Origin: Burkholderiales bacterium
GTDB lineage: Bacteria; Pseudomonadota; Gammaproteobacteria; Burkholderiales; JACQAP01
Length of the DNA: 54,324 nt
Direction of reading: 5' to 3'
NCBI GenBank assembly: GCA_036000845.1
Contig: DASYUW010000013.1
Coordinates: 1-54,324, forward strand
Shown here: in pieces, positions 1 through 54,324 of the stretch
Position numbering within the stretch: position 1 is the first letter of the stretch
Layout of the letters: every line of letters starts with the position of its first letter
Translations under genes and position numbers: made by a program
The notes under the pieces: generated by a model
Told to the model about the DNA's origin: nothing
Database searches by the model: none
What the model saw: the letters and a program-made list of their open reading frames with translations, nothing else

Positions 1-34
1 CCGGGCATTTCGACAACTAGCCAGGGAGAATCAA

Positions 35-304
35 ATGGTAGACAGCAAAAAGAGGCTCGCCGGCCTTGCGATTGCGGCGAGCGCGGCGGCATTATTCATG
101 ACAGGTTGTGCAGCACCGGGCGGAGGCACCCAAGGCACCGACTCCGGCTCGGTGATGGTCAAGTGTTATGGCTCAAATTCCTGTAAAGGCCAAAGCGAAT
201 GCAAGACGGCGATGAGCGCCTGCAAAGGCCAGAACTCTTGCAAGGGACAGGGCTTTAGCATGCTGACCGACAAGGCCTGCGTCGAAACGTTGGGACGTGG
301 TTAG
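35..304 (+). CDS. bufA: Cys-rich exported RiPP precursor candidate (bufferin-like), possibly a lipoprotein
   Basis: 89-aa ORF with gggaga just upstream of the ATG. The N-terminus has KKR plus a hydrophobic core ending L-F-M-T-G-C25 (lipobox-like). A G/S/T-rich linker follows, then a core with 6 Cys (KCYGSNSCKGQSECKTAMSACKGQNSCKGQGFSMLTDKAC). It lies directly upstream of the DUF692 and DUF2063 genes. Confidence 0.6.
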   Translation: MVDSKKRLAGLAIAASAAALFMTGCAAPGGGTQGTDSGSVMVKCYGSNSCKGQSECKTAMSACKGQNSCKGQGFSMLTDKACVETLGRG

Positions 305-316
305 GACGGCAGCATC

Positions 317-345
317 CGGCGCCCTGCGGCATCCGTGGGGCGCCG
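317..345 (+). promoter_or_regulatory. GC-rich intercistronic hairpin after the precursor gene
   Basis: cggcgccc (317-324) pairs perfectly with gggcgccg (338-345), giving a 13-nt loop. No U-tract follows, so this is not a canonical intrinsic terminator. It could be a transcript-stability or attenuation element. Confidence 0.3.
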
Positions 346-445
346 CGGCAGGCAGCAATGCTGGAAAGCCTCCAGGCCGGCGTAAGCTAACAGTTTTCGA
401 GAGCGACCGATCCTTCTGCCCTCCAAACTCATCGTCGATTCTGCC

Positions 446-1285
446 ATGACAACGACGCCGAAACTCGGATTCGGGCTGGGATTGAGGACCGATCATTACG
501 AGGAGATCCTCGCCTCCCGTCCCAACGTGGACTGGTTCGAGGCGCTCACGGAAAATTATCTGGTGCCGGGCGGCAAGCCGCTGCATTACCTGGACCGCAT
601 CCGCGCCGAATTCCCCATGGTCCTGCACGGGGTGTCGCTGTCGATCGGCAGCAGTGAAGCGCTGGACCGCGAATACCTCGAGGCACTCAAACAACTCGCG
701 CAGCGCGTCGAGCCTGCCTGGGTGTCCGATCATCTGTGCTGGACCGGCGTTGCCGGCAGGAATTTGCACGACCTGTTCCCGCTGCCCTACACCGAGGAAG
801 CTGTCGAGCACGTCGCCGCAAGGGTGCGTGAGGTCCAGGATTTCCTGGGACGGCAGATCCTCCTCGAAAACGTGTCCACCTACGTGACCTTCCGCCAGTC
901 GGAGATGAGCGAGTGGGAGTTTCTTTCGGAGATCTGCGCGTGCGCCGATTGCCTGATCCTGCTCGACATCAACAACATCTACGTCAGCGCCTACAACCAC
1001 GGCTTCGATGCGCATGATTTTCTGAACGGCGTGCCGGCTGCGCGGGTGCGGCAGTTCCATCTTGCCGGCCACAGCAATTGCGGTACCCATATCATCGATA
1101 CCCACGACGCGCCGATCATCGACCCGGTATGGGAGCTTTACCAGGCGGCGCTGCGACGCTTCGGGCAGGTCGCCACCATGATCGAGCGCGACGACCACAT
1201 TCCGCCGCTGGCGGAACTGGTAACGGAACTGGATCAGGCGCGCCGGGTCGCGGCGCAGACACTGGCGGCGAGGGTTGCGGCATGA
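446..1285 (+). CDS. bufB: DUF692/UPF0276 family multinuclear non-heme iron oxidative enzyme (MNIO)
   Basis: 279 aa with blocks [56 protein letters not shown] and HLAGH. These match my recollection of the DUF692 family. Confidence 0.85.
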
Positions 1286-2064
1286 GTGCGCTCACCGGCA
1301 CCCAGGCACGCTTCCAGGCCTATGTACTCGCGGGCGATGGCGCGATTGTCAGCGAGATTGCCGGTGCGGAGGACGCATTCCGCCGCACCCGGCTCGACAT
1401 CTATTACAACGCCTACCGGCTGCGGCTCGCGGAAGCCCTGGCGACCGATTACGAAATCCTCAAGGCCTACGTTGGCGACGAGATCTTTGACGCGTTAGTC
1501 CGCGATTACATCGAAACGCATCCCTCGGCATTTCGCAACGTGCGCTGGTTCGGCGGACATCTTGCCGATTTCCTGCGCGACGCGCCGCGTTATGCCGGGC
1601 AGCCGATACTGGCCGACCTGGCGCGGTTCGAGTGGACGCTGGGGCTGGCTTTCGATGCGGCGGACACGGCCGCGCTGCGGTTCGAGGACATTGCCGCAGT
1701 ACCGCCCGAAGCCTGGGCCGGGCTGCGCCTCACCCCGCATCCGGCGCTTCACGTCGTCGATCTACGCACCAATGCCGTCGCGGTCTGGAACGAACTCAAG
1801 AATGCGGACCACGGCATCGCGCCGGAGAGCCTGCCCGAGCCGTTGCTATGGGCCATCTGGCGCAAGCAGCTCTCGCCCTACTTCCGCTCGCTCGAAGCCG
1901 ACGAAGCCTGGGCGCTGGATGCCATGCGCAATCACCTCAGTTTCGGCGAAATCTGCGCTGGGCTGTGCCAGTGGCTGCCCGAAGAGAGCGCCGCGCCGCG
2001 CGCGGCCGCGCTGCTGCGCGGCTGGGTGGACGAAGGCTGGATCACATCTCTCGAAACGACCTAA
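1282..2064 (+). CDS. bufC: DUF2063 family partner protein of the DUF692 enzyme
   Basis: The ATG at 1282 overlaps the bufB stop (ATGA, 1282-1285). The 260-aa product has [13 protein letters not shown] and [15 protein letters not shown] blocks typical of DUF2063. The longer 1078 start in the ORF track lies inside bufB and is not used. Confidence 0.75.
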
Positions 2065-2122
2065 CAGGTTGCTGAAATTGCCGGAGAACACCGAGAGTAC
2101 AGAGAGAAAAACGGAAACATGA

Positions 2123-2213
2123 ACCACCAAGGCACCAAGACACCAAGGAACGCAACTGGGAACTTGGAAACACTGTCAGGATTTCTTGGTGCCTTTGTGT
2201 CTTGGTGGTGAGA
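2123..2213. repeat. Inverted low-complexity array (CACCAAGR units / CTTGGTG units)
   Basis: accaccaaggcaccaagacaccaaggaa (2123-2150) faces ttcttggtgcctttgtgtcttggtggtgag (2184-2213). The outer 9 nt pair perfectly and the inner parts pair imperfectly. It lies between bufC and the protease gene. Confidence 0.5.
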
Positions 2214-2235
2214 ACCGGTTCGGCCTGCACTACAA

Positions 2236-4803
2236 TTGGGACCGCAATTCGCTTCAGTGCGCCGTGGAGGTGACGTGGCCATCCTCAGACTATTCATCCT
2301 TGTAACCGTTTGCATTGTGGCGCTGGTGTGCCGATCGGCGTTGGGCATGACTTCGACCATGGTCGCATCCTGCCCCGCAGGAATGGACCAGAAGGTCGAA
2401 ACGCTCACCGGAATGTTCAACGTGCACGTGATCTGCGACCACGTGCTGTTCGAGATTCCGAAGCCGATGCTGAACCGGGACATGCTGGTGAATACCGAGT
2501 TCGCCGCGCTCTCGACCGGGAGCGATTTCGTCGCCCCGGGCTCCGTCGTGGACAACCGGGTGGTGCGCTGGGTCCGGCGCGGCAACAAGATTCATCTCGA
2601 GGACGTGCGTTACGAAATCTGGGCGCCGAATATGCCCAACCTGCAGCGCGGCGTGGAATCGGCGTCGCTGCGCACCGTAATCCGGGCGTTCGACATCATC
2701 ACCGAAGGCCCGGACGGCGCCCCGGTCATCGACATTACCGGACTGTTCGTCACCGAGGTGCCGGAAGGCTTCGCGTTGGAATTCATGCAGCACTACAGCA
2801 TGGATCACGTGGACCCGAAGCGCTCCTTCATCGAAACCGTCAAGGCGTTTCCGCACAACGTCGACATCCGCTTCTACCAGACGTGGGTCCCCGATCGCAG
2901 CCGGTTGCGCAAGTCGGTGGAGTACGACGAGGAGCGCATAGCGCCGGGGCTGGGCTTCATTTTCCACACCAGCCTTCTGCTATTGCCCGAGGTGCCGATG
3001 CGGGGACGCTACTTCGACGATCGGGTCGGCTACTTCGCCACGCCGTTCGACGACTACGGCACCGAGGAGCATGGCCGGGTGCGGCGCGCCTTCATCCAGC
3101 GCTACCGCCTGGAGAAAAAGGATCCGCAGGCCGAAGTATCCGAACCGGTCAAGCCGATCACGTTTTACCTGAGCCGCGAAGTTCCCGACAAATGGCGCCC
3201 GTTCATCAAGCGCGGGATCGAGGACTGGCAGCAGGTATTCGAGAAAGCCGGCTTCCGCAATGCCATCGTGGCCCGCGACGCGCCGTCGGAACAACAGGAC
3301 CCGAACTGGAATCCCGAGGACGTGCGCTACAACGTGATCCGCTGGACGCCCAGCGGGCGCCAGAACGCGATGGGACCGGCGGTGGTCGACCCGCGCAGCG
3401 GCGAGGTGATTTCCTCGCACGCGATCTTCTGGCACAACGTGCTGCGCCTGGCCGAGAACTGGTTCTTCACCCAGGTCTCGCCGCTGAATCCGAGCGCGCA
3501 GAAGCTGCCTCTGCCGGACGATGTCGTCGGCGACATGCTGCGCTACATCGTCGCGCACGAAATCGGCCACGCGCTGGGGCTGCGCCACAATTTCAAGGGG
3601 CATTCGGCCTATTCGGTGGCACAGTTGCGCAGCCGCGAATGGACCGAGGAATGGGGCACCTCCGCTTCGATCATGGACTATGCGCGGCTGAATTATGTCG
3701 CCCAGCCCGGAGACGGAGCCTACCTGCTGCCCAAATTCGGCCATTACGACTACTTCGCGATCGACTGGGGCTACCGCCAGTTTTCCGCCGCAATGAGCTT
3801 CGACGATGAGTGGCCGATGCTGGACAAGCTCGCGGCGAAGCAGGTCGACGACCCGATGCTGCGCTTCGGCGGCGAAGACGAGGCGGCAACGCTGGATCCC
3901 AAGGTGAACACCAACGTGGTCGGCGGGGACCCGGTCGAGGCCGCCGACATGGGTTTGCGCAATATCGACCGGGTGATGCCTTTGCTGATCCCGGGTACGA
4001 CCCGCAAGGGCGGGGACTACGGACGCTTGCGCGAGATGTACGCGACGTTGATCATGCAGCGTCATCGCGAGCTTGCCGCGGTGGCCAAGGTCGTCGGCGG
4101 CGTCGAGGAAACGCGTTACCAGGCCGGACGCGGGTCGGCGCCGTTCAAACCGACGCCGCCTGCGCGCCAGCGTGCCGCGGTCAAGTTCCTGGTGGATCGC
4201 GCGTTCTCAACGCCGCGCGCCCTGCTGGATCCGGAAGTACTAATGCGAGTGTCCCCGACTGGTGGCGCCGACGCGCTGCAGGGGTCCAACGTGCAGTTGC
4301 TGCGGCAATTACTCGACGGAGCCGTATTCCAGAGGATGGCGGAAGCCAAAATGCTGGATACCGGCGGTAAAGGCTATGTCGGCATCGACCTTCTTTACGA
4401 CCTCAACGACGGCCTGTTCCGCGAGCTAGCGGCGCCGAAACCTTCAATCGAGCTGTACCGGCGCGAGTTGCAGCGCAATTACGTGACGTTGTTGCTGGTG
4501 GCCACAGGCGTAACGAACGATCCGGATTCGGGATCCAACGCGATCGCGTCCCGCGACGTGGATTCCGGCTCGCTGCTCGCCGGCCACACCCAGTGGTCGA
4601 GCCGCAGCCTGTCTTCGCCGCTTGCCGACGTAGCGCGCCAGTATCGCCTCGATCGTTCGAGCCCAAGCGAATTCCGCTCGGCCCTGCGTACCGGCGTCGC
4701 GCACCTGTACGCCAAGATCGACGAGGCGCTCAAGCGCATCAAGGACCCCGAGACCGCGTCGCATCTTCGCGACATCCGTTCGCAATTGGGGCAGGTGCCC
4801 TAG
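2236..4803 (+). CDS. Secreted zinc-dependent metalloprotease (HExxHxxGxxH type, large multi-domain)
   Basis: 855 aa with a TTG start and a hydrophobic N-terminal signal-like segment. It has HEIGHALGLRHNF followed by SIMDY, as in the large bacterial zinc-metalloprotease family that carries DUF5117/DUF4953-type domains (from memory). The exact start is uncertain. Confidence 0.8.
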   Translation: MGPQFASVRRGGDVAILRLFILVTVCIVALVCRSALGMTSTMVASCPAGMDQKVETLTGMFNVHVICDHVLFEIPKPMLNRDMLVNTEFAALSTGSDFVAPGSVVDNRVVRWVRRGNKIHLEDVRYEIWAPNMPNLQRGVESASLRTVIRAFDIITEGPDGAPVIDITGLFVTEVPEGFALEFMQHYSMDHVDPKRSFIETVKAFPHNVDIRFYQTWVPDRSRLRKSVEYDEERIAPGLGFIFHTSLLLLPEVPMRGRYFDDRVGYFATPFDDYGTEEHGRVRRAFIQRYRLEKKDPQAEVSEPVKPITFYLSREVPDKWRPFIKRGIEDWQQVFEKAGFRNAIVARDAPSEQQDPNWNPEDVRYNVIRWTPSGRQNAMGPAVVDPRSGEVISSHAIFWHNVLRLAENWFFTQVSPLNPSAQKLPLPDDVVGDMLRYIVAHEIGHALGLRHNFKGHSAYSVAQLRSREWTEEWGTSASIMDYARLNYVAQPGDGAYLLPKFGHYDYFAIDWGYRQFSAAMSFDDEWPMLDKLAAKQVDDPMLRFGGEDEAATLDPKVNTNVVGGDPVEAADMGLRNIDRVMPLLIPGTTRKGGDYGRLREMYATLIMQRHRELAAVAKVVGGVEETRYQAGRGSAPFKPTPPARQRAAVKFLVDRAFSTPRALLDPEVLMRVSPTGGADALQGSNVQLLRQLLDGAVFQRMAEAKMLDTGGKGYVGIDLLYDLNDGLFRELAAPKPSIELYRRELQRNYVTLLLVATGVTNDPDSGSNAIASRDVDSGSLLAGHTQWSSRSLSSPLADVARQYRLDRSSPSEFRSALRTGVAHLYAKIDEALKRIKDPETASHLRDIRSQLGQVP

Positions 4804-4810
4804 CTGGCTT

Positions 4811-5053
4811 CAAAGTCCAGCTCTCACCACGGAGGACACGTCGGAAAGGACTAATGCAAGACCAACTCTCACCACGGAGGACACGGAGGACGCGGAGGAA
4901 AGGCAAGAGCAAAAACGTTCGAAAGTTGGAACTCCTAATTGGCGAACGATCCGCCAAAGTTGGAATAGGCGGCTGAGGATCACGAACACTCACCCCGCTT
5001 CTATCACCAATTTACTTTTCCTCGTTTTTGTTTTTCCTCCGCGTCCTCCGTGT
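4811..5053. repeat. MITE/REP-like element with CACGGAGGA-type arms
   Basis: A perfect 20-nt inverted repeat: 4881-4900 acacggaggacgcggaggaa versus 5034-5053 ttcctccgcgtcctccgtgt. The left side also holds two copies of ctctcaccacggaggacacg. The core resembles the element at 7987-8190. Confidence 0.7.
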
Positions 5054-5088
5054 TAAGTGCTGGTTTTTGCCTTATGCGGCCGCCGCGA

Positions 5089-5568
5089 TCAATGGTGGCC
5101 GTCGTGGTCGTCTGCACGCACGATCGCGGTCACCGCAATTTTGTGCACGCGCTTGCCGGCATCTTCGATCACCAGCGTGAGCGGCACCTTCTCCCCGGCA
5201 ACCAGCGGCTTCTTCAGATCGAACAGCATCACGTGGTAGCCACCGGGCTCCAGTTTCACCGGCCTGCCCGCGGGCAGATCGAGCGTTTCGACCGCGCGCA
5301 TCTTCATGATGCCGCCGTCCATCGTCATCGAGTGCACTTCTGCGGCATCCGCGACCGGGCTGGCCACCCCGGTAAGCCGTGCGTCGCGCGAGCTGACGAT
5401 CTCCATGTAAACCCCTCCAACCTTCTGACCTGGCACCGTAGCCCGGGCCCAGGGGTCGATCACGCGGATCGCGTCCGCCGCCGGCGCCGCCGACGGAACC
5501 AGGAACGCGGCAGTCAAAGACACGCGCACCACGGCGCGAAGGAGGCCAGTTCTGTATCGAATGGTCAT
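5089..5568 (-). CDS. Periplasmic copper chaperone PCu(A)C (DUF461)
   Basis: 159 aa from the internal ATG at 5568 (MTIRYRTGLL... signal peptide). It has WARATVPGQKVGGVYMEI, EVHSMTMDGGIMKMR and GGYHVMLFDL, the His/Met-rich Cu(I) motif pattern of PCuAC proteins. Confidence 0.8.
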   Translation of the reverse strand: MTIRYRTGLLRAVVRVSLTAAFLVPSAAPAADAIRVIDPWARATVPGQKVGGVYMEIVSSRDARLTGVASPVADAAEVHSMTMDGGIMKMRAVETLDLPAGRPVKLEPGGYHVMLFDLKKPLVAGEKVPLTLVIEDAGKRVHKIAVTAIVRADDHDGHH

Positions 5569-5666
5569 GTGGCTGCAAACTGAGATCGCGAACGGCGCGC
5601 ATTGTTCCAGACGGCACGGCACCGCGCAACTTGTGGAACGTGATATATAATCCGTTTCGCTTCAGC

Positions 5667-6806
5667 ATGATGAGAATTCTCGCCGCGTTATTCGTCTGGT
5701 TCGGCAGCACCCTGGCTTTTGCCCAGGCTCCGTTGAACGGCGCAGTCGCGCTCGGACCCCTCGCCTCCAAGTCGTATCTGCTGGTGGACCTGCTCAGCCA
5801 GCAGGTCCTGGCCGCAAAGAATCCCGACGAGCGCGTCGAACCGGCGTCGCTCACCAAGCTGATGACCGCTTACGTGGTATTCGACGCTTTGCGCCAGAAA
5901 CGCGTCACGCTGACACAGCCGGTGACGATCTCGGAGAAGGCCTGGCGCGCTCCCGGCTCGCGCATGTTCCTGGAGCCGGGCAAGGCCGTCGCGATCGAGG
6001 ATCTGCTGCACGGCATGATCGTGCAGTCGGGCAACGACGCTTCCATCGCGCTGGCAGAAGGCGTTGCAGGAGCCGAAGAGGCCTTTGTCGAGCAGATGAA
6101 TCGCGAGGCGGCGCGCCTCGAACTAAGAAACTCGAACTTCGTCAACGCGACCGGGCTGCCGCACTCGCAGCAGTACTCCTCCGCCGCCGACCTGACGCTG
6201 TTGTCGGCGGCGATTATCCGCGAGTTTCCGCAGTATTTTCAGATGTACCGGTTGCGCGAATTCCGCTACAACAACATCACCCAGTACAACCGCAACCGCC
6301 TGCTCGGGCGCGACCCCTACGTGGACGGGCTCAAGACCGGCTATACCGAGAGCGCCGGCTTCTGCATGATCGCCACCGCACAGCGCAACGGCCGGCGCCT
6401 GATCGCCGTGGTGATCGACGCCGGCTCGGAAGGCGGCCGCGCCGCGGAAGCGCAGAGACTGCTCAACTACGGATTCGAGGCCTTCGACACCGTGCAGCTC
6501 TACGCCGGGGGGCAGCCGGTGCACCAGTTGCCGGTATGGAAAGGCAACAGTGAACAATTGCAGGCGGGATTCAACGACGATTATTACGTCACCGTTCCGA
6601 AGGGGTTTGGCGACCGCCTCAAGGCCCGGCTGGAGAGCATGCAACCGCTGATCGCGCCGATCCGCGCGGGGGATAGAGTCGGAACGCTCCGCCTGACATT
6701 CGACGGCCAGCCCTTCGGTGAGCGCAGTGTCGTCGCCCTGCAGACCGTCGGCATCGCCAACCTGTTCGTGCGCGGGTGGCACAGCCTGCGGCTGCTGTTC
6801 CAGTAA
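5667..6806 (+). CDS. dacA: D-alanyl-D-alanine carboxypeptidase (class C low-MW PBP)
   Basis: Signal peptide MMRILAALFVWFGSTLAFA. It carries SxxK (SLTK), SGN (QSGNDAS) and KTG (LKTGYT) motifs. Synteny with ybeD-lipB-lipA matches enterobacterial dacA. The start is taken at ATG 5667 rather than TTG 5631. Confidence 0.85.
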   Translation: MMRILAALFVWFGSTLAFAQAPLNGAVALGPLASKSYLLVDLLSQQVLAAKNPDERVEPASLTKLMTAYVVFDALRQKRVTLTQPVTISEKAWRAPGSRMFLEPGKAVAIEDLLHGMIVQSGNDASIALAEGVAGAEEAFVEQMNREAARLELRNSNFVNATGLPHSQQYSSAADLTLLSAAIIREFPQYFQMYRLREFRYNNITQYNRNRLLGRDPYVDGLKTGYTESAGFCMIATAQRNGRRLIAVVIDAGSEGGRAAEAQRLLNYGFEAFDTVQLYAGGQPVHQLPVWKGNSEQLQAGFNDDYYVTVPKGFGDRLKARLESMQPLIAPIRAGDRVGTLRLTFDGQPFGERSVVALQTVGIANLFVRGWHSLRLLFQ

Positions 6807-6814
6807 GAACCGGC

Positions 6815-7095
6815 GATTTAGCGATTAAGTGATTAAGTGATTGAAAACCCGATTACTCAATAGCCAAATCACTCAATCACTGAAACACCCCAATAACTTA
6901 ATCCCCCAATCACTTATTGAGTTTTACGTAACCGCGCGACAAGATGGTATAGGTCCGATAGTTCCCCTCACCCTGTACTCCCTCTCCCGGAGGGAGAGGG
7001 ACAACATCACCCTTCTCCCTCCGGGAGAAGGGCCGGGGATGAGGGAGGTATTGTCACGACGTTACGTAATTCTCAATAATCACTTAATCACCGAT
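6815..7095. repeat. Composite nested repeat: GATTAAGT/AATCACTN arrays, a 16-nt IR, and two GC-rich hairpins
   Basis: Period-8 units GATTTAGC/GATTAAGT x2 (6815-6838) and AATCACTC/AATCACTG (6868-6883). An IR pairs ttgagttttacgtaac (about 6917-6932) with gttacgtaattctcaa (7061-7076). Hairpins: ccctctccc-gga-gggagaggg (6980-7000) and cccttctccc-tcc-gggagaaggg (7010-7032). Confidence 0.75.
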
Positions 7096-7100
7096 CTTCA

Positions 7101-7955
7101 ATGATTTACCTCAACGGCGAATTCATGCCGATGGAACAGGCCAGGATCCCGGTACTCGATCGCGGCTTCATCTTCGGCGACGGTGTGTACGAAGTGATCC
7201 CGGTGTACTCGCGGCATCCGTTCCGGCTCGCCGAGCACCTGCTGCGATTGCGGGCCAGCCTCGACGGCATCCGGCTCGCCAATCCCCATGACGACGCCGA
7301 ATGGACGCGGCTGGTGCGCCGCCTTATCGAACTGAACGAGCCCGAGGATCAGTCGCTGTACCTGCACGTCACCCGCGGCGTGGCGAAGCGCGATCACGCC
7401 TTCCCCAAAGGCGTGGCGCCGACCGTGTTCATGATGAGCAATGCGCTTTCCACGCCGCCACGCGAGCAGGTGGAAAAGGGCGTGGGAGCGATCACGACCG
7501 CCGACAACCGCTGGCTGCGCTGCGACATCAAGGCGATCGCGCTGCTGCCCAACGTGCTGTTGCGGCAATTGGCGGTGGATGCCGGTTGCGTCGAAGCCGT
7601 ACTGTTGCGCGACGGCATCATGACCGAAGGCGCAGCCAGCAATATTTTCGTGGTCACGGACGGCGTTCTGTTGGCGCCGCCGAAAGGCAATTTGATGCTG
7701 CCCGGCATCACTTACGACGTGGTGCTGGAACTGGCGCAGGCCGACGGCATCAAACACGAAGTCCGTCCGGTTCCCGAATCCGAGCTGCGCGGCGCTGACG
7801 AGGCGTGGCTCACCTCTTCCACCAAGGAAGTGCTGGCGATCGTCAGGCTGGACGGCAAGGCGGTCGGCGACGGCGTACCCGGGCCGGTATTCAGGCGCAT
7901 GTACACGCTGTACCAGGAGTACAAGGAGCGCGTGATGCGTGCCCCCGGAAATTGA
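7101..7955 (+). CDS. dat: D-amino-acid (class IV) aminotransferase
   Basis: 284 aa. The N-terminus YLNGEFMPMEQARIPVLDRGFIFGDGVYEVIPVY is typical of fold-type IV aminotransferases. The position between dacA and ybeD matches the beta-proteobacterial dat arrangement as I recall it. Confidence 0.75.
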   Translation: MIYLNGEFMPMEQARIPVLDRGFIFGDGVYEVIPVYSRHPFRLAEHLLRLRASLDGIRLANPHDDAEWTRLVRRLIELNEPEDQSLYLHVTRGVAKRDHAFPKGVAPTVFMMSNALSTPPREQVEKGVGAITTADNRWLRCDIKAIALLPNVLLRQLAVDAGCVEAVLLRDGIMTEGAASNIFVVTDGVLLAPPKGNLMLPGITYDVVLELAQADGIKHEVRPVPESELRGADEAWLTSSTKEVLAIVRLDGKAVGDGVPGPVFRRMYTLYQEYKERVMRAPGN

Positions 7956-7986
7956 CTCCGAAAACCTTGAATCTTAATCACACAGA

Positions 7987-8190
7987 CAAAGTCCAACTCT
8001 CACCACGGAGGACACGGAGAACACGGAGGGAGACCAAAAAAAGAAAACTGGGGGATAAAAGCAATGTGACTGTAGGTGATTGTCTGCCGCCAATTTCGAC
8101 TTGGTTGGAACCTCTGCCAACTGAGGTTTTCTATCAATTACTTGTCTTCTCCTTGGCCTTCCTCCGTGTCCTCCGTGTCCTCCGTGGTGA
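7987..8190. repeat. Second copy of the MITE/REP-like CACGGAGGA element
   Basis: The left arm caccacggaggacacggagaacacggagg (8001-8029) matches the reverse complement of cctccgtgtcctccgtgtcctccgtggtg (8161-8189) at 28 of 29 positions. The internal core shares segments with the 4811-5053 copy, for example ttctatca..ttactt. Confidence 0.7.
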
Positions 8191-8208
8191 AATGCTCTGG
8201 ATAGCTTG

Positions 8209-8472
8209 ATGGAAAACGCCTCCCTCATCGAGTACCCGACCGACTTCCCGATCAAGGTCATGGGCAGGCGCGAGCCGCGGCTGGTGCAGACCATTCTCGA
8301 GATCGTGCGGCGCCACGCGCCGGACTTCGATCCGGCGACCGTGGAAATGCGCACCAGCAAGAAGAACAGCTACCTCAGCGTCACCTGCACAGTGCGCGCC
8401 ACCTCGCGCGAGCAGCTCGACGCGCTGTACCGGGAGCTGTGCGATCATCCGATGGTGGTGATGGTGCTCTAA
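8209..8472 (+). CDS. ybeD: YbeD/DUF493 family protein
   Basis: 87 aa. IEYPTDFPIKVMG and the small size are characteristic of DUF493, and it lies immediately upstream of lipB as in many Proteobacteria. Confidence 0.8.
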   Translation: MENASLIEYPTDFPIKVMGRREPRLVQTILEIVRRHAPDFDPATVEMRTSKKNSYLSVTCTVRATSREQLDALYRELCDHPMVVMVL

Positions 8473-8476
8473 CTGC

Positions 8477-8581
8477 GGTGACTGGTGACCGGTAACTGGT
8501 GACTGGTAACTGGAAACGAGGCAAACCCGAGTGCAAACCGAAAGTCTTCTATACACAGCACGCAGCACGCAGCACACAGCA
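8477..8581. repeat. Two short heptamer tandem arrays (GGTRACY x5; CRCAGCA x4)
   Basis: ggtgact ggtgacc ggtaact ggtgact ggtaact (8477-8511) and cacagca cgcagca cgcagca cacagca (8554-8581). The second array lies inside the longest lipB ORF. Confidence 0.6.
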
Positions 8582-9181
8582 CTCGTCGTGCGCAAGCTCG
8601 GCTTGTCGGACTACGAAAAGACCTGGCGGGCGATGCAGGACTTCACCGCGGCACGCAATGCGGGTACTCCAGATGAATTCTGGCTGGTCGAGCACCCGCC
8701 GGTCTATACGCTAGGGCTCAATGGCAAAGCGCAGCATCTGCCGCGAACGGACAATGGCATTCCAGTCGTCAAAGTGGATCGCGGCGGGCAGATCACTTAC
8801 CACGGCCCGGGACAGATCGTCGTCTACACGCTGCTGGACTTGCGCCGCCGCGGTCTGGGAGTGCGAGCGCTGGTGCGGAAGCTCGAGAATGCGGTGATAG
8901 AATTGCTTGCGGACTACGGAATCGAGGCAAACGGCCGCGTGGACGCGCCGGGTGTGTATGTCGCAGGCGCGAAAGTGGCGGCGCTGGGTCTGCGCGTGCG
9001 CAACGGCTGCTGCTTCCACGGACTGAGCCTGAACGTGGACATGGACCTGTCGCCGTTCCGGGCGATCGATCCCTGCGGTTATCCGGGCCTGCAGGTCGCT
9101 CAGTTACGCGATCTGGGAATCGACGAACGCGCCGAAACGGTCGCGGACAAATTACTTGCGAAACTGGCCAACGGAATCTGA
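8531..9181 (+). CDS. lipB: Lipoyl(octanoyl) transferase
   Basis: Blocks [32 protein letters not shown] and [22 protein letters not shown] are LipB-like. The start is ambiguous: GTG 8531, or GTG 8588 downstream of the heptamer array. Confidence 0.85.
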
Positions 9182-9194
9182 ACAGCCTTCCCCT

Positions 9195-10133
9195 ATGGAC
9201 GACACCGTAAGACGCGAAACCGGCGAGCAGAAGACCGCACGCAACCCGGTCAAAATCATTCCGATGGCACCGCTGAAGAAGCCGGACTGGATTCGCGTCA
9301 AGTCGCCGGGCAGCCAGAAGTTCTACGAGGTCAAGCAAGCGCTGCGCGAACACAAGCTGCACACCGTGTGCGAGGAGGCTTCGTGCCCGAACATCGGCGA
9401 GTGCTTCGGCAAGGGCACGGCCACGTTCATGATCCTGGGCGATCTGTGCACGCGCCGCTGCCCATTTTGCGACGTGGCGCACGGCCGGCCGCTTGCTCCG
9501 GACACTGAGGAGCCGCTCAACCTGGCAAAAACCATCGCGGCGATGAAACTCAGGTATGTGGTCATCACCAGCGTGGACCGCGATGACCTGCGCGACGGCG
9601 GCGCCCAGCACTTCGCCGAGTGCATCCGCGCGGTGCGCAGCCACTCCGCGCAGACCCGCATCGAGGTGCTGGTACCCGACTTTCGCGGCCGTCTCGAAGT
9701 CGCGCTCGACAAGCTCTCGGCTTGCCCGCCGGACGTGATGAACCACAATCTGGAGACCGTGCCGCGGCTGTACAGGCAGGCCCGCCCCGGCGCCGACTAT
9801 CGCAATTCGCTGAAACTGCTGAAGGACTTCAAGGCGCGCTTCCCGGAGATTCCCACCAAGTCCGGACTGATGGTGGGCCTGGGCGAGACCGACGACGAAA
9901 TACTGGAAGTGATGCGCGATCTGCGCGAACACGACGTGGAGATGCTCACCATCGGCCAGTACCTGCAGCCGACCCGGGGGCACCTGCCGGTGTTGCGCTA
10001 CGTTGAGCCGGCGCGCTTCAGGCAATTCGAACAGGAAGCGCTGGCAATGGGATTCCGTCACGCCGCCTGCGGGCCGCTGGTGCGTTCGAGCTACCACGCC
10101 GATCAACAGGCGCATGAGGCGGGTGTGGCTTGA
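9195..10133 (+). CDS. lipA: Lipoyl synthase (radical SAM)
   Basis: [12 protein letters not shown] and [10 protein letters not shown] cysteine motifs with a conserved LipA C-terminus. The start is taken at ATG 9195 because the longer 9156 start overlaps lipB. Confidence 0.9.
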
Positions 10134-10138
10134 AAACA

Positions 10139-10249
10139 GTGATTAGGTGATTAAGGGATTAAGGGATTAAGTAATTAGGCAACTGACTCACCGAATCACT
10201 CAATCACCGAATCACTCAATCACTGAATCACTGAATCACTCAATCATTT
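10139..10249. repeat. Mirror array: 5 x GATTARGN units then 7 x AATCAYNN units (period 8)
   Basis: GATTAGGT GATTAAGG GATTAAGG GATTAAGT AATTAGGC (10141-10180), a 13-nt spacer, then AATCACTC AATCACCG AATCACTC AATCACTG AATCACTG AATCACTC AATCATTT (10194-10249). The stop codon of the gene at 10236 lies inside the right array. Confidence 0.8.
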
Positions 10250-11300
10250 CGAGCAGCACGTCCCAGGATTTCTGCGCCTGCGCCTGACCCGCGTGGAACG
10301 CGCGGTCCCGGAACCCGGCGTAATCATCAACGATCTGCGTTACGGCACGATGGAGATTCCCGGGCGTCGGTTCCTCGACCGCGACCCCGGCCCCAAAGGG
10401 TTCGATCAACTTCGCCATCCAGGACCCTGCCGTCGCCACAATCGGAGATCCGTGGGCCAGTGCATCCAGCGTCACGCCGCTTACCCGGTCCCTAAAGTCC
10501 GCACGATCGTAGAGTTGCAGGCAGATGCTGCCCGGGAACAGCGCGGCATAGCCTTCGGGTGACAGGGTTTCCGCGGTCAGTTCGAGCGGCGCATACCCTG
10601 TCGAGCGCAGCCGGGTGATGTCCTCGCGCGTGGCCGCATCGTACTTGCCGTAGTGGTCGGCCGAGACCTGGACCGTGACCGGGATTTTTTCCTTTTTGCC
10701 CGCCAGGAACTCGACGAAGTCCACGACTTGCCGGAATCCCTTGTCCTGCCTCGCGGCCCCCGCGTAAAGCAGCCGGCGGAAAGACATCGAGGCTCCAGGG
10801 CGTTGGGCTTGCGTCGGCGGGTACGGCAACAGCGAGACGTGCGCAAAGCCGCAACGCCGGAACACGTCCACCACACTCGCCGTCGTGCCCAGGATTACGA
10901 GGTCGGGCTGGCGCTCGGCGACCCTGCGCAGGGAGTTCAACTTGTCCGGCGTCTCCCTGACCCAGTGGAAATACAGAAACACCCGGTTGCGGGCGATCTG
11001 TTTTCCGGCTGCCAGATTCAACAGCGCCAAGTCCATGTGCCGCGCCGTGGGGATGAACAGCGGAAACGGTTCGCGCAGCAGCCGGCGGAACAGGAACAAC
11101 GACTGAAAAAGCCTGAACCGGCGACTGAAGTAAGGGTGCACGGTCACGCCCGGGCCGAAATTGAAGTTCTCCGCTCCTTTGCCCGCCCATAGCCGGATCT
11201 GCCGGTCACCGGTCGCCAGACAGAAACTCGAAACCAGGCTATGGCAGTGGCCTGAATAACTTTCGAGGGTTGGCTCGACAATCTGGATCGTCGTGGTCAT
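10236..11300 (-). CDS. Glycosyltransferase (GT-B fold, GT1/GT4-like)
   Basis: 354 aa. The C-terminal half has an RVSGVTLDALAHGSPIVAT segment resembling the E-x7-E region of GT4 enzymes. The gene context is glycosyltransferases. The family call is weak. Confidence 0.5.
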   Translation of the reverse strand: MTTTIQIVEPTLESYSGHCHSLVSSFCLATGDRQIRLWAGKGAENFNFGPGVTVHPYFSRRFRLFQSLFLFRRLLREPFPLFIPTARHMDLALLNLAAGKQIARNRVFLYFHWVRETPDKLNSLRRVAERQPDLVILGTTASVVDVFRRCGFAHVSLLPYPPTQAQRPGASMSFRRLLYAGAARQDKGFRQVVDFVEFLAGKKEKIPVTVQVSADHYGKYDAATREDITRLRSTGYAPLELTAETLSPEGYAALFPGSICLQLYDRADFRDRVSGVTLDALAHGSPIVATAGSWMAKLIEPFGAGVAVEEPTPGNLHRAVTQIVDDYAGFRDRAFHAGQAQAQKSWDVLLEMIE

Positions 11301-11325
11301 GCCGGATGCTCGAGCAAAGGGTTCT

Positions 11326-12486
11326 TTACACCGGTACCCGCGTTCGGGCGAGAAGACTTTCCGCTGCCTCGATCACGGTTCCGGCAGCCAGCATCTGCAG
11401 ACACACGCTCTCGCTGCCTTCGTGACGGGCGCAGCCTTCCTGCAGACACGGCACGCAGTGGCCTACGCCCTGCACCAGCGCGACGTTGCCGACGAATTGC
11501 GTGCCGCGAAACCGGTAGGGCGAAGGGTCGGCATCGCAGCCCTTCGGCCAGGGACCCCCCTTGACCGGATTCGAGGGTCCGAACAACGCCACCGTGGGCG
11601 CGCCGACCGCAGCCGCAAGATGCGTCGTGACGGTATCCGGGCCAACGTAAAGCGCGGCCTGTTCCAGCAGTACGGCGAGCTGCGAGAAACTCAGCTTTCC
11701 CGCCAGGTTCAGCGGGCGCAGGTTCCCGGCGTGGCGGCCAAGCAAGTCTGCGAACTCGTTCACGTAGAGAAGCTCCTGCGGGTCGCTGCTGCCGCTGAGA
11801 ACGACGGAAATGCCCCGGTCCTTCAGCCATGCGGCCAGCTCGCGCCACTGAACCGGGTCCCACATCTTGTAGGCAAATTTGGGATACACATGCAGCACTG
11901 CAAATCGAGTTTTCCGGAGTCCCGGGAAAAGGATTTCGACGCGGCGTTCGTCCTCTTCCGACCGGCCCACGATCATGTCGGAGCGGCGCGGCAACCCGAG
12001 CAGATCGGCAAGCCACAGGTTCTGCACCACGGTATGGGTATCGAGATCGTCGAATGGGACGGTCGCGTGCAGCAGGGCGCGCTTCCATGCGTGCTTGGCG
12101 CCCGATGCCATGATGCCGACGCGACTCCTTCCGGCAAGCCAGGCGTACAGCGTCGGGCGATCACTGGGAGAAGTGGAGATCGCCAGGTCGTAGCGGCGCC
12201 ACAGCCGCCGGGCAAGACGCATCGCCTCGATCGCCGGCTGCGAGGCCGGCACCGCGATCACTTCATCGAGATCCGGATTTCCGGCCAGCACGCCCTCGGT
12301 GCCCTTGAAGACCAGCATGTCGATGCGGGCCGACGGCCACGCGGACTTGAGCGAACGGACCAGCGGAACTGTGAGCAGGACATCGCCGATGCGCCGGATC
12401 ACGACCACCAGAATCCGCCCGGGCGGCCGGTGCACCGGCACGAACCCGCCCCAATGAAATGCCGGCGCCACACTCACGATTCGCAA
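11326..12486 (-). CDS. Glycosyltransferase family 9 (heptosyltransferase-like)
   Basis: ILVVVIRRIGDVLLTVPLVRSLK is the GT9 N-terminal signature, and the C-terminal part reads LYVGPDTVTTHLAAAVGAPTVALFGP. The TTG start at 12486 is uncertain. Confidence 0.8.
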   Translation of the reverse strand: MRIVSVAPAFHWGGFVPVHRPPGRILVVVIRRIGDVLLTVPLVRSLKSAWPSARIDMLVFKGTEGVLAGNPDLDEVIAVPASQPAIEAMRLARRLWRRYDLAISTSPSDRPTLYAWLAGRSRVGIMASGAKHAWKRALLHATVPFDDLDTHTVVQNLWLADLLGLPRRSDMIVGRSEEDERRVEILFPGLRKTRFAVLHVYPKFAYKMWDPVQWRELAAWLKDRGISVVLSGSSDPQELLYVNEFADLLGRHAGNLRPLNLAGKLSFSQLAVLLEQAALYVGPDTVTTHLAAAVGAPTVALFGPSNPVKGGPWPKGCDADPSPYRFRGTQFVGNVALVQGVGHCVPCLQEGCARHEGSESVCLQMLAAGTVIEAAESLLARTRVPV

Positions 12487-12493
12487 TCCCGCG

Positions 12494-13240
12494 TCACTTC
12501 TTTTCCAGCAACATCAGCTTCGCGTAGCGGTAATACGTCCCCTCAGCGGTGGCCACCGCCAGCATGAAGCCTTCACGACCGTCGCGATATCCGCCACGCA
12601 AAAAATAGGTGCGTATGAATGCCCATAGCCCCCGCAACACCGCTCCAGCGAGCCCGGCCTTCTTGCCGCCGTGGCGCATTTCCTGCGCCGCCAGCGAAGA
12701 GTAGCGGTTCATCTTCTGCAGCAGCTCGTCCAGATCGACGAATGTCTCGTGCATGATCGGCTCGCGCAGCGTGCCGGTTTTGCCTTCGACGATCACGCGC
12801 TCGTGTACGACATCGTCGCTGAACCCCGCGGCGCCGCGCCGGAAAAGCCGGGTGACATAGTCCGGCCTCCATCCCGAATGGCGCATGAATCGTCCGCAGA
12901 AACTCGACAGCCGCGGGGCGCGGAACGCCGTAGCTCCATCCGGATTAGATATGACGTTCAGGATCTCATCCCGCAGATCCGCCGTCACCCACTCGTCCGC
13001 GTCCAGCGACAGCACCCAGTCGCCGGTGGCCTGCGCCAGCGCGCGATTCTTCTGCGGACCGAAGCCGGGCCAGTCGCCCGTCACCATCACTTTCGCGCCC
13101 AGCTCGCGGCAGATCTCCGTGGTGCGATCGGTACTACCCGAGTCAACTACGACCACCTCGTCCGCCCACCGGACTGATTCAATACAGCGACTTATCGAAA
13201 CCTCTTCGTTCTTGGTAATGATGGTGACCGAAATCCTCAT
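12494..13240 (-). CDS. Glycosyltransferase family 2 (LPS-core KdtX/WaaE-like)
   Basis: The N-terminus ISVTIITKNEEVSISRCIESV, then VVVDSGSTDRT and LSLDADE (DxD), is a typical short GT2. Confidence 0.75.
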   Translation of the reverse strand: MRISVTIITKNEEVSISRCIESVRWADEVVVVDSGSTDRTTEICRELGAKVMVTGDWPGFGPQKNRALAQATGDWVLSLDADEWVTADLRDEILNVISNPDGATAFRAPRLSSFCGRFMRHSGWRPDYVTRLFRRGAAGFSDDVVHERVIVEGKTGTLREPIMHETFVDLDELLQKMNRYSSLAAQEMRHGGKKAGLAGAVLRGLWAFIRTYFLRGGYRDGREGFMLAVATAEGTYYRYAKLMLLEKK

Positions 13241-13524
13241 GCACTGCCGCTCCTCAATAACCGCGGAACATGTAGCGCTTTACGCGGTGTGGCTTGCGAA
13301 AGCGTTCCTTCGGATATAAGCGTAAAACAATTGGAGAATGTAGTGAGGACTTGACGGTGCTCGACGAGCCGATCATTGTTCCCCGTTACTGCAATGGGAA
13401 CGACGGCACGAACGCCTGTCGTCAGCATGTGGGATATCTTGTTGGTGATGCTCTGACTCACCGCACGCTCGTCAATGTTGAGTGCGTGCGACAAGATGAC
13501 CCATGTTTGTGGCAACGCAATCAT
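13237..13524 (-). CDS. Hypothetical 95-aa protein (doubtful)
   Basis: Both ends overlap neighbouring genes in ATGA fashion (13521-13524 and 13237-13240). I recognise no motif, and GC is lower than in the flanks. Confidence 0.3.
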   Translation of the reverse strand: MIALPQTWVILSHALNIDERAVSQSITNKISHMLTTGVRAVVPIAVTGNNDRLVEHRQVLTTFSNCFTLISEGTLSQATPRKALHVPRLLRSGSA

Positions 13525-14375
13525 GACGCAGATGTGTCGCGACGTTGTGAACGAGAGGCGCCTTCGCTCTCGGTGCTATTATGCGATCGACTACGTCTCG
13601 TCCCTTTCGATGATCGCCTCAGAAGCATAACAAGCTCGAGCTGCCTCGCAGCACTGCTGCCCTCGTTTGCCAGAACCACGCAGCCAGAACGAGCCCCGGT
13701 CTCCTGGGACGCAGGAAGGGTCGGAGAGTAAGCGACAAGGTCTAGCTCTCTAAACAGTTTGCCAAAGCAAGCAAACGTCAGAGATCGCTTGAATCCGTAG
13801 TCGTCGAATCCGTAGCCATTGTCCCAAGGCACCTCGAAATCATCCACCATCACCACGAAGTCCTGCCAGTGCCGAGCGATCACGCGAAGCTCTGCTGCCA
13901 ACGGCAGACTCTCGTACCAGTGCGCATCCAGATAGAAGAAAACAGGCTGCAGCCATGGGCGCGAAACCACAAGTCTGTTGAGAAAACTTACGGAATCCCC
14001 CAGCTCCAGGCGCACATCCTTCTGATCCCCCAACCTCTTGCGGGCCAATAGGTGGAAATGCCTGTTAATTTCGCAGGAATATACGGGGAGGCGACCAGTC
14101 GTCTGGTTCATCCATCCCGCGGTGTTTCCTATAAACGTGCCCGTCTCGATAATGCACTCAAAAGTCACCCTCTCGGTAATTTCCGCGAAAAGCCGCTGCC
14201 GCCCCGTCTGCCCATTGAAAGCATGTGCCGAATCCAGCTCGTATACAGGGCTTGCCAGCAAGTTTTCGACCACTGTCTCCAGCGCACCTATTCTGCGCTT
14301 TAGAGATCGAAAATAACCGATAGAGATCCATCGGCCGATATTACGCATGAACCTCCGCAGGGCATTCCTCTTCAT
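13521..14375 (-). CDS. Putative class I SAM-dependent methyltransferase
   Basis: IIETGTFIGNTAGW (glycine-rich loop) and FFYLDAHW are shared with the ORF at 23159-23806 (ETGTYRGDT, FYLDGHY). The C-terminal 30 aa are low-complexity (RRSSKGTRRSRSHNS...), which suggests a non-native tail. Confidence 0.45.
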   Translation of the reverse strand: MKRNALRRFMRNIGRWISIGYFRSLKRRIGALETVVENLLASPVYELDSAHAFNGQTGRQRLFAEITERVTFECIIETGTFIGNTAGWMNQTTGRLPVYSCEINRHFHLLARKRLGDQKDVRLELGDSVSFLNRLVVSRPWLQPVFFYLDAHWYESLPLAAELRVIARHWQDFVVMVDDFEVPWDNGYGFDDYGFKRSLTFACFGKLFRELDLVAYSPTLPASQETGARSGCVVLANEGSSAARQLELVMLLRRSSKGTRRSRSHNSTESEGASRSQRRDTSAS

Positions 14376-14673
14376 GTACCCACCTCCTGATTATCTGATC
14401 GGGAACCGCGCCGACACTGACTCATACTTCTGCCGCCTCGTTACCGGGGCTCACTCGATCGAATCGATCCCGCACGCGCCGGTGCAGAATCTTGTCAGTG
14501 CTCTTGTGGCCTGCCGCACGCCCGTCTTTGTTGAACGCGCGGACAAGTAATGACCAGCCATTGGTTTGGTTTGTCGACGATTTAGGTTCTTGCATGATCT
14601 GACACAAGCCAACCATGACGCCAACCCACGATGAGCATATCCCCTTCTGACATCTCGGTTTCACCGCTTGTGG

Positions 14674-15286
14674 TTAGCGAGTAAGAATGTGGCCCGTATC
14701 AAGGAGATTTTCTCTGACGTCGCGGATAGTCTCCTTCAGACCGTCTTCCAGGTTCACGGTCGGCTCCCACTGCAAAGTCTGGCGAGCGAACGAGATGTCC
14801 GGTTGACGTTGCCGGGATTCGTCAGTCAACAAGTGCCTTAAAGTCGACCTTGACCGCGAATTCGTCAAGCTTAACCTTTCTCTGCCAAATCAAGAATGGT
14901 GAACTCGGACGGGTTGCCCCGGTTCACCAGTCCGCAAAAACCGGCGGACTGGCTATGATGGAAACCATACCGGCAATCAGATCATCGATGTAGCACAATG
15001 AGCGCGTCTGGGATCCGTCGCCGTAGACAGTTATTTCCTCGCCCCGGAGCGCCTGGACGATGAAGTTGCTGATCGCCCGGCCGTCGTTAGGGCGCATGTT
15101 AGGCCCATACGTATTGAAAATACTTATCACCTTGATATCGAAATTGTACTGGCGACGATAGTCGAGGAACAGTCTTTCCGCGCAACATTTGCCTTCGTCA
15201 TAGCAATTACGCAGACCGATAGGATTTACGCGTCGCCAATAATTTTCCCGCCGTGGGTGCTGCTCTGGATCGCCATAGACCTCCGA
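14674..15286 (-). pseudogene. Decayed, 5'-truncated copy of UDP-glucuronate decarboxylase
   Basis: Minus-strand translation reads [37 protein letters not shown]...[41 protein letters not shown]...[14 protein letters not shown](stop)...QPDISFARQTLQWEPTVNLEDGL. This is colinear with the intact uxs at 23924-24877 (41/55 identical over one stretch aligned by eye). It is broken by a stop and frameshifts, and roughly the N-terminal third is missing. Confidence 0.8.
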
Positions 15287-15289
15287 CTA

Positions 15290-15600
15290 GGCTATGTCAA
15301 GGGCGTTATCCAAGATAATTTCCGACATGGCATGACCACGTTGTCTGCCGCACTCGATCTTGCCCAAGGCGAAGTAATCGGCCAGCGTAAGGCTCGCCAT
15401 TGCCATCAGGAGTTCATGTCTTTCCTCAACCACCCGAACCGGCATATTTCGGCCGACCTGGACGCGCATTTGATTCCAGACAACTAGGGCACGCACAAGC
15501 ACACTAGGGTTCGTGCGTGGCTGGCAAAGCATCGGCGCCATCATGTGTACTGTACCTAGGGATTTCGCGGTTAATTGTGGAAGGCCTCGGCAAATCATTC
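15290..15600 (+). mobile_element. IS630-family transposase remnant (central DDE part; nonsense plus frameshift)
   Basis: DNFRHGMTTLSAALDLAQGEVIGQRKARHCHQEFMSFLN...DAHLIPDN(stop)GTHKHTRVRAWLAKH, then in another frame SRLIVEGLGKSF. This parallels the IS630-type pattern RHGTTTLFAAL..G.V......RHRHQEF..FL....VILDNYATHKHPKVRAWL....SWLN.VEGFF recalled from memory. It abuts the uxs pseudogene at 15287-15290. Confidence 0.7.
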
Positions 15601-15612
15601 CCCTGCTTTGGC

Positions 15613-16761
15613 TTACGTGAGTCTCTTAATCGACCTCAAACACATGGACACGATCCGCTCGCTTGCTTGTCCGTCCCCGTACGGATTGTGTGCACGCGAC
15701 ATTCGGACGTAGACTTCGTCATTGTCGAGCAGCGCATTCAAGGACTGCGTGATCATCTCTCGGTCCGTTCCGACGAGTTTGACGGTACCCGCCTCGACCG
15801 CCTCGGGCCGTTCGGTAACCTCCCGCATAACCAGAACGGGTTTGCCAAGCGAGGGCGCCTCTTCCTGAACGCCACCAGAGTCGGTCAGAATGACGCAGGC
15901 TCGCTGCATCAGGAAAACAAAGGGTAGATACTCCAGCGGTTCAATCAGGTGCACGTTCTTTTCTTTACTTAGTATTCTTCGCACAGGCCCCTGCACGTTT
16001 GGATTCAGATGTACTGGGTAGACGACCTCCGTGTCGCCGCGTCTGGCTAGATCTCGTAATGCCAGGCAGATCGATTCAAATCCTTGCCCAAAACTCTCAC
16101 GGCGATGGCCGGTTACCAGAACCACGCGTTTATTGATATCGAGAAATTTGAACTGGCGTGCGATGTCTTCACGCAAGCGGACATCTTTGTCCAGCCTACG
16201 AGTCACCCAAAATAACGCGTCAATTACAGTGTTTCCGGTAACTTCGATGCATTCTTCTGCAATTCCCTCGCGCAGGAGATTCTCACGGGCACGCTGAGTT
16301 GGGGCAAAATGAAGATCTGAAATTGCGTCTGCTAGCTTTCGGTTGGCCTCCTCGGGCCAGGGGCGATAGAGATCCCCGGTTCGCAGGCCAGCTTCAACGT
16401 GCCCCACGGGAACCTTTGCATAGAATGACGCAAGCGCGGCGGCCAGTGTCGTCGTAGTGTCTCCATGTACGAGGACCCGGTCCGGTGGCCAGTCCACGAG
16501 CACTTTACGCATCCCCCGCAGGATCTCGCCCGTAAGCTCAGAGAGGTCTTGATTCGCGCGCATGACTTGCAGATCGTAATTTGGCTCTATTCGGAACGCG
16601 CGCAAGACAGAATGCAACATTTCCCGATGCTGTCCTGTCACGCAGACTCGTACATGAAAACTGCCGTTCCCTCGGAGCGCGTGCACAACCGGTGCCATTT
16701 TGATGGCTTCGGGTCGCGTTCCGAAAATGAGCAGTAGCCGCTGTTTCCTTTTAACCGACAT
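15613..16761 (-). CDS. wecB: UDP-N-acetylglucosamine 2-epimerase (non-hydrolysing)
   Basis: [35 protein letters not shown] and the overall length (382 aa) are characteristic. Confidence 0.9.
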
Positions 16762-16917
16762 CTATTCCTCGCCCAGATGTATAATCGCCGCTTTTTGACT
16801 ACTGTAACAATGCTTACCGTCTAGATTTCAGACACGACAACGTCGACTCAATGGCGGAATTAACGCATAATTTCTGCATAGTATATTCCCGCGAAGAATT
16901 CCCTCGCTCGACGACGT
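16762..16917. promoter_or_regulatory. AT-rich divergent intergenic region (candidate promoters for wecB and the plus-strand GT block)
   Basis: A 156-nt gap between divergent genes. It has a perfect TATAAT at 16780-16785 (+) preceded by TG, and no convincing -35. This is positional inference only. Confidence 0.3.
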
Positions 16918-18084
16918 ATGAGACTGGCTGGCCGGACGACTCGAAAAAAATTTAAAATTGCTGTTGTCGTTCCGAAATACGGACTGGTCGGTGGCGGCGA
17001 GCGCTTCGTCAGTGAAATAACGAGACGCTTAGCGCGAAATAACGAATTCGAGATTCATGTATTCGCGAACCAGTGGTATGCCGAGACGGATGCCATAACC
17101 TTCCATAAGGTTCCCAACGTCCGTTTCCCCCGTTTCCTGCGCCCATTGTGTTTTGCAGTGTTCGCACAATGGATGATTGATCGAGCAGATTTCGACCTAG
17201 TGCATTCGCACGACCGAATCTTTCGGGCGGACGTTTTTTCCTTGCACTCCGTTCCTCACCGCGGCTGGGTCCGGGATGTACGGAAGAAACGGCCGAGTCT
17301 CTTCGATCGGGCGATAATAACCATCGAGCATCGGATGATTGCGGCTGGAGAATCATCGTGGTTTCTGCCCGTTTCCTCGGTCGCCAAAAACGCGTTCTGC
17401 CGCGAGTACACGACTTTGCCCGGGCAATGGCAGATAGCGCATCCGGGCGTCGACGTATTGCGATTCGCGACACCAGATCGCGCCGCCTGCCGCGCAGAGA
17501 TTCGAGCGCGCCATGGGATCGGTCTCACGGATTTTCTCGTCCTCTTCGTCGGGATGAACTTCGAGGTGAAGGGGCTTGATTCGATCATCGCTGCGGTGGC
17601 GAAAGCGCGGAGGGCTCGGCCGGAAGCGAACATCCGGCTCCTTGTCGTCGGACGGGGAAACGAGGGAAAGTTTGCGAGGATCGCCCAGTCCTTCGGGATT
17701 GCCGAGGCTGTGACGTTCGCGGGAAAGCAGGTCGACGGCATCGAACGATACTACCGGGCGGCGGATATCTTCATTATGCTCTCGGCATTCGATACATTTG
17801 GCCTCGTGGTGCTTGAGGCAATGGCGGCTGGCCTCCCTGTGATCGTCAGCACAAACGTAGGAGCGAAAGATCTGGTTGACGAGGGAGTGAACGGCTTCGT
17901 CCTTGCGAATGAGCATGACGCAGATTGCGCCGCGGATCGAATCGCACAGCTGCTCGACGCGGGCGGGCGCGAGGCGATGGGAGCTGCGGCGACGCGAACA
18001 GCGACAGACCACGACTGGGAGCGGCTGGCAAAAACAATCAGCCGGATCTACGAATCGAAATTGCATTCAAGGATGGCTGTGTGA
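16918..18084 (+). CDS. Glycosyltransferase family 4 (GT-B)
   Basis: KIAVVVPKYGLVGGGERFV at the N-terminus and the C-terminal FGLVVLEAMAAGLPVIVS (E-x7-E region) are typical of GT4. Confidence 0.75.
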   Translation: MRLAGRTTRKKFKIAVVVPKYGLVGGGERFVSEITRRLARNNEFEIHVFANQWYAETDAITFHKVPNVRFPRFLRPLCFAVFAQWMIDRADFDLVHSHDRIFRADVFSLHSVPHRGWVRDVRKKRPSLFDRAIITIEHRMIAAGESSWFLPVSSVAKNAFCREYTTLPGQWQIAHPGVDVLRFATPDRAACRAEIRARHGIGLTDFLVLFVGMNFEVKGLDSIIAAVAKARRARPEANIRLLVVGRGNEGKFARIAQSFGIAEAVTFAGKQVDGIERYYRAADIFIMLSAFDTFGLVVLEAMAAGLPVIVSTNVGAKDLVDEGVNGFVLANEHDADCAADRIAQLLDAGGREAMGAAATRTATDHDWERLAKTISRIYESKLHSRMAV

Positions 18085-18824
18085 TTACGCGCAGAGTCTC
18101 GGTCATTCTCACTGCCTGGCAACGGCCGCAATATCTTGAAGAGCAGGTCGAGCGAGTTCTTCGCCAGACGGTTCCACCCCACGAAATTGTCCTGTGGTAC
18201 AACCAACCACCGGATGCGTTGGGGTTTATCAATCGGAAACAGTTGCTGAAATTCCGCAACGCAGACAAGGTAAGGAAAATTGTCTGCGATCACAATTTCG
18301 GCATCATTCCCCGTTTTCTGATGGCGTCCGCTATGGAAGGGGAATATGTCTGTATCTTCGACGACGACACGATGCCGGGACAGCGTTGGTTCGAGAATTG
18401 CCTGCGCTATGTCGATAGCGAAAAAACGATATGCGGAACGATAGGTCTGCGCTTTCTCTCGCGGACCGAACCCAAGACCCAGGTACCACGGATGGGGTGG
18501 GATAGCTGCAACCAGGAACTCGAGTTCGTGGATATCGTGGGGCACAGCTGGTTCTTCCGGCGGGAGTGGGCTCGTCACTTCCTCGATCGAGAGCCTATCC
18601 TCAGAACTTTCGGTGAGGACATCCACTTCTGCGCCATGCTACAGCGGCACGGGATACGCGCCGCCTGTCCGCCCCACCCGTATAATGATGAGTCACTGTG
18701 GGGATCGGTTAAAGGGAAGCTCGGCGTGGACCGGGTCGCCATCAGCAGCAAGGACAGATCCAAGGACTACGGCAAGGTTCTACGCTACGAGGTCGAGAAC
18801 GGCTTCCAACTTATGCTCATATAA
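18081..18824 (+). CDS. GT-A fold glycosyltransferase (GT2-like)
   Basis: The GTG at 18081 overlaps the upstream stop (GTGA). It has VSVILTAWQRPQYLEEQVERVL and CIFDDDTMPG (DxD). Confidence 0.55.
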   Translation: MITRRVSVILTAWQRPQYLEEQVERVLRQTVPPHEIVLWYNQPPDALGFINRKQLLKFRNADKVRKIVCDHNFGIIPRFLMASAMEGEYVCIFDDDTMPGQRWFENCLRYVDSEKTICGTIGLRFLSRTEPKTQVPRMGWDSCNQELEFVDIVGHSWFFRREWARHFLDREPILRTFGEDIHFCAMLQRHGIRAACPPHPYNDESLWGSVKGKLGVDRVAISSKDRSKDYGKVLRYEVENGFQLMLI

Positions 18825-18889
18825 TTCTCGCCGGAGAGAACTCGGCGGACTCGGGAATTGGAACATTGGATGCGGTGAGGGGTAAAAAG

Positions 18890-19618
18890 ATGATGAAGCG
18901 GCAGTTTCAGGAAGATCTTGAAGAAATGTTCCGTTTGATTATTGAGTCAGACTCTCTCGCCTTGGCGCGTTTTGCCGATGGGGAGGCCAGTGTCCTAAAA
19001 AACACGACGGTCGGCAACAAGGACGGCTGGCTGTATAAAAAGGACAGGAACCTGGTATTCCGAAGGGACCTGCGGCGTTCGCTGTTGTGTGTCGAGCAGA
19101 ATTACCTTTATGGTATTTCTTGCACCTGCTGCGATAAGGTAAACCATGAGTTTTTTTTGAAATCGGTTCGCGCGCCGCTTGAACAACTGACATTCTCCAA
19201 CCTCTGGGTAAATGCCAACTACCGCCTGTTCAAGGAGCGGTTTCTGCCCGTGGTGCGCGAATCGAAGAAGCCAGTCGTAATCTGCTCAGGGAGCAAAGCT
19301 CAGATTTCCGAACTGGAGAGAGATATCATAATTCGAGATTTTATTCCCATTCCGGGAAACTGCGTCGATTACTGGGAGAAAAACCGAACCCAGATACGCG
19401 GGCTGATGGATTTAAAAGCGAGTCAATACAGCAATACCGTCTTCTTGTTCGCGGCGGGGCCCTTATCCGAAATCCTCATCCACGAGATGTGGCAAGCCAA
19501 CCCGCGCAACATTTATCTCGATATCGGCTCAACGCTCGATCCGATACTGTTTCGACGCCGTTCGCGCGCCTACCATAACGACGACGATACGTTCGTCAAT
19601 CGAGTCTGCGTTTGGTAA
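18890..19618 (+). CDS. Possible GT-D/DUF1792-like glycosyltransferase
   Basis: ATG with gagggg upstream. The N-terminal LARFADGEASVL resembles the RFGDGE motif I associate with DUF1792. Otherwise unrecognised. Confidence 0.35.
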   Translation: MMKRQFQEDLEEMFRLIIESDSLALARFADGEASVLKNTTVGNKDGWLYKKDRNLVFRRDLRRSLLCVEQNYLYGISCTCCDKVNHEFFLKSVRAPLEQLTFSNLWVNANYRLFKERFLPVVRESKKPVVICSGSKAQISELERDIIIRDFIPIPGNCVDYWEKNRTQIRGLMDLKASQYSNTVFLFAAGPLSEILIHEMWQANPRNIYLDIGSTLDPILFRRRSRAYHNDDDTFVNRVCVW

Positions 19619-19641
19619 CGAGTAACGACGGATGATACGTG

Positions 19642-20799
19642 ATGCGGCCACTTCAGATTTGGCGCCGCAAGCTCAGAGCCGACAGGAACTTCAGGCGTTT
19701 GCATAAAGAGTTGGTGCACTATCGCGCCGCGTTCGAGTCCCAGGACCTTGCGATCCCTGGCGATGAGGAAATCCGCAGGCGTATTGCCAGCCGCTTTCCG
19801 AGTAAACGTATACGTGCCAAGGAAAATCTCCGCTTACTTGCAATTTATCATAGCTACAACTGGGAGGAGTCCTCACTTGCCCCATCACTCGGCGCGTTTG
19901 GTACGGTGCGGCACCTCGATTGGAGCGACCCAATGCTGGCCGACGGGCTTAAGCCAGGCCATCGCCTTTGGAGGGAGAGGATGAATGAAGGCTTGCTGCG
20001 GACAGCGGCTGAGTGGAACGCCAAACATCCCTTCGATGCAGTATTCACCTACCTTTCAGGAAATCATGTGGCTCCTGAGACGGTCGCAGCTTTACGCGCG
20101 CTTGGGGCGCCGATCATAAACCTGTCCCTGAACGACAAGGAGGCATTTGTCGGCAAGCTTTGCGCAGGAGTGGCAACGGGGATGCGCGACCTATGCCGGC
20201 ACTTCGACCTGTGCTGGACCAGTACCATCGACGCGCTCGAAAAATACGTCGTCGAGGGAGCGACTCCGCTTTACCTGCCGGAAGGAGCGAACCCGGAAGT
20301 TCACCGGCCGTATGAAGAGGAGAAGATATTCGATGTCTCCTTTGTCGGACAGTGCTACGGCAACCGGCCAGAGGTCATCTCCCGATTGCGCGACGCGGGA
20401 ATTCGCGTCGAGGCATTCGGACCCGGTTGGCCTCAGGGTCCGCTCACTACTGAAGAGATGGTCCGCACGTGGTCGCGCAGCAAAATCAACCTGGGTTTCA
20501 GCGGTGTTCTGGATCACCGGGAAACATTCTGCCTGAAAGGGCGCGATTTTGAGGTACCGATGAGCGGCGGGCTCTATCTTACGGAGCACCACGACGAGCT
20601 AATTCGATTCTACGAAATCGGCCGCGAGATCGTCACCTATCGCAATACGAACGAACTGCTAACCAATGTCCAACGGCTGCTTGCCTACCCCAACGAAGCG
20701 GAGGCTATACGGCACGCCGGCCGGATGCGCGCCTTGCGCGAACACACGTGGGAAATGCGTTTCGATCGAGTGTTCCGGCTGATGGGCGTTCTTGCCTAG
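19642..20799 (+). CDS. CgeB-family/Glyco_trans_1_2-like glycosyltransferase
   Basis: The C-terminal half (FVGQCYGNRPEVISRL...KINLGFS...RDFEVPMSGGLYLTEH...EIVTYR) matches the pattern of CgeB-like spore-maturation/GT1-type proteins as I recall it. Confidence 0.5.
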   Translation: MRPLQIWRRKLRADRNFRRLHKELVHYRAAFESQDLAIPGDEEIRRRIASRFPSKRIRAKENLRLLAIYHSYNWEESSLAPSLGAFGTVRHLDWSDPMLADGLKPGHRLWRERMNEGLLRTAAEWNAKHPFDAVFTYLSGNHVAPETVAALRALGAPIINLSLNDKEAFVGKLCAGVATGMRDLCRHFDLCWTSTIDALEKYVVEGATPLYLPEGANPEVHRPYEEEKIFDVSFVGQCYGNRPEVISRLRDAGIRVEAFGPGWPQGPLTTEEMVRTWSRSKINLGFSGVLDHRETFCLKGRDFEVPMSGGLYLTEHHDELIRFYEIGREIVTYRNTNELLTNVQRLLAYPNEAEAIRHAGRMRALREHTWEMRFDRVFRLMGVLA

Positions 20800-21848
20800 C
20801 CACTTCTCCTTAGGAGGTTCCGAAGCACTTCGTCGACCGTTTGGAGCACTGTTTCGGAACCCAGCAGGTCCAGGCGCCGGCTTTGGTGCGTATCGTCACG
20901 CCCCATTCTGTGGCGCGGCACGTAGTTCGGTGTCGGGGTTACGATTTTGTGCAAGTCACTGACCACCCGCCATGCACGCCAGTCCGTGGGGCCGTGGATC
21001 GTTACGGTGGGTGTGCCAAGGGCTGCGGCGATATGAGGAGCGGCACTGTCCACCCCCACGTGAAGCGTGCTCATGGCGATTACGGCGGCGAGTTCACCAA
21101 GCGTGGTGCGCCCCGCTAGTGTGAGTGTTCGACCTCTAGCGGTTGCAACGATATCCACACAGCCGGCTACATCCTCTTGCGATCCAATCAATACCACTGG
21201 AAGCCCGTGTTCCTCCCACACCCGCTCTATGAGCTCCTTCCACTTGCTGCTATCCCATTCTTTGTACTTCCACCGCGAAAACGGATTGATCGTGACCCAC
21301 CGCTCATCGGGCGAAAGCCGCAATTCCGCAAGCAACTCAATTGCGCGCGCATGATCTGCGGGGGAAACATACAGCCGTGGTATGGAATCAGCCGTGTCGA
21401 TGCCGATCTCGCGCACAACGCGCAGCGATTGGTCGGCCCCAGGATGCACGGTCGGAGGACCGACCGGAGGATCGCGGATAATTTTCGTAAACAAAAGATC
21501 ATGCCAAAACGGCTTTTCGTCGCCATGCCTCCCGACCCGGCAAGCGGCGCCCGTGAGAAAGGAGAGAATTGCACCCCGGTCGCCGGTTCTCACGTCAATC
21601 ACGAGGTCGTATTGGGCTTGTCGCAGACGGCGGGCTAAGCGTACGTACTCCCGAATAACGTGGAACACCGTTCCGCGGATACTAGCAGTTTCGACTACCT
21701 CACCGAGGTTCGGATCAGCCGACAGCAGGCTGCCATACGGCTTGCGCACCAAGACAGACAAACGGGCATGGGGATGCGTTTCCTTGATGGCGCGGATGGT
21801 CGGGGTCGCGAGCACCACGTCACCAATGTCACCGAGTTGAACGAGCAA
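20796..21848 (-). CDS. Glycosyltransferase family 9 (heptosyltransferase-like)
   Basis: LVQLGDIGDVVLATPTIRAIKE and LHVGVDSAAPHIAAALGTPTVTIHGP are GT9 signatures. The only available start is TTG 21848, so the N-terminus is short or uncertain. Confidence 0.75.
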   Translation of the reverse strand: MLVQLGDIGDVVLATPTIRAIKETHPHARLSVLVRKPYGSLLSADPNLGEVVETASIRGTVFHVIREYVRLARRLRQAQYDLVIDVRTGDRGAILSFLTGAACRVGRHGDEKPFWHDLLFTKIIRDPPVGPPTVHPGADQSLRVVREIGIDTADSIPRLYVSPADHARAIELLAELRLSPDERWVTINPFSRWKYKEWDSSKWKELIERVWEEHGLPVVLIGSQEDVAGCVDIVATARGRTLTLAGRTTLGELAAVIAMSTLHVGVDSAAPHIAAALGTPTVTIHGPTDWRAWRVVSDLHKIVTPTPNYVPRHRMGRDDTHQSRRLDLLGSETVLQTVDEVLRNLLRRSG

Positions 21849-22111
21849 TATATTGCGGAAGGAGTTGATCTTGTCTCCTTCACTTCGTGAAATGGAAAAG
21901 CTCGCAGTTATTTCTCAGGGCGCGTTTTCCCCACTCCATATGACTTGCTTCCATCGAGCAGCGTCGTTATTAATTCGGCAGAGGGGGTGCTCCTTACCGA
22001 CAGGCCGATACATTGCGACAGAAATAGAGTTCACCGATACTCAAATCCATCCTTCGAACGCATCACCTCTAAAAGGCGAACCGCCGGAGAAGCACAGAAA
22101 GCGATGTAACC

Positions 22112-23053
22112 TTACCCTGCGTCGCCCACTCTTCCAACAAGATAATTGTTCCCTGGAAGGTGTTCGATCCTCCAACTGTGCCAAGCAAATTTCGTATTGA
22201 ATTCTTTCCACCGATCAAAATACTGCACGTTATTTACTTCCCCAAATGTATCCTGATAAGCGATAAGAATTGATCCGAAGTCAGATATCATAGGTAAGAC
22301 CAAATCCCTGACTTCGATTGGGCACTCGCTTACTGACCATGTAGCCACGAACATGCGTTCATTTGCTTCAATCCTTTCTCTAAGCGCAGTTAACTCCTGA
22401 AGATCTGAAATACACGCGATCCCAGTCCTTGACTTTGCAATGTCGATCGAAGATTTGACAGGAAGGCCAATCGTTCCCAGAAAATACCTTTGCAACATGG
22501 AAAACGGGGCCAGATCGAAAATTATGTACCTGCCGCTAAATCCCAAATTGTAGAACAACCGACACATGCTTCCATAGCCACCACCAAATTCAAAGACAAA
22601 ATCTATATCACGAACTTGAACTCCGGTCCTTTCTTCAAATTGGGCAACATGATAAGCGTGATGTATCAAAGTGCCGCTACTGGCAGAATAGTAGACGCAG
22701 GGAATTGGACGGCCCACGCGTGATTCTTTGAGTGCCCGACACCAGCGCGCATTCCAGTCGGATCGACGTTTGAGGTATTTCAGTTCCGTAAGAATATAAC
22801 GAGCATTGCCAACGAACATGGTTTGAGAAATCACATCCCATCGCAAAAACTCCCTGGGATCCTGACTCAAGACCAGCTCTCTTAAACGGTTCATGTTGTT
22901 CAACCACGCCGCTTCCGACGGCGAAGCGTCAATAGCATCCAAAATCGGCAAGTCACGGAAAGTCATTCTAAGCTCAGAAAGAAAACCAAGTTCTTTTCTG
23001 GATGGTGACGGCAATGGCTTTTCGAAGACAAGGCTCAGCAATTTCTTGAGCAT
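22112..23053 (-). CDS. Putative sugar O-methyltransferase
   Basis: FVFEFGGGYGSMCRLF is a SAM-binding glycine loop. The architecture resembles the 'putative sugar O-methyltransferase' family found in O-antigen loci. This is the lowest-GC gene in the window. Confidence 0.5.
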   Translation of the reverse strand: MLKKLLSLVFEKPLPSPSRKELGFLSELRMTFRDLPILDAIDASPSEAAWLNNMNRLRELVLSQDPREFLRWDVISQTMFVGNARYILTELKYLKRRSDWNARWCRALKESRVGRPIPCVYYSASSGTLIHHAYHVAQFEERTGVQVRDIDFVFEFGGGYGSMCRLFYNLGFSGRYIIFDLAPFSMLQRYFLGTIGLPVKSSIDIAKSRTGIACISDLQELTALRERIEANERMFVATWSVSECPIEVRDLVLPMISDFGSILIAYQDTFGEVNNVQYFDRWKEFNTKFAWHSWRIEHLPGNNYLVGRVGDAG

Positions 23054-23158
23054 TCGTTAATCCCTCCTCTGATCTTCGGGAAAAGTCTGCACGATCTAGG
23101 GCGCGCCGTATCTCGGCGCCCTAAACGCAATTACTGTAAGATCGGGAAACCACGCCGG

Positions 23159-23806
23159 TCAAACCGGCGGCGGCGTAATTCGGATACAATCGTCCTCCAC
23201 CGTGACTTGCGCCTCACTCCGCATGGCATGAACGAAACGCGTCAAGTCATCGATGGAGGGATAAGCCGGGTCAGCTCCAAAACATCGCGCGTCGTCGACG
23301 AGTATTACGTGTTCGGTTTCTGAAGAGTTCAGTATGTGGTGCAGTTCTTCGAAAATCGGGGTATCTTTTTCGCCTCTCGCAGTCTCACCAGCGGAGTAAT
23401 GCCCGTCGAGATAGAAAAGAGCGGGTTGGTCTATTCTATTCACGATACGTCCAAGCTCCGTGCCGCTGTCGCCGTGGATGATCTCGATATGCTTGAAGGA
23501 CTTGAATCTTTCTCTCGCCTTCTCAAATAATCCGCGGCTCAACTCAATTGAGTATATTCGATCGAAAAGATCTTTCATGGCTTCGACCGTGTCGCCGCGA
23601 TATGTTCCAGTCTCGACAAATACCCTCAAATCGTATTTTGCCGCGTACGCTCTTATCACTCCTCGCTTTATTTGGGGTGGCGGCGGACTTGGGCGACCAC
23701 TGCGTTCCCAGTCTCTCAGCTCCCGCGCCTGCTTTCTTCGGCGCCGCCAGTTCCGATACGCGTTGTACCAGTTCGTTGTCTTCAGTTTTCTAAGCGTCGC
23801 GCTCAT
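23159..23806 (-). CDS. Putative class I SAM-dependent methyltransferase (paralog of 13521-14375)
   Basis: ETGTYRGDTVEAM, IIHGDS, FYLDGHY and VILVDDARCF. The motif order is shared with the ORF at 13521-14375. Confidence 0.5.
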   Translation of the reverse strand: MSATLRKLKTTNWYNAYRNWRRRRKQARELRDWERSGRPSPPPPQIKRGVIRAYAAKYDLRVFVETGTYRGDTVEAMKDLFDRIYSIELSRGLFEKARERFKSFKHIEIIHGDSGTELGRIVNRIDQPALFYLDGHYSAGETARGEKDTPIFEELHHILNSSETEHVILVDDARCFGADPAYPSIDDLTRFVHAMRSEAQVTVEDDCIRITPPPV

Positions 23807-23923
23807 ACGTTACTTCCCACAGTAGGCCATGCGACCAGCTGCCAAGAAACACTAACTACACCCGTTAACGGACATGTGGCATGCAATCGCATTCAACCAA
23901 ACAGGTATCACACACGACAACCC

Positions 23924-24877
23924 TTATTCTCTGAGCAATTGCTCGAAATAATCGATTGTTCTCGCCAACCCGGCGTCGAGCGAGACGCCGGGTTTCCAGC
24001 CCAGGTGTTTCTTAGCGAGTTCAATATCGGGACAGCGCTGAGTCGGATCGTCCGATGGTAGAGGTTTGCGCACCAGCTTTGACTTGGACCGAGTCATGAA
24101 TACCACTTTTTCGGCGAGCTCCAGAATCGTGAACTCCGATGGATTGCCAAGATTGACTGGTCCGGTCAATTCGTCCCCGGTATTCATCAGCCGTATTAAG
24201 CCGTCTATCAGATCGTCCACATAGCAGAACGACCGGGTCTGCGATCCGTCCCCGTAAATCGTAATGTCCTCACCCTCGAGAGCCTGGACGATGAAGTTGG
24301 AAACGACCCGGCCGTCGTGAGGATGCATGTTGGGCCCGTAGGTGTTGAAGATGCGGGCCACCTTGATTCGGAGTCGGTGCTGCCGCCAGTAGTCGAAGAA
24401 CAATGTCTCCGCGCAGCGCTTACCCTCGTCATAACATGAACGCACGCCGATCGGATTGACGTTTCCCCAGTAATCTTCGCGTTGCGGATGCACTGTCGGA
24501 TCGCCGTAGACCTCGCTGGTGGACGCTTGGAGAATCCTGGCTTTGACTCGCTTGGCGAGGCCGAGCATGTTGATCGCGCCGTGCACGCTCGTCTTGGTGG
24601 TCTGCACCGGGTCGAACTGGTAGTGAATCGGCGATGCGGGGCAAGCCAGGTTGTAGATCTCGTCCACCTCTACGTAGAGCGGAAACGTGACGTCGTGCCT
24701 GAGCAGTTCAAAGTGCGGATTCCCGAACAGGTCCCTTACATTGTCCTTGGTACCCGTATAGAAATTGTCCACGCAGAGTACGTCATTGCCCTCGGCAACG
24801 AGGCGTTTGCACAAGTGCGACCCGAGGAATCCCGCTCCTCCGGTTACCAAAATCCGGGTTCTCAGAGAGCTACTCAT
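23924..24877 (-). CDS. uxs: UDP-glucuronate decarboxylase (UDP-xylose synthase)
   Basis: [28 protein letters not shown] (YxxxK) and [21 protein letters not shown] form the classic UXS pattern in a 317-aa protein. Confidence 0.9.
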
Positions 24878-25149
24878 CGATCACGCTAGGTTTGTTGTCA
24901 TTTGGTAACAAGGACAGGTCGGCAGGGGCCGACAATATCTCTCGACCTCGCGTCGCGACAGCAGCCTTCGCAGTTTTGCCGTGTGTCAAGGATTGCACAC
25001 TGACTTGTCACGCCGAAGTGTTCGAGGACGCTGCATTCTATTCGATTATCTTTTCCTGAGGAAACAACTGGGCTTCAGAAGCACGGTGCCGTTCCTGACG
25101 CCAGGAAGTCCAGCCAAAAACTCCCGCCGAAGGAACGCATCTTGGGAAG

Positions 25150-25470
25150 CACCCTAGACGCCGGCTGCGCGAACCAGCCGTGGGAATAATGGCTTTTTAT
25201 ACGCGATCCTACGGGGCGACGGGCGGCATAAGGGCCTTTCGGCTGACCAGCAAAGTTTCAACCAGCCGAAGCAAAAACTTTCAATTGGCCAGCGATAAGC
25301 GTGCCGGTGTGAGTCAGGCGCAGGTCCTGGACGCACCTCATCCAGCAGGGCCACCAGTTCAGCCTTGGCATACTTTTTCAGCGAGGAAAGTGACGGCGCG
25401 CACTTGCCCGCCCGAAGGCCAGTTCCGCAGCCTCCTCAATGGCGCGCCAGCCGCGCACTTCAATGCCGCC
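25150..25470 (-). mobile_element. Possible degenerate N-terminal (HTH) remnant of an IS630-type transposase
   Basis: Minus-strand frames read AIEEAAELAFGRASARR, then after a frameshift SLKKYAKAELVALLDEVRPGPAP. This resembles the HTH ... L.GLLDEPRPGAPR segment of IS630-type transposases. It is heavily decayed and the call is weak. Confidence 0.3.
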
Positions 25471-25476
25471 GCGCGA

Positions 25477-26210
25477 CTACGCCGCCTTGCCGCCGTAGAT
25501 CAGTGCCCCCTCCCTGCCGCCTGCCCAGCCGAGAAAATGTCCGAGGGTGTCGAACCAGTCGCCGGCCACCGTCCGGCCCGCCTTGAATTCAACCGGATAG
25601 AGCGTTTTTCCGCGCTCGACGATGAGGTCGATCTCGCGGCCGCTGCTCTCGCGCCAGTAGTAGAGCGCCGGGGCAAGCAGCCGGTTCGCCCGGTATTTCA
25701 CGAATTCCGCCGCCGCCCAGGTCTCGAACAGTGGCCCGCGCATGGCGCCGTGCACAAGCTGCTCCGGCCGTTCCACGCCCGTCAGCCAGGCTGCAAGCCC
25801 CGTGTCATAGAAGTAAATTTTTGGCGTTTTCACGACGCGCTTGCCGAAATTGCGGTGGTGCGGCGGCAGCAGGAGGACGAGATAGCTTGCCTCGAGGACG
25901 GAAACCCACGCCTTGGCGGTGTTGTGAGTGACGCCGCAGTCGGCGGCGAGCGCGGAAAGGTTGAGCGCCTGAGCAGTGCGCGCGGCGCACATGCGCACAA
26001 AGCGGCGGAAAGCGGAGAGGTCGCGAACATTCACCATCTGGCGCACGTCGCGCTCGATGTAGGTGGCCATGTAGTCCGCGTACCACAGATGCGGCGGTAC
26101 ACCGCGGGCTTGTACAGGCGGGTACAGGCCCTGCCAGAGCAAGGTTTCGAGGTCAGCGGGTGCCCTGGTGCCGAGTTCGCTCGCGGTAAAAAGTCTGCAT
26201 ATTGTCAATT
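25477..26210 (-). pseudogene. 5'-truncated AAA-ATPase/DUF4143 family gene
   Basis: YIERDVRQM..., LSAFRRFVRMCAARTAQALNLSALAADCGVTHNTAKAWVSVLEASYLV and PKIYFYDTGLAAWL are DUF4143-family blocks. The N-terminal AAA domain, which I estimate at about 150 aa, is absent. Homology stops near the palindrome at 26196-26226. Confidence 0.6.
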
Positions 26211-26226
26211 CTATTGACAATATGCA
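26196..26226. repeat. Perfect 14-bp inverted repeat with 3-nt spacer
   Basis: tgcatattgtcaat-tct-attgacaatatgca. It is AT-rich and lies exactly where the DUF4143 homology ends. Confidence 0.8.
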
Positions 26227-26246
26227 AAAACATGCCCTCTGGCGCA

Positions 26247-26380
26247 ATCGAGTGATTGGCCGATTGCGCGATTGGGTGATTGGATGACTGAATCACTGAA
26301 TCGCTGAATCACTGAATCACTCCGGGCGACAGAGCTGGTCTTTGCATTAGGCCTTTCCGACGTGTCCTCCGTGGTGAGCG
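26247..26380. repeat. GTGATTGG/TGAATCAC mirror array plus an inverted partial copy of the CACGGAGGA element
   Basis: gagtgattgg..gattgggtgattggatgac then tgaatcac tgaatcgc tgaatcac tgaatcac (26247-26322). The reverse complement of 26331-26380 aligns to 4821-4868 with 3 mismatches and a 1-nt indel. Confidence 0.75.
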
Positions 26381-26433
26381 TTTTCACGAGAAAACCATGG
26401 CGACGCCGGCATGCGGGGCCGTGCACGCCGACA

Positions 26434-27843
26434 TCACCGCCCACGCCCGAGGACTACTACGCGCAGGGTCTTCAGCAGGATCGCAAAATCAAGCAGCAGC
26501 GAATAGTTCTTGATGTAGTACAGGTCGTACTGGAGCTTCTCGAGGGCGTCGTCCATCGATGCGCCGTAGGTGTACATGACCTGGGCCCAGCCGGTGATGC
26601 CGGGCCGGACCAGTTGGCGCAAGTCGTAGAAGGGGATCTGCTTTTCGAGCTCGCGGATGAAGACCGGACGCTCGGGGCGGGGGCCGATGAAGCTCATTTC
26701 CCCCTTGATCACGTTGATGAGCTGCGGCAGTTCGTCCAGACGCAGAATGCGGAGCAGGCGTCCGACCTTGGTGACGCGCGGGTCGTCGGCTGAAGTCCAT
26801 TGCGGCCCATCTCTTTCGGCGTCCACGTACATCGAACGAAACTTCAGGATCTCGAATTCCTTGCCGTTCAGCCCGGTCCGGGTCTGCCGGAACAACGCCG
26901 GGCCTCGGCTTTCCAGCCGCACGGCAACCGCGATGACCAGCATTAGGGGAAGGCAGACGATCAGCAGAATGACCGACACGGCGATGTCGAGCAGCCGCTT
27001 GAGCCGCAGCGCCAGTGCGTTGTGCAGCAGATCGAAGCCGTGCGCGAACAACAGCCATCCTCGCTGCGTGTGCATCACCGGCACCTTAAACCAGCGCTGT
27101 TCGTAGAAATCGGCAAGGTCGTATACCCGGAGGCCGGAGAACCGGGCTTTCATCAGCTTCTGGATCAGGACTTCGGAAAGTGGTGACAAGGGCGCCACGA
27201 TCACCCCGGACCAATCCTGCTTCAATACCGTTTCGAGGTCGTCCAGAGTGCCAACCACCCTCGGAAGCGCGTTGTCATGGTTCGGGGAGGATTCGGAAAG
27301 AAAGGAAAGCTCGGCTTCCGTATGCGCCTTCTGGAAGTCCTGATACAGCCGCGTTGCCTTTTCGCCCGTGCCCGCGACCAGCCACCTGGCCTTGCCGGTT
27401 TGCTGCCGCTGATAGCGCGACGCGTAGTGACGCCAGATGGGCGCCCAGACCGCGAAGATGAGATACGCAACCGGCATTACACCGCGGCCTACCGTCGAAT
27501 TCCCACTCCCCCAAAGTCCGAATGCGTAAATTGCAGCAGCGGTTACGATGGCGCCGAGCAGAACGGCCAACAGCGTGCGCGGGGCGGCGCGCATGCCCGC
27601 CACCTGGGTTTCCACCGAGTAGCAATCGAGAACATAGAGCGCCAGCACCAGCACCGCGATCGGCAGCAGGATGTCTAACGGCAGTCCGAGCGAGGAGCCG
27701 AGACGTAGCCAGTTCGCCAGGTTGAAGGCAAGGATCAGCCCGATGAGATCTGCCAACAGAAGCAGCAGCGCGATGCGCCTCGGCAGCAGATGGATGTCCG
27801 CCATCGCCGGCTCTCGATTGTCAGGAGCGGGGGCGCCAGCCAT
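26434..27843 (-). CDS. Polyprenyl-phosphate glycosyl-1-phosphate transferase (priming 'bacterial sugar transferase', WbaP/EpsB-like)
   Basis: Several N-terminal hydrophobic segments. The C-terminal domain reads FEILKFRSM, PRVTKVGRLLRILRLDELPQLINVIKGEMSFIGPRPERP and GITGWAQV. The start may be the internal MADIHLL (27804). Confidence 0.85.
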   Translation of the reverse strand: MAGAPAPDNREPAMADIHLLPRRIALLLLLADLIGLILAFNLANWLRLGSSLGLPLDILLPIAVLVLALYVLDCYSVETQVAGMRAAPRTLLAVLLGAIVTAAAIYAFGLWGSGNSTVGRGVMPVAYLIFAVWAPIWRHYASRYQRQQTGKARWLVAGTGEKATRLYQDFQKAHTEAELSFLSESSPNHDNALPRVVGTLDDLETVLKQDWSGVIVAPLSPLSEVLIQKLMKARFSGLRVYDLADFYEQRWFKVPVMHTQRGWLLFAHGFDLLHNALALRLKRLLDIAVSVILLIVCLPLMLVIAVAVRLESRGPALFRQTRTGLNGKEFEILKFRSMYVDAERDGPQWTSADDPRVTKVGRLLRILRLDELPQLINVIKGEMSFIGPRPERPVFIRELEKQIPFYDLRQLVRPGITGWAQVMYTYGASMDDALEKLQYDLYYIKNYSLLLDFAILLKTLRVVVLGRGR

Positions 27844-28049
27844 TCAGTTTCGATGATCCGTCAATTTACGTTCTCTTGAAAAGTGTGCCGGGCTCTCGCA
27901 CCAGCACCGAATTGCCTTCAGCACCGCCGCCACGCTGCGGGAATCATATAGAAATGAACATCCCCGGGCGAGCCCGCCGGAGATGACCAAACTAGCCTCG
28001 GCTGCAAGCAGATGGGTTCGAATAATGACGGCTGGAAGCCGACTGGATA

Positions 28050-28230
28050 CCCTTCTCCCCTCGGAAGAAAGGCCGGGGATGAGGGATGCAATTCTTGAAT
28101 CGAACAACCACATCGCCACTGCCACATATTCGCACCCTCACCCTGCACCCTCTCCCGGAGGGAGAGGGAAATTTGCTCAGGCGCGCTTCGTTCGCCTATC
28201 GCACGCTTTCTCTTCGCCTAAAGGCGAGGG
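28050..28230. repeat. GC-rich hairpin repeat cluster (same family as 6964-7047)
   Basis: cccttctcccctcggaagaaaggccggggatgaggg (28050-28085) is a degenerate copy. caccctcaccctgcaccctctcccggagggagaggg contains a perfect hairpin at 28148-28168. There is also a tcgcc-taaa-ggcga hairpin near 28213-28226. Confidence 0.7.
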
Positions 28231-28296
28231 GTTTCAACCATCCCCGAAGGAGACACTAACGGTTCCGGTTGCGGTCCACGTACAATCGCCCAAGGT

Positions 28297-29052
28297 TCAG
28301 ATGTATTGAGGCAGCTTGCGAAGAATTTTTCTTGCGATAAAGAGGGGGCTTACGCCGAGGCCGTTTTTCCTGCAGGACCGGTAGGCCTCGATGTTTCCCT
28401 TCAGGACATTCCTCACGCTGTTGTTGGTCCATCCGCCGACCCGCATCGTCACCAGTTCGCGTGGCAGATAAGTCGAACGCAACTGCTGCACGTGCAGCGC
28501 CCGCAACATGAAATCGAAATCGGCGGCAAACCGGTAGCGTGGTTCGAATAGCCCCACGCGCCCAAGCACACGGCGGCGGATGAAGAAGGTCGGATGCGGC
28601 GGCATCCAGCCCTGCTCGAACAGGCCCGGCCGGTACGGTTCGGACTTCCAGTGACGGACGATCCTGTTCAGGTCGCCCTTGTCCACGTAGAAGATGTCTC
28701 CGTAGCAGACGTCCACCGCGTCATCGTGAAAGACTTCCGCGACCATACCCAGGACATTTTCGTCCACGTAAACGTCGTCACTGTTGAGCGTCCCGATGAC
28801 ATCGCCCGTGGCCATCAACAGGCCCTTGTTCATCGCGGCGTAGATGCCTTCGTCGGGTTCGGAAACAAGTTTCGACAGGCTGCCGCGAAAGCGCCGCAGC
28901 ACCTCCAGGGTGCCGTCCGTCGAGGCGCCGTCCACCACGATGTGTTCGATGCGCGGGTACGTTTGCGTCGCCACGGATTCGATGGTGGCCGCTATGGTTT
29001 CCCGTGAATTGAACGAAACGGTGATGACGCTGATGGTGGGGCTGGTTTGCAT
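28297..29052 (-). CDS. Glycosyltransferase family 2
   Basis: The start is taken at ATG 29052 (MQTSPTISVITVSFNSRETIAATIESV). It has VVDGASTDGT and LNSDD. The 160-codon upstream extension in the ORF track overlaps the amidotransferase gene and is rejected. Confidence 0.8.
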   Translation of the reverse strand: MQTSPTISVITVSFNSRETIAATIESVATQTYPRIEHIVVDGASTDGTLEVLRRFRGSLSKLVSEPDEGIYAAMNKGLLMATGDVIGTLNSDDVYVDENVLGMVAEVFHDDAVDVCYGDIFYVDKGDLNRIVRHWKSEPYRPGLFEQGWMPPHPTFFIRRRVLGRVGLFEPRYRFAADFDFMLRALHVQQLRSTYLPRELVTMRVGGWTNNSVRNVLKGNIEAYRSCRKNGLGVSPLFIARKILRKLPQYI

Positions 29053-29066
29053 AAGGAGGAGATTTA

Positions 29067-30947
29067 CTAGATCGCTGGCGCTTGCCCGGTCACGCATTCG
29101 CGCAACCATAGTTCGGTGGAAAGCAGCCTGTACAAGTGATTTCCGAGCCCCGGCCGTCCCGACTCGAATAGTCTTATCAGACCTGCGATGCGCCCCTGAT
29201 CGCAGTACTCCCGGATCGCCGAGGCTGGGTTGAGCAGCAGGGTGCGCGGTATTTCCGCGTTGTGCTCCCTTAGCCAGTTCTCCGCCGGTGTCGGATAGCC
29301 TTGCTTGTCCATGCGAGCGGCAATCGCCCGCTGGCCTGTGGCGGCAAGGTACTCGCGAACGACACGCTTGGTCACGCCCCGCCCGATCTTGATCTCCGAT
29401 GGCTGGGAGAACGCCCACTCGATCAGACGGTAGTCCATGAAGGGCAGTCTGGTTTCGATGGCGTGGGCCATGCTTATTGCGTCCCCGTATTGCAGGAGGC
29501 CCGGCAGAATCCGGGAAGAATGGTCGCGCCACAGGCGTTCGTTGAGCGGGTCGGGATAGCGAACACCGGGGACATTCTGCATGTCGGCCTCGGTAGACGC
29601 GATGCGCAGCGTGTCACACAAGGTGGAGCCGGCACTCGCGCGATTGCGGTTCCATTGAATCAACCCTGGAAAAGCCTCGCGCAGAACCCACAACGCGGTC
29701 CACTTCGGCGAGAAGGACGCCATCGCGCCGCGAACCGCCGAGGAGAGCTCGCGCAGCACCGCCCCGGTCGGCCTCCTCGCCGCGCGCTTCAGGGCGGAAA
29801 GGATGGCCAGCGCCGCGTACTGGGCATATCCGCCGAACGCCTCGTCCGCGCCTTGCCCTTCCAGCAGGACCGGCGTTTCCCGCCGCCGGGCCTCCTGCAT
29901 GATCGCCCACAGGGGGAAAACCGCGGGAGAGTAGCCCGGCCCGTCCAGATGCCAGCCGATCCGGCGCAGCAGTTCCACCCATTGTCCCTTTTGCGCGGGG
30001 ACCTCGATCGGCTCGATGTCGTAAAGTGCCGCCGCCTGGCGGGCCCAGGCCGCCTCGCCCTCGCCATGTTCTCCATAAACGGAGGTGAAACAGACCGGAT
30101 GCTTCGCGGAGGTCCTGACCGATGCCGCCAGCACGGCAGTCGAGTCGATTCCGCCCGACAGGGTGATTCCGACCGGTACGTCGCTACGATGGCGCAACCG
30201 GACCGCATCCTCGAACAACTCCGCGAATTGCTCCACCGCCTCGCGCCCGTCATGCGCCGCCGTCGCTGCGTCACGATAGTCCCAGTATTTCCAAATCCGC
30301 GGGCTGTTGCGGCCGACCTGTACTTCCCCGCAATGCGCCGGCGGAAGAACTTTGACGCCGCGATAAAAACTCGAATCGGAAGCGTACAAGTGGCCCCAGG
30401 TCAAAAATTGCGCGAGCGTGGTCGTATCCACCGCGCGTAGCCGCGGGAACAGTTTGAGGATCGCTTTCGGCTCGGAGGCAAAGGCAAACCCGCCATGTTC
30501 GGCGTAGTAGAACGGCTTCACGCCGAACCGGTCACGCGCGAAAAAAAGCCTTCGCTGCGCCGGGAGCCAGATCGCGAAGGCCCACATTCCGTTCAGGCGC
30601 CGCAGGCAATCGCTTCCCCAGGCAAGGTAGGCGTGCAGCAGCACTTCGGTGTCGGAACGGCTGACGAACCGGTGGCCGAGCGCTTCGAGTTCCTTGCGCA
30701 ACTCAAGGTAGTTGTAGATCTCCCCGTTGAAGACGATCACGGCGCCGCTTCCGGCCTCGATCATGGGTTGATGCCCGGCCGGGCTCAAATCGAGAATCGA
30801 CAGCCGCTGGTGGCCAAGCAGCATTTCCGCGTCGGAGAAAATGCCCCGGTCATCGGGTCCGCGGTGCGCCAACTCATCCAGAGCGGCGGAGAAGGCCTGC
30901 GCCTGCACCGAACCCTGCGGGCCGAGAAATCCGAGGATTCCGCACAT
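29067..30947 (-). CDS. Asparagine synthase-type glutamine amidotransferase (AsnB/WbpS-like)
   Basis: MCGI N-terminal nucleophile, HRGPDD, FNGEIYNY and SDTEVLL, then the SGGIDS PP-loop. 626 aa. Confidence 0.85.
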   Translation of the reverse strand: MCGILGFLGPQGSVQAQAFSAALDELAHRGPDDRGIFSDAEMLLGHQRLSILDLSPAGHQPMIEAGSGAVIVFNGEIYNYLELRKELEALGHRFVSRSDTEVLLHAYLAWGSDCLRRLNGMWAFAIWLPAQRRLFFARDRFGVKPFYYAEHGGFAFASEPKAILKLFPRLRAVDTTTLAQFLTWGHLYASDSSFYRGVKVLPPAHCGEVQVGRNSPRIWKYWDYRDAATAAHDGREAVEQFAELFEDAVRLRHRSDVPVGITLSGGIDSTAVLAASVRTSAKHPVCFTSVYGEHGEGEAAWARQAAALYDIEPIEVPAQKGQWVELLRRIGWHLDGPGYSPAVFPLWAIMQEARRRETPVLLEGQGADEAFGGYAQYAALAILSALKRAARRPTGAVLRELSSAVRGAMASFSPKWTALWVLREAFPGLIQWNRNRASAGSTLCDTLRIASTEADMQNVPGVRYPDPLNERLWRDHSSRILPGLLQYGDAISMAHAIETRLPFMDYRLIEWAFSQPSEIKIGRGVTKRVVREYLAATGQRAIAARMDKQGYPTPAENWLREHNAEIPRTLLLNPASAIREYCDQGRIAGLIRLFESGRPGLGNHLYRLLSTELWLRECVTGQAPAI

Positions 30948-30948
30948 G

Positions 30949-31866
30949 TCAGGCCCGGTCCTTTCTGATGCCGAGTGCGCGACGCATCAACGCCCTTGCC
31001 AGATAGAAGAAATGCCCGCCGGCGAGCATCAGCGCAATACGCCTGGCCTGCAGCAGACGAACCTGCCACTCGGACAACTGCCTGCCGCGGACGGCCAGCT
31101 CGCGTTCTTCCCGGCAGCGCGCCGAGATCATGGTCGATTTGGCCTGCCGGTGGATGCGGAAACCGCCGAGAACGCGGTCGACGTGATCCGCTCTCCTTTG
31201 CTCCAGAACCCTCACGAACCACTCGTAGTCGAATGCGCAGACCATGTCTTCATTGAGCCAGCCGATCTGTTCGTGCATGCGTCGGCGCCAGAAAGCCGCC
31301 TGGTTGGTGAGCACCATCCCTTCCGCAAGCAACGCCTTGAACGTGGGCCGGACAAAACGCAGATCGGTAAGGACACGGTCGTCCTCATCGATCAGGTTGA
31401 TGTTGCCGATGATCAGATCGGCTTCCGGCCGACTGAGGCTGCGCATCGCGACGGCCGCAAAGGCGCCTGGGTAGAAGATGTCGTCGGAGTTCTGCCACGC
31501 AAGCCAGTCGCCAGTCGCGCGCTTCAAGCCCTTGTTGATCGCATCGGCCTGCCCATGGTCGGGCACGGAAACCCAGAACGTGATCCAGCGCTCGTACTTC
31601 CTGATGATCTCGACTGAGCCGTCGGTGCTGCCGCCGTCGATGACTATGTACTCGAGATTCGGATAGCCCTGCAACAGCACCGATCGGATCGTTCTTTCGA
31701 GGTAGGACGCCTGATTGTAGGAGGGCGTCACCACGGTAAGCCGCGGCCAGCCGCCCGCCGGCTCACGAATCGCCCGGGCTGCGCCGGATTGCCACGGCCA
31801 TCCGGCCTGAGCCGCGGGTGGCAGCGGCTGATCGGGCATCGCCTGCGTTCGATCAGTCGTGTTCAA
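30949..31866 (-). CDS. Glycosyltransferase family 2
   Basis: LTVVTPSYNQASYLERTIRSV, IVIDGGSTDGS and WQNSDD. Confidence 0.8.
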   Translation of the reverse strand: MNTTDRTQAMPDQPLPPAAQAGWPWQSGAARAIREPAGGWPRLTVVTPSYNQASYLERTIRSVLLQGYPNLEYIVIDGGSTDGSVEIIRKYERWITFWVSVPDHGQADAINKGLKRATGDWLAWQNSDDIFYPGAFAAVAMRSLSRPEADLIIGNINLIDEDDRVLTDLRFVRPTFKALLAEGMVLTNQAAFWRRRMHEQIGWLNEDMVCAFDYEWFVRVLEQRRADHVDRVLGGFRIHRQAKSTMISARCREERELAVRGRQLSEWQVRLLQARRIALMLAGGHFFYLARALMRRALGIRKDRA

Positions 31867-33125
31867 CTGGGTTGACTCGCGGCGAGAATGGTCCGGTATA
31901 GCTCGGCATGCCGATGCGCCACCCTGGACATTTCAAACTCGTCCACGGCCTTCTCTCTAGCGCGTGCGCCAAGCGCACGCCGGCGTGCTTCGTCGGCCAC
32001 GACCCAACTCAGCCCCTCGGCGAGATCCGCCGCGTCGAAGGGCCGCGCCAGAAAACCGTTGCGCCCGTGCTCGATCATGTCCGGCATCCCGCCGATGTCG
32101 AACGCCACGCACGGCGTCCCGCAGGCCAGCGCCTCCATGACGGTATTGGAAAGGTTCTCCTGTATGGATGGCGCCACGAACACGTCGGCCGCGGCATAGA
32201 GCGCGGCAAGACTCGCATCGTCATTCAGACGCCCGACGTATATGCATGCCATCCCGAATTCCGGCGGTCTCTGCGGTGCGGATGCGCCGAAAACCACGGC
32301 CTTGTACTCCGACGCGCCAGCGCGTTCCACCAGCAACCGCAGCACAGTTTGCAGATGGCTGAACCCCTTACGCGGCTCGTCCGCGCCGTGCTCCGCGCCG
32401 AACAGAATCAGCTTGCTGTCTCCCGGGAGTCCAAGCAGATCCCGTGCGGCATTCTTTTCAATCGGGCGAAAGCAATCCGTGTCGATGGCATTGGGTATGA
32501 CCGAGACGGGAAATCCGGCGAGCAGCGGGCTGCGTCGCGCCAGTTCTCCCAGCCACCGGCTCGGCGTCACGATGGTGAGCGGCAAATCGCGGTAAGCGCG
32601 CGCCTTGCGAGTAAAACCCAGCGACGAAAGATCGCGACTCGAATTGGAGCCGAGAATCGGACAGGATCCGCACCCGGACAGATAGCGGCCGCAACCGTCA
32701 TCGTAATGGCAGCCGCCGGTGAAAGCCCACATGTCGTGCAAGGTCCAAACCAGCGGGAGGCGGTACTTTCTCAGCGTCTTCACGTTCACGAATCCGCCCG
32801 TGATCCAGTGCAGGTGAACCAGGTCCGGCGCGATTTCCTGCACGCGGCTGCGAGAGCGGTCCGGCAACCATCCGGGATAGAACGTCCTTCGGGTCCGCCC
32901 GGCAGGGTAGGCATAGACAGGCAGCAAATCCAGCGCCTGGCGCACCCGGCCTGCGAGCCGGCCGAAAGCAGTCCGGGGTCCGACGACGGAAGTATCTTCT
33001 CCGTCCTTGACCTGCACCAGCATCGACGAGTCGACCCCGATCGATCTGAGGCCGGCGTGCAAGCGGTATGCGGCACGCGCCGCCCCGCCCCTAAGATCGT
33101 TCGAGTTCACCAGCAACGGCTTCAT
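31863..33125 (-). CDS. Glycosyltransferase family 4 (GT-B)
   Basis: 420 aa. The C-terminal ENLSNTVMEALACGTPCVAFDIGG is the E-x7-E region. It has a 4-nt overlap with the downstream gene. Confidence 0.75.
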   Translation of the reverse strand: MKPLLVNSNDLRGGAARAAYRLHAGLRSIGVDSSMLVQVKDGEDTSVVGPRTAFGRLAGRVRQALDLLPVYAYPAGRTRRTFYPGWLPDRSRSRVQEIAPDLVHLHWITGGFVNVKTLRKYRLPLVWTLHDMWAFTGGCHYDDGCGRYLSGCGSCPILGSNSSRDLSSLGFTRKARAYRDLPLTIVTPSRWLGELARRSPLLAGFPVSVIPNAIDTDCFRPIEKNAARDLLGLPGDSKLILFGAEHGADEPRKGFSHLQTVLRLLVERAGASEYKAVVFGASAPQRPPEFGMACIYVGRLNDDASLAALYAAADVFVAPSIQENLSNTVMEALACGTPCVAFDIGGMPDMIEHGRNGFLARPFDAADLAEGLSWVVADEARRRALGARAREKAVDEFEMSRVAHRHAELYRTILAASQPS

Positions 33126-33167
33126 GGGATGGACCGCTGCTGCGGATTGCGGGAAAGCCTCCCGCAG

Positions 33168-33950
33168 TCATCGCCACTTGACGGCATAACGTCCGGTGTA
33201 ATCGATTTTCTGCAGGAACAGCGGAACGTTGTGCTCCCTGAGGTACTCGTCGACTGCCCGGCGCGCGCCCACCCAGTGGCCGTAGTCGTCCAGTATCAGC
33301 ACTCCGCCGACGCAAAGTCGCGGAAAAAGATGAATCATCTCGTGGCGGGTGGATTCGTACCAGTCGGTGTCCAGGCGCAGCAGCGCGATGCGTTCCGGGG
33401 CGGCCGCGGGAATGGTGTCCTCCACGCGCCCCTTGATGTAATGGATCTTCGATCCGTCGTAGCCGACGCTTGCCATCGCCTGCCGGACCACATCCAGTGG
33501 AGCGCGGCACCAGACCGATTCGGCGTCCTCCCGGTCAATGCTTGCGGCCATCAGGTCGGCCGCGGTTTCGCCGGTCAATGCTAAGTCCTCCCCGGTCGGT
33601 GCGGTCATTCCCTCGAAGGTATCGAACAGGTACAGATCGCGCGTCCTGTCACCCAGCTCGAGCAGGGTTCTGGCCACCGCCATCATGCTTCCGCCTTTCC
33701 AGACACCGCACTCGACGATATCGCCGGGAATTAGATTGGCGACGACGTAGCGAACGGCGTCACAGAGCGCCGCCACCCTCTGATCCGAGGTCATGGTGTA
33801 CGGGCGCACGGCGTCAATGGTTTGCGCGGTGATTTCATCCACCCCCTTGAGCACGGGCGGATAGGGAACGATATCGACGCCGAACCGGCGCGCGAGGTTT
33901 CTCAGAGGCCGCAGCAGGGAGGTGAGTCCGGGCATCGTTTGTCCTGGCAC
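33168..33950 (-). CDS. TylF/MycF-family O-methyltransferase
   Basis: GDIVECGVWKGGS, LYLFDTFEGM, LLRLDTDWYEST and VLILDDYG are macrocin-O-methyltransferase family blocks. Confidence 0.8.
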   Translation of the reverse strand: MPGQTMPGLTSLLRPLRNLARRFGVDIVPYPPVLKGVDEITAQTIDAVRPYTMTSDQRVAALCDAVRYVVANLIPGDIVECGVWKGGSMMAVARTLLELGDRTRDLYLFDTFEGMTAPTGEDLALTGETAADLMAASIDREDAESVWCRAPLDVVRQAMASVGYDGSKIHYIKGRVEDTIPAAAPERIALLRLDTDWYESTRHEMIHLFPRLCVGGVLILDDYGHWVGARRAVDEYLREHNVPLFLQKIDYTGRYAVKWR

Positions 33951-33952
33951 CG

Positions 33953-34825
33953 TCAGACGCCGGCGCGCTCGGCCTCCATGAACAGCGAATCCGGTTTGCG
34001 AATGTGTTTTCTTTCATCCACGTCCAGCGCATACGACGCAAATCCGGAGATAGCGCTTTCGAACGCGGTACGACGACGCACGTTCACAAAGCCGGCATCC
34101 TTCAAGGCACGGCCGAGCGAGAACGAATCGTACATCCAACGGTGCACCTCGCCTGATTGGCGGAAAACGCCCTCCAGGTATGCGGCTCTCGCTATTCGCC
34201 CTCCCAATACGCCGATCAGGACGCCTGCAACACGCACGCCCACAGCTTCCACCAGCCACCGCAGCCCTCGCGCGCGAATCCTGTCCAGCAGCCGCGACGC
34301 AAGCGGCGCGCTTGACTCCTGCCATGCGCGCTCCGCTTCCGCGCCGATCCGCGACAGCACGAATTCCCGGTTCGGCAAATCCGGGGCGGCCAGAAACCCG
34401 GATGTTTCCCCTCCGCTGCGATCGCGAACCGCCTGGTCGTACATCTCCAGCATGATCCAGTCGTAGTCGGCCGCGCTCGCGCCAGGTTCACGATTGAGCT
34501 GGTCCAGCAAGCGCAGATACTCCTTTGCCAACGTCTCCAGATCCGGCACCACCACCCGGATCACGCCGCCCGGGCGCAACACCCTGCGCATGTGCAGCAG
34601 GAGGCTCGCGGCCTGCTGTCGCGGCAAATGCTCCAGCAAATGGGAGCAATACACCGCATCGAAGGCCTGATCGGCGAAAGGCAGGCCCTTGCGTACGTCG
34701 ACCGCCATGACCGCGGCGGATACCGGCACCACGTCGACATTGAGCCAGTCGGAGTGATAGTTCGATCCGCAGCCTACGTTCAAGAGCCTGCGCCCGGCGC
34801 GGGCAGGTTCGGCGGCGGGCGCCAT
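33953..34825 (-). CDS. Class I SAM-dependent methyltransferase (type 11-like)
   Basis: ATG 34825 with aaggaga 7 nt upstream. It has LLNVGCGSN, FDAVYCSHLLEHL and LRPGGVIRVVVPD. Confidence 0.75.
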   Translation of the reverse strand: MAPAAEPARAGRRLLNVGCGSNYHSDWLNVDVVPVSAAVMAVDVRKGLPFADQAFDAVYCSHLLEHLPRQQAASLLLHMRRVLRPGGVIRVVVPDLETLAKEYLRLLDQLNREPGASAADYDWIMLEMYDQAVRDRSGGETSGFLAAPDLPNREFVLSRIGAEAERAWQESSAPLASRLLDRIRARGLRWLVEAVGVRVAGVLIGVLGGRIARAAYLEGVFRQSGEVHRWMYDSFSLGRALKDAGFVNVRRRTAFESAISGFASYALDVDERKHIRKPDSLFMEAERAGV

Positions 34826-34871
34826 CGAAAGATCTCCTTGTGGATTCACGGGGAAGCGTCGAGAGAGGATT

Positions 34872-35861
34872 CTATCCGCGGCCGAGCCGGACCATGACTG
34901 CCTTCGCGGCCCTCTTCCACCAGGGGGCAGGCACGAAGATCGTCCGCTGCGTAAACTCGTCCACGTGTTCGTCCCGGACCACATCGAGAGGATGCCTCAG
35001 CGGAAAACGCATCGCCTCGCTCGGCAATGCGGCCAGCCGGTTGCCGCGATTGCGGTTGTGCGTCGCCAGTCCGCCGAAACCAATGTTGGAGACCAGGTTG
35101 ACGCCGGGCAGGACCGTCAGTCCGTCGTTGACCCACGCCGAGAATGTCCAGCGGTAGGCCCACGAGGAATTGCGTTCGCCAAAGGTGTCGTCGAATATCC
35201 GCGTCCAGTAGCCTGCGGCGACCCGGTCCTTCAGCAAGTCAAGCAGCCAGCCCTGGCCACGCAATTCCGGCCAACGCGACATCCGATGATCGTATAGACG
35301 CCAAGCCCTGCGCCAGCTCGCCCAGCCCCAGATATGCGTATAGCGCGAAAAATAATAGCTGTCGTCGCTGCGCCGCAAGCCGAACTGAAAGTTGTCGCCG
35401 GAGATCATCAGGATGCGCTCGTCGCCCCGGTAGCGCTCGAGCAATTCGGCTGCGAACGGGAAGAAGGACGGATGCGCGACGCAGTCATCTTCGAGAATAA
35501 TTCCGGCTTCGATACTGTCGAAGAACCAGGTGATCGCCTCGCTGACCGCCGTCTTGCAGCCGAGATTCTTTTCCCTGAAAAGAGTCCGAACATCGCAATC
35601 CCAGTCGACCGTGTCGATGAGCCGGCGTACCGCCGCCACCTGTTCGTTTTCTCCCTGCCTGTTTGCGCGCGGCCCGTCCACGGCAAAGAAGATCGCGCCC
35701 GGCCTGACTGGGCGCAACGATTCCAGCACGCGCCGCGTGGTCTCCGGCCGGTTGAATGCCAACACCAGCACGGGTGGACAAGACACCTTTTCGAGAACGC
35801 GGCCTGGGGGCGCGTGCACCTTCGGTCTGGCCGGCTGCAGCCCGGCATCATCGATCGGCAC
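34872..35861 (-). CDS. GT-A glycosyltransferase, GnT-I (GT13)-like
   Basis: VLVLAFNRPETTRRVLESL, FAVDGP and GIILEDDCVAHPSFFPFAAELLERY resemble the EDD region of GlcNAc-transferase I. It is a paralog of 40146-41069. The start is uncertain (GTG 35861 chosen). Confidence 0.55.
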   Translation of the reverse strand: MPIDDAGLQPARPKVHAPPGRVLEKVSCPPVLVLAFNRPETTRRVLESLRPVRPGAIFFAVDGPRANRQGENEQVAAVRRLIDTVDWDCDVRTLFREKNLGCKTAVSEAITWFFDSIEAGIILEDDCVAHPSFFPFAAELLERYRGDERILMISGDNFQFGLRRSDDSYYFSRYTHIWGWASWRRAWRLYDHRMSRWPELRGQGWLLDLLKDRVAAGYWTRIFDDTFGERNSSWAYRWTFSAWVNDGLTVLPGVNLVSNIGFGGLATHNRNRGNRLAALPSEAMRFPLRHPLDVVRDEHVDEFTQRTIFVPAPWWKRAAKAVMVRLGRG

Positions 35862-37032
35862 TTTGACCCTCCGCCACGCACTCCATGACGTAGCGCTCGA
35901 AACGCCGGGCAAACTCGTTGCGCCGGGGAGCAAGCTGCGCGCGCGCCTCTTCGGCAAGTTGCCGCCTCGCGTCGGACCGGTCTGCCTCCCAAGCGCGCCG
36001 CATCAGCTCGGCGGCAGCTTCGGCGGCGTCGGGCGGAAAATACGCGCCCCCCGGCGGTTGCTGCTCACGGTGAACCGCGATGTCGGAAACGATCACCGGG
36101 ACGCCCAGCGACTTGGCTTCCTCCACTGTCGTGCTCCAACCCTCGAATCGCGACGGATTGATCACGGCGACCGAATGCCACATCAGCGCCATCAGGTCGG
36201 CATACGGAACCAGACCCAACACCTTGAACCGTTCCGCGACCCCGAGCGCTCCGGCGTGGCTCGTCAGGCGCCCGAAATGTTCCGGGTTGCGATCGTCGAC
36301 GGGGTTTCCGCTTGCAAGCACGGTAACTGCCACTCCCTGACGCTCGAGTACGGCAAGCGCATCCACCACGACACGATGGTTCTTGTGCACCCAGAACTGG
36401 TTCGGAAGAAAGAAGTACCGGCCGGAAAAGGAATACTTGCGCTCCAGCGCCTCGCGCGATGGCAACGTCTCAGGATCCGGCACATTCGCCACGAACGGCA
36501 GAACCCGGCTTCTGGGAGCGGCCTCGGGACAGAAGTCCGCCAGGTCCTTGCGGACGCTCTCGCTGCTCACGATTACGCGCGACGCGAAACGGCAAAGCCT
36601 GGCGTAATGATGGTCTCGCTGCCGCAGCTCGCGCTCCGAGAAGTTTTGTGGCAATCGCATATGCTGGAAGTCCGGTATCCATGCGAGCACCGGAACGCGG
36701 GCGTCCGGCCCCAGATGTCCCGAATGGGACAACGCGTCGATGTCCAGTGAAACGAGTTCGCGTTCCAGCAAGCGGTCGCTCTCGGTAAACCGGCCCAGCA
36801 TCTTCCTTGCAATCCAGCGCGGACTGTAGCGTTGCAGCGACGCCGGACAACGCCAGTCGGCCGACGGCAACTCGGCGAGCAATTCCGGCCTCGATTGCGA
36901 ACCGGTGAGAATGACGGGCTGGACGGTGTGTTCGGGCAAATGGGCCAACGCGGTCAACAAATTGCGGAAATAACTGGCGCCACCCAGCCAAACCTGGCCC
37001 GAGACATTGAAGAAAAAACCGACCCGGATCAC
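35848..37032 (-). CDS. Glycosyltransferase family 4 (GT-B)
   Basis: The C-terminal PSRFEGWSTTVEEAKSLGVPVIVSDI is the E-x7-E region. 394 aa. Confidence 0.7.
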   Translation of the reverse strand: MIRVGFFFNVSGQVWLGGASYFRNLLTALAHLPEHTVQPVILTGSQSRPELLAELPSADWRCPASLQRYSPRWIARKMLGRFTESDRLLERELVSLDIDALSHSGHLGPDARVPVLAWIPDFQHMRLPQNFSERELRQRDHHYARLCRFASRVIVSSESVRKDLADFCPEAAPRSRVLPFVANVPDPETLPSREALERKYSFSGRYFFLPNQFWVHKNHRVVVDALAVLERQGVAVTVLASGNPVDDRNPEHFGRLTSHAGALGVAERFKVLGLVPYADLMALMWHSVAVINPSRFEGWSTTVEEAKSLGVPVIVSDIAVHREQQPPGGAYFPPDAAEAAAELMRRAWEADRSDARRQLAEEARAQLAPRRNEFARRFERYVMECVAEGQSADR

Positions 37033-37949
37033 GGCGCCCCCTGCCGGAACCAGTCCAGATACTGGCGCACGCCGTCGCGCCAGCCGACGCGAGGATTCCA
37101 GCCCCAGCGCTGCGCGGCTCGAATGTCGGCAAGGTAGTGCTTCGGGTCGCCGCTACGCCCGCCGCCGGTGAAGACCGGCTCGTCGCTGCGACCCAACAGG
37201 CGGTAAAGATGCCTCAGCAGTTCGCGCACCGGCACCGCCTGCCCGGTTCCACCATTGACGACCGGGCAATCGCGTCCGGCATGGCTGCCGGCAAGCTCTA
37301 GCAACGCCACGGTATCGTCGACATGCAGCCAGTCGCGCGTCTCGGCGCCGTCGCCGAAAAAGCGCGGTGGCTCGTTGCGCCCCAGCCTGTCGCACGCATC
37401 CCACAACAGCTGCTTGCGCAATCCGGGCCCGTACACCGAGAAGAAGCGCACCACGGCAGTCCCCACTCCGAACTTCTCGGCGTAGAGTCGGCACAGATTC
37501 TCCGCCATACGCTTGTGCTCGCCATAGGGAGAAACGGGTTGCAGCGGCGCGGTTTCCACGATCGGCAGCTCGCGCGCCTCGCCATAGACGGCGGCGCTGG
37601 AAGGCATGACCACCGCCGCCTCGCGGGCGTGAATCCTGGCGAACTCCAGCACTGCCGCGGTCGTCGAAACCGTCCGCTGATAGTCCTGCAGCGGACGTTC
37701 TATCGAGAACCCCACCGATGCGCCGCCGGCGCAATGCACGATGAGTTCAGGCGCGCCCGCATAGGTCACGAGGCTGTCGAGCGAGATGTCCGCGGTATGC
37801 CACTTGGAGATGCCCCATTCCCGCCACTCGTGCTGTGCCCATGCCCCATGTCCGATTCCGGTTACCGTATGTCCCTGAGCTGCCAGGTGCCGGGCGACGT
37901 TTCGGCCGATGAATCCGTAGGCTCCGGTGACCAGGATCGGCTTAGCCAT
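37029..37949 (-). CDS. NAD-dependent sugar epimerase/dehydratase (extended SDR)
   Basis: ILVTGAYGFIGRNVARHL (Rossmann GxxGxxG) and SPYGEHKRMAE (YxxxK). Confidence 0.8.
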   Translation of the reverse strand: MAKPILVTGAYGFIGRNVARHLAAQGHTVTGIGHGAWAQHEWREWGISKWHTADISLDSLVTYAGAPELIVHCAGGASVGFSIERPLQDYQRTVSTTAAVLEFARIHAREAAVVMPSSAAVYGEARELPIVETAPLQPVSPYGEHKRMAENLCRLYAEKFGVGTAVVRFFSVYGPGLRKQLLWDACDRLGRNEPPRFFGDGAETRDWLHVDDTVALLELAGSHAGRDCPVVNGGTGQAVPVRELLRHLYRLLGRSDEPVFTGGGRSGDPKHYLADIRAAQRWGWNPRVGWRDGVRQYLDWFRQGAP

Positions 37950-38769
37950 TGCCCGTTTTCTCTCCCACGAAGCTGTATAGCCTGCCGGGTTGCCTCAAGA
38001 ATCGCCCCCTCAGGCCGACGATCAAATCGGGGATCAATTCAGCGAACGGAAATGCGAGCCGGCTGGCGATCTGGCGCTTGACGTCCAGTAGCGTCTCCGG
38101 AAAGGTGTTTATCTCCGATTGAAACGGGTTCAGAACCTTGATCAACCGCACCCCACCGGCATCGATTGCCTGCTTGTACTCGTCGAGGAGGTACGCATTC
38201 TCCCCGCCATACCGGGAATGCAGCGGATGGCTTTCCAGGAATGCAGACAGATCTTCCCTGCGCGAGATGACATGTTCCCTGATCGCGATGAATCGCCCTC
38301 GCGGCTTCAGTACACGGCCGATCTCCCGGCACAGTTGACGAAGATCGTGCGCATGGTGCAATGACTGGCGGCAATGCACGAGATCGAAGCTCGATGGCGG
38401 AAACGGAAGATGCTCTCCCCGCTCCTGCACTACCTCGATATCGAGTTGCACTTCCTTCGCCAATGACCGGATCGCCGCCGCCCCCACCACGGCACTCGGA
38501 TCGGGTTCCAGCGCCGTGACCTGCCAGCCTTCCCGCGCTAGGGCATAGCTGGAAATGCCGCGGCCGGCGCCGAGGTCGAGCGCCCGACCCGCGGATTGCG
38601 GAAGAAACCGCCCGACCGCCGCCCATTCACTGCTTCGGTAATAACGTTCGGCCGCAGCGGCCAACGGATCGTCGTAAAAGCACGCTCGTACGAGATCTGC
38701 CTGATCCGGTTGGCTCCTTAACCAGAGAACAGCGTCTTCCCAACTGCGCGTGCTATCGCTCATCGCCAT
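37942..38769 (-). CDS. Class I SAM-dependent methyltransferase
   Basis: The start is taken at ATG 38769 (MAMSDSTRSW). It has ALDLGAGRGISS, FDLVHCRQSLHH and LKPRGRFIAIRE. Confidence 0.75.
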   Translation of the reverse strand: MAMSDSTRSWEDAVLWLRSQPDQADLVRACFYDDPLAAAAERYYRSSEWAAVGRFLPQSAGRALDLGAGRGISSYALAREGWQVTALEPDPSAVVGAAAIRSLAKEVQLDIEVVQERGEHLPFPPSSFDLVHCRQSLHHAHDLRQLCREIGRVLKPRGRFIAIREHVISRREDLSAFLESHPLHSRYGGENAYLLDEYKQAIDAGGVRLIKVLNPFQSEINTFPETLLDVKRQIASRLAFPFAELIPDLIVGLRGRFLRQPGRLYSFVGEKTGNG

Positions 38770-39337
38770 CCAGTACACGAATGATGCGCGCCGGATTTCC
38801 GGCCACCATGTTCCATGGCGGAACGTTTTCCGTAACCACGCTGCCCGCGCCGACGATTGCCCCCCGCCCCAACGAAACCCCTCGCAGGACAATCGACATG
38901 CAGCCAATCCAGACGTCGTCGCCGATATTCACAGCGCGCTCGCCAAGATCAATACGGTCCGGATGTCCCTCGGTGATGATGTGCTTGAAGTGTTCATGTC
39001 TCGCCTTGGCGCCGATCGGATGCGTCAGACTGTCCAGAATCGTCACGTTATGCGCGATCAGAACTCGATTTCCTATGCGGATGCTTCGTGCAGACCAAAT
39101 TCTGGTCGATTCTCCGATGTAGCAGTACTCCCCGATACTGATCGCGCCGCCGTGAGCAAAGGTAAGAAGTTCACCCCTTACGTGCGTGAACCGCCCTATG
39201 CTGATTGCGCTCCGGGTCCCCGTTTCGTTGAAGATCCTCGCGGTATCGTGGATTACTGCCCCCGGTTCGATCATGTACTGGCGCCGCCTGAGCAGACGCT
39301 TGAAAACGCGTCCGATCACTTCACCAGTTCCAGGCAC
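38753..39337 (-). CDS. Hexapeptide-repeat (LbH) O-acetyl/acyltransferase
   Basis: IGNRVLIAHNVTI, IGDDVWIGCMSIVLRGVSLGRGAIVGAGSVVTENVPPWNMVAGNPARI is the maltose/galactoside acetyltransferase-like pattern. Confidence 0.8.
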   Translation of the reverse strand: MPGTGEVIGRVFKRLLRRRQYMIEPGAVIHDTARIFNETGTRSAISIGRFTHVRGELLTFAHGGAISIGEYCYIGESTRIWSARSIRIGNRVLIAHNVTILDSLTHPIGAKARHEHFKHIITEGHPDRIDLGERAVNIGDDVWIGCMSIVLRGVSLGRGAIVGAGSVVTENVPPWNMVAGNPARIIRVLDGDER

Positions 39338-40143
39338 ACAACCGCACGAGAAGCAGCAGCAAAATCCGGATCGTAGGTCTTGCGTTTATGGATATCGAAG
39401 TAGGTGGAATCCCTGGACGCCCCCCGATCGGAAGGTACCCATCCGGATTCGGTATAGCGGAAGTGCGTTTCCGTAACCTGGGTTGGCCCGAATGTTTCGA
39501 TCAGGCGGTCCACCATGGCCGCATCGAAAATCTGAAACCAGCCATGGTCCTGGTGTTTACCGAACGGCACGCTAAGGTAAAGCCTGCCTCCGGCCTTCAA
39601 TAGCCGTCGAAACTCCTTTGTCGCCTGAAGGTGTGCCAACTTGTCGCTTTCGCGTTTTTCGGGGTCCGCGGTGTACAACATCGTATTGTCCATACCGATG
39701 TGCTCGACCGTTGAAAGACTGACGACCCAATCAAAGTTCCCATCGTGGAAACACGAATCCATGAGATCTTCGTAGACATATGACACACCGTATCTACAGA
39801 AACACTCGGCCTCCGGAGCCAGCGTAGAAATGAATATCCGCTTGGAGGCCAGGCCCGGATATGTCAAAAGGAATTCGTAGTTGAGTATCGATCCCGCATC
39901 GAGCAGCGTTCCAGGTTGCCTTGGCAGCCTCGATAGAAACCAGGGATATTCCACGATGCGCTCGTCGAGCCTGAATCCATACCCGGGTGGCAGGCTCTTC
40001 GAATCAAACCTTTTCAGATTGATGATCTCTGTAATTTTCCTGCGTTTGTACGCCGCGTAGCCAAACGACCAGGGGCGCATTCCGGTCAAACGGAAAATAG
40101 TCGGCCCGATGGCGGCGTAAACCCATTTCAATAGCCGTTTCAT
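39316..40143 (-). CDS. Probable SAM-dependent methyltransferase
   Basis: LLDAGS, FDWVVSLSTVEHIG and LLKAGGRLYLSVPFG follow the class I methyltransferase motif order. This call is less certain than the others. Confidence 0.5.
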   Translation of the reverse strand: MKRLLKWVYAAIGPTIFRLTGMRPWSFGYAAYKRRKITEIINLKRFDSKSLPPGYGFRLDERIVEYPWFLSRLPRQPGTLLDAGSILNYEFLLTYPGLASKRIFISTLAPEAECFCRYGVSYVYEDLMDSCFHDGNFDWVVSLSTVEHIGMDNTMLYTADPEKRESDKLAHLQATKEFRRLLKAGGRLYLSVPFGKHQDHGWFQIFDAAMVDRLIETFGPTQVTETHFRYTESGWVPSDRGASRDSTYFDIHKRKTYDPDFAAASRAVVCLELVK

Positions 40144-40145
40144 CG

Positions 40146-41069
40146 CTAGTTCAGGTTCCAGCTTCTAATCATTCTTAATGCCTTAGCCACTACGTTACGC
40201 ACCAAGTCACCGGCTCTGCGGCGGCGAGTCGGCATCGCCGCCAGCACCTTTTTCCAATCCGGGTGAAGTTGAACCCGGGCGGGCAATCTTGCTACACGGA
40301 AATCTGGCTGCATGGGCGCCTGTTCGACGTCCGAGACCACGCAGTGCGTGCCGCTCCCGTCAAAACCGATATTCCGAACCAGCGTCCTCGCCGGGTACAG
40401 AGTCAGGCCGCCCCGATTGAACACGCTCAAATACCAGCGGATTGCCCAGGAGTCGATGCTGCCGCGTCGCTGCCGCTCCAGCATGTCGAAGTAATCGTAG
40501 GCACCATCAAGATTAAAACGATCGCGCAGATTCCGGTCTCTAACAAGCGCATCGAATCTCGTCATTTCGGGGTCGAAGTGCCGCCACGCCCTTTCCCACG
40601 TAGCCCATCCCCAGGACGTCGTAAACGGCATGAAAAAAGCGTCGGTTTCGGTAACAACATCGATTGGAAACATGTAACCGGAGACTTGCATCGCAGAATC
40701 ATCAATCTGATACCTCTCCAAAGCCCTGTTCATGTACTCCAGGAATTGAGGCGACACGACGAGATCGTCCTCCAGCACGATGACGCGACCGAATTCCTTC
40801 GTGAGGCGGGTTGTTCCGTCGATGATCGAATTCGCCAGGCCCAGATTCCCGGACCGTTCGACGACGTTGACCGATCGGAATCCCGTCACGCTTCCGGCGT
40901 AACGCCTCACCTCCGCGACGGCCGGCTCCTGCGCAGGACTCTTCGGTCCATCCGAAAAAATGTACAGGTCGGCCGCAGCCGCCGTTTCGTTCGCGAGCAG
41001 GGACTCTACCGTGCGCCGAATATGCATCGGACGGTTGTAGGCAAACAGGGCGAGCGGGGCAAAGGACAT
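40146..41069 (-). CDS. GT-A glycosyltransferase, GnT-I (GT13)-like
   Basis: LALFAYNRPMHIRRTVESL, IFSDGP and VIVLEDDLVVSPQFLEYMNRALERY. It is a paralog of 34872-35861. Confidence 0.55.
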   Translation of the reverse strand: MSFAPLALFAYNRPMHIRRTVESLLANETAAAADLYIFSDGPKSPAQEPAVAEVRRYAGSVTGFRSVNVVERSGNLGLANSIIDGTTRLTKEFGRVIVLEDDLVVSPQFLEYMNRALERYQIDDSAMQVSGYMFPIDVVTETDAFFMPFTTSWGWATWERAWRHFDPEMTRFDALVRDRNLRDRFNLDGAYDYFDMLERQRRGSIDSWAIRWYLSVFNRGGLTLYPARTLVRNIGFDGSGTHCVVSDVEQAPMQPDFRVARLPARVQLHPDWKKVLAAMPTRRRRAGDLVRNVVAKALRMIRSWNLN

Positions 41070-41073
41070 GATC

Positions 41074-42243
41074 TCAGTCGCTCGGTTTGCTTTCCGCCAC
41101 GCTTTCGTAGATGCCGGCCAGCCGCTCCCCCTGGACTATGGCGTTGAACTCGGACTCGATATGCGCCCTGCCACGATTCAGAAACCCGCCCCAGTTCTGC
41201 GGCTGCCTCACGGCACGAAGTAGACAATCTACCAGACCGTCAACGTCACGTTCCGCGGTAAGAAAGCCGGATCGCCCGTCAAGTATCACCTCCGGAATAT
41301 CGCAATGCCGGCTGCTCACAACGAACATACCGGTAGCCGCCATCTCGATCAGCGACACCGGTGCCCCTCCTTCGGTCCCGCCATCCCGCGAGGTCACGCT
41401 TGGCGCAAGGAACAGATGATGCTGGTAGGCTTCCTTGATCATGCTTGCGTGCGGCTGATACCCCAACATTCGCACTTGACGGGACAACGCGCGCTTGTCG
41501 ACGGCGGCAAGAATCTTTGCCTTCTCGGCACGGCTCTCTTCATTGTCCTGTGCATCGCCGATGATGGTGATATCGAGGTCCGCATGATCTCGCAATTGCG
41601 CGAGCGCCTCCAGGGCGTAAGGAATGCCTTTTTTCTCTGCGAAAGTCGCCGCAATTAATACCCGAAGCCGCTCATTAGGGCGCCACTGCCTCGGTCGGAA
41701 TGGGAACCTGTCCAGGCGCACTCCGAGATGATGAACGCGGATCTTGTGCTCCGGACAGCCTATATCCACGACGCAACGCGCCATGTGAGGCCCTTCGCAG
41801 AGGACTAGGTCCACTTTCCCGAACAACTCTGCAAACCGGTCACGCCAGAGCGGCTGCCCCGGGAGAAAGCTCATGTCGTACCCATAGAAAGTCACGACAT
41901 GCCTGCATTTGGCCGCCGTCACGGCGCCTAGACTCTTCCAAGCCACGTCGCCGAAATGCGAATGGATGATTTGCGCCCCGACCGAGCGGGTAACGCGCGA
42001 CAGATATCCCAGGTGCCTGCGTAATCCTGTTTTCCTGAGCGCGCGGTCCCAGAACCGCGCGGGGTTCGGCGCGCGCGAAAAATCGTGGAGATGGCGCACC
42101 GGGAACTGATCGAGGTTCACAGCTTTTTCGCAAACTACGTGGTTCTCGATTCTCTCGCCCGGCGTGCAACTGACCTGCGTATGGATCCAGGTCTGCGTCT
42201 GGGGCAGCCAGACCGGCGTGTTATGGACCACACGTAGGGTCAT
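41074..42243 (-). CDS. Glycosyltransferase family 4 (WcaL-like)
   Basis: 389 aa. EGGAPVSLIEMAATGMFVVSSRHCDIPE is the E-x7-E region. Confidence 0.7.
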   Translation of the reverse strand: MTLRVVHNTPVWLPQTQTWIHTQVSCTPGERIENHVVCEKAVNLDQFPVRHLHDFSRAPNPARFWDRALRKTGLRRHLGYLSRVTRSVGAQIIHSHFGDVAWKSLGAVTAAKCRHVVTFYGYDMSFLPGQPLWRDRFAELFGKVDLVLCEGPHMARCVVDIGCPEHKIRVHHLGVRLDRFPFRPRQWRPNERLRVLIAATFAEKKGIPYALEALAQLRDHADLDITIIGDAQDNEESRAEKAKILAAVDKRALSRQVRMLGYQPHASMIKEAYQHHLFLAPSVTSRDGGTEGGAPVSLIEMAATGMFVVSSRHCDIPEVILDGRSGFLTAERDVDGLVDCLLRAVRQPQNWGGFLNRGRAHIESEFNAIVQGERLAGIYESVAESKPSD

Positions 42244-44192
42244 CCGTTCGCATCCGCCAAGGGACGCCCCTCAACAACGCGCCGCCACCACAGGCCAAGA
42301 CTCACGAGTCGCCACAGCGCGAAAGGATTCGTGCGCCCAAATACGTCGTAGCAATCATCAATCGCAGCGACATTGAGGTAGGGATTGGAACTTTCCAGGT
42401 TCGAAATGATTTGTCGCCGGGAGGCGATGAGCCAATCGGAGAGCGGGAATGGGAAACCCATCTTGGTCCGGCGCCAGAGAACATGTTCCGGCAACAGGCC
42501 CACCATTGCCTTGCGAAGTATCCATTTGTGCCACCCATCCCGGATCAGGTATTCGGGCGGCAGCGAGAATGCAAAGTCCACAAACCGGTAATCCAGAAAT
42601 GGCGCTCGCGGTTCTATCGGGATGCCAAAGTTTGACTTATTCGCAGACCGCAACCAGTAATTCATCTTGGCGTGACCCATGTTGACACGCGTTCTTGCAG
42701 CGAATGTTTTCGGGGCCGATGTCCTTCGTCTGACGCCAGGTGGCGCGACATAACATTTTTTCAAGAATCCAGTTTCCCCGGAACGCCAACGTAGCAGGTT
42801 TTTCCAGAATTCCGGCAATGCAAGACCCATACTCAAGTCAACAGTATTTCTAAACGAGGGCGGATATTCGGTGTTTGCTTTGGCTTCCAGTACGAATCTG
42901 CGCAAATCCGCTCTTGCGAACAGGTAGAGAAGGTACGGGGCAAGGTACTCCCCGGCATACCCAGCAAGAACCTCATCCCCAGCCGCGCCGCTTATCACGA
43001 CCTTCGAGCCATCAGCCTTCATCTGCCTACGGAGGGATTGGTTGGTGTGCAGGTTGGGAGCGTGAAACGGCTCCTCTTCCGTCCAGATGAACTGATTCGC
43101 GTCTCGCCAGAAGTCATCGTGCCCGGGTTTGATTGCGCGATAGTCGACTTTTCCCTGAAAACGCTCCGCCACCGCCTTGGCGTAAGGGGCCTCGTTGTAT
43201 TTGGGGTCGGCGAACTCCACTGTGTACGATGTCAGTTGGTCAGGCAGGAATTGCGCTGCGAGTGCAACTAACGAAGACGAGTCCATGCCCCCGCTCAGTT
43301 CAAATGCCACTGGAACATCGGCCCGCACACGAATGCGGATTGCATCAACGAGGATGTCGCCGACCCGTCGAGCAGCCTCTTCCGAGGAGATGTCCGCAGT
43401 GCTCATGCGCTCGGAAGGAAGCTCCCAGAAGCGGTGTATATCTAAGCCTCCGTCCGGATATACCGACGCGAAACTCGCGGGCGGAAAATCCTCGATACCT
43501 TCCCAGAAGGTACCGTCGCGGTCGCGCCACCCTTCCACGACGTAGTCGTCGACCGCCTGCGACCTGACGGGAAAGGCGTCAGGCCCGCAAGCTGCCAGGA
43601 TTGCCTTGATCTCGGAGGCCCAGTAAAGCCGACCGTCACGGACCGCATAGTAGAGCGGCACCTTACCAAGCCGATCCCTGGCGAGAAGCAGCTTTCGAGT
43701 CCGGGAGTCATAGAGCGACACTGCCCATTGGCCGTTCAGGCGCTGAAACAACTCCCTACCCCACTCGAGGTAGCCCTCCAACAAGACCTCGGTATCCGAC
43801 TTCGTGCTGAACCTGCGACCGCGGCTCTCCAATTCGTCACGGAGTTCCACGTAGTTGTAGATCTCTCCATTGAACGACACGCACACCAGGCCGCGCGTGT
43901 CCCACATCGGCTGATGCCCGCCAGGGGTCAGATCGACGATTGAATAGCGGCAGTGGGCAAACGCGAGTTGATGGGAAAAGTTCCCAGCCGACCCGGCATC
44001 CGGCATCACCTCGCGAATTCTCGGATCACTCGAAGGAGTCGCACAGTTCATCGCCTTGCCGGCCATCGCATCGACCAGCAGCAGCCCCTGGTCGTCGGGC
44101 CCGCGGTGGGCAATGGTCCCCAGCATCTCGAGCAGCCTGCCCGTGCCGGCAAGCGGCGCGTCGAGGGAGTAGTAGCCGGCGATGCCACACAT
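42240..44192 (-). CDS. Asparagine synthase-type glutamine amidotransferase (second copy)
   Basis: MCGI, HRGPDD, FNGEIYNY and SDTEVLL, with an ELSGGMDSS PP-loop. 650 aa. Confidence 0.85.
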   Translation of the reverse strand: MCGIAGYYSLDAPLAGTGRLLEMLGTIAHRGPDDQGLLLVDAMAGKAMNCATPSSDPRIREVMPDAGSAGNFSHQLAFAHCRYSIVDLTPGGHQPMWDTRGLVCVSFNGEIYNYVELRDELESRGRRFSTKSDTEVLLEGYLEWGRELFQRLNGQWAVSLYDSRTRKLLLARDRLGKVPLYYAVRDGRLYWASEIKAILAACGPDAFPVRSQAVDDYVVEGWRDRDGTFWEGIEDFPPASFASVYPDGGLDIHRFWELPSERMSTADISSEEAARRVGDILVDAIRIRVRADVPVAFELSGGMDSSSLVALAAQFLPDQLTSYTVEFADPKYNEAPYAKAVAERFQGKVDYRAIKPGHDDFWRDANQFIWTEEEPFHAPNLHTNQSLRRQMKADGSKVVISGAAGDEVLAGYAGEYLAPYLLYLFARADLRRFVLEAKANTEYPPSFRNTVDLSMGLALPEFWKNLLRWRSGETGFLKKCYVAPPGVRRRTSAPKTFAARTRVNMGHAKMNYWLRSANKSNFGIPIEPRAPFLDYRFVDFAFSLPPEYLIRDGWHKWILRKAMVGLLPEHVLWRRTKMGFPFPLSDWLIASRRQIISNLESSNPYLNVAAIDDCYDVFGRTNPFALWRLVSLGLWWRRVVEGRPLADANG

Positions 44193-44198
44193 GGAAGT

Positions 44199-45635
44199 TC
44201 AGCGCAGAGTGTTCTTCAATCGGGCGAGGAACGGGCGCTGCCAGGGCACGATGATCGCGAGATACATGGCGGCCCCAATCACGGCCAGCACTATCAGATC
44301 CGCAACAGGGTTGCCGAACCCCAGTCCGGCATTGCGCGCCCACCGCACGAATGCCCCCATGACCGCAGCCGAGATGAGCATCGGCCCGAACGCTGCAAGG
44401 TATTCCATCGGCCGCATCCTGACCAATAGCCAGCGTATCCAGAATCCCACGGGAAAAAGACCGACGAAGAAGGCGATCGCCAGGCCGGCTGCAATGCCCT
44501 CGATGTCCCAACGTCCGCCCGCCCAGATGGCAGCGGCATACAGAATGACCATCCAGAGGTTGAGATAAAAGCCGATTTCCACCCTGCCCTTGGCAAGCAA
44601 CAGCGTGCCGATGGGATTGCCCAGGCAATAGAACATTCCCAACACGCCCAGAAGCCGGAATGTGGGCACCAGTGACGTCCAGCTTTCTCCCAGCAGAGCC
44701 AGGATAAGCGGCTCCGCCAGCACGATCATGCCGACATAGACAGGAAACAAGATCAGCGCGATCACTCGGATCGCGTCCAGGTAGCCGGCACGAAGTCGCG
44801 TATCGTCAGTTTGGACCTTCGCGAACAGCGGAAAAGAAACGCGTGTGATGATCGGGTTGAAGACCTGCATCGGCTTCATCGCGAGCTGGTAAGCCATGCT
44901 GTACAGCCCCAGCCCGTGCGATCCGATCAGGTAACCGATCAGCAGCTTGTCCAGATTGAACCCCAGGAAATTGATCGTTCGCTCCCCCATCTGAAAGGCG
45001 CCGAAACGCAGGTATCCGGCCAGATCAGGCAAATGGAAACGCAACTGCGGCCGCCATTCACGCATGCCGAGATTGAGCAGTGCCAGCGTCCGCGTCGCCG
45101 CATTCGCGAGCTGACCCCATACCAGCGAGTACACACCGTGGCCCCACCAGGCCAGGAGTACCGCGGTCGCTACGCCGACGACCGCCGACAGGACGTCGAT
45201 CGCCGCGAGGGTCTGGAAGCGCAGCCCCTTCTGCAGCAACATGGCGAACTGCTGGCCCGCCGGCGCAATCAGGAACGCAACGCCCGCCCACGCAAGCAGC
45301 CCGACGAGGCGGGGTTCGCCGTACAGGCGCGCGACAAGCGGCGCGACCAGCAGCAACACTCCGAACACCAGCAAGCCGACCACGACGTTCAACCAAAACA
45401 GCGAGGAGAGCTGCTCGCGCGTCGCATCCTGCCGCTGCACGATCGCGCTGCTCAGTCCGGCATCCGAGTAAATCTGGGCGAAACCAACCGCGATGACGGT
45501 CAGCGCCATCAAGCCGAAGTCCTCCGGAACGAGAAGGCGCGCCAGCACCGCAATCTGCAGAACCTGCAGGGCCACCGTGACCAGCGTCGCGCCCCCCGTC
45601 CACGTCGCCCCGGACAGAGCCTGTTTGCGCAGCAT
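44199..45635 (-). CDS. wzx: Oligosaccharide flippase (Wzx / polysaccharide-transport MOP family)
   Basis: The start is taken at ATG 45635 (MLRKQALSGATWTGG...). The 478-aa product is hydrophobic throughout with many predicted TM segments and the typical N-terminus of PST-family LPS biosynthesis proteins. Confidence 0.75.
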   Translation of the reverse strand: MLRKQALSGATWTGGATLVTVALQVLQIAVLARLLVPEDFGLMALTVIAVGFAQIYSDAGLSSAIVQRQDATREQLSSLFWLNVVVGLLVFGVLLLVAPLVARLYGEPRLVGLLAWAGVAFLIAPAGQQFAMLLQKGLRFQTLAAIDVLSAVVGVATAVLLAWWGHGVYSLVWGQLANAATRTLALLNLGMREWRPQLRFHLPDLAGYLRFGAFQMGERTINFLGFNLDKLLIGYLIGSHGLGLYSMAYQLAMKPMQVFNPIITRVSFPLFAKVQTDDTRLRAGYLDAIRVIALILFPVYVGMIVLAEPLILALLGESWTSLVPTFRLLGVLGMFYCLGNPIGTLLLAKGRVEIGFYLNLWMVILYAAAIWAGGRWDIEGIAAGLAIAFFVGLFPVGFWIRWLLVRMRPMEYLAAFGPMLISAAVMGAFVRWARNAGLGFGNPVADLIVLAVIGAAMYLAIIVPWQRPFLARLKNTLR

Positions 45636-45637
45636 CG

Positions 45638-46504
45638 CTATTTTTCGAGAATCCTGATGAGTAGGCTGACGCTGAACTCCCGGCGCCCCAGGTAGCGGAT
45701 TGCGGACCAGGTCCGCCAAAGCCAGTACATGCCCGGCAGTCGCGGCAGCCTGCGCCTGCGCAGCCCGTTGTCGAACATGACGCGATCCTCGTCGAGCACC
45801 AGAAACCGCCTGCGGGATTCGGCCTTGGCAATCCAGGAAAGTATCCTCGGGCGTGTGACGTACTTGATCGTATCGAGTCCCTTTGTGGGTCGACCCAGCA
45901 GGCGCAGGTACCGGCGCGCGAGCGTCCGCGGAAACATCGGCAGCCAAGGCAGCTGGTAGTGTGCTTCGAACGTGCTTCGATAGTCCGGGCACATGATGTG
46001 AATTGCGCCGCCTGGACGCGTCACCCGGACCATCTCCGCAATTGCGCTTGCCGGGTCACTAACATGCTCGAGTGTCTGGAAACTGGTGATGTAGTCGAAA
46101 GTATCGTCGGGAAAGGGAAGCCGTTCGGCAGAACCCTGATGGAATCTGTTGGCCCAGACAGCGGGGTAACCCAAAAGATCGATCTTGCGCGAGACGAAGT
46201 CCAGTCGCCATGTATCCACCTCGACACCGTCGCAGTCGAAGCCCTTCCGCAGTGCAAGCAGGACGAATTGTCCGCAGCCCGCCGCCAGATCGAGAACGCG
46301 GTGTCTGCCCGGAATAACTCCGTGGCGTTTGAGCAGCCCCAAACGCCAACGCTGATGCTTCTCGTCCCAGAAATAGTCTTCGGCCGCTTGCACCCAATCC
46401 TTCCGGACCGCACCGAAATGCTCGGATCGTCCTTGCGCAAGATACGCAACCAGTTCCGCCTTGAGGCCGGACAATGCGGCAGCTTCCAACCCGTGCTCAG
46501 CCAT
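45638..46504 (-). CDS. Class I SAM-dependent methyltransferase
   Basis: VLDLAAGCGQF, FDYITSFQTLEHV and TRPGGAIHIMCPD. Confidence 0.75.
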   Translation of the reverse strand: MAEHGLEAAALSGLKAELVAYLAQGRSEHFGAVRKDWVQAAEDYFWDEKHQRWRLGLLKRHGVIPGRHRVLDLAAGCGQFVLLALRKGFDCDGVEVDTWRLDFVSRKIDLLGYPAVWANRFHQGSAERLPFPDDTFDYITSFQTLEHVSDPASAIAEMVRVTRPGGAIHIMCPDYRSTFEAHYQLPWLPMFPRTLARRYLRLLGRPTKGLDTIKYVTRPRILSWIAKAESRRRFLVLDEDRVMFDNGLRRRRLPRLPGMYWLWRTWSAIRYLGRREFSVSLLIRILEK

Positions 46505-47222
46505 GAATCGCGCCGGCGGCGCCGACCGGCTTCCTCGCCACCACGAGATACATCCAGGTAAACTTGTCGTTCATTGGGTTGATCCGGCGGTCGATGCGAT
46601 CGAGCAAGGGAAAGACGATATTGTTAATCGCTGTCAGTGTCCGGGCGACATAGCGCAATCGGCCCCGGGCAAGCGTGTTGAGGTAATAGCTCCACTCGCT
46701 ACCGAAGGTGAGCCAGAAACCGGACGCAGGATCGAGCCTCGTCACTTCATAGCCCACGCTCTCGAACAGGTAACGCAATCCGTGCGCGGTATAGCGAAAG
46801 AAATCCCTTGGCTCCTCGTGCAAGTGCCAGAACAGCGGGACCGTATAGATCGCGTGTCCTCCGCGCTTGAGCACCCGAAACGATTCGGCGAGCGCCGCCT
46901 TCGGCTCCTCCAGATGTTCGAGTACCGCGGTACAGACGATTCCGTCAAACGAATCGTCCGGCTGGGGAATCCGATACGCTGTGCCGACCAGATCCACCCT
47001 GGACTTGTCATGCAACGATCCTTCGTGGTCGAGTCCGACGTACTCGATAACGCGCTCGTTCACCAACAGGCGCTTCGCCTTTTCGCCGCAACCGATGTCG
47101 AGCACGCGTCCGTGGAGAAACTTGTCCATCGCCAGAATCAGAAGTGCCGCGCCTCGCCTGATCACCATCCGCGCCGGATTAGTGATTCCATAGGGTCTGA
47201 GATAGGCCTGCAGGTCCCGCAC
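46497..47222 (-). CDS. Class I SAM-dependent methyltransferase
   Basis: VLDIGCGEK, FDGIVCTAVLEHL and LKRGGHAIYTVP. Confidence 0.75.
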   Translation of the reverse strand: MRDLQAYLRPYGITNPARMVIRRGAALLILAMDKFLHGRVLDIGCGEKAKRLLVNERVIEYVGLDHEGSLHDKSRVDLVGTAYRIPQPDDSFDGIVCTAVLEHLEEPKAALAESFRVLKRGGHAIYTVPLFWHLHEEPRDFFRYTAHGLRYLFESVGYEVTRLDPASGFWLTFGSEWSYYLNTLARGRLRYVARTLTAINNIVFPLLDRIDRRINPMNDKFTWMYLVVARKPVGAAGAIHG

Positions 47223-47224
47223 GG

Positions 47225-47941
47225 TCAGGATTCACTGTCCGGTTTTGAGGTCGCCGCCGGCGAATAACGGCGCCGGAATACGGTCGCGGCCGGATCGCCT
47301 TTGGCGATCACATCGTCGTTGATGAATCCGCCCAGGCGAACCACGCTGTTCGGCGCCACCCAGGCGTCCCTGCCTATTGTCGCCCCGGGCAGCACCAGCA
47401 CGTTCGACGCGACCCCTGATCCGTCCTTCATCTCGACGTACCCCCTCAGCACGCACTGCTCTTCGAGGGCGGCGCCTTGGGAGTACTTGTAGATCCGGCC
47501 GGGGTCCCTGCCCTGGTGATGAAAGGTCTCCGAAAGCAGGACTGAGTAGGGCCCGATACCGCACTTCTCGCCGATTGCGATGCCACCGTAACCGAGGATG
47601 ACCGCACCGAAGGCGATCCGCGCCCGGTCGCGAATCAGCACCACACCCCGCTCCCTGTCCGCATAACTGCCGAGTTCCACAACTTCACGTTTCTCTTCAG
47701 ACGGAATGCCCGCGCGCAGCACGACGTTTTCGCGAATCATGACATCATCGCCGATCTCCATGAACTTCTCGCCGTCAAGGTGGACGCCAGGCATGACCGT
47801 GAGATTCTTCCCGCAACGCCGCAGTCTCCGGCCGTAGTACCAGCGACGCAGCAATATGCCTGCTTCGCCCGGAAGATAAATCACCGCCCCCAGCAACAGG
47901 CTTCTGGGCAAGGTGAGCAGGAAGCGCAACAGATCGGGCAT
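47225..47941 (-). CDS. Hexapeptide-repeat (LbH) acyltransferase with hydrophobic N-terminus
   Basis: The start is taken at ATG 47941 (MPDLLRFLLTLPRSLLLGAVIYLP). It has repeated [LIV]G-x4 units (IGDDVMIRENVVL, IAFGAVILGYGGIAIGEKCGIGP, VLPGATIGRDAWVAPNSVV). Confidence 0.7.
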   Translation of the reverse strand: MPDLLRFLLTLPRSLLLGAVIYLPGEAGILLRRWYYGRRLRRCGKNLTVMPGVHLDGEKFMEIGDDVMIRENVVLRAGIPSEEKREVVELGSYADRERGVVLIRDRARIAFGAVILGYGGIAIGEKCGIGPYSVLLSETFHHQGRDPGRIYKYSQGAALEEQCVLRGYVEMKDGSGVASNVLVLPGATIGRDAWVAPNSVVRLGGFINDDVIAKGDPAATVFRRRYSPAATSKPDSES

Positions 47942-47949
47942 CTCGGCGT

Positions 47950-48183
47950 TTATTTTTTCCCGTCGAGATAACCCACGATCAGGCGCACGGTGTTGAGCCG
48001 GTCGATCTCGCCGTCCGGGACGCGGACGCCAAGCTTCTCGTAGATGGCCAGAAAAATCCCCGCCACGTCGAGGGAATCCACACCGAGATCCTTGAGGGGA
48101 GTGTCGTAGTCGCTCTCGCCGACACGCACCTGGCTGCAAACGTCCTCGACTATCGCCACCACTTCGCTTGCCGTCTCACTCAA
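47950..48183 (-). CDS. Acyl carrier protein (dedicated)
   Basis: The start is taken at TTG 48183, which has gaaggaga 7 nt upstream. The 77-aa product has LGVDSLD, the phosphopantetheine-attachment DSL motif. Confidence 0.75.
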   Translation of the reverse strand: MSETASEVVAIVEDVCSQVRVGESDYDTPLKDLGVDSLDVAGIFLAIYEKLGVRVPDGEIDRLNTVRLIVGYLDGKK

Positions 48184-48221
48184 TTCGGAATCTCCTTCAA
48201 ACAGTTTCTGCCGGGCCTGAC

Positions 48222-49154
48222 TCAGGCGCGCCGTTCGATCAGGCAACTCGCCCACGACAATCCGACGCCGAATCCTGACATCAGAACACGACCGATCTTC
48301 GGATCATCCAGGCAGGCCTCGAACAGCAGCGGGATCGAGGACGACACCGTGTTGCCCTGCTCTGCGAGATTCGACGGCACTTTCGCAGGCGGAAGCCCCA
48401 GGCGCTTGATCAGCGTGTCGACAATATAACGGCTGCCTTGATGAAACAGAAACAAGTCCACTGCATCGGGACCGATTCCCGCAGCCTCGAGCAATTCTTT
48501 CACCTGCCCGGGCACCGCGGTGGCGGAAAAATTGAAAACGGCGCGTCCGTTCATCTCGAGCCTGCCACTGTCGTTGTTGAGCGCCCTGCCTTCCTGCCCT
48601 CGTGTACCGAACAGAAATCGCGTCGGCACCCACAGTGAGTCTGCGTCCGCTTCCAGAAGGGTTACGGTAGCCGCATCGCCGAACAACAGCACGGTGTTCT
48701 TGTCGCCGGGGTCGAGGATCTTCGAGTAGGGATCGGCGGTGAATAGCAGGCCCCGCTTCAAACCGTTCGCCTCCATGAAACTCTTCGCAAGGGACAGTGA
48801 ATAGACGTACCCCGAACACCCCAGCGACACATCGAAAGCCGCACAGCGTTCGCCCGCGCCGATGGCGCCATGGACGACGGCCGAAGTATGGGGAATGCCG
48901 TGTCCGTCCGGATTCTGGGTGCAGACAATCAGGCAATCGATGTCGCCGGGCGCAACCGCGGTTTTCCCCTGCAGCGCTGCGAAAGCCTTTGCACAAAGCG
49001 AGGACGTATCCTCGTCCGCGGCTTTTCTGGAGACTCTCTCGACGCCGAGTTTCCCGACGATGAAATCGTCGGTCAGGCCGAACTCGTCGCGACGGTCGTA
49101 GTTCGAAAGACGATCCCGTGGGACGTAGCTTGCTATCGCACGGATGCCGATCAT
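48222..49154 (-). CDS. 3-oxoacyl-ACP synthase III (FabH-like KAS III)
   Basis: CSGYVYSL (active-site Cys), FHQGSRYI (His) and QGNTVSSSIPL (Asn). 310 aa. Confidence 0.8.
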   Translation of the reverse strand: MIGIRAIASYVPRDRLSNYDRRDEFGLTDDFIVGKLGVERVSRKAADEDTSSLCAKAFAALQGKTAVAPGDIDCLIVCTQNPDGHGIPHTSAVVHGAIGAGERCAAFDVSLGCSGYVYSLSLAKSFMEANGLKRGLLFTADPYSKILDPGDKNTVLLFGDAATVTLLEADADSLWVPTRFLFGTRGQEGRALNNDSGRLEMNGRAVFNFSATAVPGQVKELLEAAGIGPDAVDLFLFHQGSRYIVDTLIKRLGLPPAKVPSNLAEQGNTVSSSIPLLFEACLDDPKIGRVLMSGFGVGLSWASCLIERRA

Positions 49155-49798
49155 GCACGCGCCAGGGAGAAAAAGATGTGGCCGATCGCTTCGCCGTGCA
49201 CCTTGATTTCCGATTTCGTCAGCCGGTTGTAAAGATTTTCCTTCAGCGTGATCGTAATGGCGGCCGCATCCGCGCTATGAAATAAGCGACGCAAGTCGAG
49301 TTTGGTGAAGACCCAACGGCCATGGGGCACACGAAGCTTGTTGCTGTGCAAGTGCTTGGTCATCGACACAGCAACCTCGATTGGCAGACAACCCGCATCT
49401 CCGCTGGCTGAAATGGCGTTATGCTGGAACGCACAGTGCCGGGCAATCCTTTCTTCGTCATACGGGACTCGGCAAACGACTTGGCGATCTGTCTCGACCA
49501 GCCATCCGACCGCCGATTTTCCGTTGCCGGACACGGAGAAATCCACCACCGCCTTTTCGGGACGCGCTGAGGCGCGCGCCCCTTCCAGCCAGTATATGTC
49601 GGGCTCGAAACTGAAGAAGCGGTGAATGCTCATCTGCAAGCGGTCAACTGCGCCCCCCATGTTGGTGCTCGTCAAGCCCGCGAGTGCCTCGTAGATATCC
49701 GTGCCGTGCAGGTAATCACGACTTCCTTTGAAACAAAGATGAAGCGGCACAATCTCTGGATTCATGGTTTCTGCCGGACAGCACCGCGGCTCATGCAC
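49151..49798 (-). CDS. Hypothetical protein, unrecognised family
   Basis: 215 aa (or 204 aa from ATG 49765). It overlaps the aminotransferase stop by 8 nt and the KASIII start by 4 nt. I can name no motif. Confidence 0.5.
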   Translation of the reverse strand: MHEPRCCPAETMNPEIVPLHLCFKGSRDYLHGTDIYEALAGLTSTNMGGAVDRLQMSIHRFFSFEPDIYWLEGARASARPEKAVVDFSVSGNGKSAVGWLVETDRQVVCRVPYDEERIARHCAFQHNAISASGDAGCLPIEVAVSMTKHLHSNKLRVPHGRWVFTKLDLRRLFHSADAAAITITLKENLYNRLTKSEIKVHGEAIGHIFFSLARA

Positions 49799-51041
49799 CC
49801 GCGATCACCACCTGGACGGCAGCTACGACGTCTTCAACGTCCGCGTCACTCAGCTTCGCCGACAGCGGGATGCTGACTGTCTGCCTGCCGATGCGCATCG
49901 CGTTCGGAAAATCCTCCGGCCGCCAGCCGAAAGCCTGCTTATAGTAGGGATGTTCGGGAATGCTCAGATAGTGCACGCCTACTCCGATATTCTGCCCGGT
50001 CATTCCGTCGAGAAAGCGGTCGCGACTGGCCCCGGCCGCGCGCTCGTCGATCAACAGGGTATAGAGGTGATAGGCGTGCCGGGTATCGGGTTCGGGTGCG
50101 GCCGGCAGGGTGATCGGCAGACCGACGAACGCCTCATCGTAGCGCCGCCAGATTTCCCGTCGGCGCAGCCAGTTGCGCTCGACGCGCTCGAGCTGGTGGA
50201 TGCCGATGGCCGCCTGGATATCCATCATGTTGTACTTGAAACCCGCGTCCACGACCTGATAGTGCTTGTAGCCCTCGTCGCTGAAGCGTTTCCACGCATC
50301 CTTGCTCATCCCGTGCAACGCCAGAACCTTGATGCGCGCCAGGTCTTCTTCGCGCCGCGTGAGCACCATTCCACCCTCGCCGCTGACAATATTCTTCGTT
50401 ACGTAAAAGCTGAAGCACCCGAAGTCGCCGAAGGTTCCCGCCCTGCGGCCGCGATACTCGGTCTCGACCGCATGCGCGCAGTCTTCGATCAGCTTCAAGT
50501 GGTGCCGCTCAGCGAGCGCACACAAGGCATCCATGTCGCACGTCCTGCCGCCGAAATGCACGGGAACCAACGCCTTTGTCCGGCTGGTAAGCTTCCTCTC
50601 CACGTCAGCCGGATCGATGTTCATGGTTAGCGGGTCCACGTCGGCGAGGACCGGAGTGGCGCCCGCGTGGACGATGGCGTTGACGGTCGCGCAAAAAGTC
50701 AGCGCAGTGGTAATGACTTCGTCGCCGGGTTTCACACCCGAGGCAAGCAGCGCCAGGTGCAGTGCGGCGGTACAGGAGTTGACCGCCGCGGCATGGTCTG
50801 CGCCCTTGTAGGCGGCGAACTCGCGCTCGAACCGTGCCACACGGGGACCGGTGCCGAGCCAGCCGGAGCGCATGGTCGCTACGACTTCCTGGATCTCGGC
50901 GTCTTCGATGGCTGGCGCGCCGAAAACCAGAAACTGTTCACGAGTTCGCACGGGATATAGGCTGCCGTAGTGCGACAAAAGTCGCCGTTCTGTGAGATTG
51001 ATCATGCCCGAGGTCGGCGCATGGAGGGTCTGCTTCGGCAA
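49791..51041 (-). CDS. DegT/DnrJ/EryC1/StrS-family PLP sugar aminotransferase
   Basis: FGAPAIEDAEIQEVVATMRSGWLGTGPRV, AVNSCTAALHLAL and FSFYVTKNI (PLP Lys). The start may be ATG 51005. Confidence 0.85.
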   Translation of the reverse strand: MPKQTLHAPTSGMINLTERRLLSHYGSLYPVRTREQFLVFGAPAIEDAEIQEVVATMRSGWLGTGPRVARFEREFAAYKGADHAAAVNSCTAALHLALLASGVKPGDEVITTALTFCATVNAIVHAGATPVLADVDPLTMNIDPADVERKLTSRTKALVPVHFGGRTCDMDALCALAERHHLKLIEDCAHAVETEYRGRRAGTFGDFGCFSFYVTKNIVSGEGGMVLTRREEDLARIKVLALHGMSKDAWKRFSDEGYKHYQVVDAGFKYNMMDIQAAIGIHQLERVERNWLRRREIWRRYDEAFVGLPITLPAAPEPDTRHAYHLYTLLIDERAAGASRDRFLDGMTGQNIGVGVHYLSIPEHPYYKQAFGWRPEDFPNAMRIGRQTVSIPLSAKLSDADVEDVVAAVQVVIAGA

Positions 51042-51138
51042 GGCAAAGCCGCGCCACTTTCGGCCTCCACGCCACTGACATCACCTGCCGCACATTGGAC
51101 ACGAACTCAGAGTAGGCAGAAATCGTGCCCAATATGGT

Positions 51139-52170
51139 CTAGGCTCGGGAATACGCCTTGTTCAGTCTGGTTTCCCATCGGAATGCCGTTTCGCAAATCA
51201 CCTCCAGGTCGTCATGCTTCGGCTTCCAGCCCAGCACTTTCCTGATTCTCGATGATTCGGCTACCAGCTCGGGCGGATCACCCGGCCGGCGCGGTCCGTC
51301 CTGGACGGGAAACTCGACCCCCGCTGCCTTCTGCACCGCATGCAACACCTGGCGCACGCTCACGCCTCGACCGTAGCCGCAGTTGAACGTGTCCGACGCC
51401 CCGCTTCCGTCCAGGTAAGCGAGCGCATCGAGATGCGCGCGCGCCAGGTCTTCCACGTGGATGTAGTCGCGTATGCAGGTGCCATCCGGCGTTGGATAGT
51501 CGGTGCCGAAGACGGTAACCTTGTCGCGCACCCCGCATGCCGCTTCGCAGGCCACCTTGATCAGGTGTGTTGCGGCGGGCGTGGCCTGTCCGAGGGTGCC
51601 GTCGAGGCTGGCACCCGCCACATTGAAGTAGCGCAAGGCCGCATAGCGAAAACTCGCGTCCTTCACGGCGCCCCGCTGCTCCAAGCTGGCAACCACGTCC
51701 CGGAGCATCAATTCGGTTATGAGCTTGGTGGTGCCGTAGGGATTGATCGGCCGCAGCCGCGCCGACTCGGGAACCGGCTGCCGATTGGGAATTCCGTAAA
51801 CCGCAGCCGATGAGGAAAAGACGAATTTCTCCACCCGTTTGTGGAGGCAAACCTCGATCAGGTTTCGGGAAGCGGCGACGTTGTTCCGGTAGTACTTGAG
51901 AGGATCGCTCACCGACTCGGGAACGACGATGCTGCCGGCGAAGTGAACCACGGCGCCAATCGCATGCTGCTCGATCAGCACGCCGACCAGCGCCTGGTTG
52001 CCGGCGTCACCGGCCACCACAACCGCATCCGGCGGCACGGCCCAGCGCTGCCCGGTGGAAAAATCGTCCAGCACGACCACCCGCTGGCCCTCGGCGATCA
52101 GCCGCCGGACGGTGTGGGAACCGATGTAACCGGCCCCACCGGTCACCAGCACTGTGTCACCCACGGTCAC
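51139..52170 (-). CDS. galE: UDP-glucose 4-epimerase
   Basis: VLVTGGAGYIGSH, PYGTTKLITE (YxxxK) and RDYIHVEDLA are the canonical GalE pattern. Confidence 0.85.
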   Translation of the reverse strand: MTVGDTVLVTGGAGYIGSHTVRRLIAEGQRVVVLDDFSTGQRWAVPPDAVVVAGDAGNQALVGVLIEQHAIGAVVHFAGSIVVPESVSDPLKYYRNNVAASRNLIEVCLHKRVEKFVFSSSAAVYGIPNRQPVPESARLRPINPYGTTKLITELMLRDVVASLEQRGAVKDASFRYAALRYFNVAGASLDGTLGQATPAATHLIKVACEAACGVRDKVTVFGTDYPTPDGTCIRDYIHVEDLARAHLDALAYLDGSGASDTFNCGYGRGVSVRQVLHAVQKAAGVEFPVQDGPRRPGDPPELVAESSRIRKVLGWKPKHDDLEVICETAFRWETRLNKAYSRA

Positions 52171-53144
52171 GCTGTTGCCACCGCATACCGGCTCTTGAGA
52201 AAGTCGGCATAGGCGAGCTTCAGGCCGTCTTCGAGCCGCGTCCTGTATGTCCAGCCCAGACTTGCGAGCAGCGAAACGTCCATCAACTTGCGCGGCGTAC
52301 CGTCGGGTTTGGATGCGTCGAATACCAGCCTGCCTTCGAAGCCGACCACTTTGGCAATAACGTGTGCGAGCTCACGGATGCTGAGATCCTCACCTGAGCC
52401 GACGTTGACAAGCGGCGGACGGGAGCGGCTTTCGCACAGGTGCCCGTAGTTTTCCTCCGCCATGCAGAGGAGGTACAGACAGGCGTCCGCCGCATCTTCG
52501 GAGTACAGGAACTCGCGCTTCGGCGAACCCGTGCCCCAGACAATGACTTCGCCGCTTGCTTTGGCCCGGGCTTCGTGCATCTTGCGAATCAGCGCGGGGA
52601 TCACGTGCGATGTATTCAGATCGTAGTTGTCGCCCGGCCCGTACAGGTTGGTGGGCATGGCGGCGAGGTATCGGCAGCCGTATTCGCGGTTGTAGCTCCA
52701 GCACATTTCCACCCCAGCAATCTTAGCGATCGCGTACGCGCGATTGGTCGCCTCGAGCGGCCCGGTAAGCAGGTACTCTTCCTTGATCGGTTGCGGACAA
52801 TCGCGCGGATAAATGCACGACGAACCGAGGAACAGCAGGCGCTTGACGCCCGTGCGCCAGGCTTCGTGAATCACGTTGTCCTGGATCTCGAGATTTTCGC
52901 GGAGGAATTCCGCGGGAAACGTGTCGTTGGCGATAACGCCGCCGACCCTGGCCGCGGCCAGAACCACGTGATCGGGCCGCTCGCGCTCGAAAAACTCGCG
53001 CACCGCCACTTGTTCCTTGAGCTCGAGCTCGGCGTGGGTGCGGGTGAGGAGACTGCGATATCCCGCGGCCTGCAGACGCCGCATGATCGCCGAGCCAACA
53101 AGACCCCGATGGCCAGCGACGTAGATTTTGGAGTCCAAATGCAT
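52167..53144 (-). CDS. fcl: GDP-L-fucose synthase (GDP-4-keto-6-deoxymannose 3,5-epimerase/4-reductase)
   Basis: The start is taken at ATG 53144 (MHLDSKIYVAGHRGLVGSAI). It has LGSSCIYP and YAIAKIAG (YxxxK). Confidence 0.85.
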   Translation of the reverse strand: MHLDSKIYVAGHRGLVGSAIMRRLQAAGYRSLLTRTHAELELKEQVAVREFFERERPDHVVLAAARVGGVIANDTFPAEFLRENLEIQDNVIHEAWRTGVKRLLFLGSSCIYPRDCPQPIKEEYLLTGPLEATNRAYAIAKIAGVEMCWSYNREYGCRYLAAMPTNLYGPGDNYDLNTSHVIPALIRKMHEARAKASGEVIVWGTGSPKREFLYSEDAADACLYLLCMAEENYGHLCESRSRPPLVNVGSGEDLSIRELAHVIAKVVGFEGRLVFDASKPDGTPRKLMDVSLLASLGWTYRTRLEDGLKLAYADFLKSRYAVATA

Positions 53145-53145
53145 C

Positions 53146-53275
53146 GAGTGATTAAGTGATTGGGTAATGGTAAATGGGGAATGGGTAATGGGTGATTGAA
53201 TCATTCAATCACCCATTACCCCTCGCTCATCATTCATCACTCATCACTCCTCACTCATCGCCCAATCCCCACCTC
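53146..53275. repeat. Mirror array with a perfect 39-nt palindrome between gmd and fcl
   Basis: The left side has period-7/8 units (gtgatta agtgatt gggtaat ggtaaat ggggaat gggtaat gggtgat). The palindrome is gggtaatgggtgattgaat-c-attcaatcacccattaccc (53183-53221). The right side has units ctcatca ttcatca ctcatca ctcctca ctcatcg. Confidence 0.8.
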
Positions 53276-54324
53276 ACTCATGGAAGTCGTAGGGACGATG
53301 GCCGTGGCGCTTGACCAGCTCGTCGCGTTCCGCCGCCTTCAGGTCCTCGCTCGCCATTTCCTCAACCAGTTGTTCGAAACCGACCTTGGCGGACCAGCCG
53401 AGTTTGCTCTTCGCCCTCGACGGATCGCCAAGCAGCGTGTCGACTTCGGCCGGTCGAAAGTAGCGCGGATCGACCGCTACGCACATGCGGCCGGCGCCGT
53501 CGAAGGCCTTCTCGTCCAGGCCTTTGCCCGACCACTTCAGTTTCATGCCAAGCTTTTGCGCTGCGAGATCGACGAAATCGCGCACGCTGTGCTGGATGCC
53601 GGTGGCAATGACAAAATCCTCGGGCTGAGGCTGCTGAAGTATCAGCCACTGGGCCTCGACGAAATCACGGGCGTGCCCCCAGTCGCGTCTGGCGTCGAGA
53701 TTGCCGAGATAAACACAGTCCTGCAGACCCAGCTTGATACGGGCCAGTGCCCGAGTGATCTTGCGGGTGACGAAGGTCTCCCCGCGCACGGGGCTTTCGT
53801 GATTAAAAAGTATGCCGTTGCAGGCGAACATTCCATAGGCTTCGCGGTAGTTGACCGTGATCCAGTAGGCGTAGAGCTTGGCTACTCCGTAAGGAGAGCG
53901 TGGGTAGAACGGCGTGGTTTCCTTTTGCGGGCTTTCGCGGACCAGGCCATACATCTCCGATGTCGAAGCCTGATAGAAACGGCTCTTCTTTTCCAACCCC
54001 AGAATGCGGATCGCTTCCAGCAGACGCAGCGCGCCCAGCGCGTCCGAATTTGCGGTGTACTCGGGCTCTTCGAAGGACACCGCGACGTGGCTCTGTGCCG
54101 CGAGATTGTAGATCTCGTCCGGCTGCACCTGCTGGATGATTCTTACCAGGCTGCTGGAATCGGTCATGTCTCCGTAATGGAGAATGAAATTGCGATTGCT
54201 TACGTGCGGGTCCTGGTAAAGATGATCTATGCGATCGGTATTGAACAGGGAGGTGCGGCGCTTGATGCCGTGCACCTCGTAGCCCTTGGCAAGCAGGAAT
54301 TCGGCGAGGTATGCACCATCCTGG
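53274..54324 (-). CDS. gmd: GDP-mannose 4,6-dehydratase (5' end beyond window)
   Basis: [50 protein letters not shown] and [10 protein letters not shown] are classic Gmd blocks. The ORF runs off the right edge of the window. Confidence 0.9.

Follow-up and report, generated by a model that had tools for sequence, protein, structure and literature searches.

In a 54,324-nucleotide stretch of DNA from a Burkholderiales bacterium (the window, by which we mean the whole stretch analyzed), three co-directional genes at positions 35 to 2064 of the plus strand were recognized as a bufA2-bufB-bufC operon, which very probably encodes a Buf2-class bufferin, that is, a copper-chelating peptide with 5-thiooxazoles, carrying an SPase II signal peptide. 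Among MNIO-modified peptides, no known group is larger than the bufferins, which were recognized only recently as a copper defense of bacteria. An earlier note on this DNA had described the three-gene layout, the ATGA overlap between the second and third genes, the KKR n-region, lipobox, and 14-residue linker of the precursor, and the spacing of its Cys residues, and all of these were confirmed on the sequence. The genes and the parts of the precursor are as follows.

23 to 29, plus strand: Shine-Dalgarno-like AGGGAGA, 5 nt upstream of the bufA2 ATG.
35 to 304, plus strand: bufA2, Buf2-class bufferin precursor, 89 aa (NCBIfam NF050166).
35 to 106, plus strand: predicted type II (lipoprotein) signal peptide, residues 1 to 24 (PS51257 and G+LPP patterns).
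92 to 109, plus strand: lipobox L-F-M-T-G-C25, starting at L20, with the Cys25 codon TGT at 107 to 109.
110 to 151, plus strand: G/S/T/P-rich tether, residues 26 to 39, with A26 to S39 reading AAPGGGTQGTDSGS (14 residues).
152 to 301, plus strand: core peptide, residues 40 to 89, assigned from Cys spacing and homology to Caulobacter vibrioides Buf2.
446 to 1285, plus strand: bufB, MNIO (DUF692) maturase, 279 aa (PF05114, NF050167).
1282 to 2064, plus strand: bufC, DUF2063 partner protein, 260 aa (PF09836).

The precursor matched the NCBIfam model NF050166 (Cu_RiPP_BufA2) with 83.5 bits, above the cutoff of 60, and residues 11 to 87 aligned to positions 2 to 76 of the 79-position profile. A Pfam search found no DUF2282 domain (PF10048) in the precursor at an E value of ≤1, while the BufA1 gene of locus L087, used as a positive control, scored 74.8 bits with the same model. 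No EGKCG or KCG motif occurs anywhere in the 89-aa precursor, the Cys residues of which sit in C-K motifs. The earlier observation that the core is of neither the DUF2282 nor the EGKCG type was therefore correct, but the core is not uncatalogued: judged by its profile match, the precursor is a member of the catalogued BufA2 / BUF_6/12Cys (Buf2) family. The earlier note had set its reading against an ordinary, already catalogued DUF2282 protein, and in spirit this is what was found, the catalogued family being BufA2 and not DUF2282.

BufB scored 378 bits against PF05114 and 390.6 bits against NF050167 (MNIO_BufB; cutoff, 310). A PDB sequence search gave 3bww as its nearest solved structure (E = 7e-53), and the other matches were only the DUF692 structure 8hci and MbnB structures. 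Residues 7 to 98 of BufC matched PF09836 with 75 bits (cutoff, 27.2), and the score against the HvfC equivalog model NF050145 was 33.5 bits, below the cutoff of 142; by these scores BufC is a DUF2063 protein and not an HvfC equivalog. The PDB sequence search with BufC returned no matches. The profile searches that had been suggested for the DUF692, DUF2063, and DUF2282 models thus all have an answer, and together with the BufA2 match they bear out the proposed set of a bufferin-type precursor, a DUF692 protein, and a DUF2063 protein.

The core has six Cys residues, at positions 44, 50, 56, 63, 69, and 82, in the spacing C-x5-C-x5-C-x6-C-x5-C-x12-C, and the four central ones are followed by KGQ (Cys50), KTA (Cys56), KGQ (Cys63), and KGQ (Cys69). 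In a 32-sequence alignment, all six are invariant in the 31 homologues; since the lipobox Cys is also kept in the 20 closest of them, the pattern is not due to chance. The founding buf2 operon is bufA2B2C2 of C. vibrioides (CCNA_03001-02999; Leprevost et al. 2024), which lacks bufD/doxX, and in its peptide CysI and CysVI are unmodified and each of the four central Cys residues has lost 4.03 Da (PMC11626156). The window shares with it the set of precursor, MNIO, and DUF2063 protein without doxX, the six conserved Cys residues with CK motifs, and a Sec signal. By analogy, Cys50, Cys56, Cys63, and Cys69 are predicted thiooxazole sites, and Cys44 and Cys82 are a predicted disulfide pair. An AlphaFold2 model of the precursor, made with the 32-sequence alignment, was of low confidence (mean pLDDT, 53; pTM, 0.27) and so lends no structural support to a fold or to the disulfide, and a PDB search with the precursor profile gave only chance-level matches.

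The window precursor differs from C. vibrioides Buf2, which is described as having a Sec signal peptide and a periplasmic action, in its lipobox and its G/S/T-rich tether. The n-region of the signal peptide is K5-K6-R7, and the h-region is LAGLAIAASAAALFMTG, a hydrophobic stretch of 17 residues. Both the G+LPP pattern and PROSITE PS51257 were matched, the latter with the Cys at position 25 (15 to 35 allowed) and three K/R among the first seven residues. Met at position -3 of a lipobox is rarer than Leu, and the PROSITE pattern permits it. The motif L-F-[MIVL]-[AT]-G-C is kept in all 20 of the closest homologues (49 to 93% identity), with L-V-L-A-G-C as a variant in P0020, and a lipobox was also found in loci L004 and L005 from Burkholderiales metagenome-assembled genomes. 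In more distant BufA2 proteins, the lipobox Cys is replaced by A or S and an AxA cleavage site comes later, from which we conclude that Cys25 belongs to the signal peptide and not to the core. In the homologues, 12 to 20 residues separate the lipobox Cys from the first core Cys, and this segment varies in sequence and length. Variable linkers of this kind are typical of lipoprotein tethers.

It is very unlikely that the product is an ordinary soluble periplasmic Buf2, from which SPase I removes the signal peptide and in which Cys25 is incidental or part of a mature N-terminal tail. Most BufA2 proteins do have SPase I-type signal peptides, the name of the NCBIfam BufA2 model says "periplasmic," and the h-region of the precursor contains the small-residue triplets A-S-A and A-A-A. 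Cleavage at these A-x-A-like triplets, however, would fall too early, within the hydrophobic core, and the single later triplet, C-A-A, has Pro28 at +1, which leaves no usable SPase I site after the signal peptide. Pro at +1 blocks SPase I. In the 20 closest homologues, moreover, the spacing between the h-region and the Cys of the full lipobox is constant, while the residues past the Cys vary freely. A lipobox that conforms to the rules and is conserved across the clade makes membrane tethering the best reading, and one that is well supported by the sequence.

A lipobox in a Buf2 precursor had earlier been taken as a deviation from described bufferins; the lipobox itself holds, but a subset of the Buf2 bufferins, about 16%, had already been predicted to be lipoproteins and proposed to be membrane anchored (Antoine et al. 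2025, PMC12452194). The window precursor is exactly of this class, and nothing essential differs. In the cited literature on bufferins and MNIO lipopeptides, we found no experimentally lipidated Buf2, the 16% subset being a bioinformatic prediction only. A subset of bufferins is also listed with SPase II signals in a study of two other MNIO-modified peptides, DybA and the EGKCG-type NedA, in which these lipobox RiPPs were shown to be triacylated and yet still modified (PMC13056109). Lipo-NedABC of Neisseria dentiae is a diacylglycerol RiPP of the EGKCG/oxazolin type that becomes triacylated in E. coli, and for NedA, which carries Cys modifications of -4 Da, copper sequestration at the membrane was proposed (PMC13056109). 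Like the window operon, it combines a lipobox precursor with an MNIO and a substrate-binding partner protein (NedC, DUF2063-type), but the NedA core consists of EGKCG repeats and belongs to another precursor family, whereas the window core is a six-Cys Buf2 domain. Lipo-DybAH of Dyadobacter crusticola (Bacteroidota) has macrocycle/hydantoin chemistry (PMC13056109); it takes the Lgt/LspA/Lnt lipoprotein route after cytoplasmic MNIO modification, as we propose for the window, but uses a ChrH-type MNIO and has no separately encoded DUF2063-type partner gene.

Where in the cell envelope a lipidated product would sit depends on the sorting rules. The +2 residue of the lipobox is A, S, or T throughout the clade and never D, which under the E. 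coli rule would send the peptide to the outer membrane via Lol, and the precursor has no recognizable signal for surface export. On the other hand, lipoprotein sorting rules vary among proteobacteria, the +2 rule comes from E. coli and may not apply to this betaproteobacterium, which is uncultured, and localization at the surface or in outer membrane vesicles has been raised for MNIO lipopeptides (PMC13056109). A lipidated peptide residing instead in the inner membrane, at the cell surface, or in shed outer membrane vesicles seems to us unlikely.

Within the operon, bufB and bufC overlap by ATGA, the ATG at 1282 to 1284 lying on the TGA at 1283 to 1285, and the order A-B-C is also found in the majority of 80 BufA2 loci. 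An alignment showed that the AGGGAGA leader block is also kept in the relatives L084, L092, and L002. Long antisense open reading frames over the MNIO gene (for example, 173 to 1198, minus strand) were rejected as high-GC artifacts and are missing from the JGI gene calls. Neither the Pfam tables of the called genes (about 1 to 52 kb) nor a six-frame motif scan revealed a DoxX gene in the window, and the operon is accordingly not a four-gene bufferin cluster with bufD. The earlier note had counted this absence as unusual. A motif scan found DoxX candidates in only 17 of about 83 relative loci (the four that were checked are all PF07681), so that the lack of doxX is the norm for Buf2, as it is in the founding operon (PMC11626156). 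Buf1 (bufA1BCD), with which the window shares the BufB and BufC enzyme types and probably thiooxazole chemistry and copper binding, differs in having a four-Cys DUF2282 core, usually doxX, and often sigma and anti-sigma genes. All three deviations that had been claimed, the lipobox, the core, and the missing doxX, are thus already published, and the locus is an ordinary member of the family.

We also inspected the neighborhood of the operon, which contains the following features.

2123 to 2209, strand not assigned: inverted repeat after bufC with 28-nt arms (-42.9 kcal/mol, z = -5.6).
5089 to 5568, minus strand: PCu(A)C copper chaperone gene, a convergent neighbor outside the operon (PF04314, 130.5 bits).

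The copper motif H-X10-M-X21-H-X-M is intact in the translated PCuAC protein, and in the syntenic relatives, L001 and the P0004 locus, the PCuAC gene directly follows bufC. The inverted repeat is built from CACCAAG units, which occur nowhere else in the window; it may be a structure at the end of the operon or a REP-like element, and it may or may not be part of the operon. The gene at 2236 to 4803 encodes a met-zincin (DUF5118/DUF5117/DUF4953), which we considered as a releasing protease. It was rejected as a conserved partner because the syntenic loci L001 and P0004 lack it; it is common only to the window and L092 and has repeat elements on its flanks. PADLOC defense models gave no matches.

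The first position of the window is also a contig end (JGI 3300036861, Ga0376049_0000466), and the promoter and any regulator lie beyond it. An exact-pattern scan of metagenome contigs for the missing upstream DNA returned no matches, and a protein-guided scan returned one relative, L092. The relatives differ in what lies upstream: an ECF sigma factor and a zf-HC2 anti-sigma factor in L001, a divergent BufA1 gene in L087 and the P0004 locus, HSP20 in L002, and, as read by eye, an argB-like open reading frame about 1 kb upstream in L092. L002 and L092 have a conserved upstream block, in which a possible ECF-type -35/-10 motif was seen by eye.

This context bears on the metal. MerC-Buf2 fusions suggest that some bufferins handle mercury (PMC12452194), and no copper-responsive regulator is visible here, the DNA upstream of bufA2 lying outside the contig. 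Against a role in handling another metal, or in redox or sulfur stress, stand the conserved PCuAC neighbor with its intact Cu(I) motif and the finding that Cu2+ induces C. vibrioides bufA2 whereas Fe, Zn, and Mn do not (PMC11626156), and we give such a role little credence beside copper.

The spacer between bufA2 and bufB, 141 nt long here, contains a further element.

317 to 345, plus strand: stem-loop, 13 nt past the bufA2 stop (RNA folding).

A hairpin of 8 bp had been reported at this position; it exists but is larger and stronger than described, its arms (317 to 329 and 333 to 345) forming 13 RNA pairs (8 perfect, 2 G-U, and 3 more) around a 3-nt loop with an energy of -28.9 kcal/mol (z = -3.6; none of 200 shuffled sequences was as stable). 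L084, whose precursor is 93% identical, keeps the stem-loop, and a U-to-C change there turns a G-U pair into G-C. Across the relatives, the best stem-loop is more stable than all shuffles in 45 of the 58 bufA2-bufB spacers, the window included. It recurs at the same position without sequence conservation, which argues for selection on structure between the precursor and enzyme genes. We found no mention of it in two survey papers on bufferins, and an Rfam scan of positions 1 to 5700 gave no matches at an E value of ≤1.

No T-run follows the hairpin, for which reason a scan for consensus terminators skips it, and any effect on transcript ratios can only be inferred. The stem-loop might instead terminate transcription completely, bufBC having a transcript of its own, or it might protect the 3' end of the mRNA. 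The missing T-run and the silent terminator scan are counted in favor of there being no role in transcript ratios, as is the spacer, which could house a promoter and is 306 nt long in L084, with extra sequence past the hairpin. But the only promoter-like site found by a promoter scan of positions 1 to 5700 is at 2208 to 2236, far from the spacer, and the recurrence at one position despite divergent sequences has to be set against these readings too; we regard them as possible but less likely than not.

Starting from the family membership, the conserved lipobox, the stem-loop, and the copper-related neighbor, we infer the chemistry, lipidation, localization, and metal as follows. The operon would be transcribed from a promoter outside the window, and the stem-loop at 317 to 345 may favor the bufA2 message over the bufBC message. 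In a cytoplasmic step, the multinuclear iron oxidase BufB and its partner BufC would turn Cys50, Cys56, Cys63, and Cys69 into 5-thiooxazoles, each with a loss of 4 Da and within a C-K-(G/T)-(Q/A) motif, as suggested by homology to C. vibrioides Buf2. After Sec export, Lgt would put diacylglycerol on Cys25, LspA would cut between Gly24 and Cys25, and Lnt would N-acylate the new N terminus. Under the lipobox rules, Ala at +2 would then direct Lol transfer to the inner leaflet of the outer membrane, and a Cys44-Cys82 disulfide would form, as expected from homology. The predicted product is a triacylated peptide of 65 residues, whose copper-binding domain would be attached through about 18 flexible tether residues and would act as a copper buffer at the membrane and not in free periplasmic solution.

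A lipid-anchored Buf2, if confirmed, would place copper chelation at the membrane and not in solution. The literature already contains this idea as a prediction, and two other types of MNIO peptide are demonstrably lipidated; with its compact layout, its textbook lipobox conserved across the clade, and its copper chaperone neighbor, the locus is a clean candidate for Buf2 lipidation. Two broader readings are speculative, and we consider them doubtful: that a selected, family-wide stem-loop keeps the Buf2 precursor message above the enzyme message, and that lipid-anchored Buf2 in this lineage serves as a membrane copper sink or hands copper over with PCuAC instead of being a free periplasmic buffer. 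The locus leaves existing knowledge unchanged, and the only thing it adds is the recurrent stem-loop in bufA2-bufB spacers, which, if its role is real, bears on what sets the precursor-to-enzyme ratio.

The statements of the earlier note about the sequence of this operon (ORFs, overlap, Cys spacing, and Cys-Lys motifs) all proved correct when they were re-read:

23-29, AGGGAGA, 5' of the bufA2 ORF
35-304, co-directional with bufB and bufC, bufA2 precursor ORF, 89 aa
446-1285, co-directional, bufB ORF (MNIO), 279 aa
1282-2064, co-directional, bufC ORF (DUF2063), 260 aa

The ATG of bufC overlaps the TGA of bufB (ATGA, 1282-1285). The bufB product is an MNIO (Pfam PF05114, 378 bits) which passes the NCBIfam equivalog NF050167 for the bufferin maturase BufB (390.6 bits versus a cutoff of 310), and its closest solved structure is 3bww. 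The bufC product has a DUF2063 N-terminal domain (PF09836, 75 bits) and, with 33.5 bits versus a cutoff of 142, is not an HvfC equivalog. The precursor has the layout MVDSKKR-LAGLAIAASAAALFMTG-C25-AAPGGGTQGTDSGS-VMVK-C44...C82...G89, with core cysteines at 44, 50, 56, 63, 69, and 82 (spacing x5, x5, x6, x5, and x12), and Cys50, Cys56, Cys63, and Cys69 are followed by KGQ, KTA, KGQ, and KGQ, respectively.

The earlier note had seen three deviations from described bufferin loci: a lipobox, a CKGQ-type core, and the lack of doxX. The features are real, but all three are already documented. The precursor has no DUF2282 match in Pfam and no EGKCG motif in its sequence, as suspected, but its core is that of a family with its own curated profile, NF050166 ("BufA2 family periplasmic bufferin-type metallophore"), which it passes over nearly its full length (83.5 bits versus a cutoff of 60). 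By this profile match, the precursor belongs to the Buf2 family, formerly BUF_6/12Cys. The family was founded on Caulobacter vibrioides BufA2, with a six-Cys core in which the four central cysteines each lose 4.03 Da and CysI and CysVI are unmodified (PMC11626156). "Multiple Cys-Lys motifs" is one of three precursor categories of MNIO-DUF2063 clusters (bioRxiv 10.1101/2025.11.18.689057). No DoxX gene is found in the window, and bufD is lacking from the founding buf2 operon (PMC11626156). DoxX-like ORFs turned up by motif scan in 17 of roughly 83 relative loci (all four that were tested proved to be PF07681), so the absence of DoxX is normal for Buf2 loci. In gammaproteobacterial loci L050 (7230-7682) and L080 (around 7199), DoxX lies between bufB and bufC, not after bufC. 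Roughly 16% of Buf2 bufferins have been predicted to be lipoproteins (PMC12452194). SPase II signals have been listed for subsets of both bufferins and oxazolins, and the resulting products were named DAG-RiPPs (PMC13056109). No characterized lipidated Buf2 is reported in the cited bufferin and DAG-RiPP literature.

The precursor matches the PROSITE PS51257 pattern with its positional rules (Cys at 25, three K/R within residues 1 to 7), and its signal also matches the G+LPP pattern. We aligned 31 homologues from a search of 5.8 billion proteins. The lipobox is kept in all 20 closest homologues (49 to 93% identity), as L-F-[MIVL]-[AT]-G-C in 19 and L-V-L-A-G-C in one (P0020), and the residue after the Cys is always A, S, or T and in no case Asp. 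The Gly/Ser-rich stretch beyond the Cys (12 to 20 residues) varies freely in length and sequence. In the 11 more distant homologues, A or S replaces the Cys, the hydrophobic stretch is longer, and an AxA cleavage site is present. This pattern across the 31 homologues argues that Cys25 is part of the signal peptide, not of the bufferin core, and the alignment indicates selection on the lipobox Cys in a single clade. A soluble peptide released by SPase I would fit the AxA sites of the distant homologues; the window precursor has no usable SPase I site after its hydrophobic region, its sole later A-x-A-like site being C-A-A followed by Pro28, and we regard such a product as quite unlikely.

At least 565 stretches in species-representative genomes encode BufA2 relatives, and among the best 80 of these loci lipoboxes were found in six:

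L004, L005, and L007, Burkholderiales and betaproteobacterial MAGs
L027, Thiotrichaceae MAG
L058, gammaproteobacterial MAG
L063, Methylotenera MAG

Betaproteobacterial locus L006 (around 6001-6246) has TGV where the lipobox has TGC (LFVTGV versus LFxTGC). Its BufA2 core is closely similar to those of the lipobox clade, and no MNIO lies within 6 kb of the gene; it may be an orphan paralogue whose lipobox Cys was lost or never gained.

JGI metagenome contig Ga0376049_0000466, of which the window is the reverse, ends right at bufA2, and therefore the upstream DNA is unassembled. The 35-nt leader is conserved with the type of L002, L092, and L084. Scans against Rfam (1-5700, E <= 1) and PADLOC gave no matches. 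Upstream contexts of bufA2 differ among relatives. The divergent neighbor is HSP20 in L002, and about 1 kb of DNA separates bufA2 from an upstream argB-like ORF (read by eye) in L092. In L001, an ECF sigma factor gene plus one for a zf-HC2 anti-sigma factor (9055-9886) immediately precede a lipobox-type bufA2; in the 2025 survey, sigma/anti-sigma genes were reported for Buf1 clusters, not Buf2 clusters (PMC12452194). In L087 and the locus of homologue P0004, a lipobox-type bufA2-bufB-bufC operon is immediately preceded by a divergent bufA1 (DUF2282) gene (4750-5043, minus strand, in L087). This BufA1 has an ordinary SPase I signal, so a single BufB/BufC pair might serve two products, Buf1 in soluble and Buf2 in lipidated form.

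Downstream of the operon, the window holds the following:

2236-4803, plus strand, met-zincin (DUF5118/DUF5117/DUF4953), 806-855 aa, between bufC and the PCuAC gene
5089-5568, minus strand (convergent), PCu(A)C copper chaperone gene (PF04314, 130 bits)
next downstream of the PCu(A)C gene, dacA, aminotransferase, DUF493, lipB, and lipA
about 10200-54324 (rest of the window), LPS and O-antigen biosynthesis genes in one long cluster

The H-X10-M-X21-H-X-M motif of the chaperone is intact. In the syntenic L001 and P0004 loci, PCuAC directly follows bufC and the met-zincin is missing; among relatives, only L092 shares it. Repeat elements, inverted repeats among them, flank the met-zincin gene. It was therefore rejected as a conserved operon partner and is taken as a lineage-specific insertion. 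The inverted repeat at 2123-2209 has 28-nt arms (86% complementary) with CACCAAG-type units and folds at -42.9 kcal/mol (z = -5.6); its motif occurs nowhere else in the window. REP-like intergenic palindromic elements with 9-nt CACGGAGGA units lie at 4811-5069, 8004-8186, and 26356-26373 (9 matches in the window versus 0.06 expected by chance). The LPS-core/O-antigen-style cluster, which is unrelated to the buf operon, encodes many glycosyltransferases, methyltransferases, and epimerases, two asparagine synthase-like proteins, and a Polysacc_synt-family (flippase-type) protein.

By analogy with the homologues, BufB and BufC would turn the four central cysteines into 5-thiooxazoles in the cytoplasm, and the Sec system would export the modified peptide. 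Lgt, LspA, and Lnt would then lipidate Cys25 and remove residues 1 to 24, the Lol system would carry the product to the outer membrane, a Cys44-Cys82 disulfide would form, and the tethered domain would bind copper. The lipidated RiPPs DybA and NedA demonstrate that a precursor can undergo MNIO modification and still pass through the lipoprotein pathway (PMC13056109). Transfer by Lol is proposed because of the Ala at +2; a different membrane location is unlikely, if slightly less so than a soluble product. A metal other than copper, the ligand suggested by the bufferin relatives, is about as improbable as the soluble product. Taken as a whole, a lipid-anchored, copper-binding Buf2 is the probable outcome.

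The earlier note had also described an 8-bp hairpin in the bufA2-bufB spacer. The hairpin exists but is larger: as RNA, 317-329 pairs with 333-345 in 13 pairs (8 perfect, 2 G-U, and 3 more) around a 3-nt loop, at -28.9 kcal/mol (z = -3.6), a stability reached by none of 200 shuffles. No T-run follows it, and it goes unreported in a scan for consensus terminators. It is retained in L084 (precursor 93% identical), where a U-to-C change converts a G-U pair to G-C. At the corresponding place, L001 and L002 each carry a GC-rich hairpin unrelated to this one, that of L002 followed by UUUUU. Wherever bufA2 is followed by bufB, the best 45-nt fold in the spacer was compared with those of 40 shuffled versions of the entire spacer that preserved its dinucleotides. 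No shuffle matched the best fold in 45 of the 58 spacers (the window included), and at most 2 of 40 did in 52. In the window and among the spacers of L001 to L084, a strong stem-loop recurs 0 to 30 nt past the precursor stop with no sequence conservation, and some copies are followed by T-runs while many are not. The two bufferin survey papers do not mention a hairpin, stem-loop, or terminator in the relevant sense.

In other RiPP operons, for example those of lantibiotics, partial read-through stem-loops after structural genes are familiar. With this precedent and the recurrence of the stem-loops, the earlier idea that the hairpin tunes stoichiometry is reasonable and generalizes across the Buf2 family. 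As a small side observation, the family-wide stem-loop is thus a reasonable candidate device for setting the precursor-to-enzyme ratio.

Follow-up and report, generated by a model that had tools for sequence, protein, structure and literature searches.

Organization and Recurrence of the Cassette

Five adjoining genes on the minus strand at positions 47225-51041 of the window, the whole 54,324-nucleotide stretch of DNA analyzed here, probably form a portable sugar-acylation core dependent on an acyl carrier protein (ACP), in which a short acyl group would be built on a private ACP and put on an amino sugar. The genes encode, in order, a DegT aminotransferase, a double hot-dog protein at first regarded as an orphan, a FabH-like KAS III, an ACP and an LbH acyltransferase. 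All five are present in the order given in the initial annotation and match the families named there. The DegT open reading frame covers 49791-51041, with a probable ATG start at 51005 (49791-51005; PF01041, E = 3.7e-127), and that of the hot-dog protein covers 49151-49798, with a probable ATG at 49765 that yields a protein of 204 residues (49151-49765), matching the length of its orthologues. Direct reading of the junctions places the DegT stop codon 25 nt before this ATG, or in overlap with an alternative GTG, and the hot-dog stop codon overlaps the KAS III start in the sequence ATGA. KAS III (48222-49154; PF08545 and PF08541) is followed by the 77-residue ACP (47950-48183; PF00550, E = 1.7e-10), and the DSL motif and separate ribosome-binding site previously ascribed to the latter are confirmed, an AAGGAG Shine-Dalgarno sequence lying 7 nt upstream of the TTG start at 48183. 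The LbH gene (47225-47941; Hexapep, E = 3.4e-10) starts with ATG at 47941 and encodes 238 residues. As noted earlier for ketoreductase and acyl-ACP ligase, no homologue of either, nor of FabD, is detectable anywhere in the window. The cassette is part of a large polysaccharide gene cluster.

A co-occurrence survey of the kind proposed in the initial annotation retrieved the same order of DegT, hot-dog, KAS III, ACP and LbH genes from nine other independent loci, with protein identities of 38-80%, in Burkholderiales, other Gammaproteobacteria, Pirellulales, Thermodesulfobacteriota and unclassified metagenome contigs. This gene arrangement is far beyond chance. KAS III directly follows the hot-dog gene in 24 of 26 informative loci, and the hot-dog/KAS III/ACP trio lies in a sugar locus in every context examined, adjoined by an acyltransferase of one of three unrelated types: the XAT-like LbH of the window, a NeuD/LpxD-like LbH or an AAC(3)-type N-acetyltransferase. 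Distant relatives of the trio lie in pseudaminic-acid loci. In one of these (L018), PseB, PseC, PseF, PseG and PseI all score above curated cut-offs, and an LbH gene and the trio are located between pseG and pseI. No PseH-type GNAT gene is present in the DNA read of at least seven loci that carry a complete pseudaminic-acid pathway together with the trio. Along with the varied acyltransferase partners, this supports the view that the trio is an ACP-dependent N-acylation module.

The Double Hot-Dog Protein

The hot-dog protein belongs to an unannotated family of about 1650 sequence clusters and has no Pfam, NCBIfam or PDB sequence match, even at E = 10. Its AF2 model is a compact double hot-dog with a pLDDT of 93.9. 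The best Foldseek matches are thioesterase II and acyl-ACP thioesterases, and VIA Z-scores are 10-12.5 to polyketide synthase (PKS) dehydratase domains and TesB thioesterases and 8.1 to LnmK. The hot-dog fold is common to dehydratases, thioesterases, isomerases, decarboxylases and product-template domains. Among 172 family members, Arg16 and Tyr18 are invariant, and Glu104, Trp151 and Glu/Asp130 are nearly so. The acyltransferase LnmK, also a double hot-dog, uses a tyrosine as nucleophile (PMC11350588), and its Tyr62 can be likened to the invariant Arg16-x-Tyr18 of the hot-dog protein, although the model is structurally nearer to PKS dehydratase domains (Z of about 12) than to LnmK. The model and these residues tentatively suggest a thioester-cleaving role on the private ACP, as a transacylase or an editing thioesterase.

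It is less likely that the hot-dog protein acts as a dehydratase or isomerase after reduction in trans by FabG, giving an unsaturated (crotonyl-type) or rearranged acyl group. The highest structural Z-scores, 11.6-12.5, are to PKS dehydratase and enoyl-isomerase domains, and in one locus (L028) the gene of a hot-dog relative is flanked by an SDR ketoreductase gene immediately before it and an ACP gene after it, next to the gene of an AMP-binding enzyme. Furthermore, a conserved Y-L-H-G-x-D segment directly precedes the first hot-dog helix in the secondary structure of the model, probably at the site where dehydratases carry their catalytic histidine. However, no histidine is invariant in the 172 members: at position 20, 65% have His and 28% Gln, and the remainder carry Thr, Arg or Ser, and His140 is replaced by Leu or Met in 9%, whereas, to our knowledge, all characterized hot-dog dehydratases need a catalytic histidine. 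Nor do we know of any described N-crotonyl sugar.

The LbH Acyltransferase and the Site of Acylation

The N-terminal 40 residues of the LbH protein are helical and hydrophobic, a feature conserved in its orthologues. The best PDB match is VatD (E = 3e-4), and WbbJ and WcaF are matched with E-values of 1e-5 to 1e-7. Its 125 close relatives are all at least 50% identical, and the three sampled all lie within the same cassette. Thus, the earlier description as a hexapeptide acyltransferase with a hydrophobic N-terminus stands, but its sequence places the protein in the XAT/WcaF-like branch, which consists mostly of O-acetyltransferases, and not in that of PglD, PerB and VioB. This placement makes N-acylation, as opposed to O-acylation, an inference. 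The enzyme is presumed to be an acyl-ACP-dependent transferase; GlmU, an LbH acetyltransferase outside LpxA/LpxD, prefers acetyl-ACP as donor (PMC8666670).

If O-acylation took place instead, the LbH protein would place the ACP-borne acyl group on a sugar hydroxyl, and the amino group made by DegT would be left free, or become the target of acetylation or methylation by enzymes encoded elsewhere in the locus. This is improbable. In its favor, the only sequence relatives with known function are the O-acetyltransferases VatD, WbbJ and WcaF, the sequence shows the loop pattern with a His that characterizes that branch, and the protein is neither an orthologue of nor related to the NeuD/LpxD-like N-acyltransferase of pseudaminic-acid cassettes. 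The locus also contains another LbH gene, which is WbbJ-like (38753-39337), and many methyltransferase genes. Against this, wherever a locus of the window's cassette type includes the upstream DNA, the orthologous DegT gene immediately precedes the hot-dog gene, an argument for coupled amination and acylation. Other cassette types pair the trio with an N-acyltransferase in PseH's place or with an AAC(3)-type enzyme, and no dedicated PglD-, PerB- or GNAT-type N-acetyltransferase was found next to DegT.

A Dedicated KAS III and ACP

The intact catalytic triad claimed earlier for the FabH-like enzyme is borne out by alignment to C112, H244 and N274 of E. coli FabH: Cys is in GCSG, His in FHQGS and Asn in GNTVSSS, and all three are kept in 16 of 16 orthologues (47-80% identical), in which the oxyanion-hole glycine is invariant too. 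KAS III scores 180 bits against the FabH model TIGR00747 (cut-off 292) and 215 bits against another (cut-off 249), and the ACP scores 36 bits against TIGR00517 (cut-off 70). Housekeeping copies are found elsewhere in the genome, in a plsX-fabH-fabD-fabG-acpP-fabF cluster on contig C60 with products 55-72% identical to the E. coli proteins, so the cassette KAS III and ACP, each 32% identical to its housekeeping counterpart (FabH and AcpP, respectively), are extra copies, and FabD and FabG can be supplied in trans. The core idea of the initial annotation, a short beta-keto or hydroxy acyl group made by a dedicated KAS III and ACP for transfer to an amino sugar, gains comparative support from these non-housekeeping copies, the trio's place beside an acyltransferase in sugar loci, the pseudaminic-acid loci in whose DNA read no PseH-type gene is present and the viosamine precedent described below.

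KAS III-like acyltransferases that decorate sugars are known in natural-product pathways. KAS III might accordingly be an acyl shuttle of the CerJ/ChlB6/DpsC kind, moving a preformed acyl group between CoA, ACP and sugar, with the hot-dog protein supplying or trimming that group, for example through a MadB- or LnmK-like decarboxylation of malonyl to acetyl. Hot-dog malonyl-thioester decarboxylases do exist, namely MadA and MadB (PMC8666670) and LnmK (PMC11350588), and the KAS III scores lie below the FabH cut-offs. The shuttle is nevertheless quite improbable, because the full Cys-His-Asn triad of decarboxylative condensation is invariant in the 16 orthologues together with the oxyanion-hole glycine. 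Non-condensing KAS III homologues usually lack the Asn or the Cys. Moreover, the KAS III of the viosamine precedent has been assigned to make acetoacetyl-ACP. A role of the KAS III/ACP pair in general fatty-acid or lipid A synthesis, with its place in the glycan locus incidental, is scarcely credible: the cassette lacks FabD, FabG and FabZ and would thus rely on housekeeping enzymes, but the housekeeping cluster is complete, the cassette copies are divergent and below equivalog cut-offs, and the trio keeps to sugar loci.

DegT, the Sugar Substrate and Flanking Genes

DegT is a probable sugar 4-aminotransferase, nearest in sequence to ArnB and perosamine synthases. It scores 356 bits against the ArnB model (cut-off 631) and 354 bits against the PseC model (cut-off 423); the PDB ranking is led by ArnB (286 bits), followed by Caulobacter perosamine synthase (242 bits), and identity to E. 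coli O157 Per is only 32%. A tree sets it apart as a separate clade whose position with respect to ArnB, Per, WecE and PseC is unsettled, so that the classification envisaged in the initial annotation assigns it to no class. Its orthologues in the nine other loci, directly upstream of the hot-dog gene, are 60-79% identical.

Upstream of DegT on the minus strand are a galE-type UDP-hexose 4-epimerase gene (51139-52170; TIGR01179, 423.3 bits against a cut-off of 262.3), then fcl, encoding GDP-L-fucose synthase (52167-53204; NF047922, 459.5 bits, slightly below the cut-off of 500, E = 5.8e-138), and then gmd, encoding GDP-mannose 4,6-dehydratase (53274-54324; TIGR01472, 525.6 bits against a cut-off of 415). 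The gmd match begins at profile position 27 and the reading frame is open at the window end, and the 5' end of the gene probably reaches or passes the window edge. The gmd gene reported earlier upstream of the cassette is thus present, three genes away, with fcl and galE, which were not mentioned, in between. The perosamine idea fares less clearly. In one locus (L043), a gmd gene 81% identical to that of the window lies directly upstream of the orthologous DegT, which favors a perosamine-type substrate, and ManC, gmd or fcl genes are near five loci of the window's cassette type. In the window, however, fcl and galE separate DegT from gmd, which is also accounted for by the adjacent fcl, the maker of GDP-fucose, and DegT is unclassifiable by homology. 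On balance, the DegT substrate is somewhat more likely to be GDP-4-keto-6-deoxymannose from the neighboring gmd product, giving a perosamine-type sugar; alternatively, DegT may act, like ArnB, on a UDP-4-keto-pentose. A UXS/ArnA-like gene lies at 23924-24877.

Downstream, also on the minus strand, is MT1, a 241-residue class I SAM methyltransferase (46497-47222; Methyltransf_11, E = 4.9e-16), whose orthologue lies after or near the LbH gene in seven loci (L002, L006, L007, L008, L013, L042 and L043). A second SAM methyltransferase, MT2 (45638-46504; Methyltransf_11, E = 4.5e-18), is found in a subset of cassettes (L002, L006 and L043). The Wzx-type flippase (44199-45992; Polysacc_synt_3, E = 2.5e-86) is conserved in position across loci; since its orthologues have about 480 residues, the listed GTG is probably too far upstream to be its true start. 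MT1 and Wzx follow LbH in most of the nine loci. An AsnB-like glutamine amidotransferase (42240-44192; Asn_synthase and GATase_7) occupies the same post-Wzx position in most loci of the cassette type (L002, L003, L007, L042 and L043), and a GT4 glycosyltransferase (41074-42243; Glycos_transf_1 and Glyco_trans_1_4), conserved in L002, L003, L007 and L043, ends the conserved block. AsnB and GT4 come next in L002, L003/L006, L007 and L043, and AsnB alone in L042.

A Plausible Pathway and Its Closest Precedent

Apart from the step of the hot-dog protein, the following pathway is suggested by the families to which the proteins belong, their conserved residues and the constant order of the genes. 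DegT would aminate a 4-keto nucleotide sugar, most likely GDP-4-keto-6-deoxymannose. The dedicated ACP would be malonylated, probably by housekeeping FabD, and KAS III would condense malonyl-ACP with a short acyl-CoA, most likely acetyl-CoA, to form a 3-oxoacyl-ACP, probably acetoacetyl-ACP. This may be kept unchanged, or FabG may reduce it in trans to 3-hydroxybutyryl-ACP. Since the cassette has no ketoreductase, any oxidation state assigned to the acyl group is conjecture. In the weakest step, the hot-dog protein may act on the private ACP thioester, either as a CoA/ACP transacylase through Arg16-x-Tyr18 or as an editing acyl-ACP thioesterase. The LbH enzyme would then take the acyl group from ACP and attach it to the sugar, with the newly made 4-amino group as the most likely site, after which the methyltransferase or methyltransferases would methylate the decorated sugar, GT4 would add it to the repeat unit and Wzx would export the product.

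The initial annotation drew its analogy from Vibrio cholerae O1, but this is a more remote analogue than the Pseudomonas syringae viosamine island for a flagellin sugar, the closest described system, which likewise has a KAS III, an ACP and an LbH gene. This genetically studied island contains vioA, vioS (KAS III), acp, vioR (ketoreductase), vioB (LbH) and vioM; its product is N-(3-hydroxybutanoyl)-2-O-methylviosamine, with N-acetoacetylviosamine as a proposed intermediate, and the formation of acetoacetyl-ACP is attributed to its KAS III (PMC3927599). The island has the ketoreductase gene vioR and no hot-dog gene listed, whereas the cassette in the window has a hot-dog gene and no ketoreductase. 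The cassette is therefore most likely a variant of the viosamine-type design in which an uncharacterized hot-dog protein, the most distinctive part of the cassette, stands in the place of the ketoreductase.

Organization of the Cassette

The region from 41 to 54 kb of the window is a single long polysaccharide operon on the minus strand, and five consecutive genes of this operon form the cassette at 47225-51041. The first gene encodes an aminotransferase of the DegT/DnrJ/EryC1 family, hereafter DegT (49791-51041, minus strand, probable start at 51005; PF01041, E = 3.7e-127). The second gene (open reading frame 49151-49798, minus strand) is without a family match and is called the hot-dog gene here after the predicted fold of its product; its orthologues place the start at the ATG at 49765, giving a protein of 204 residues, to which the residue numbers below refer. 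The third gene encodes a FabH-like β-ketoacyl synthase III (KAS III; 48222-49154, minus strand; PF08545 and PF08541), the fourth a 77-residue acyl carrier protein (ACP; 47950-48183, minus strand) with a TTG start and the DSL motif of the phosphopantetheine-attachment site, and the fifth a 238-residue hexapeptide-repeat (LbH) acyltransferase (47225-47941, minus strand). Direct reading of the junctions shows 25 nt between the DegT stop and the hot-dog ATG, an ATGA overlap between the hot-dog stop and the KAS III start, and an AAGGAG box 7 nt 5' of the ACP start. The profile matches and the junctions bear out the five-gene description of the initial annotation, including an ACP with the DSL motif and its own ribosome-binding site.

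The 5' flank of the cassette has gmd, which scores above its curated cut-off, fcl and a gene for a galE-type epimerase, and on the 3' side lie genes for two SAM methyltransferases (MT1, 46497..47222; MT2, 45638..46504), a Wzx flippase, an AsnB-like amidotransferase and a GT4 glycosyltransferase. Within the 54-kb window, homologues of FabG, FabD or an acyl-ACP ligase are absent. In agreement with this, tblastn with E. coli FabG and with the short-chain dehydrogenase/reductase (SDR) of locus L028, one of the comparison loci described below, gives no ketoreductase match in these 54 kb, and the remaining SDR-fold genes of the window encode sugar epimerases or dehydratases. The earlier observation that neither a ketoreductase nor an acyl-ACP ligase is visible is therefore upheld for the window.

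The same operon contains a second LbH acetyltransferase gene (38753-39337, minus strand, 194 residues), the best match of which is a WbbJ-type O-acetyltransferase (88 bits) and which also matches WcaF and NeuD; its product could act on the same sugar or on a different one. The stretch 33168-47222 of the window carries at least five clear genes for SAM methyltransferases (46497, 45638, 37942, 33953 and a TylF-type gene at 33168), together with a sixth candidate at 39316 that has a weak match only. Since two divergent AsnB-like amidotransferase genes (42240 and 29067) are present as well, this gene content suggests a heavily methylated and amidated polysaccharide.

Dedicated KAS III and ACP

The canonical plsX-fabH-fabD-fabG-acpP-fabF cluster is located on C60, another contig of the same genome; the proteins it encodes share 55-72% identity with their E. 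coli counterparts. The KAS III and the ACP of the cassette are each 32% identical to the housekeeping copy of their own genome. The cassette KAS III scores 180.5 bits against the FabH model TIGR00747 (cut-off 292.1) and 215.1 bits against PRK09352 (cut-off 249), in both cases under the cut-off, and the true fabH on C60, beside fabD, fabG and acpP, scores 450.7 bits. Likewise, the cassette ACP reaches 36 bits against the AcpP model TIGR00517, under the cut-off of 70.45, and the housekeeping acpP (C60:9521-9742) reaches 118 bits. Judged from sequence, the KAS III and ACP of the cassette are extra copies distinct from the housekeeping pair of general fatty-acid synthesis, in keeping with the dedicated pair that the initial annotation had supposed. 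The catalytic residues Cys112, His244 and Asn274 (E. coli FabH numbering) are kept in all 16 aligned KAS III orthologues, so that the triad reported earlier is intact, and a full Cys-His-Asn triad fits a decarboxylating condensing enzyme. A complex prediction with two copies of KAS III and the hot-dog protein gave a score of 0.00, which is evidence neither way.

A Predicted Double Hot-Dog Protein Family

Single-protein scans of the hot-dog protein find nothing in Pfam or NCBIfam (E <= 0.01), and sequence and profile searches with its family against Pfam (E <= 10) and PDB sequences give nothing usable. An AlphaFold2 model built from an alignment of 27 relatives (mean pLDDT 93.9) predicts two consecutive hot-dog units, in each of which a sheet wraps around a long helix. 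In Foldseek, the leading matches are thioesterase II, acyl-ACP thioesterases (bacterial enzymes and FatA) and polyketide synthase (PKS) dehydratase domains, with E-values of 2e-6 to 1e-5 for the top thioesterase matches 3bbj, 4gak and FatA. In an exhaustive VIA search, TesB-type thioesterases as well as the dehydratase, enoyl-isomerase and product-template domains of PKSs reach Z scores of 10-12.5. A word-index search that returned 28 relatives had made the family appear very rare; this view was overturned by a full profile search, which finds 1650 clusters at E <= 1e-3, 468 of these at E <= 1e-30. Among the matches listed, all relatives are about 200 residues long. Of 401 genomes sampled within the phylum, 5 carry the gene.

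In an alignment of 172 members, every sequence has Arg16 and Tyr18. Near-invariant positions are Glu104, Trp151, Lys/Arg13 and Glu/Asp130, the last at the start of helix 2, and Thr183 is conserved too. These residues fit thioester-cleaving hot-dog enzymes, namely thioesterases, in which Glu or Asp works together with Gln, Thr or Tyr, and LnmK, which uses a Tyr nucleophile. The TesB/FatA pattern of an acidic residue with a Gln, Asn, Thr or Ser helper may have counterparts in the conserved Glu104, Glu/Asp130, His/Gln20 and Thr183, and the VIA search gives a Z score of 12.1 to 4r9z in the TesB/FatA-type comparison. LnmK of leinamycin biosynthesis acts on both CoA and ACP thioesters through the nucleophile Tyr62 and without a histidine (PMC11350588, review). 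The hot-dog family has an invariant tyrosine, Tyr18, which may correspond to Tyr62, and no invariant histidine. The double hot-dog fold is common to the hot-dog protein and LnmK, a bifunctional acyltransferase/decarboxylase (PDB 6X7L; Z score of 8.1 over 159 aligned residues, ranking under the PKS dehydratase domains and TesB), but LnmK is about 100 residues longer and there is no detectable sequence similarity between the two. In the window, a thiolase-fold enzyme and a dedicated ACP are encoded next to the hot-dog gene, as they are next to lnmK. We tentatively propose that the hot-dog protein cleaves thioesters of the private ACP, either as a CoA/ACP transacylase or as an editing thioesterase; an editing role would have a parallel in the thioesterase partner of KAS III/ACP initiation modules in type II PKSs.

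The main alternative is that the hot-dog protein is a dehydratase or an isomerase. The fold matches the hot-dog dehydratases (FabA/FabZ and PKS dehydratase domains) with a Z score of about 12, but no histidine is invariant anywhere among the 172 aligned members, which argues against a canonical dehydratase. Position 20, which lies in the loop leading into the first hot-dog helix, is His in 65% and Gln in 28% of the members; by its place in the fold it would correspond to the catalytic histidine of dehydratases, which pairs with an Asp or Glu on the second helix. A dehydratase or isomerase is quite unlikely. A phosphopantetheinyl transferase role was rejected because of the wrong fold and the lack of a match to the ACPS family.

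Conservation of the Trio in Two Sugar Contexts

The hot-dog protein, KAS III and ACP, together called the trio, were followed through 26 informative loci (numbered L0xx), which were taken from metagenome contigs, genomes representing species and genomes sampled within the phylum, a survey that the initial annotation had proposed for the whole cassette. In 24 of these loci, the KAS III gene directly follows the hot-dog gene on the same strand, usually overlapping it or a few bases apart, and the ACP gene comes next. One exception is L027 (5029-9034), in which the hot-dog gene directly adjoins a gene for an AAC(3)-type N-acetyltransferase (PF02522), with divergently transcribed KAS III and ACP genes beside it; the downstream genes include those for an AsnB homologue and a DUF4910/DUF2172 (M28-like) protein. 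The other is L028 (87-2247 of a 2.2-kb contig), which encodes an SDR ketoreductase, the hot-dog protein, an ACP and an AMP-binding enzyme, with no KAS III visible; this locus links the hot-dog family to a ligase-loaded ACP and a reductase.

The type A loci are the window, L002, L003/L006, L007, L008, L009, L013, L041, L042 and L043. In these, a DegT of one orthologous clade (60-79% identity) is encoded directly 5' of the hot-dog gene, and an orthologous XAT/WcaF-like LbH is encoded after the ACP, mostly followed by MT1 and Wzx, in some loci with MT2 as well. The block is completed by AsnB and GT4 in L002, L003/L006, L007 and L043, and by AsnB without GT4 in L042. The same cassette occurs in all three further LbH contexts, including a Pirellulales metagenome-assembled genome. 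In L008, the same 443-residue open reading frame occurs twice in inverted orientation (743-2074, minus strand; 6298-7629, plus strand), and the two copies bracket a block just 5' of the cassette. Genes for glycosyltransferases and a divergent second gmd-like gene (313 bits, cut-off 415) lie in this block, which looks like an IS-flanked insertion.

In the type B loci (L004, L005, L010, L012, L014, L015, L018, L034, L035 and one contig without DNA), the trio lies within a pseudaminic-acid cluster. In the Rheinheimera locus L018, PseB, PseC, PseF, PseG and PseI all score above their NCBIfam equivalog cut-offs, flagellin genes flank the cluster, and the trio is located with a NeuD/LpxD-like LbH between pseG and pseI; no PseH-type GNAT gene is seen in the DNA read of this cluster. 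The hot-dog and KAS III genes of type B abut or overlap as in the window, and the gene order is the same. Between the window and type B, the hot-dog proteins are 24-42% and the KAS III proteins 47-65% identical, and the ACPs are orthologous. The surroundings differ: type B has a NeuD/LpxD-like LbH and the PseB/C/G/I/F pathway, whereas the window has an ArnB/Per-like DegT, an XAT-like LbH, methyltransferases, Wzx, AsnB and GT4. Since at least three unrelated acyltransferases are combined with the trio, there is good comparative evidence that the product of the trio is an acyl donor for the acylation of amino sugars.

Further features were seen in individual loci. A HemL-like class III aminotransferase is encoded just 5' of pseG in most type B loci (L005 341-1732, L004, L010, L014, L015, L034 and L035); it is fused to a CMP-transferase-like domain in L004 and absent from L018, and one idea is that it may transaminate a β-keto acyl group. 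L012 is a 3994-bp contig binned as a Thermoplasmata archaeon, and its type B cassette is almost colinear with that of L004; this reflects either mis-binning or transfer into an archaeon, in which case the host would lack FabD and AcpP. In the Thiomargarita-type loci L016 (2963-3575) and L017 (1708-2808), the gene after the ACP encodes a 366-residue protein with no Pfam match and with an N-terminus that is GNAT-like by eye, which may be a fourth kind of acyltransferase partner.

The Aminotransferase and Its Sugar Substrate

In a PDB search, the best match of DegT is ArnB (286 bits), followed by the Caulobacter perosamine synthase (242 bits). DegT scores under the cut-offs of both the NCBIfam ArnB model NF008658 (356.5 bits; cut-off 631) and the PseC model TIGR03588 (354.6 bits; cut-off 423.5). 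Pairwise identities are 38% (E. coli ArnB), 35% (a PseC), 33% (WecE) and 32% (E. coli O157 Per). A maximum-likelihood tree that includes E. coli ArnB, O157 Per, WecE and PseC has an unresolved backbone; in it, the type A DegT proteins group together as a clade (support 100/99) that is separate from the PseC proteins of L018, L014 and L015 and has no supported grouping with ArnB. Therefore, the substrate of DegT is not assigned by homology. The ease with which ArnB and Per are confused by homology is shown by ECs_2841 of E. coli O157:H7 Sakai (L038, 2258-3352), which carries the RefSeq label 'arnB'. It lies between wzx and ECs_2840 (hypothetical)/gmd in the O157 O-antigen cluster, and we take it to be the perosamine synthase gene per/rfbE.

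Gene context is more informative. In L043, a gmd 81% identical to that of the window lies directly 5' of DegT with manC beside it; L008 has gmd and the second gmd-like gene nearby, L002 has manC and L003 has fcl. In the window, gmd is three genes 5' of DegT. This context favours GDP-4-keto-6-deoxymannose, and it is moderately probable that DegT converts this substrate to a perosamine-type product. Against this, gmd of the window serves fcl as well, and a UXS/ArnA-like gene is present in the window at 23924-24877. The perosamine-type aminotransferase proposed in the initial annotation finds its backing in the gmd context of L043 and the window.

The LbH Acyltransferase

The LbH of the cassette matches the NeuD/PglB/VioB family model TIGR03570 with E = 1.6e-5 and 24.6 bits, under the cut-off of 160.8, and its best PDB relative is VatD (E = 3e-4). 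Its family is tight, with 125 clusters that are all at least 50% identical, and type A and type B LbH proteins have the generic repeat in common and nothing more. A membrane anchor at the N-terminus was rejected, since this region is modelled as three short helices with charged residues and prolines and is conserved in sequence. The AlphaFold2 model of LbH, built from a six-row alignment, has a pLDDT of 58 and was left out of the fold searches. N-acylation by the type A LbH is the main weakness of the model, because this LbH lies in the O-acetyltransferase branch and the locus has a second, WbbJ-like LbH. The idea of an N-acylated amino sugar is strengthened by the association of the trio with at least three acyltransferase types and by the type B context, but not by the affinity of LbH itself. 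An LbH acetyltransferase outside the LpxA/LpxD group can prefer an acyl-ACP donor, as found for GlmU (PMC8666670).

Relation to Known Acylation Systems

Among described systems, the viosamine island of Pseudomonas syringae pv. tabaci 6605 comes closest; it contains vioA, vioM, vioT, vioS, vioB, vioR and acp, with homologues orfA-orfG and orfN in the flagellin glycosylation island of P. aeruginosa PAK (PMC3927599). VioA is the aminotransferase, VioS a KAS III, VioR a 3-oxoacyl-ACP reductase, VioB an LbH protein and VioM a methyltransferase of 241 residues, and mutants of vioA, vioB, vioT, vioR and vioM have been analysed by mass spectrometry (PMC3927599). The product is N-(3-hydroxybutanoyl)-2-O-methylviosamine, a derivative of a 4-amino-4,6-dideoxyhexose, for which dTDP-N-acetoacetylviosamine, made via acetoacetyl-ACP, is the proposed intermediate (PMC3927599). 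By its published description, the island resembles the window in combining, within one sugar locus, a DegT, an LbH and a methyltransferase of about 240 residues with a dedicated KAS III and a small private ACP. However, the island has the VioR reductase and no hot-dog gene on its list, whereas the window has the hot-dog protein and no reductase. VioB belongs to the NeuD/PglB/VioB LbH family and the LbH of the window does not. In addition, the viosamine sugar is dTDP-linked and placed on flagellin, whereas the sugar of the window is probably GDP-linked and enters a Wzx-dependent polysaccharide.

Campylobacter jejuni NCTC 11168, with fabH2 and acpP2/acpP3 in its flagellin glycosylation locus, is a possible parallel; the paper on Cj1295 makes no mention of these genes. 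In Vibrio cholerae O1 (rfbKLMNO), gmd and perosamine synthase supply the sugar and a locus-encoded ACP serves N-acylation. The group II flagellar glycosylation islands of Aeromonas contain an ACP, a 3-oxoacyl-ACP reductase, an AMP-dependent synthetase, LuxE and LuxC (PMC7874193). V. cholerae O1 and Aeromonas group II resemble the window in using a locus-encoded ACP for the decoration of an amino sugar or nonulosonic acid, but their ACP is loaded by an AMP-dependent ligase and is accompanied by reductases and no KAS III, whereas the window has neither ligase nor reductase. In O-antigen and capsule loci, the single transferase genes FdhC, QdhC, QhbC, PsaG/H and LgaH/I give rise to N-(3-hydroxybutanoyl) sugars, including Pse5Ac7RHb; these modules list no private KAS III or ACP, and general metabolism presumably supplies the acyl donor. 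No description of a hot-dog/KAS III/ACP sugar cassette turned up in literature searches. The concept is not new, since its reductase-containing version has been genetically characterised in Pseudomonas. The reductase-less form that contains the hot-dog protein is uncharacterised, as is the way in which it is coupled to an XAT-like LbH and an aminotransferase of the ArnB/Per-like kind; the hot-dog family itself is without annotation.

Proposed Route and Its Implications

All readings rest on sequence, predicted structure and gene context. By analogy with the viosamine island, the cassette ACP would be malonylated, with FabD available in trans, and KAS III would then form acetoacetyl-ACP. LbH would move the acyl group onto the 4-amino sugar, after which MT1 would methylate, GT4 would transfer and Wzx would flip the product. 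Since the reductase is missing and the hot-dog protein is added, the acyl group may stay in the 3-oxo form, be reduced by FabG or change otherwise. A more far-reaching and somewhat unlikely possibility is that the hot-dog proteins are a new, histidine-independent Arg-x-Tyr family (about 1650 clusters) that acts on ACP thioesters and without which a KAS III/ACP module lacking a reductase could not be primed or could not pass on its acyl group. The glycan would then carry an undescribed acyl group, such as acetoacetyl or methylated β-keto acyl, which would sit on a perosamine-type sugar here and at N7 of pseudaminic acid in relatives.

The antigenicity of O-antigens, capsules and flagellins, as well as phage recognition, is shaped by the N-acyl groups that amino sugars and nonulosonic acids carry, and the donors of these groups are usually taken to be CoA thioesters of general metabolism. 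The cassette and its pseudaminic-acid relatives, found in several bacterial phyla with one copy on a short archaeal-binned contig, suggest that self-contained donor synthesis on a private ACP is widespread. Once the reaction of the hot-dog protein is assigned, more than a thousand hypothetical proteins would be annotated, glycan decorations would become predictable from sequence, and a compact KAS III/ACP/transferase set could become available for glyco-engineering.
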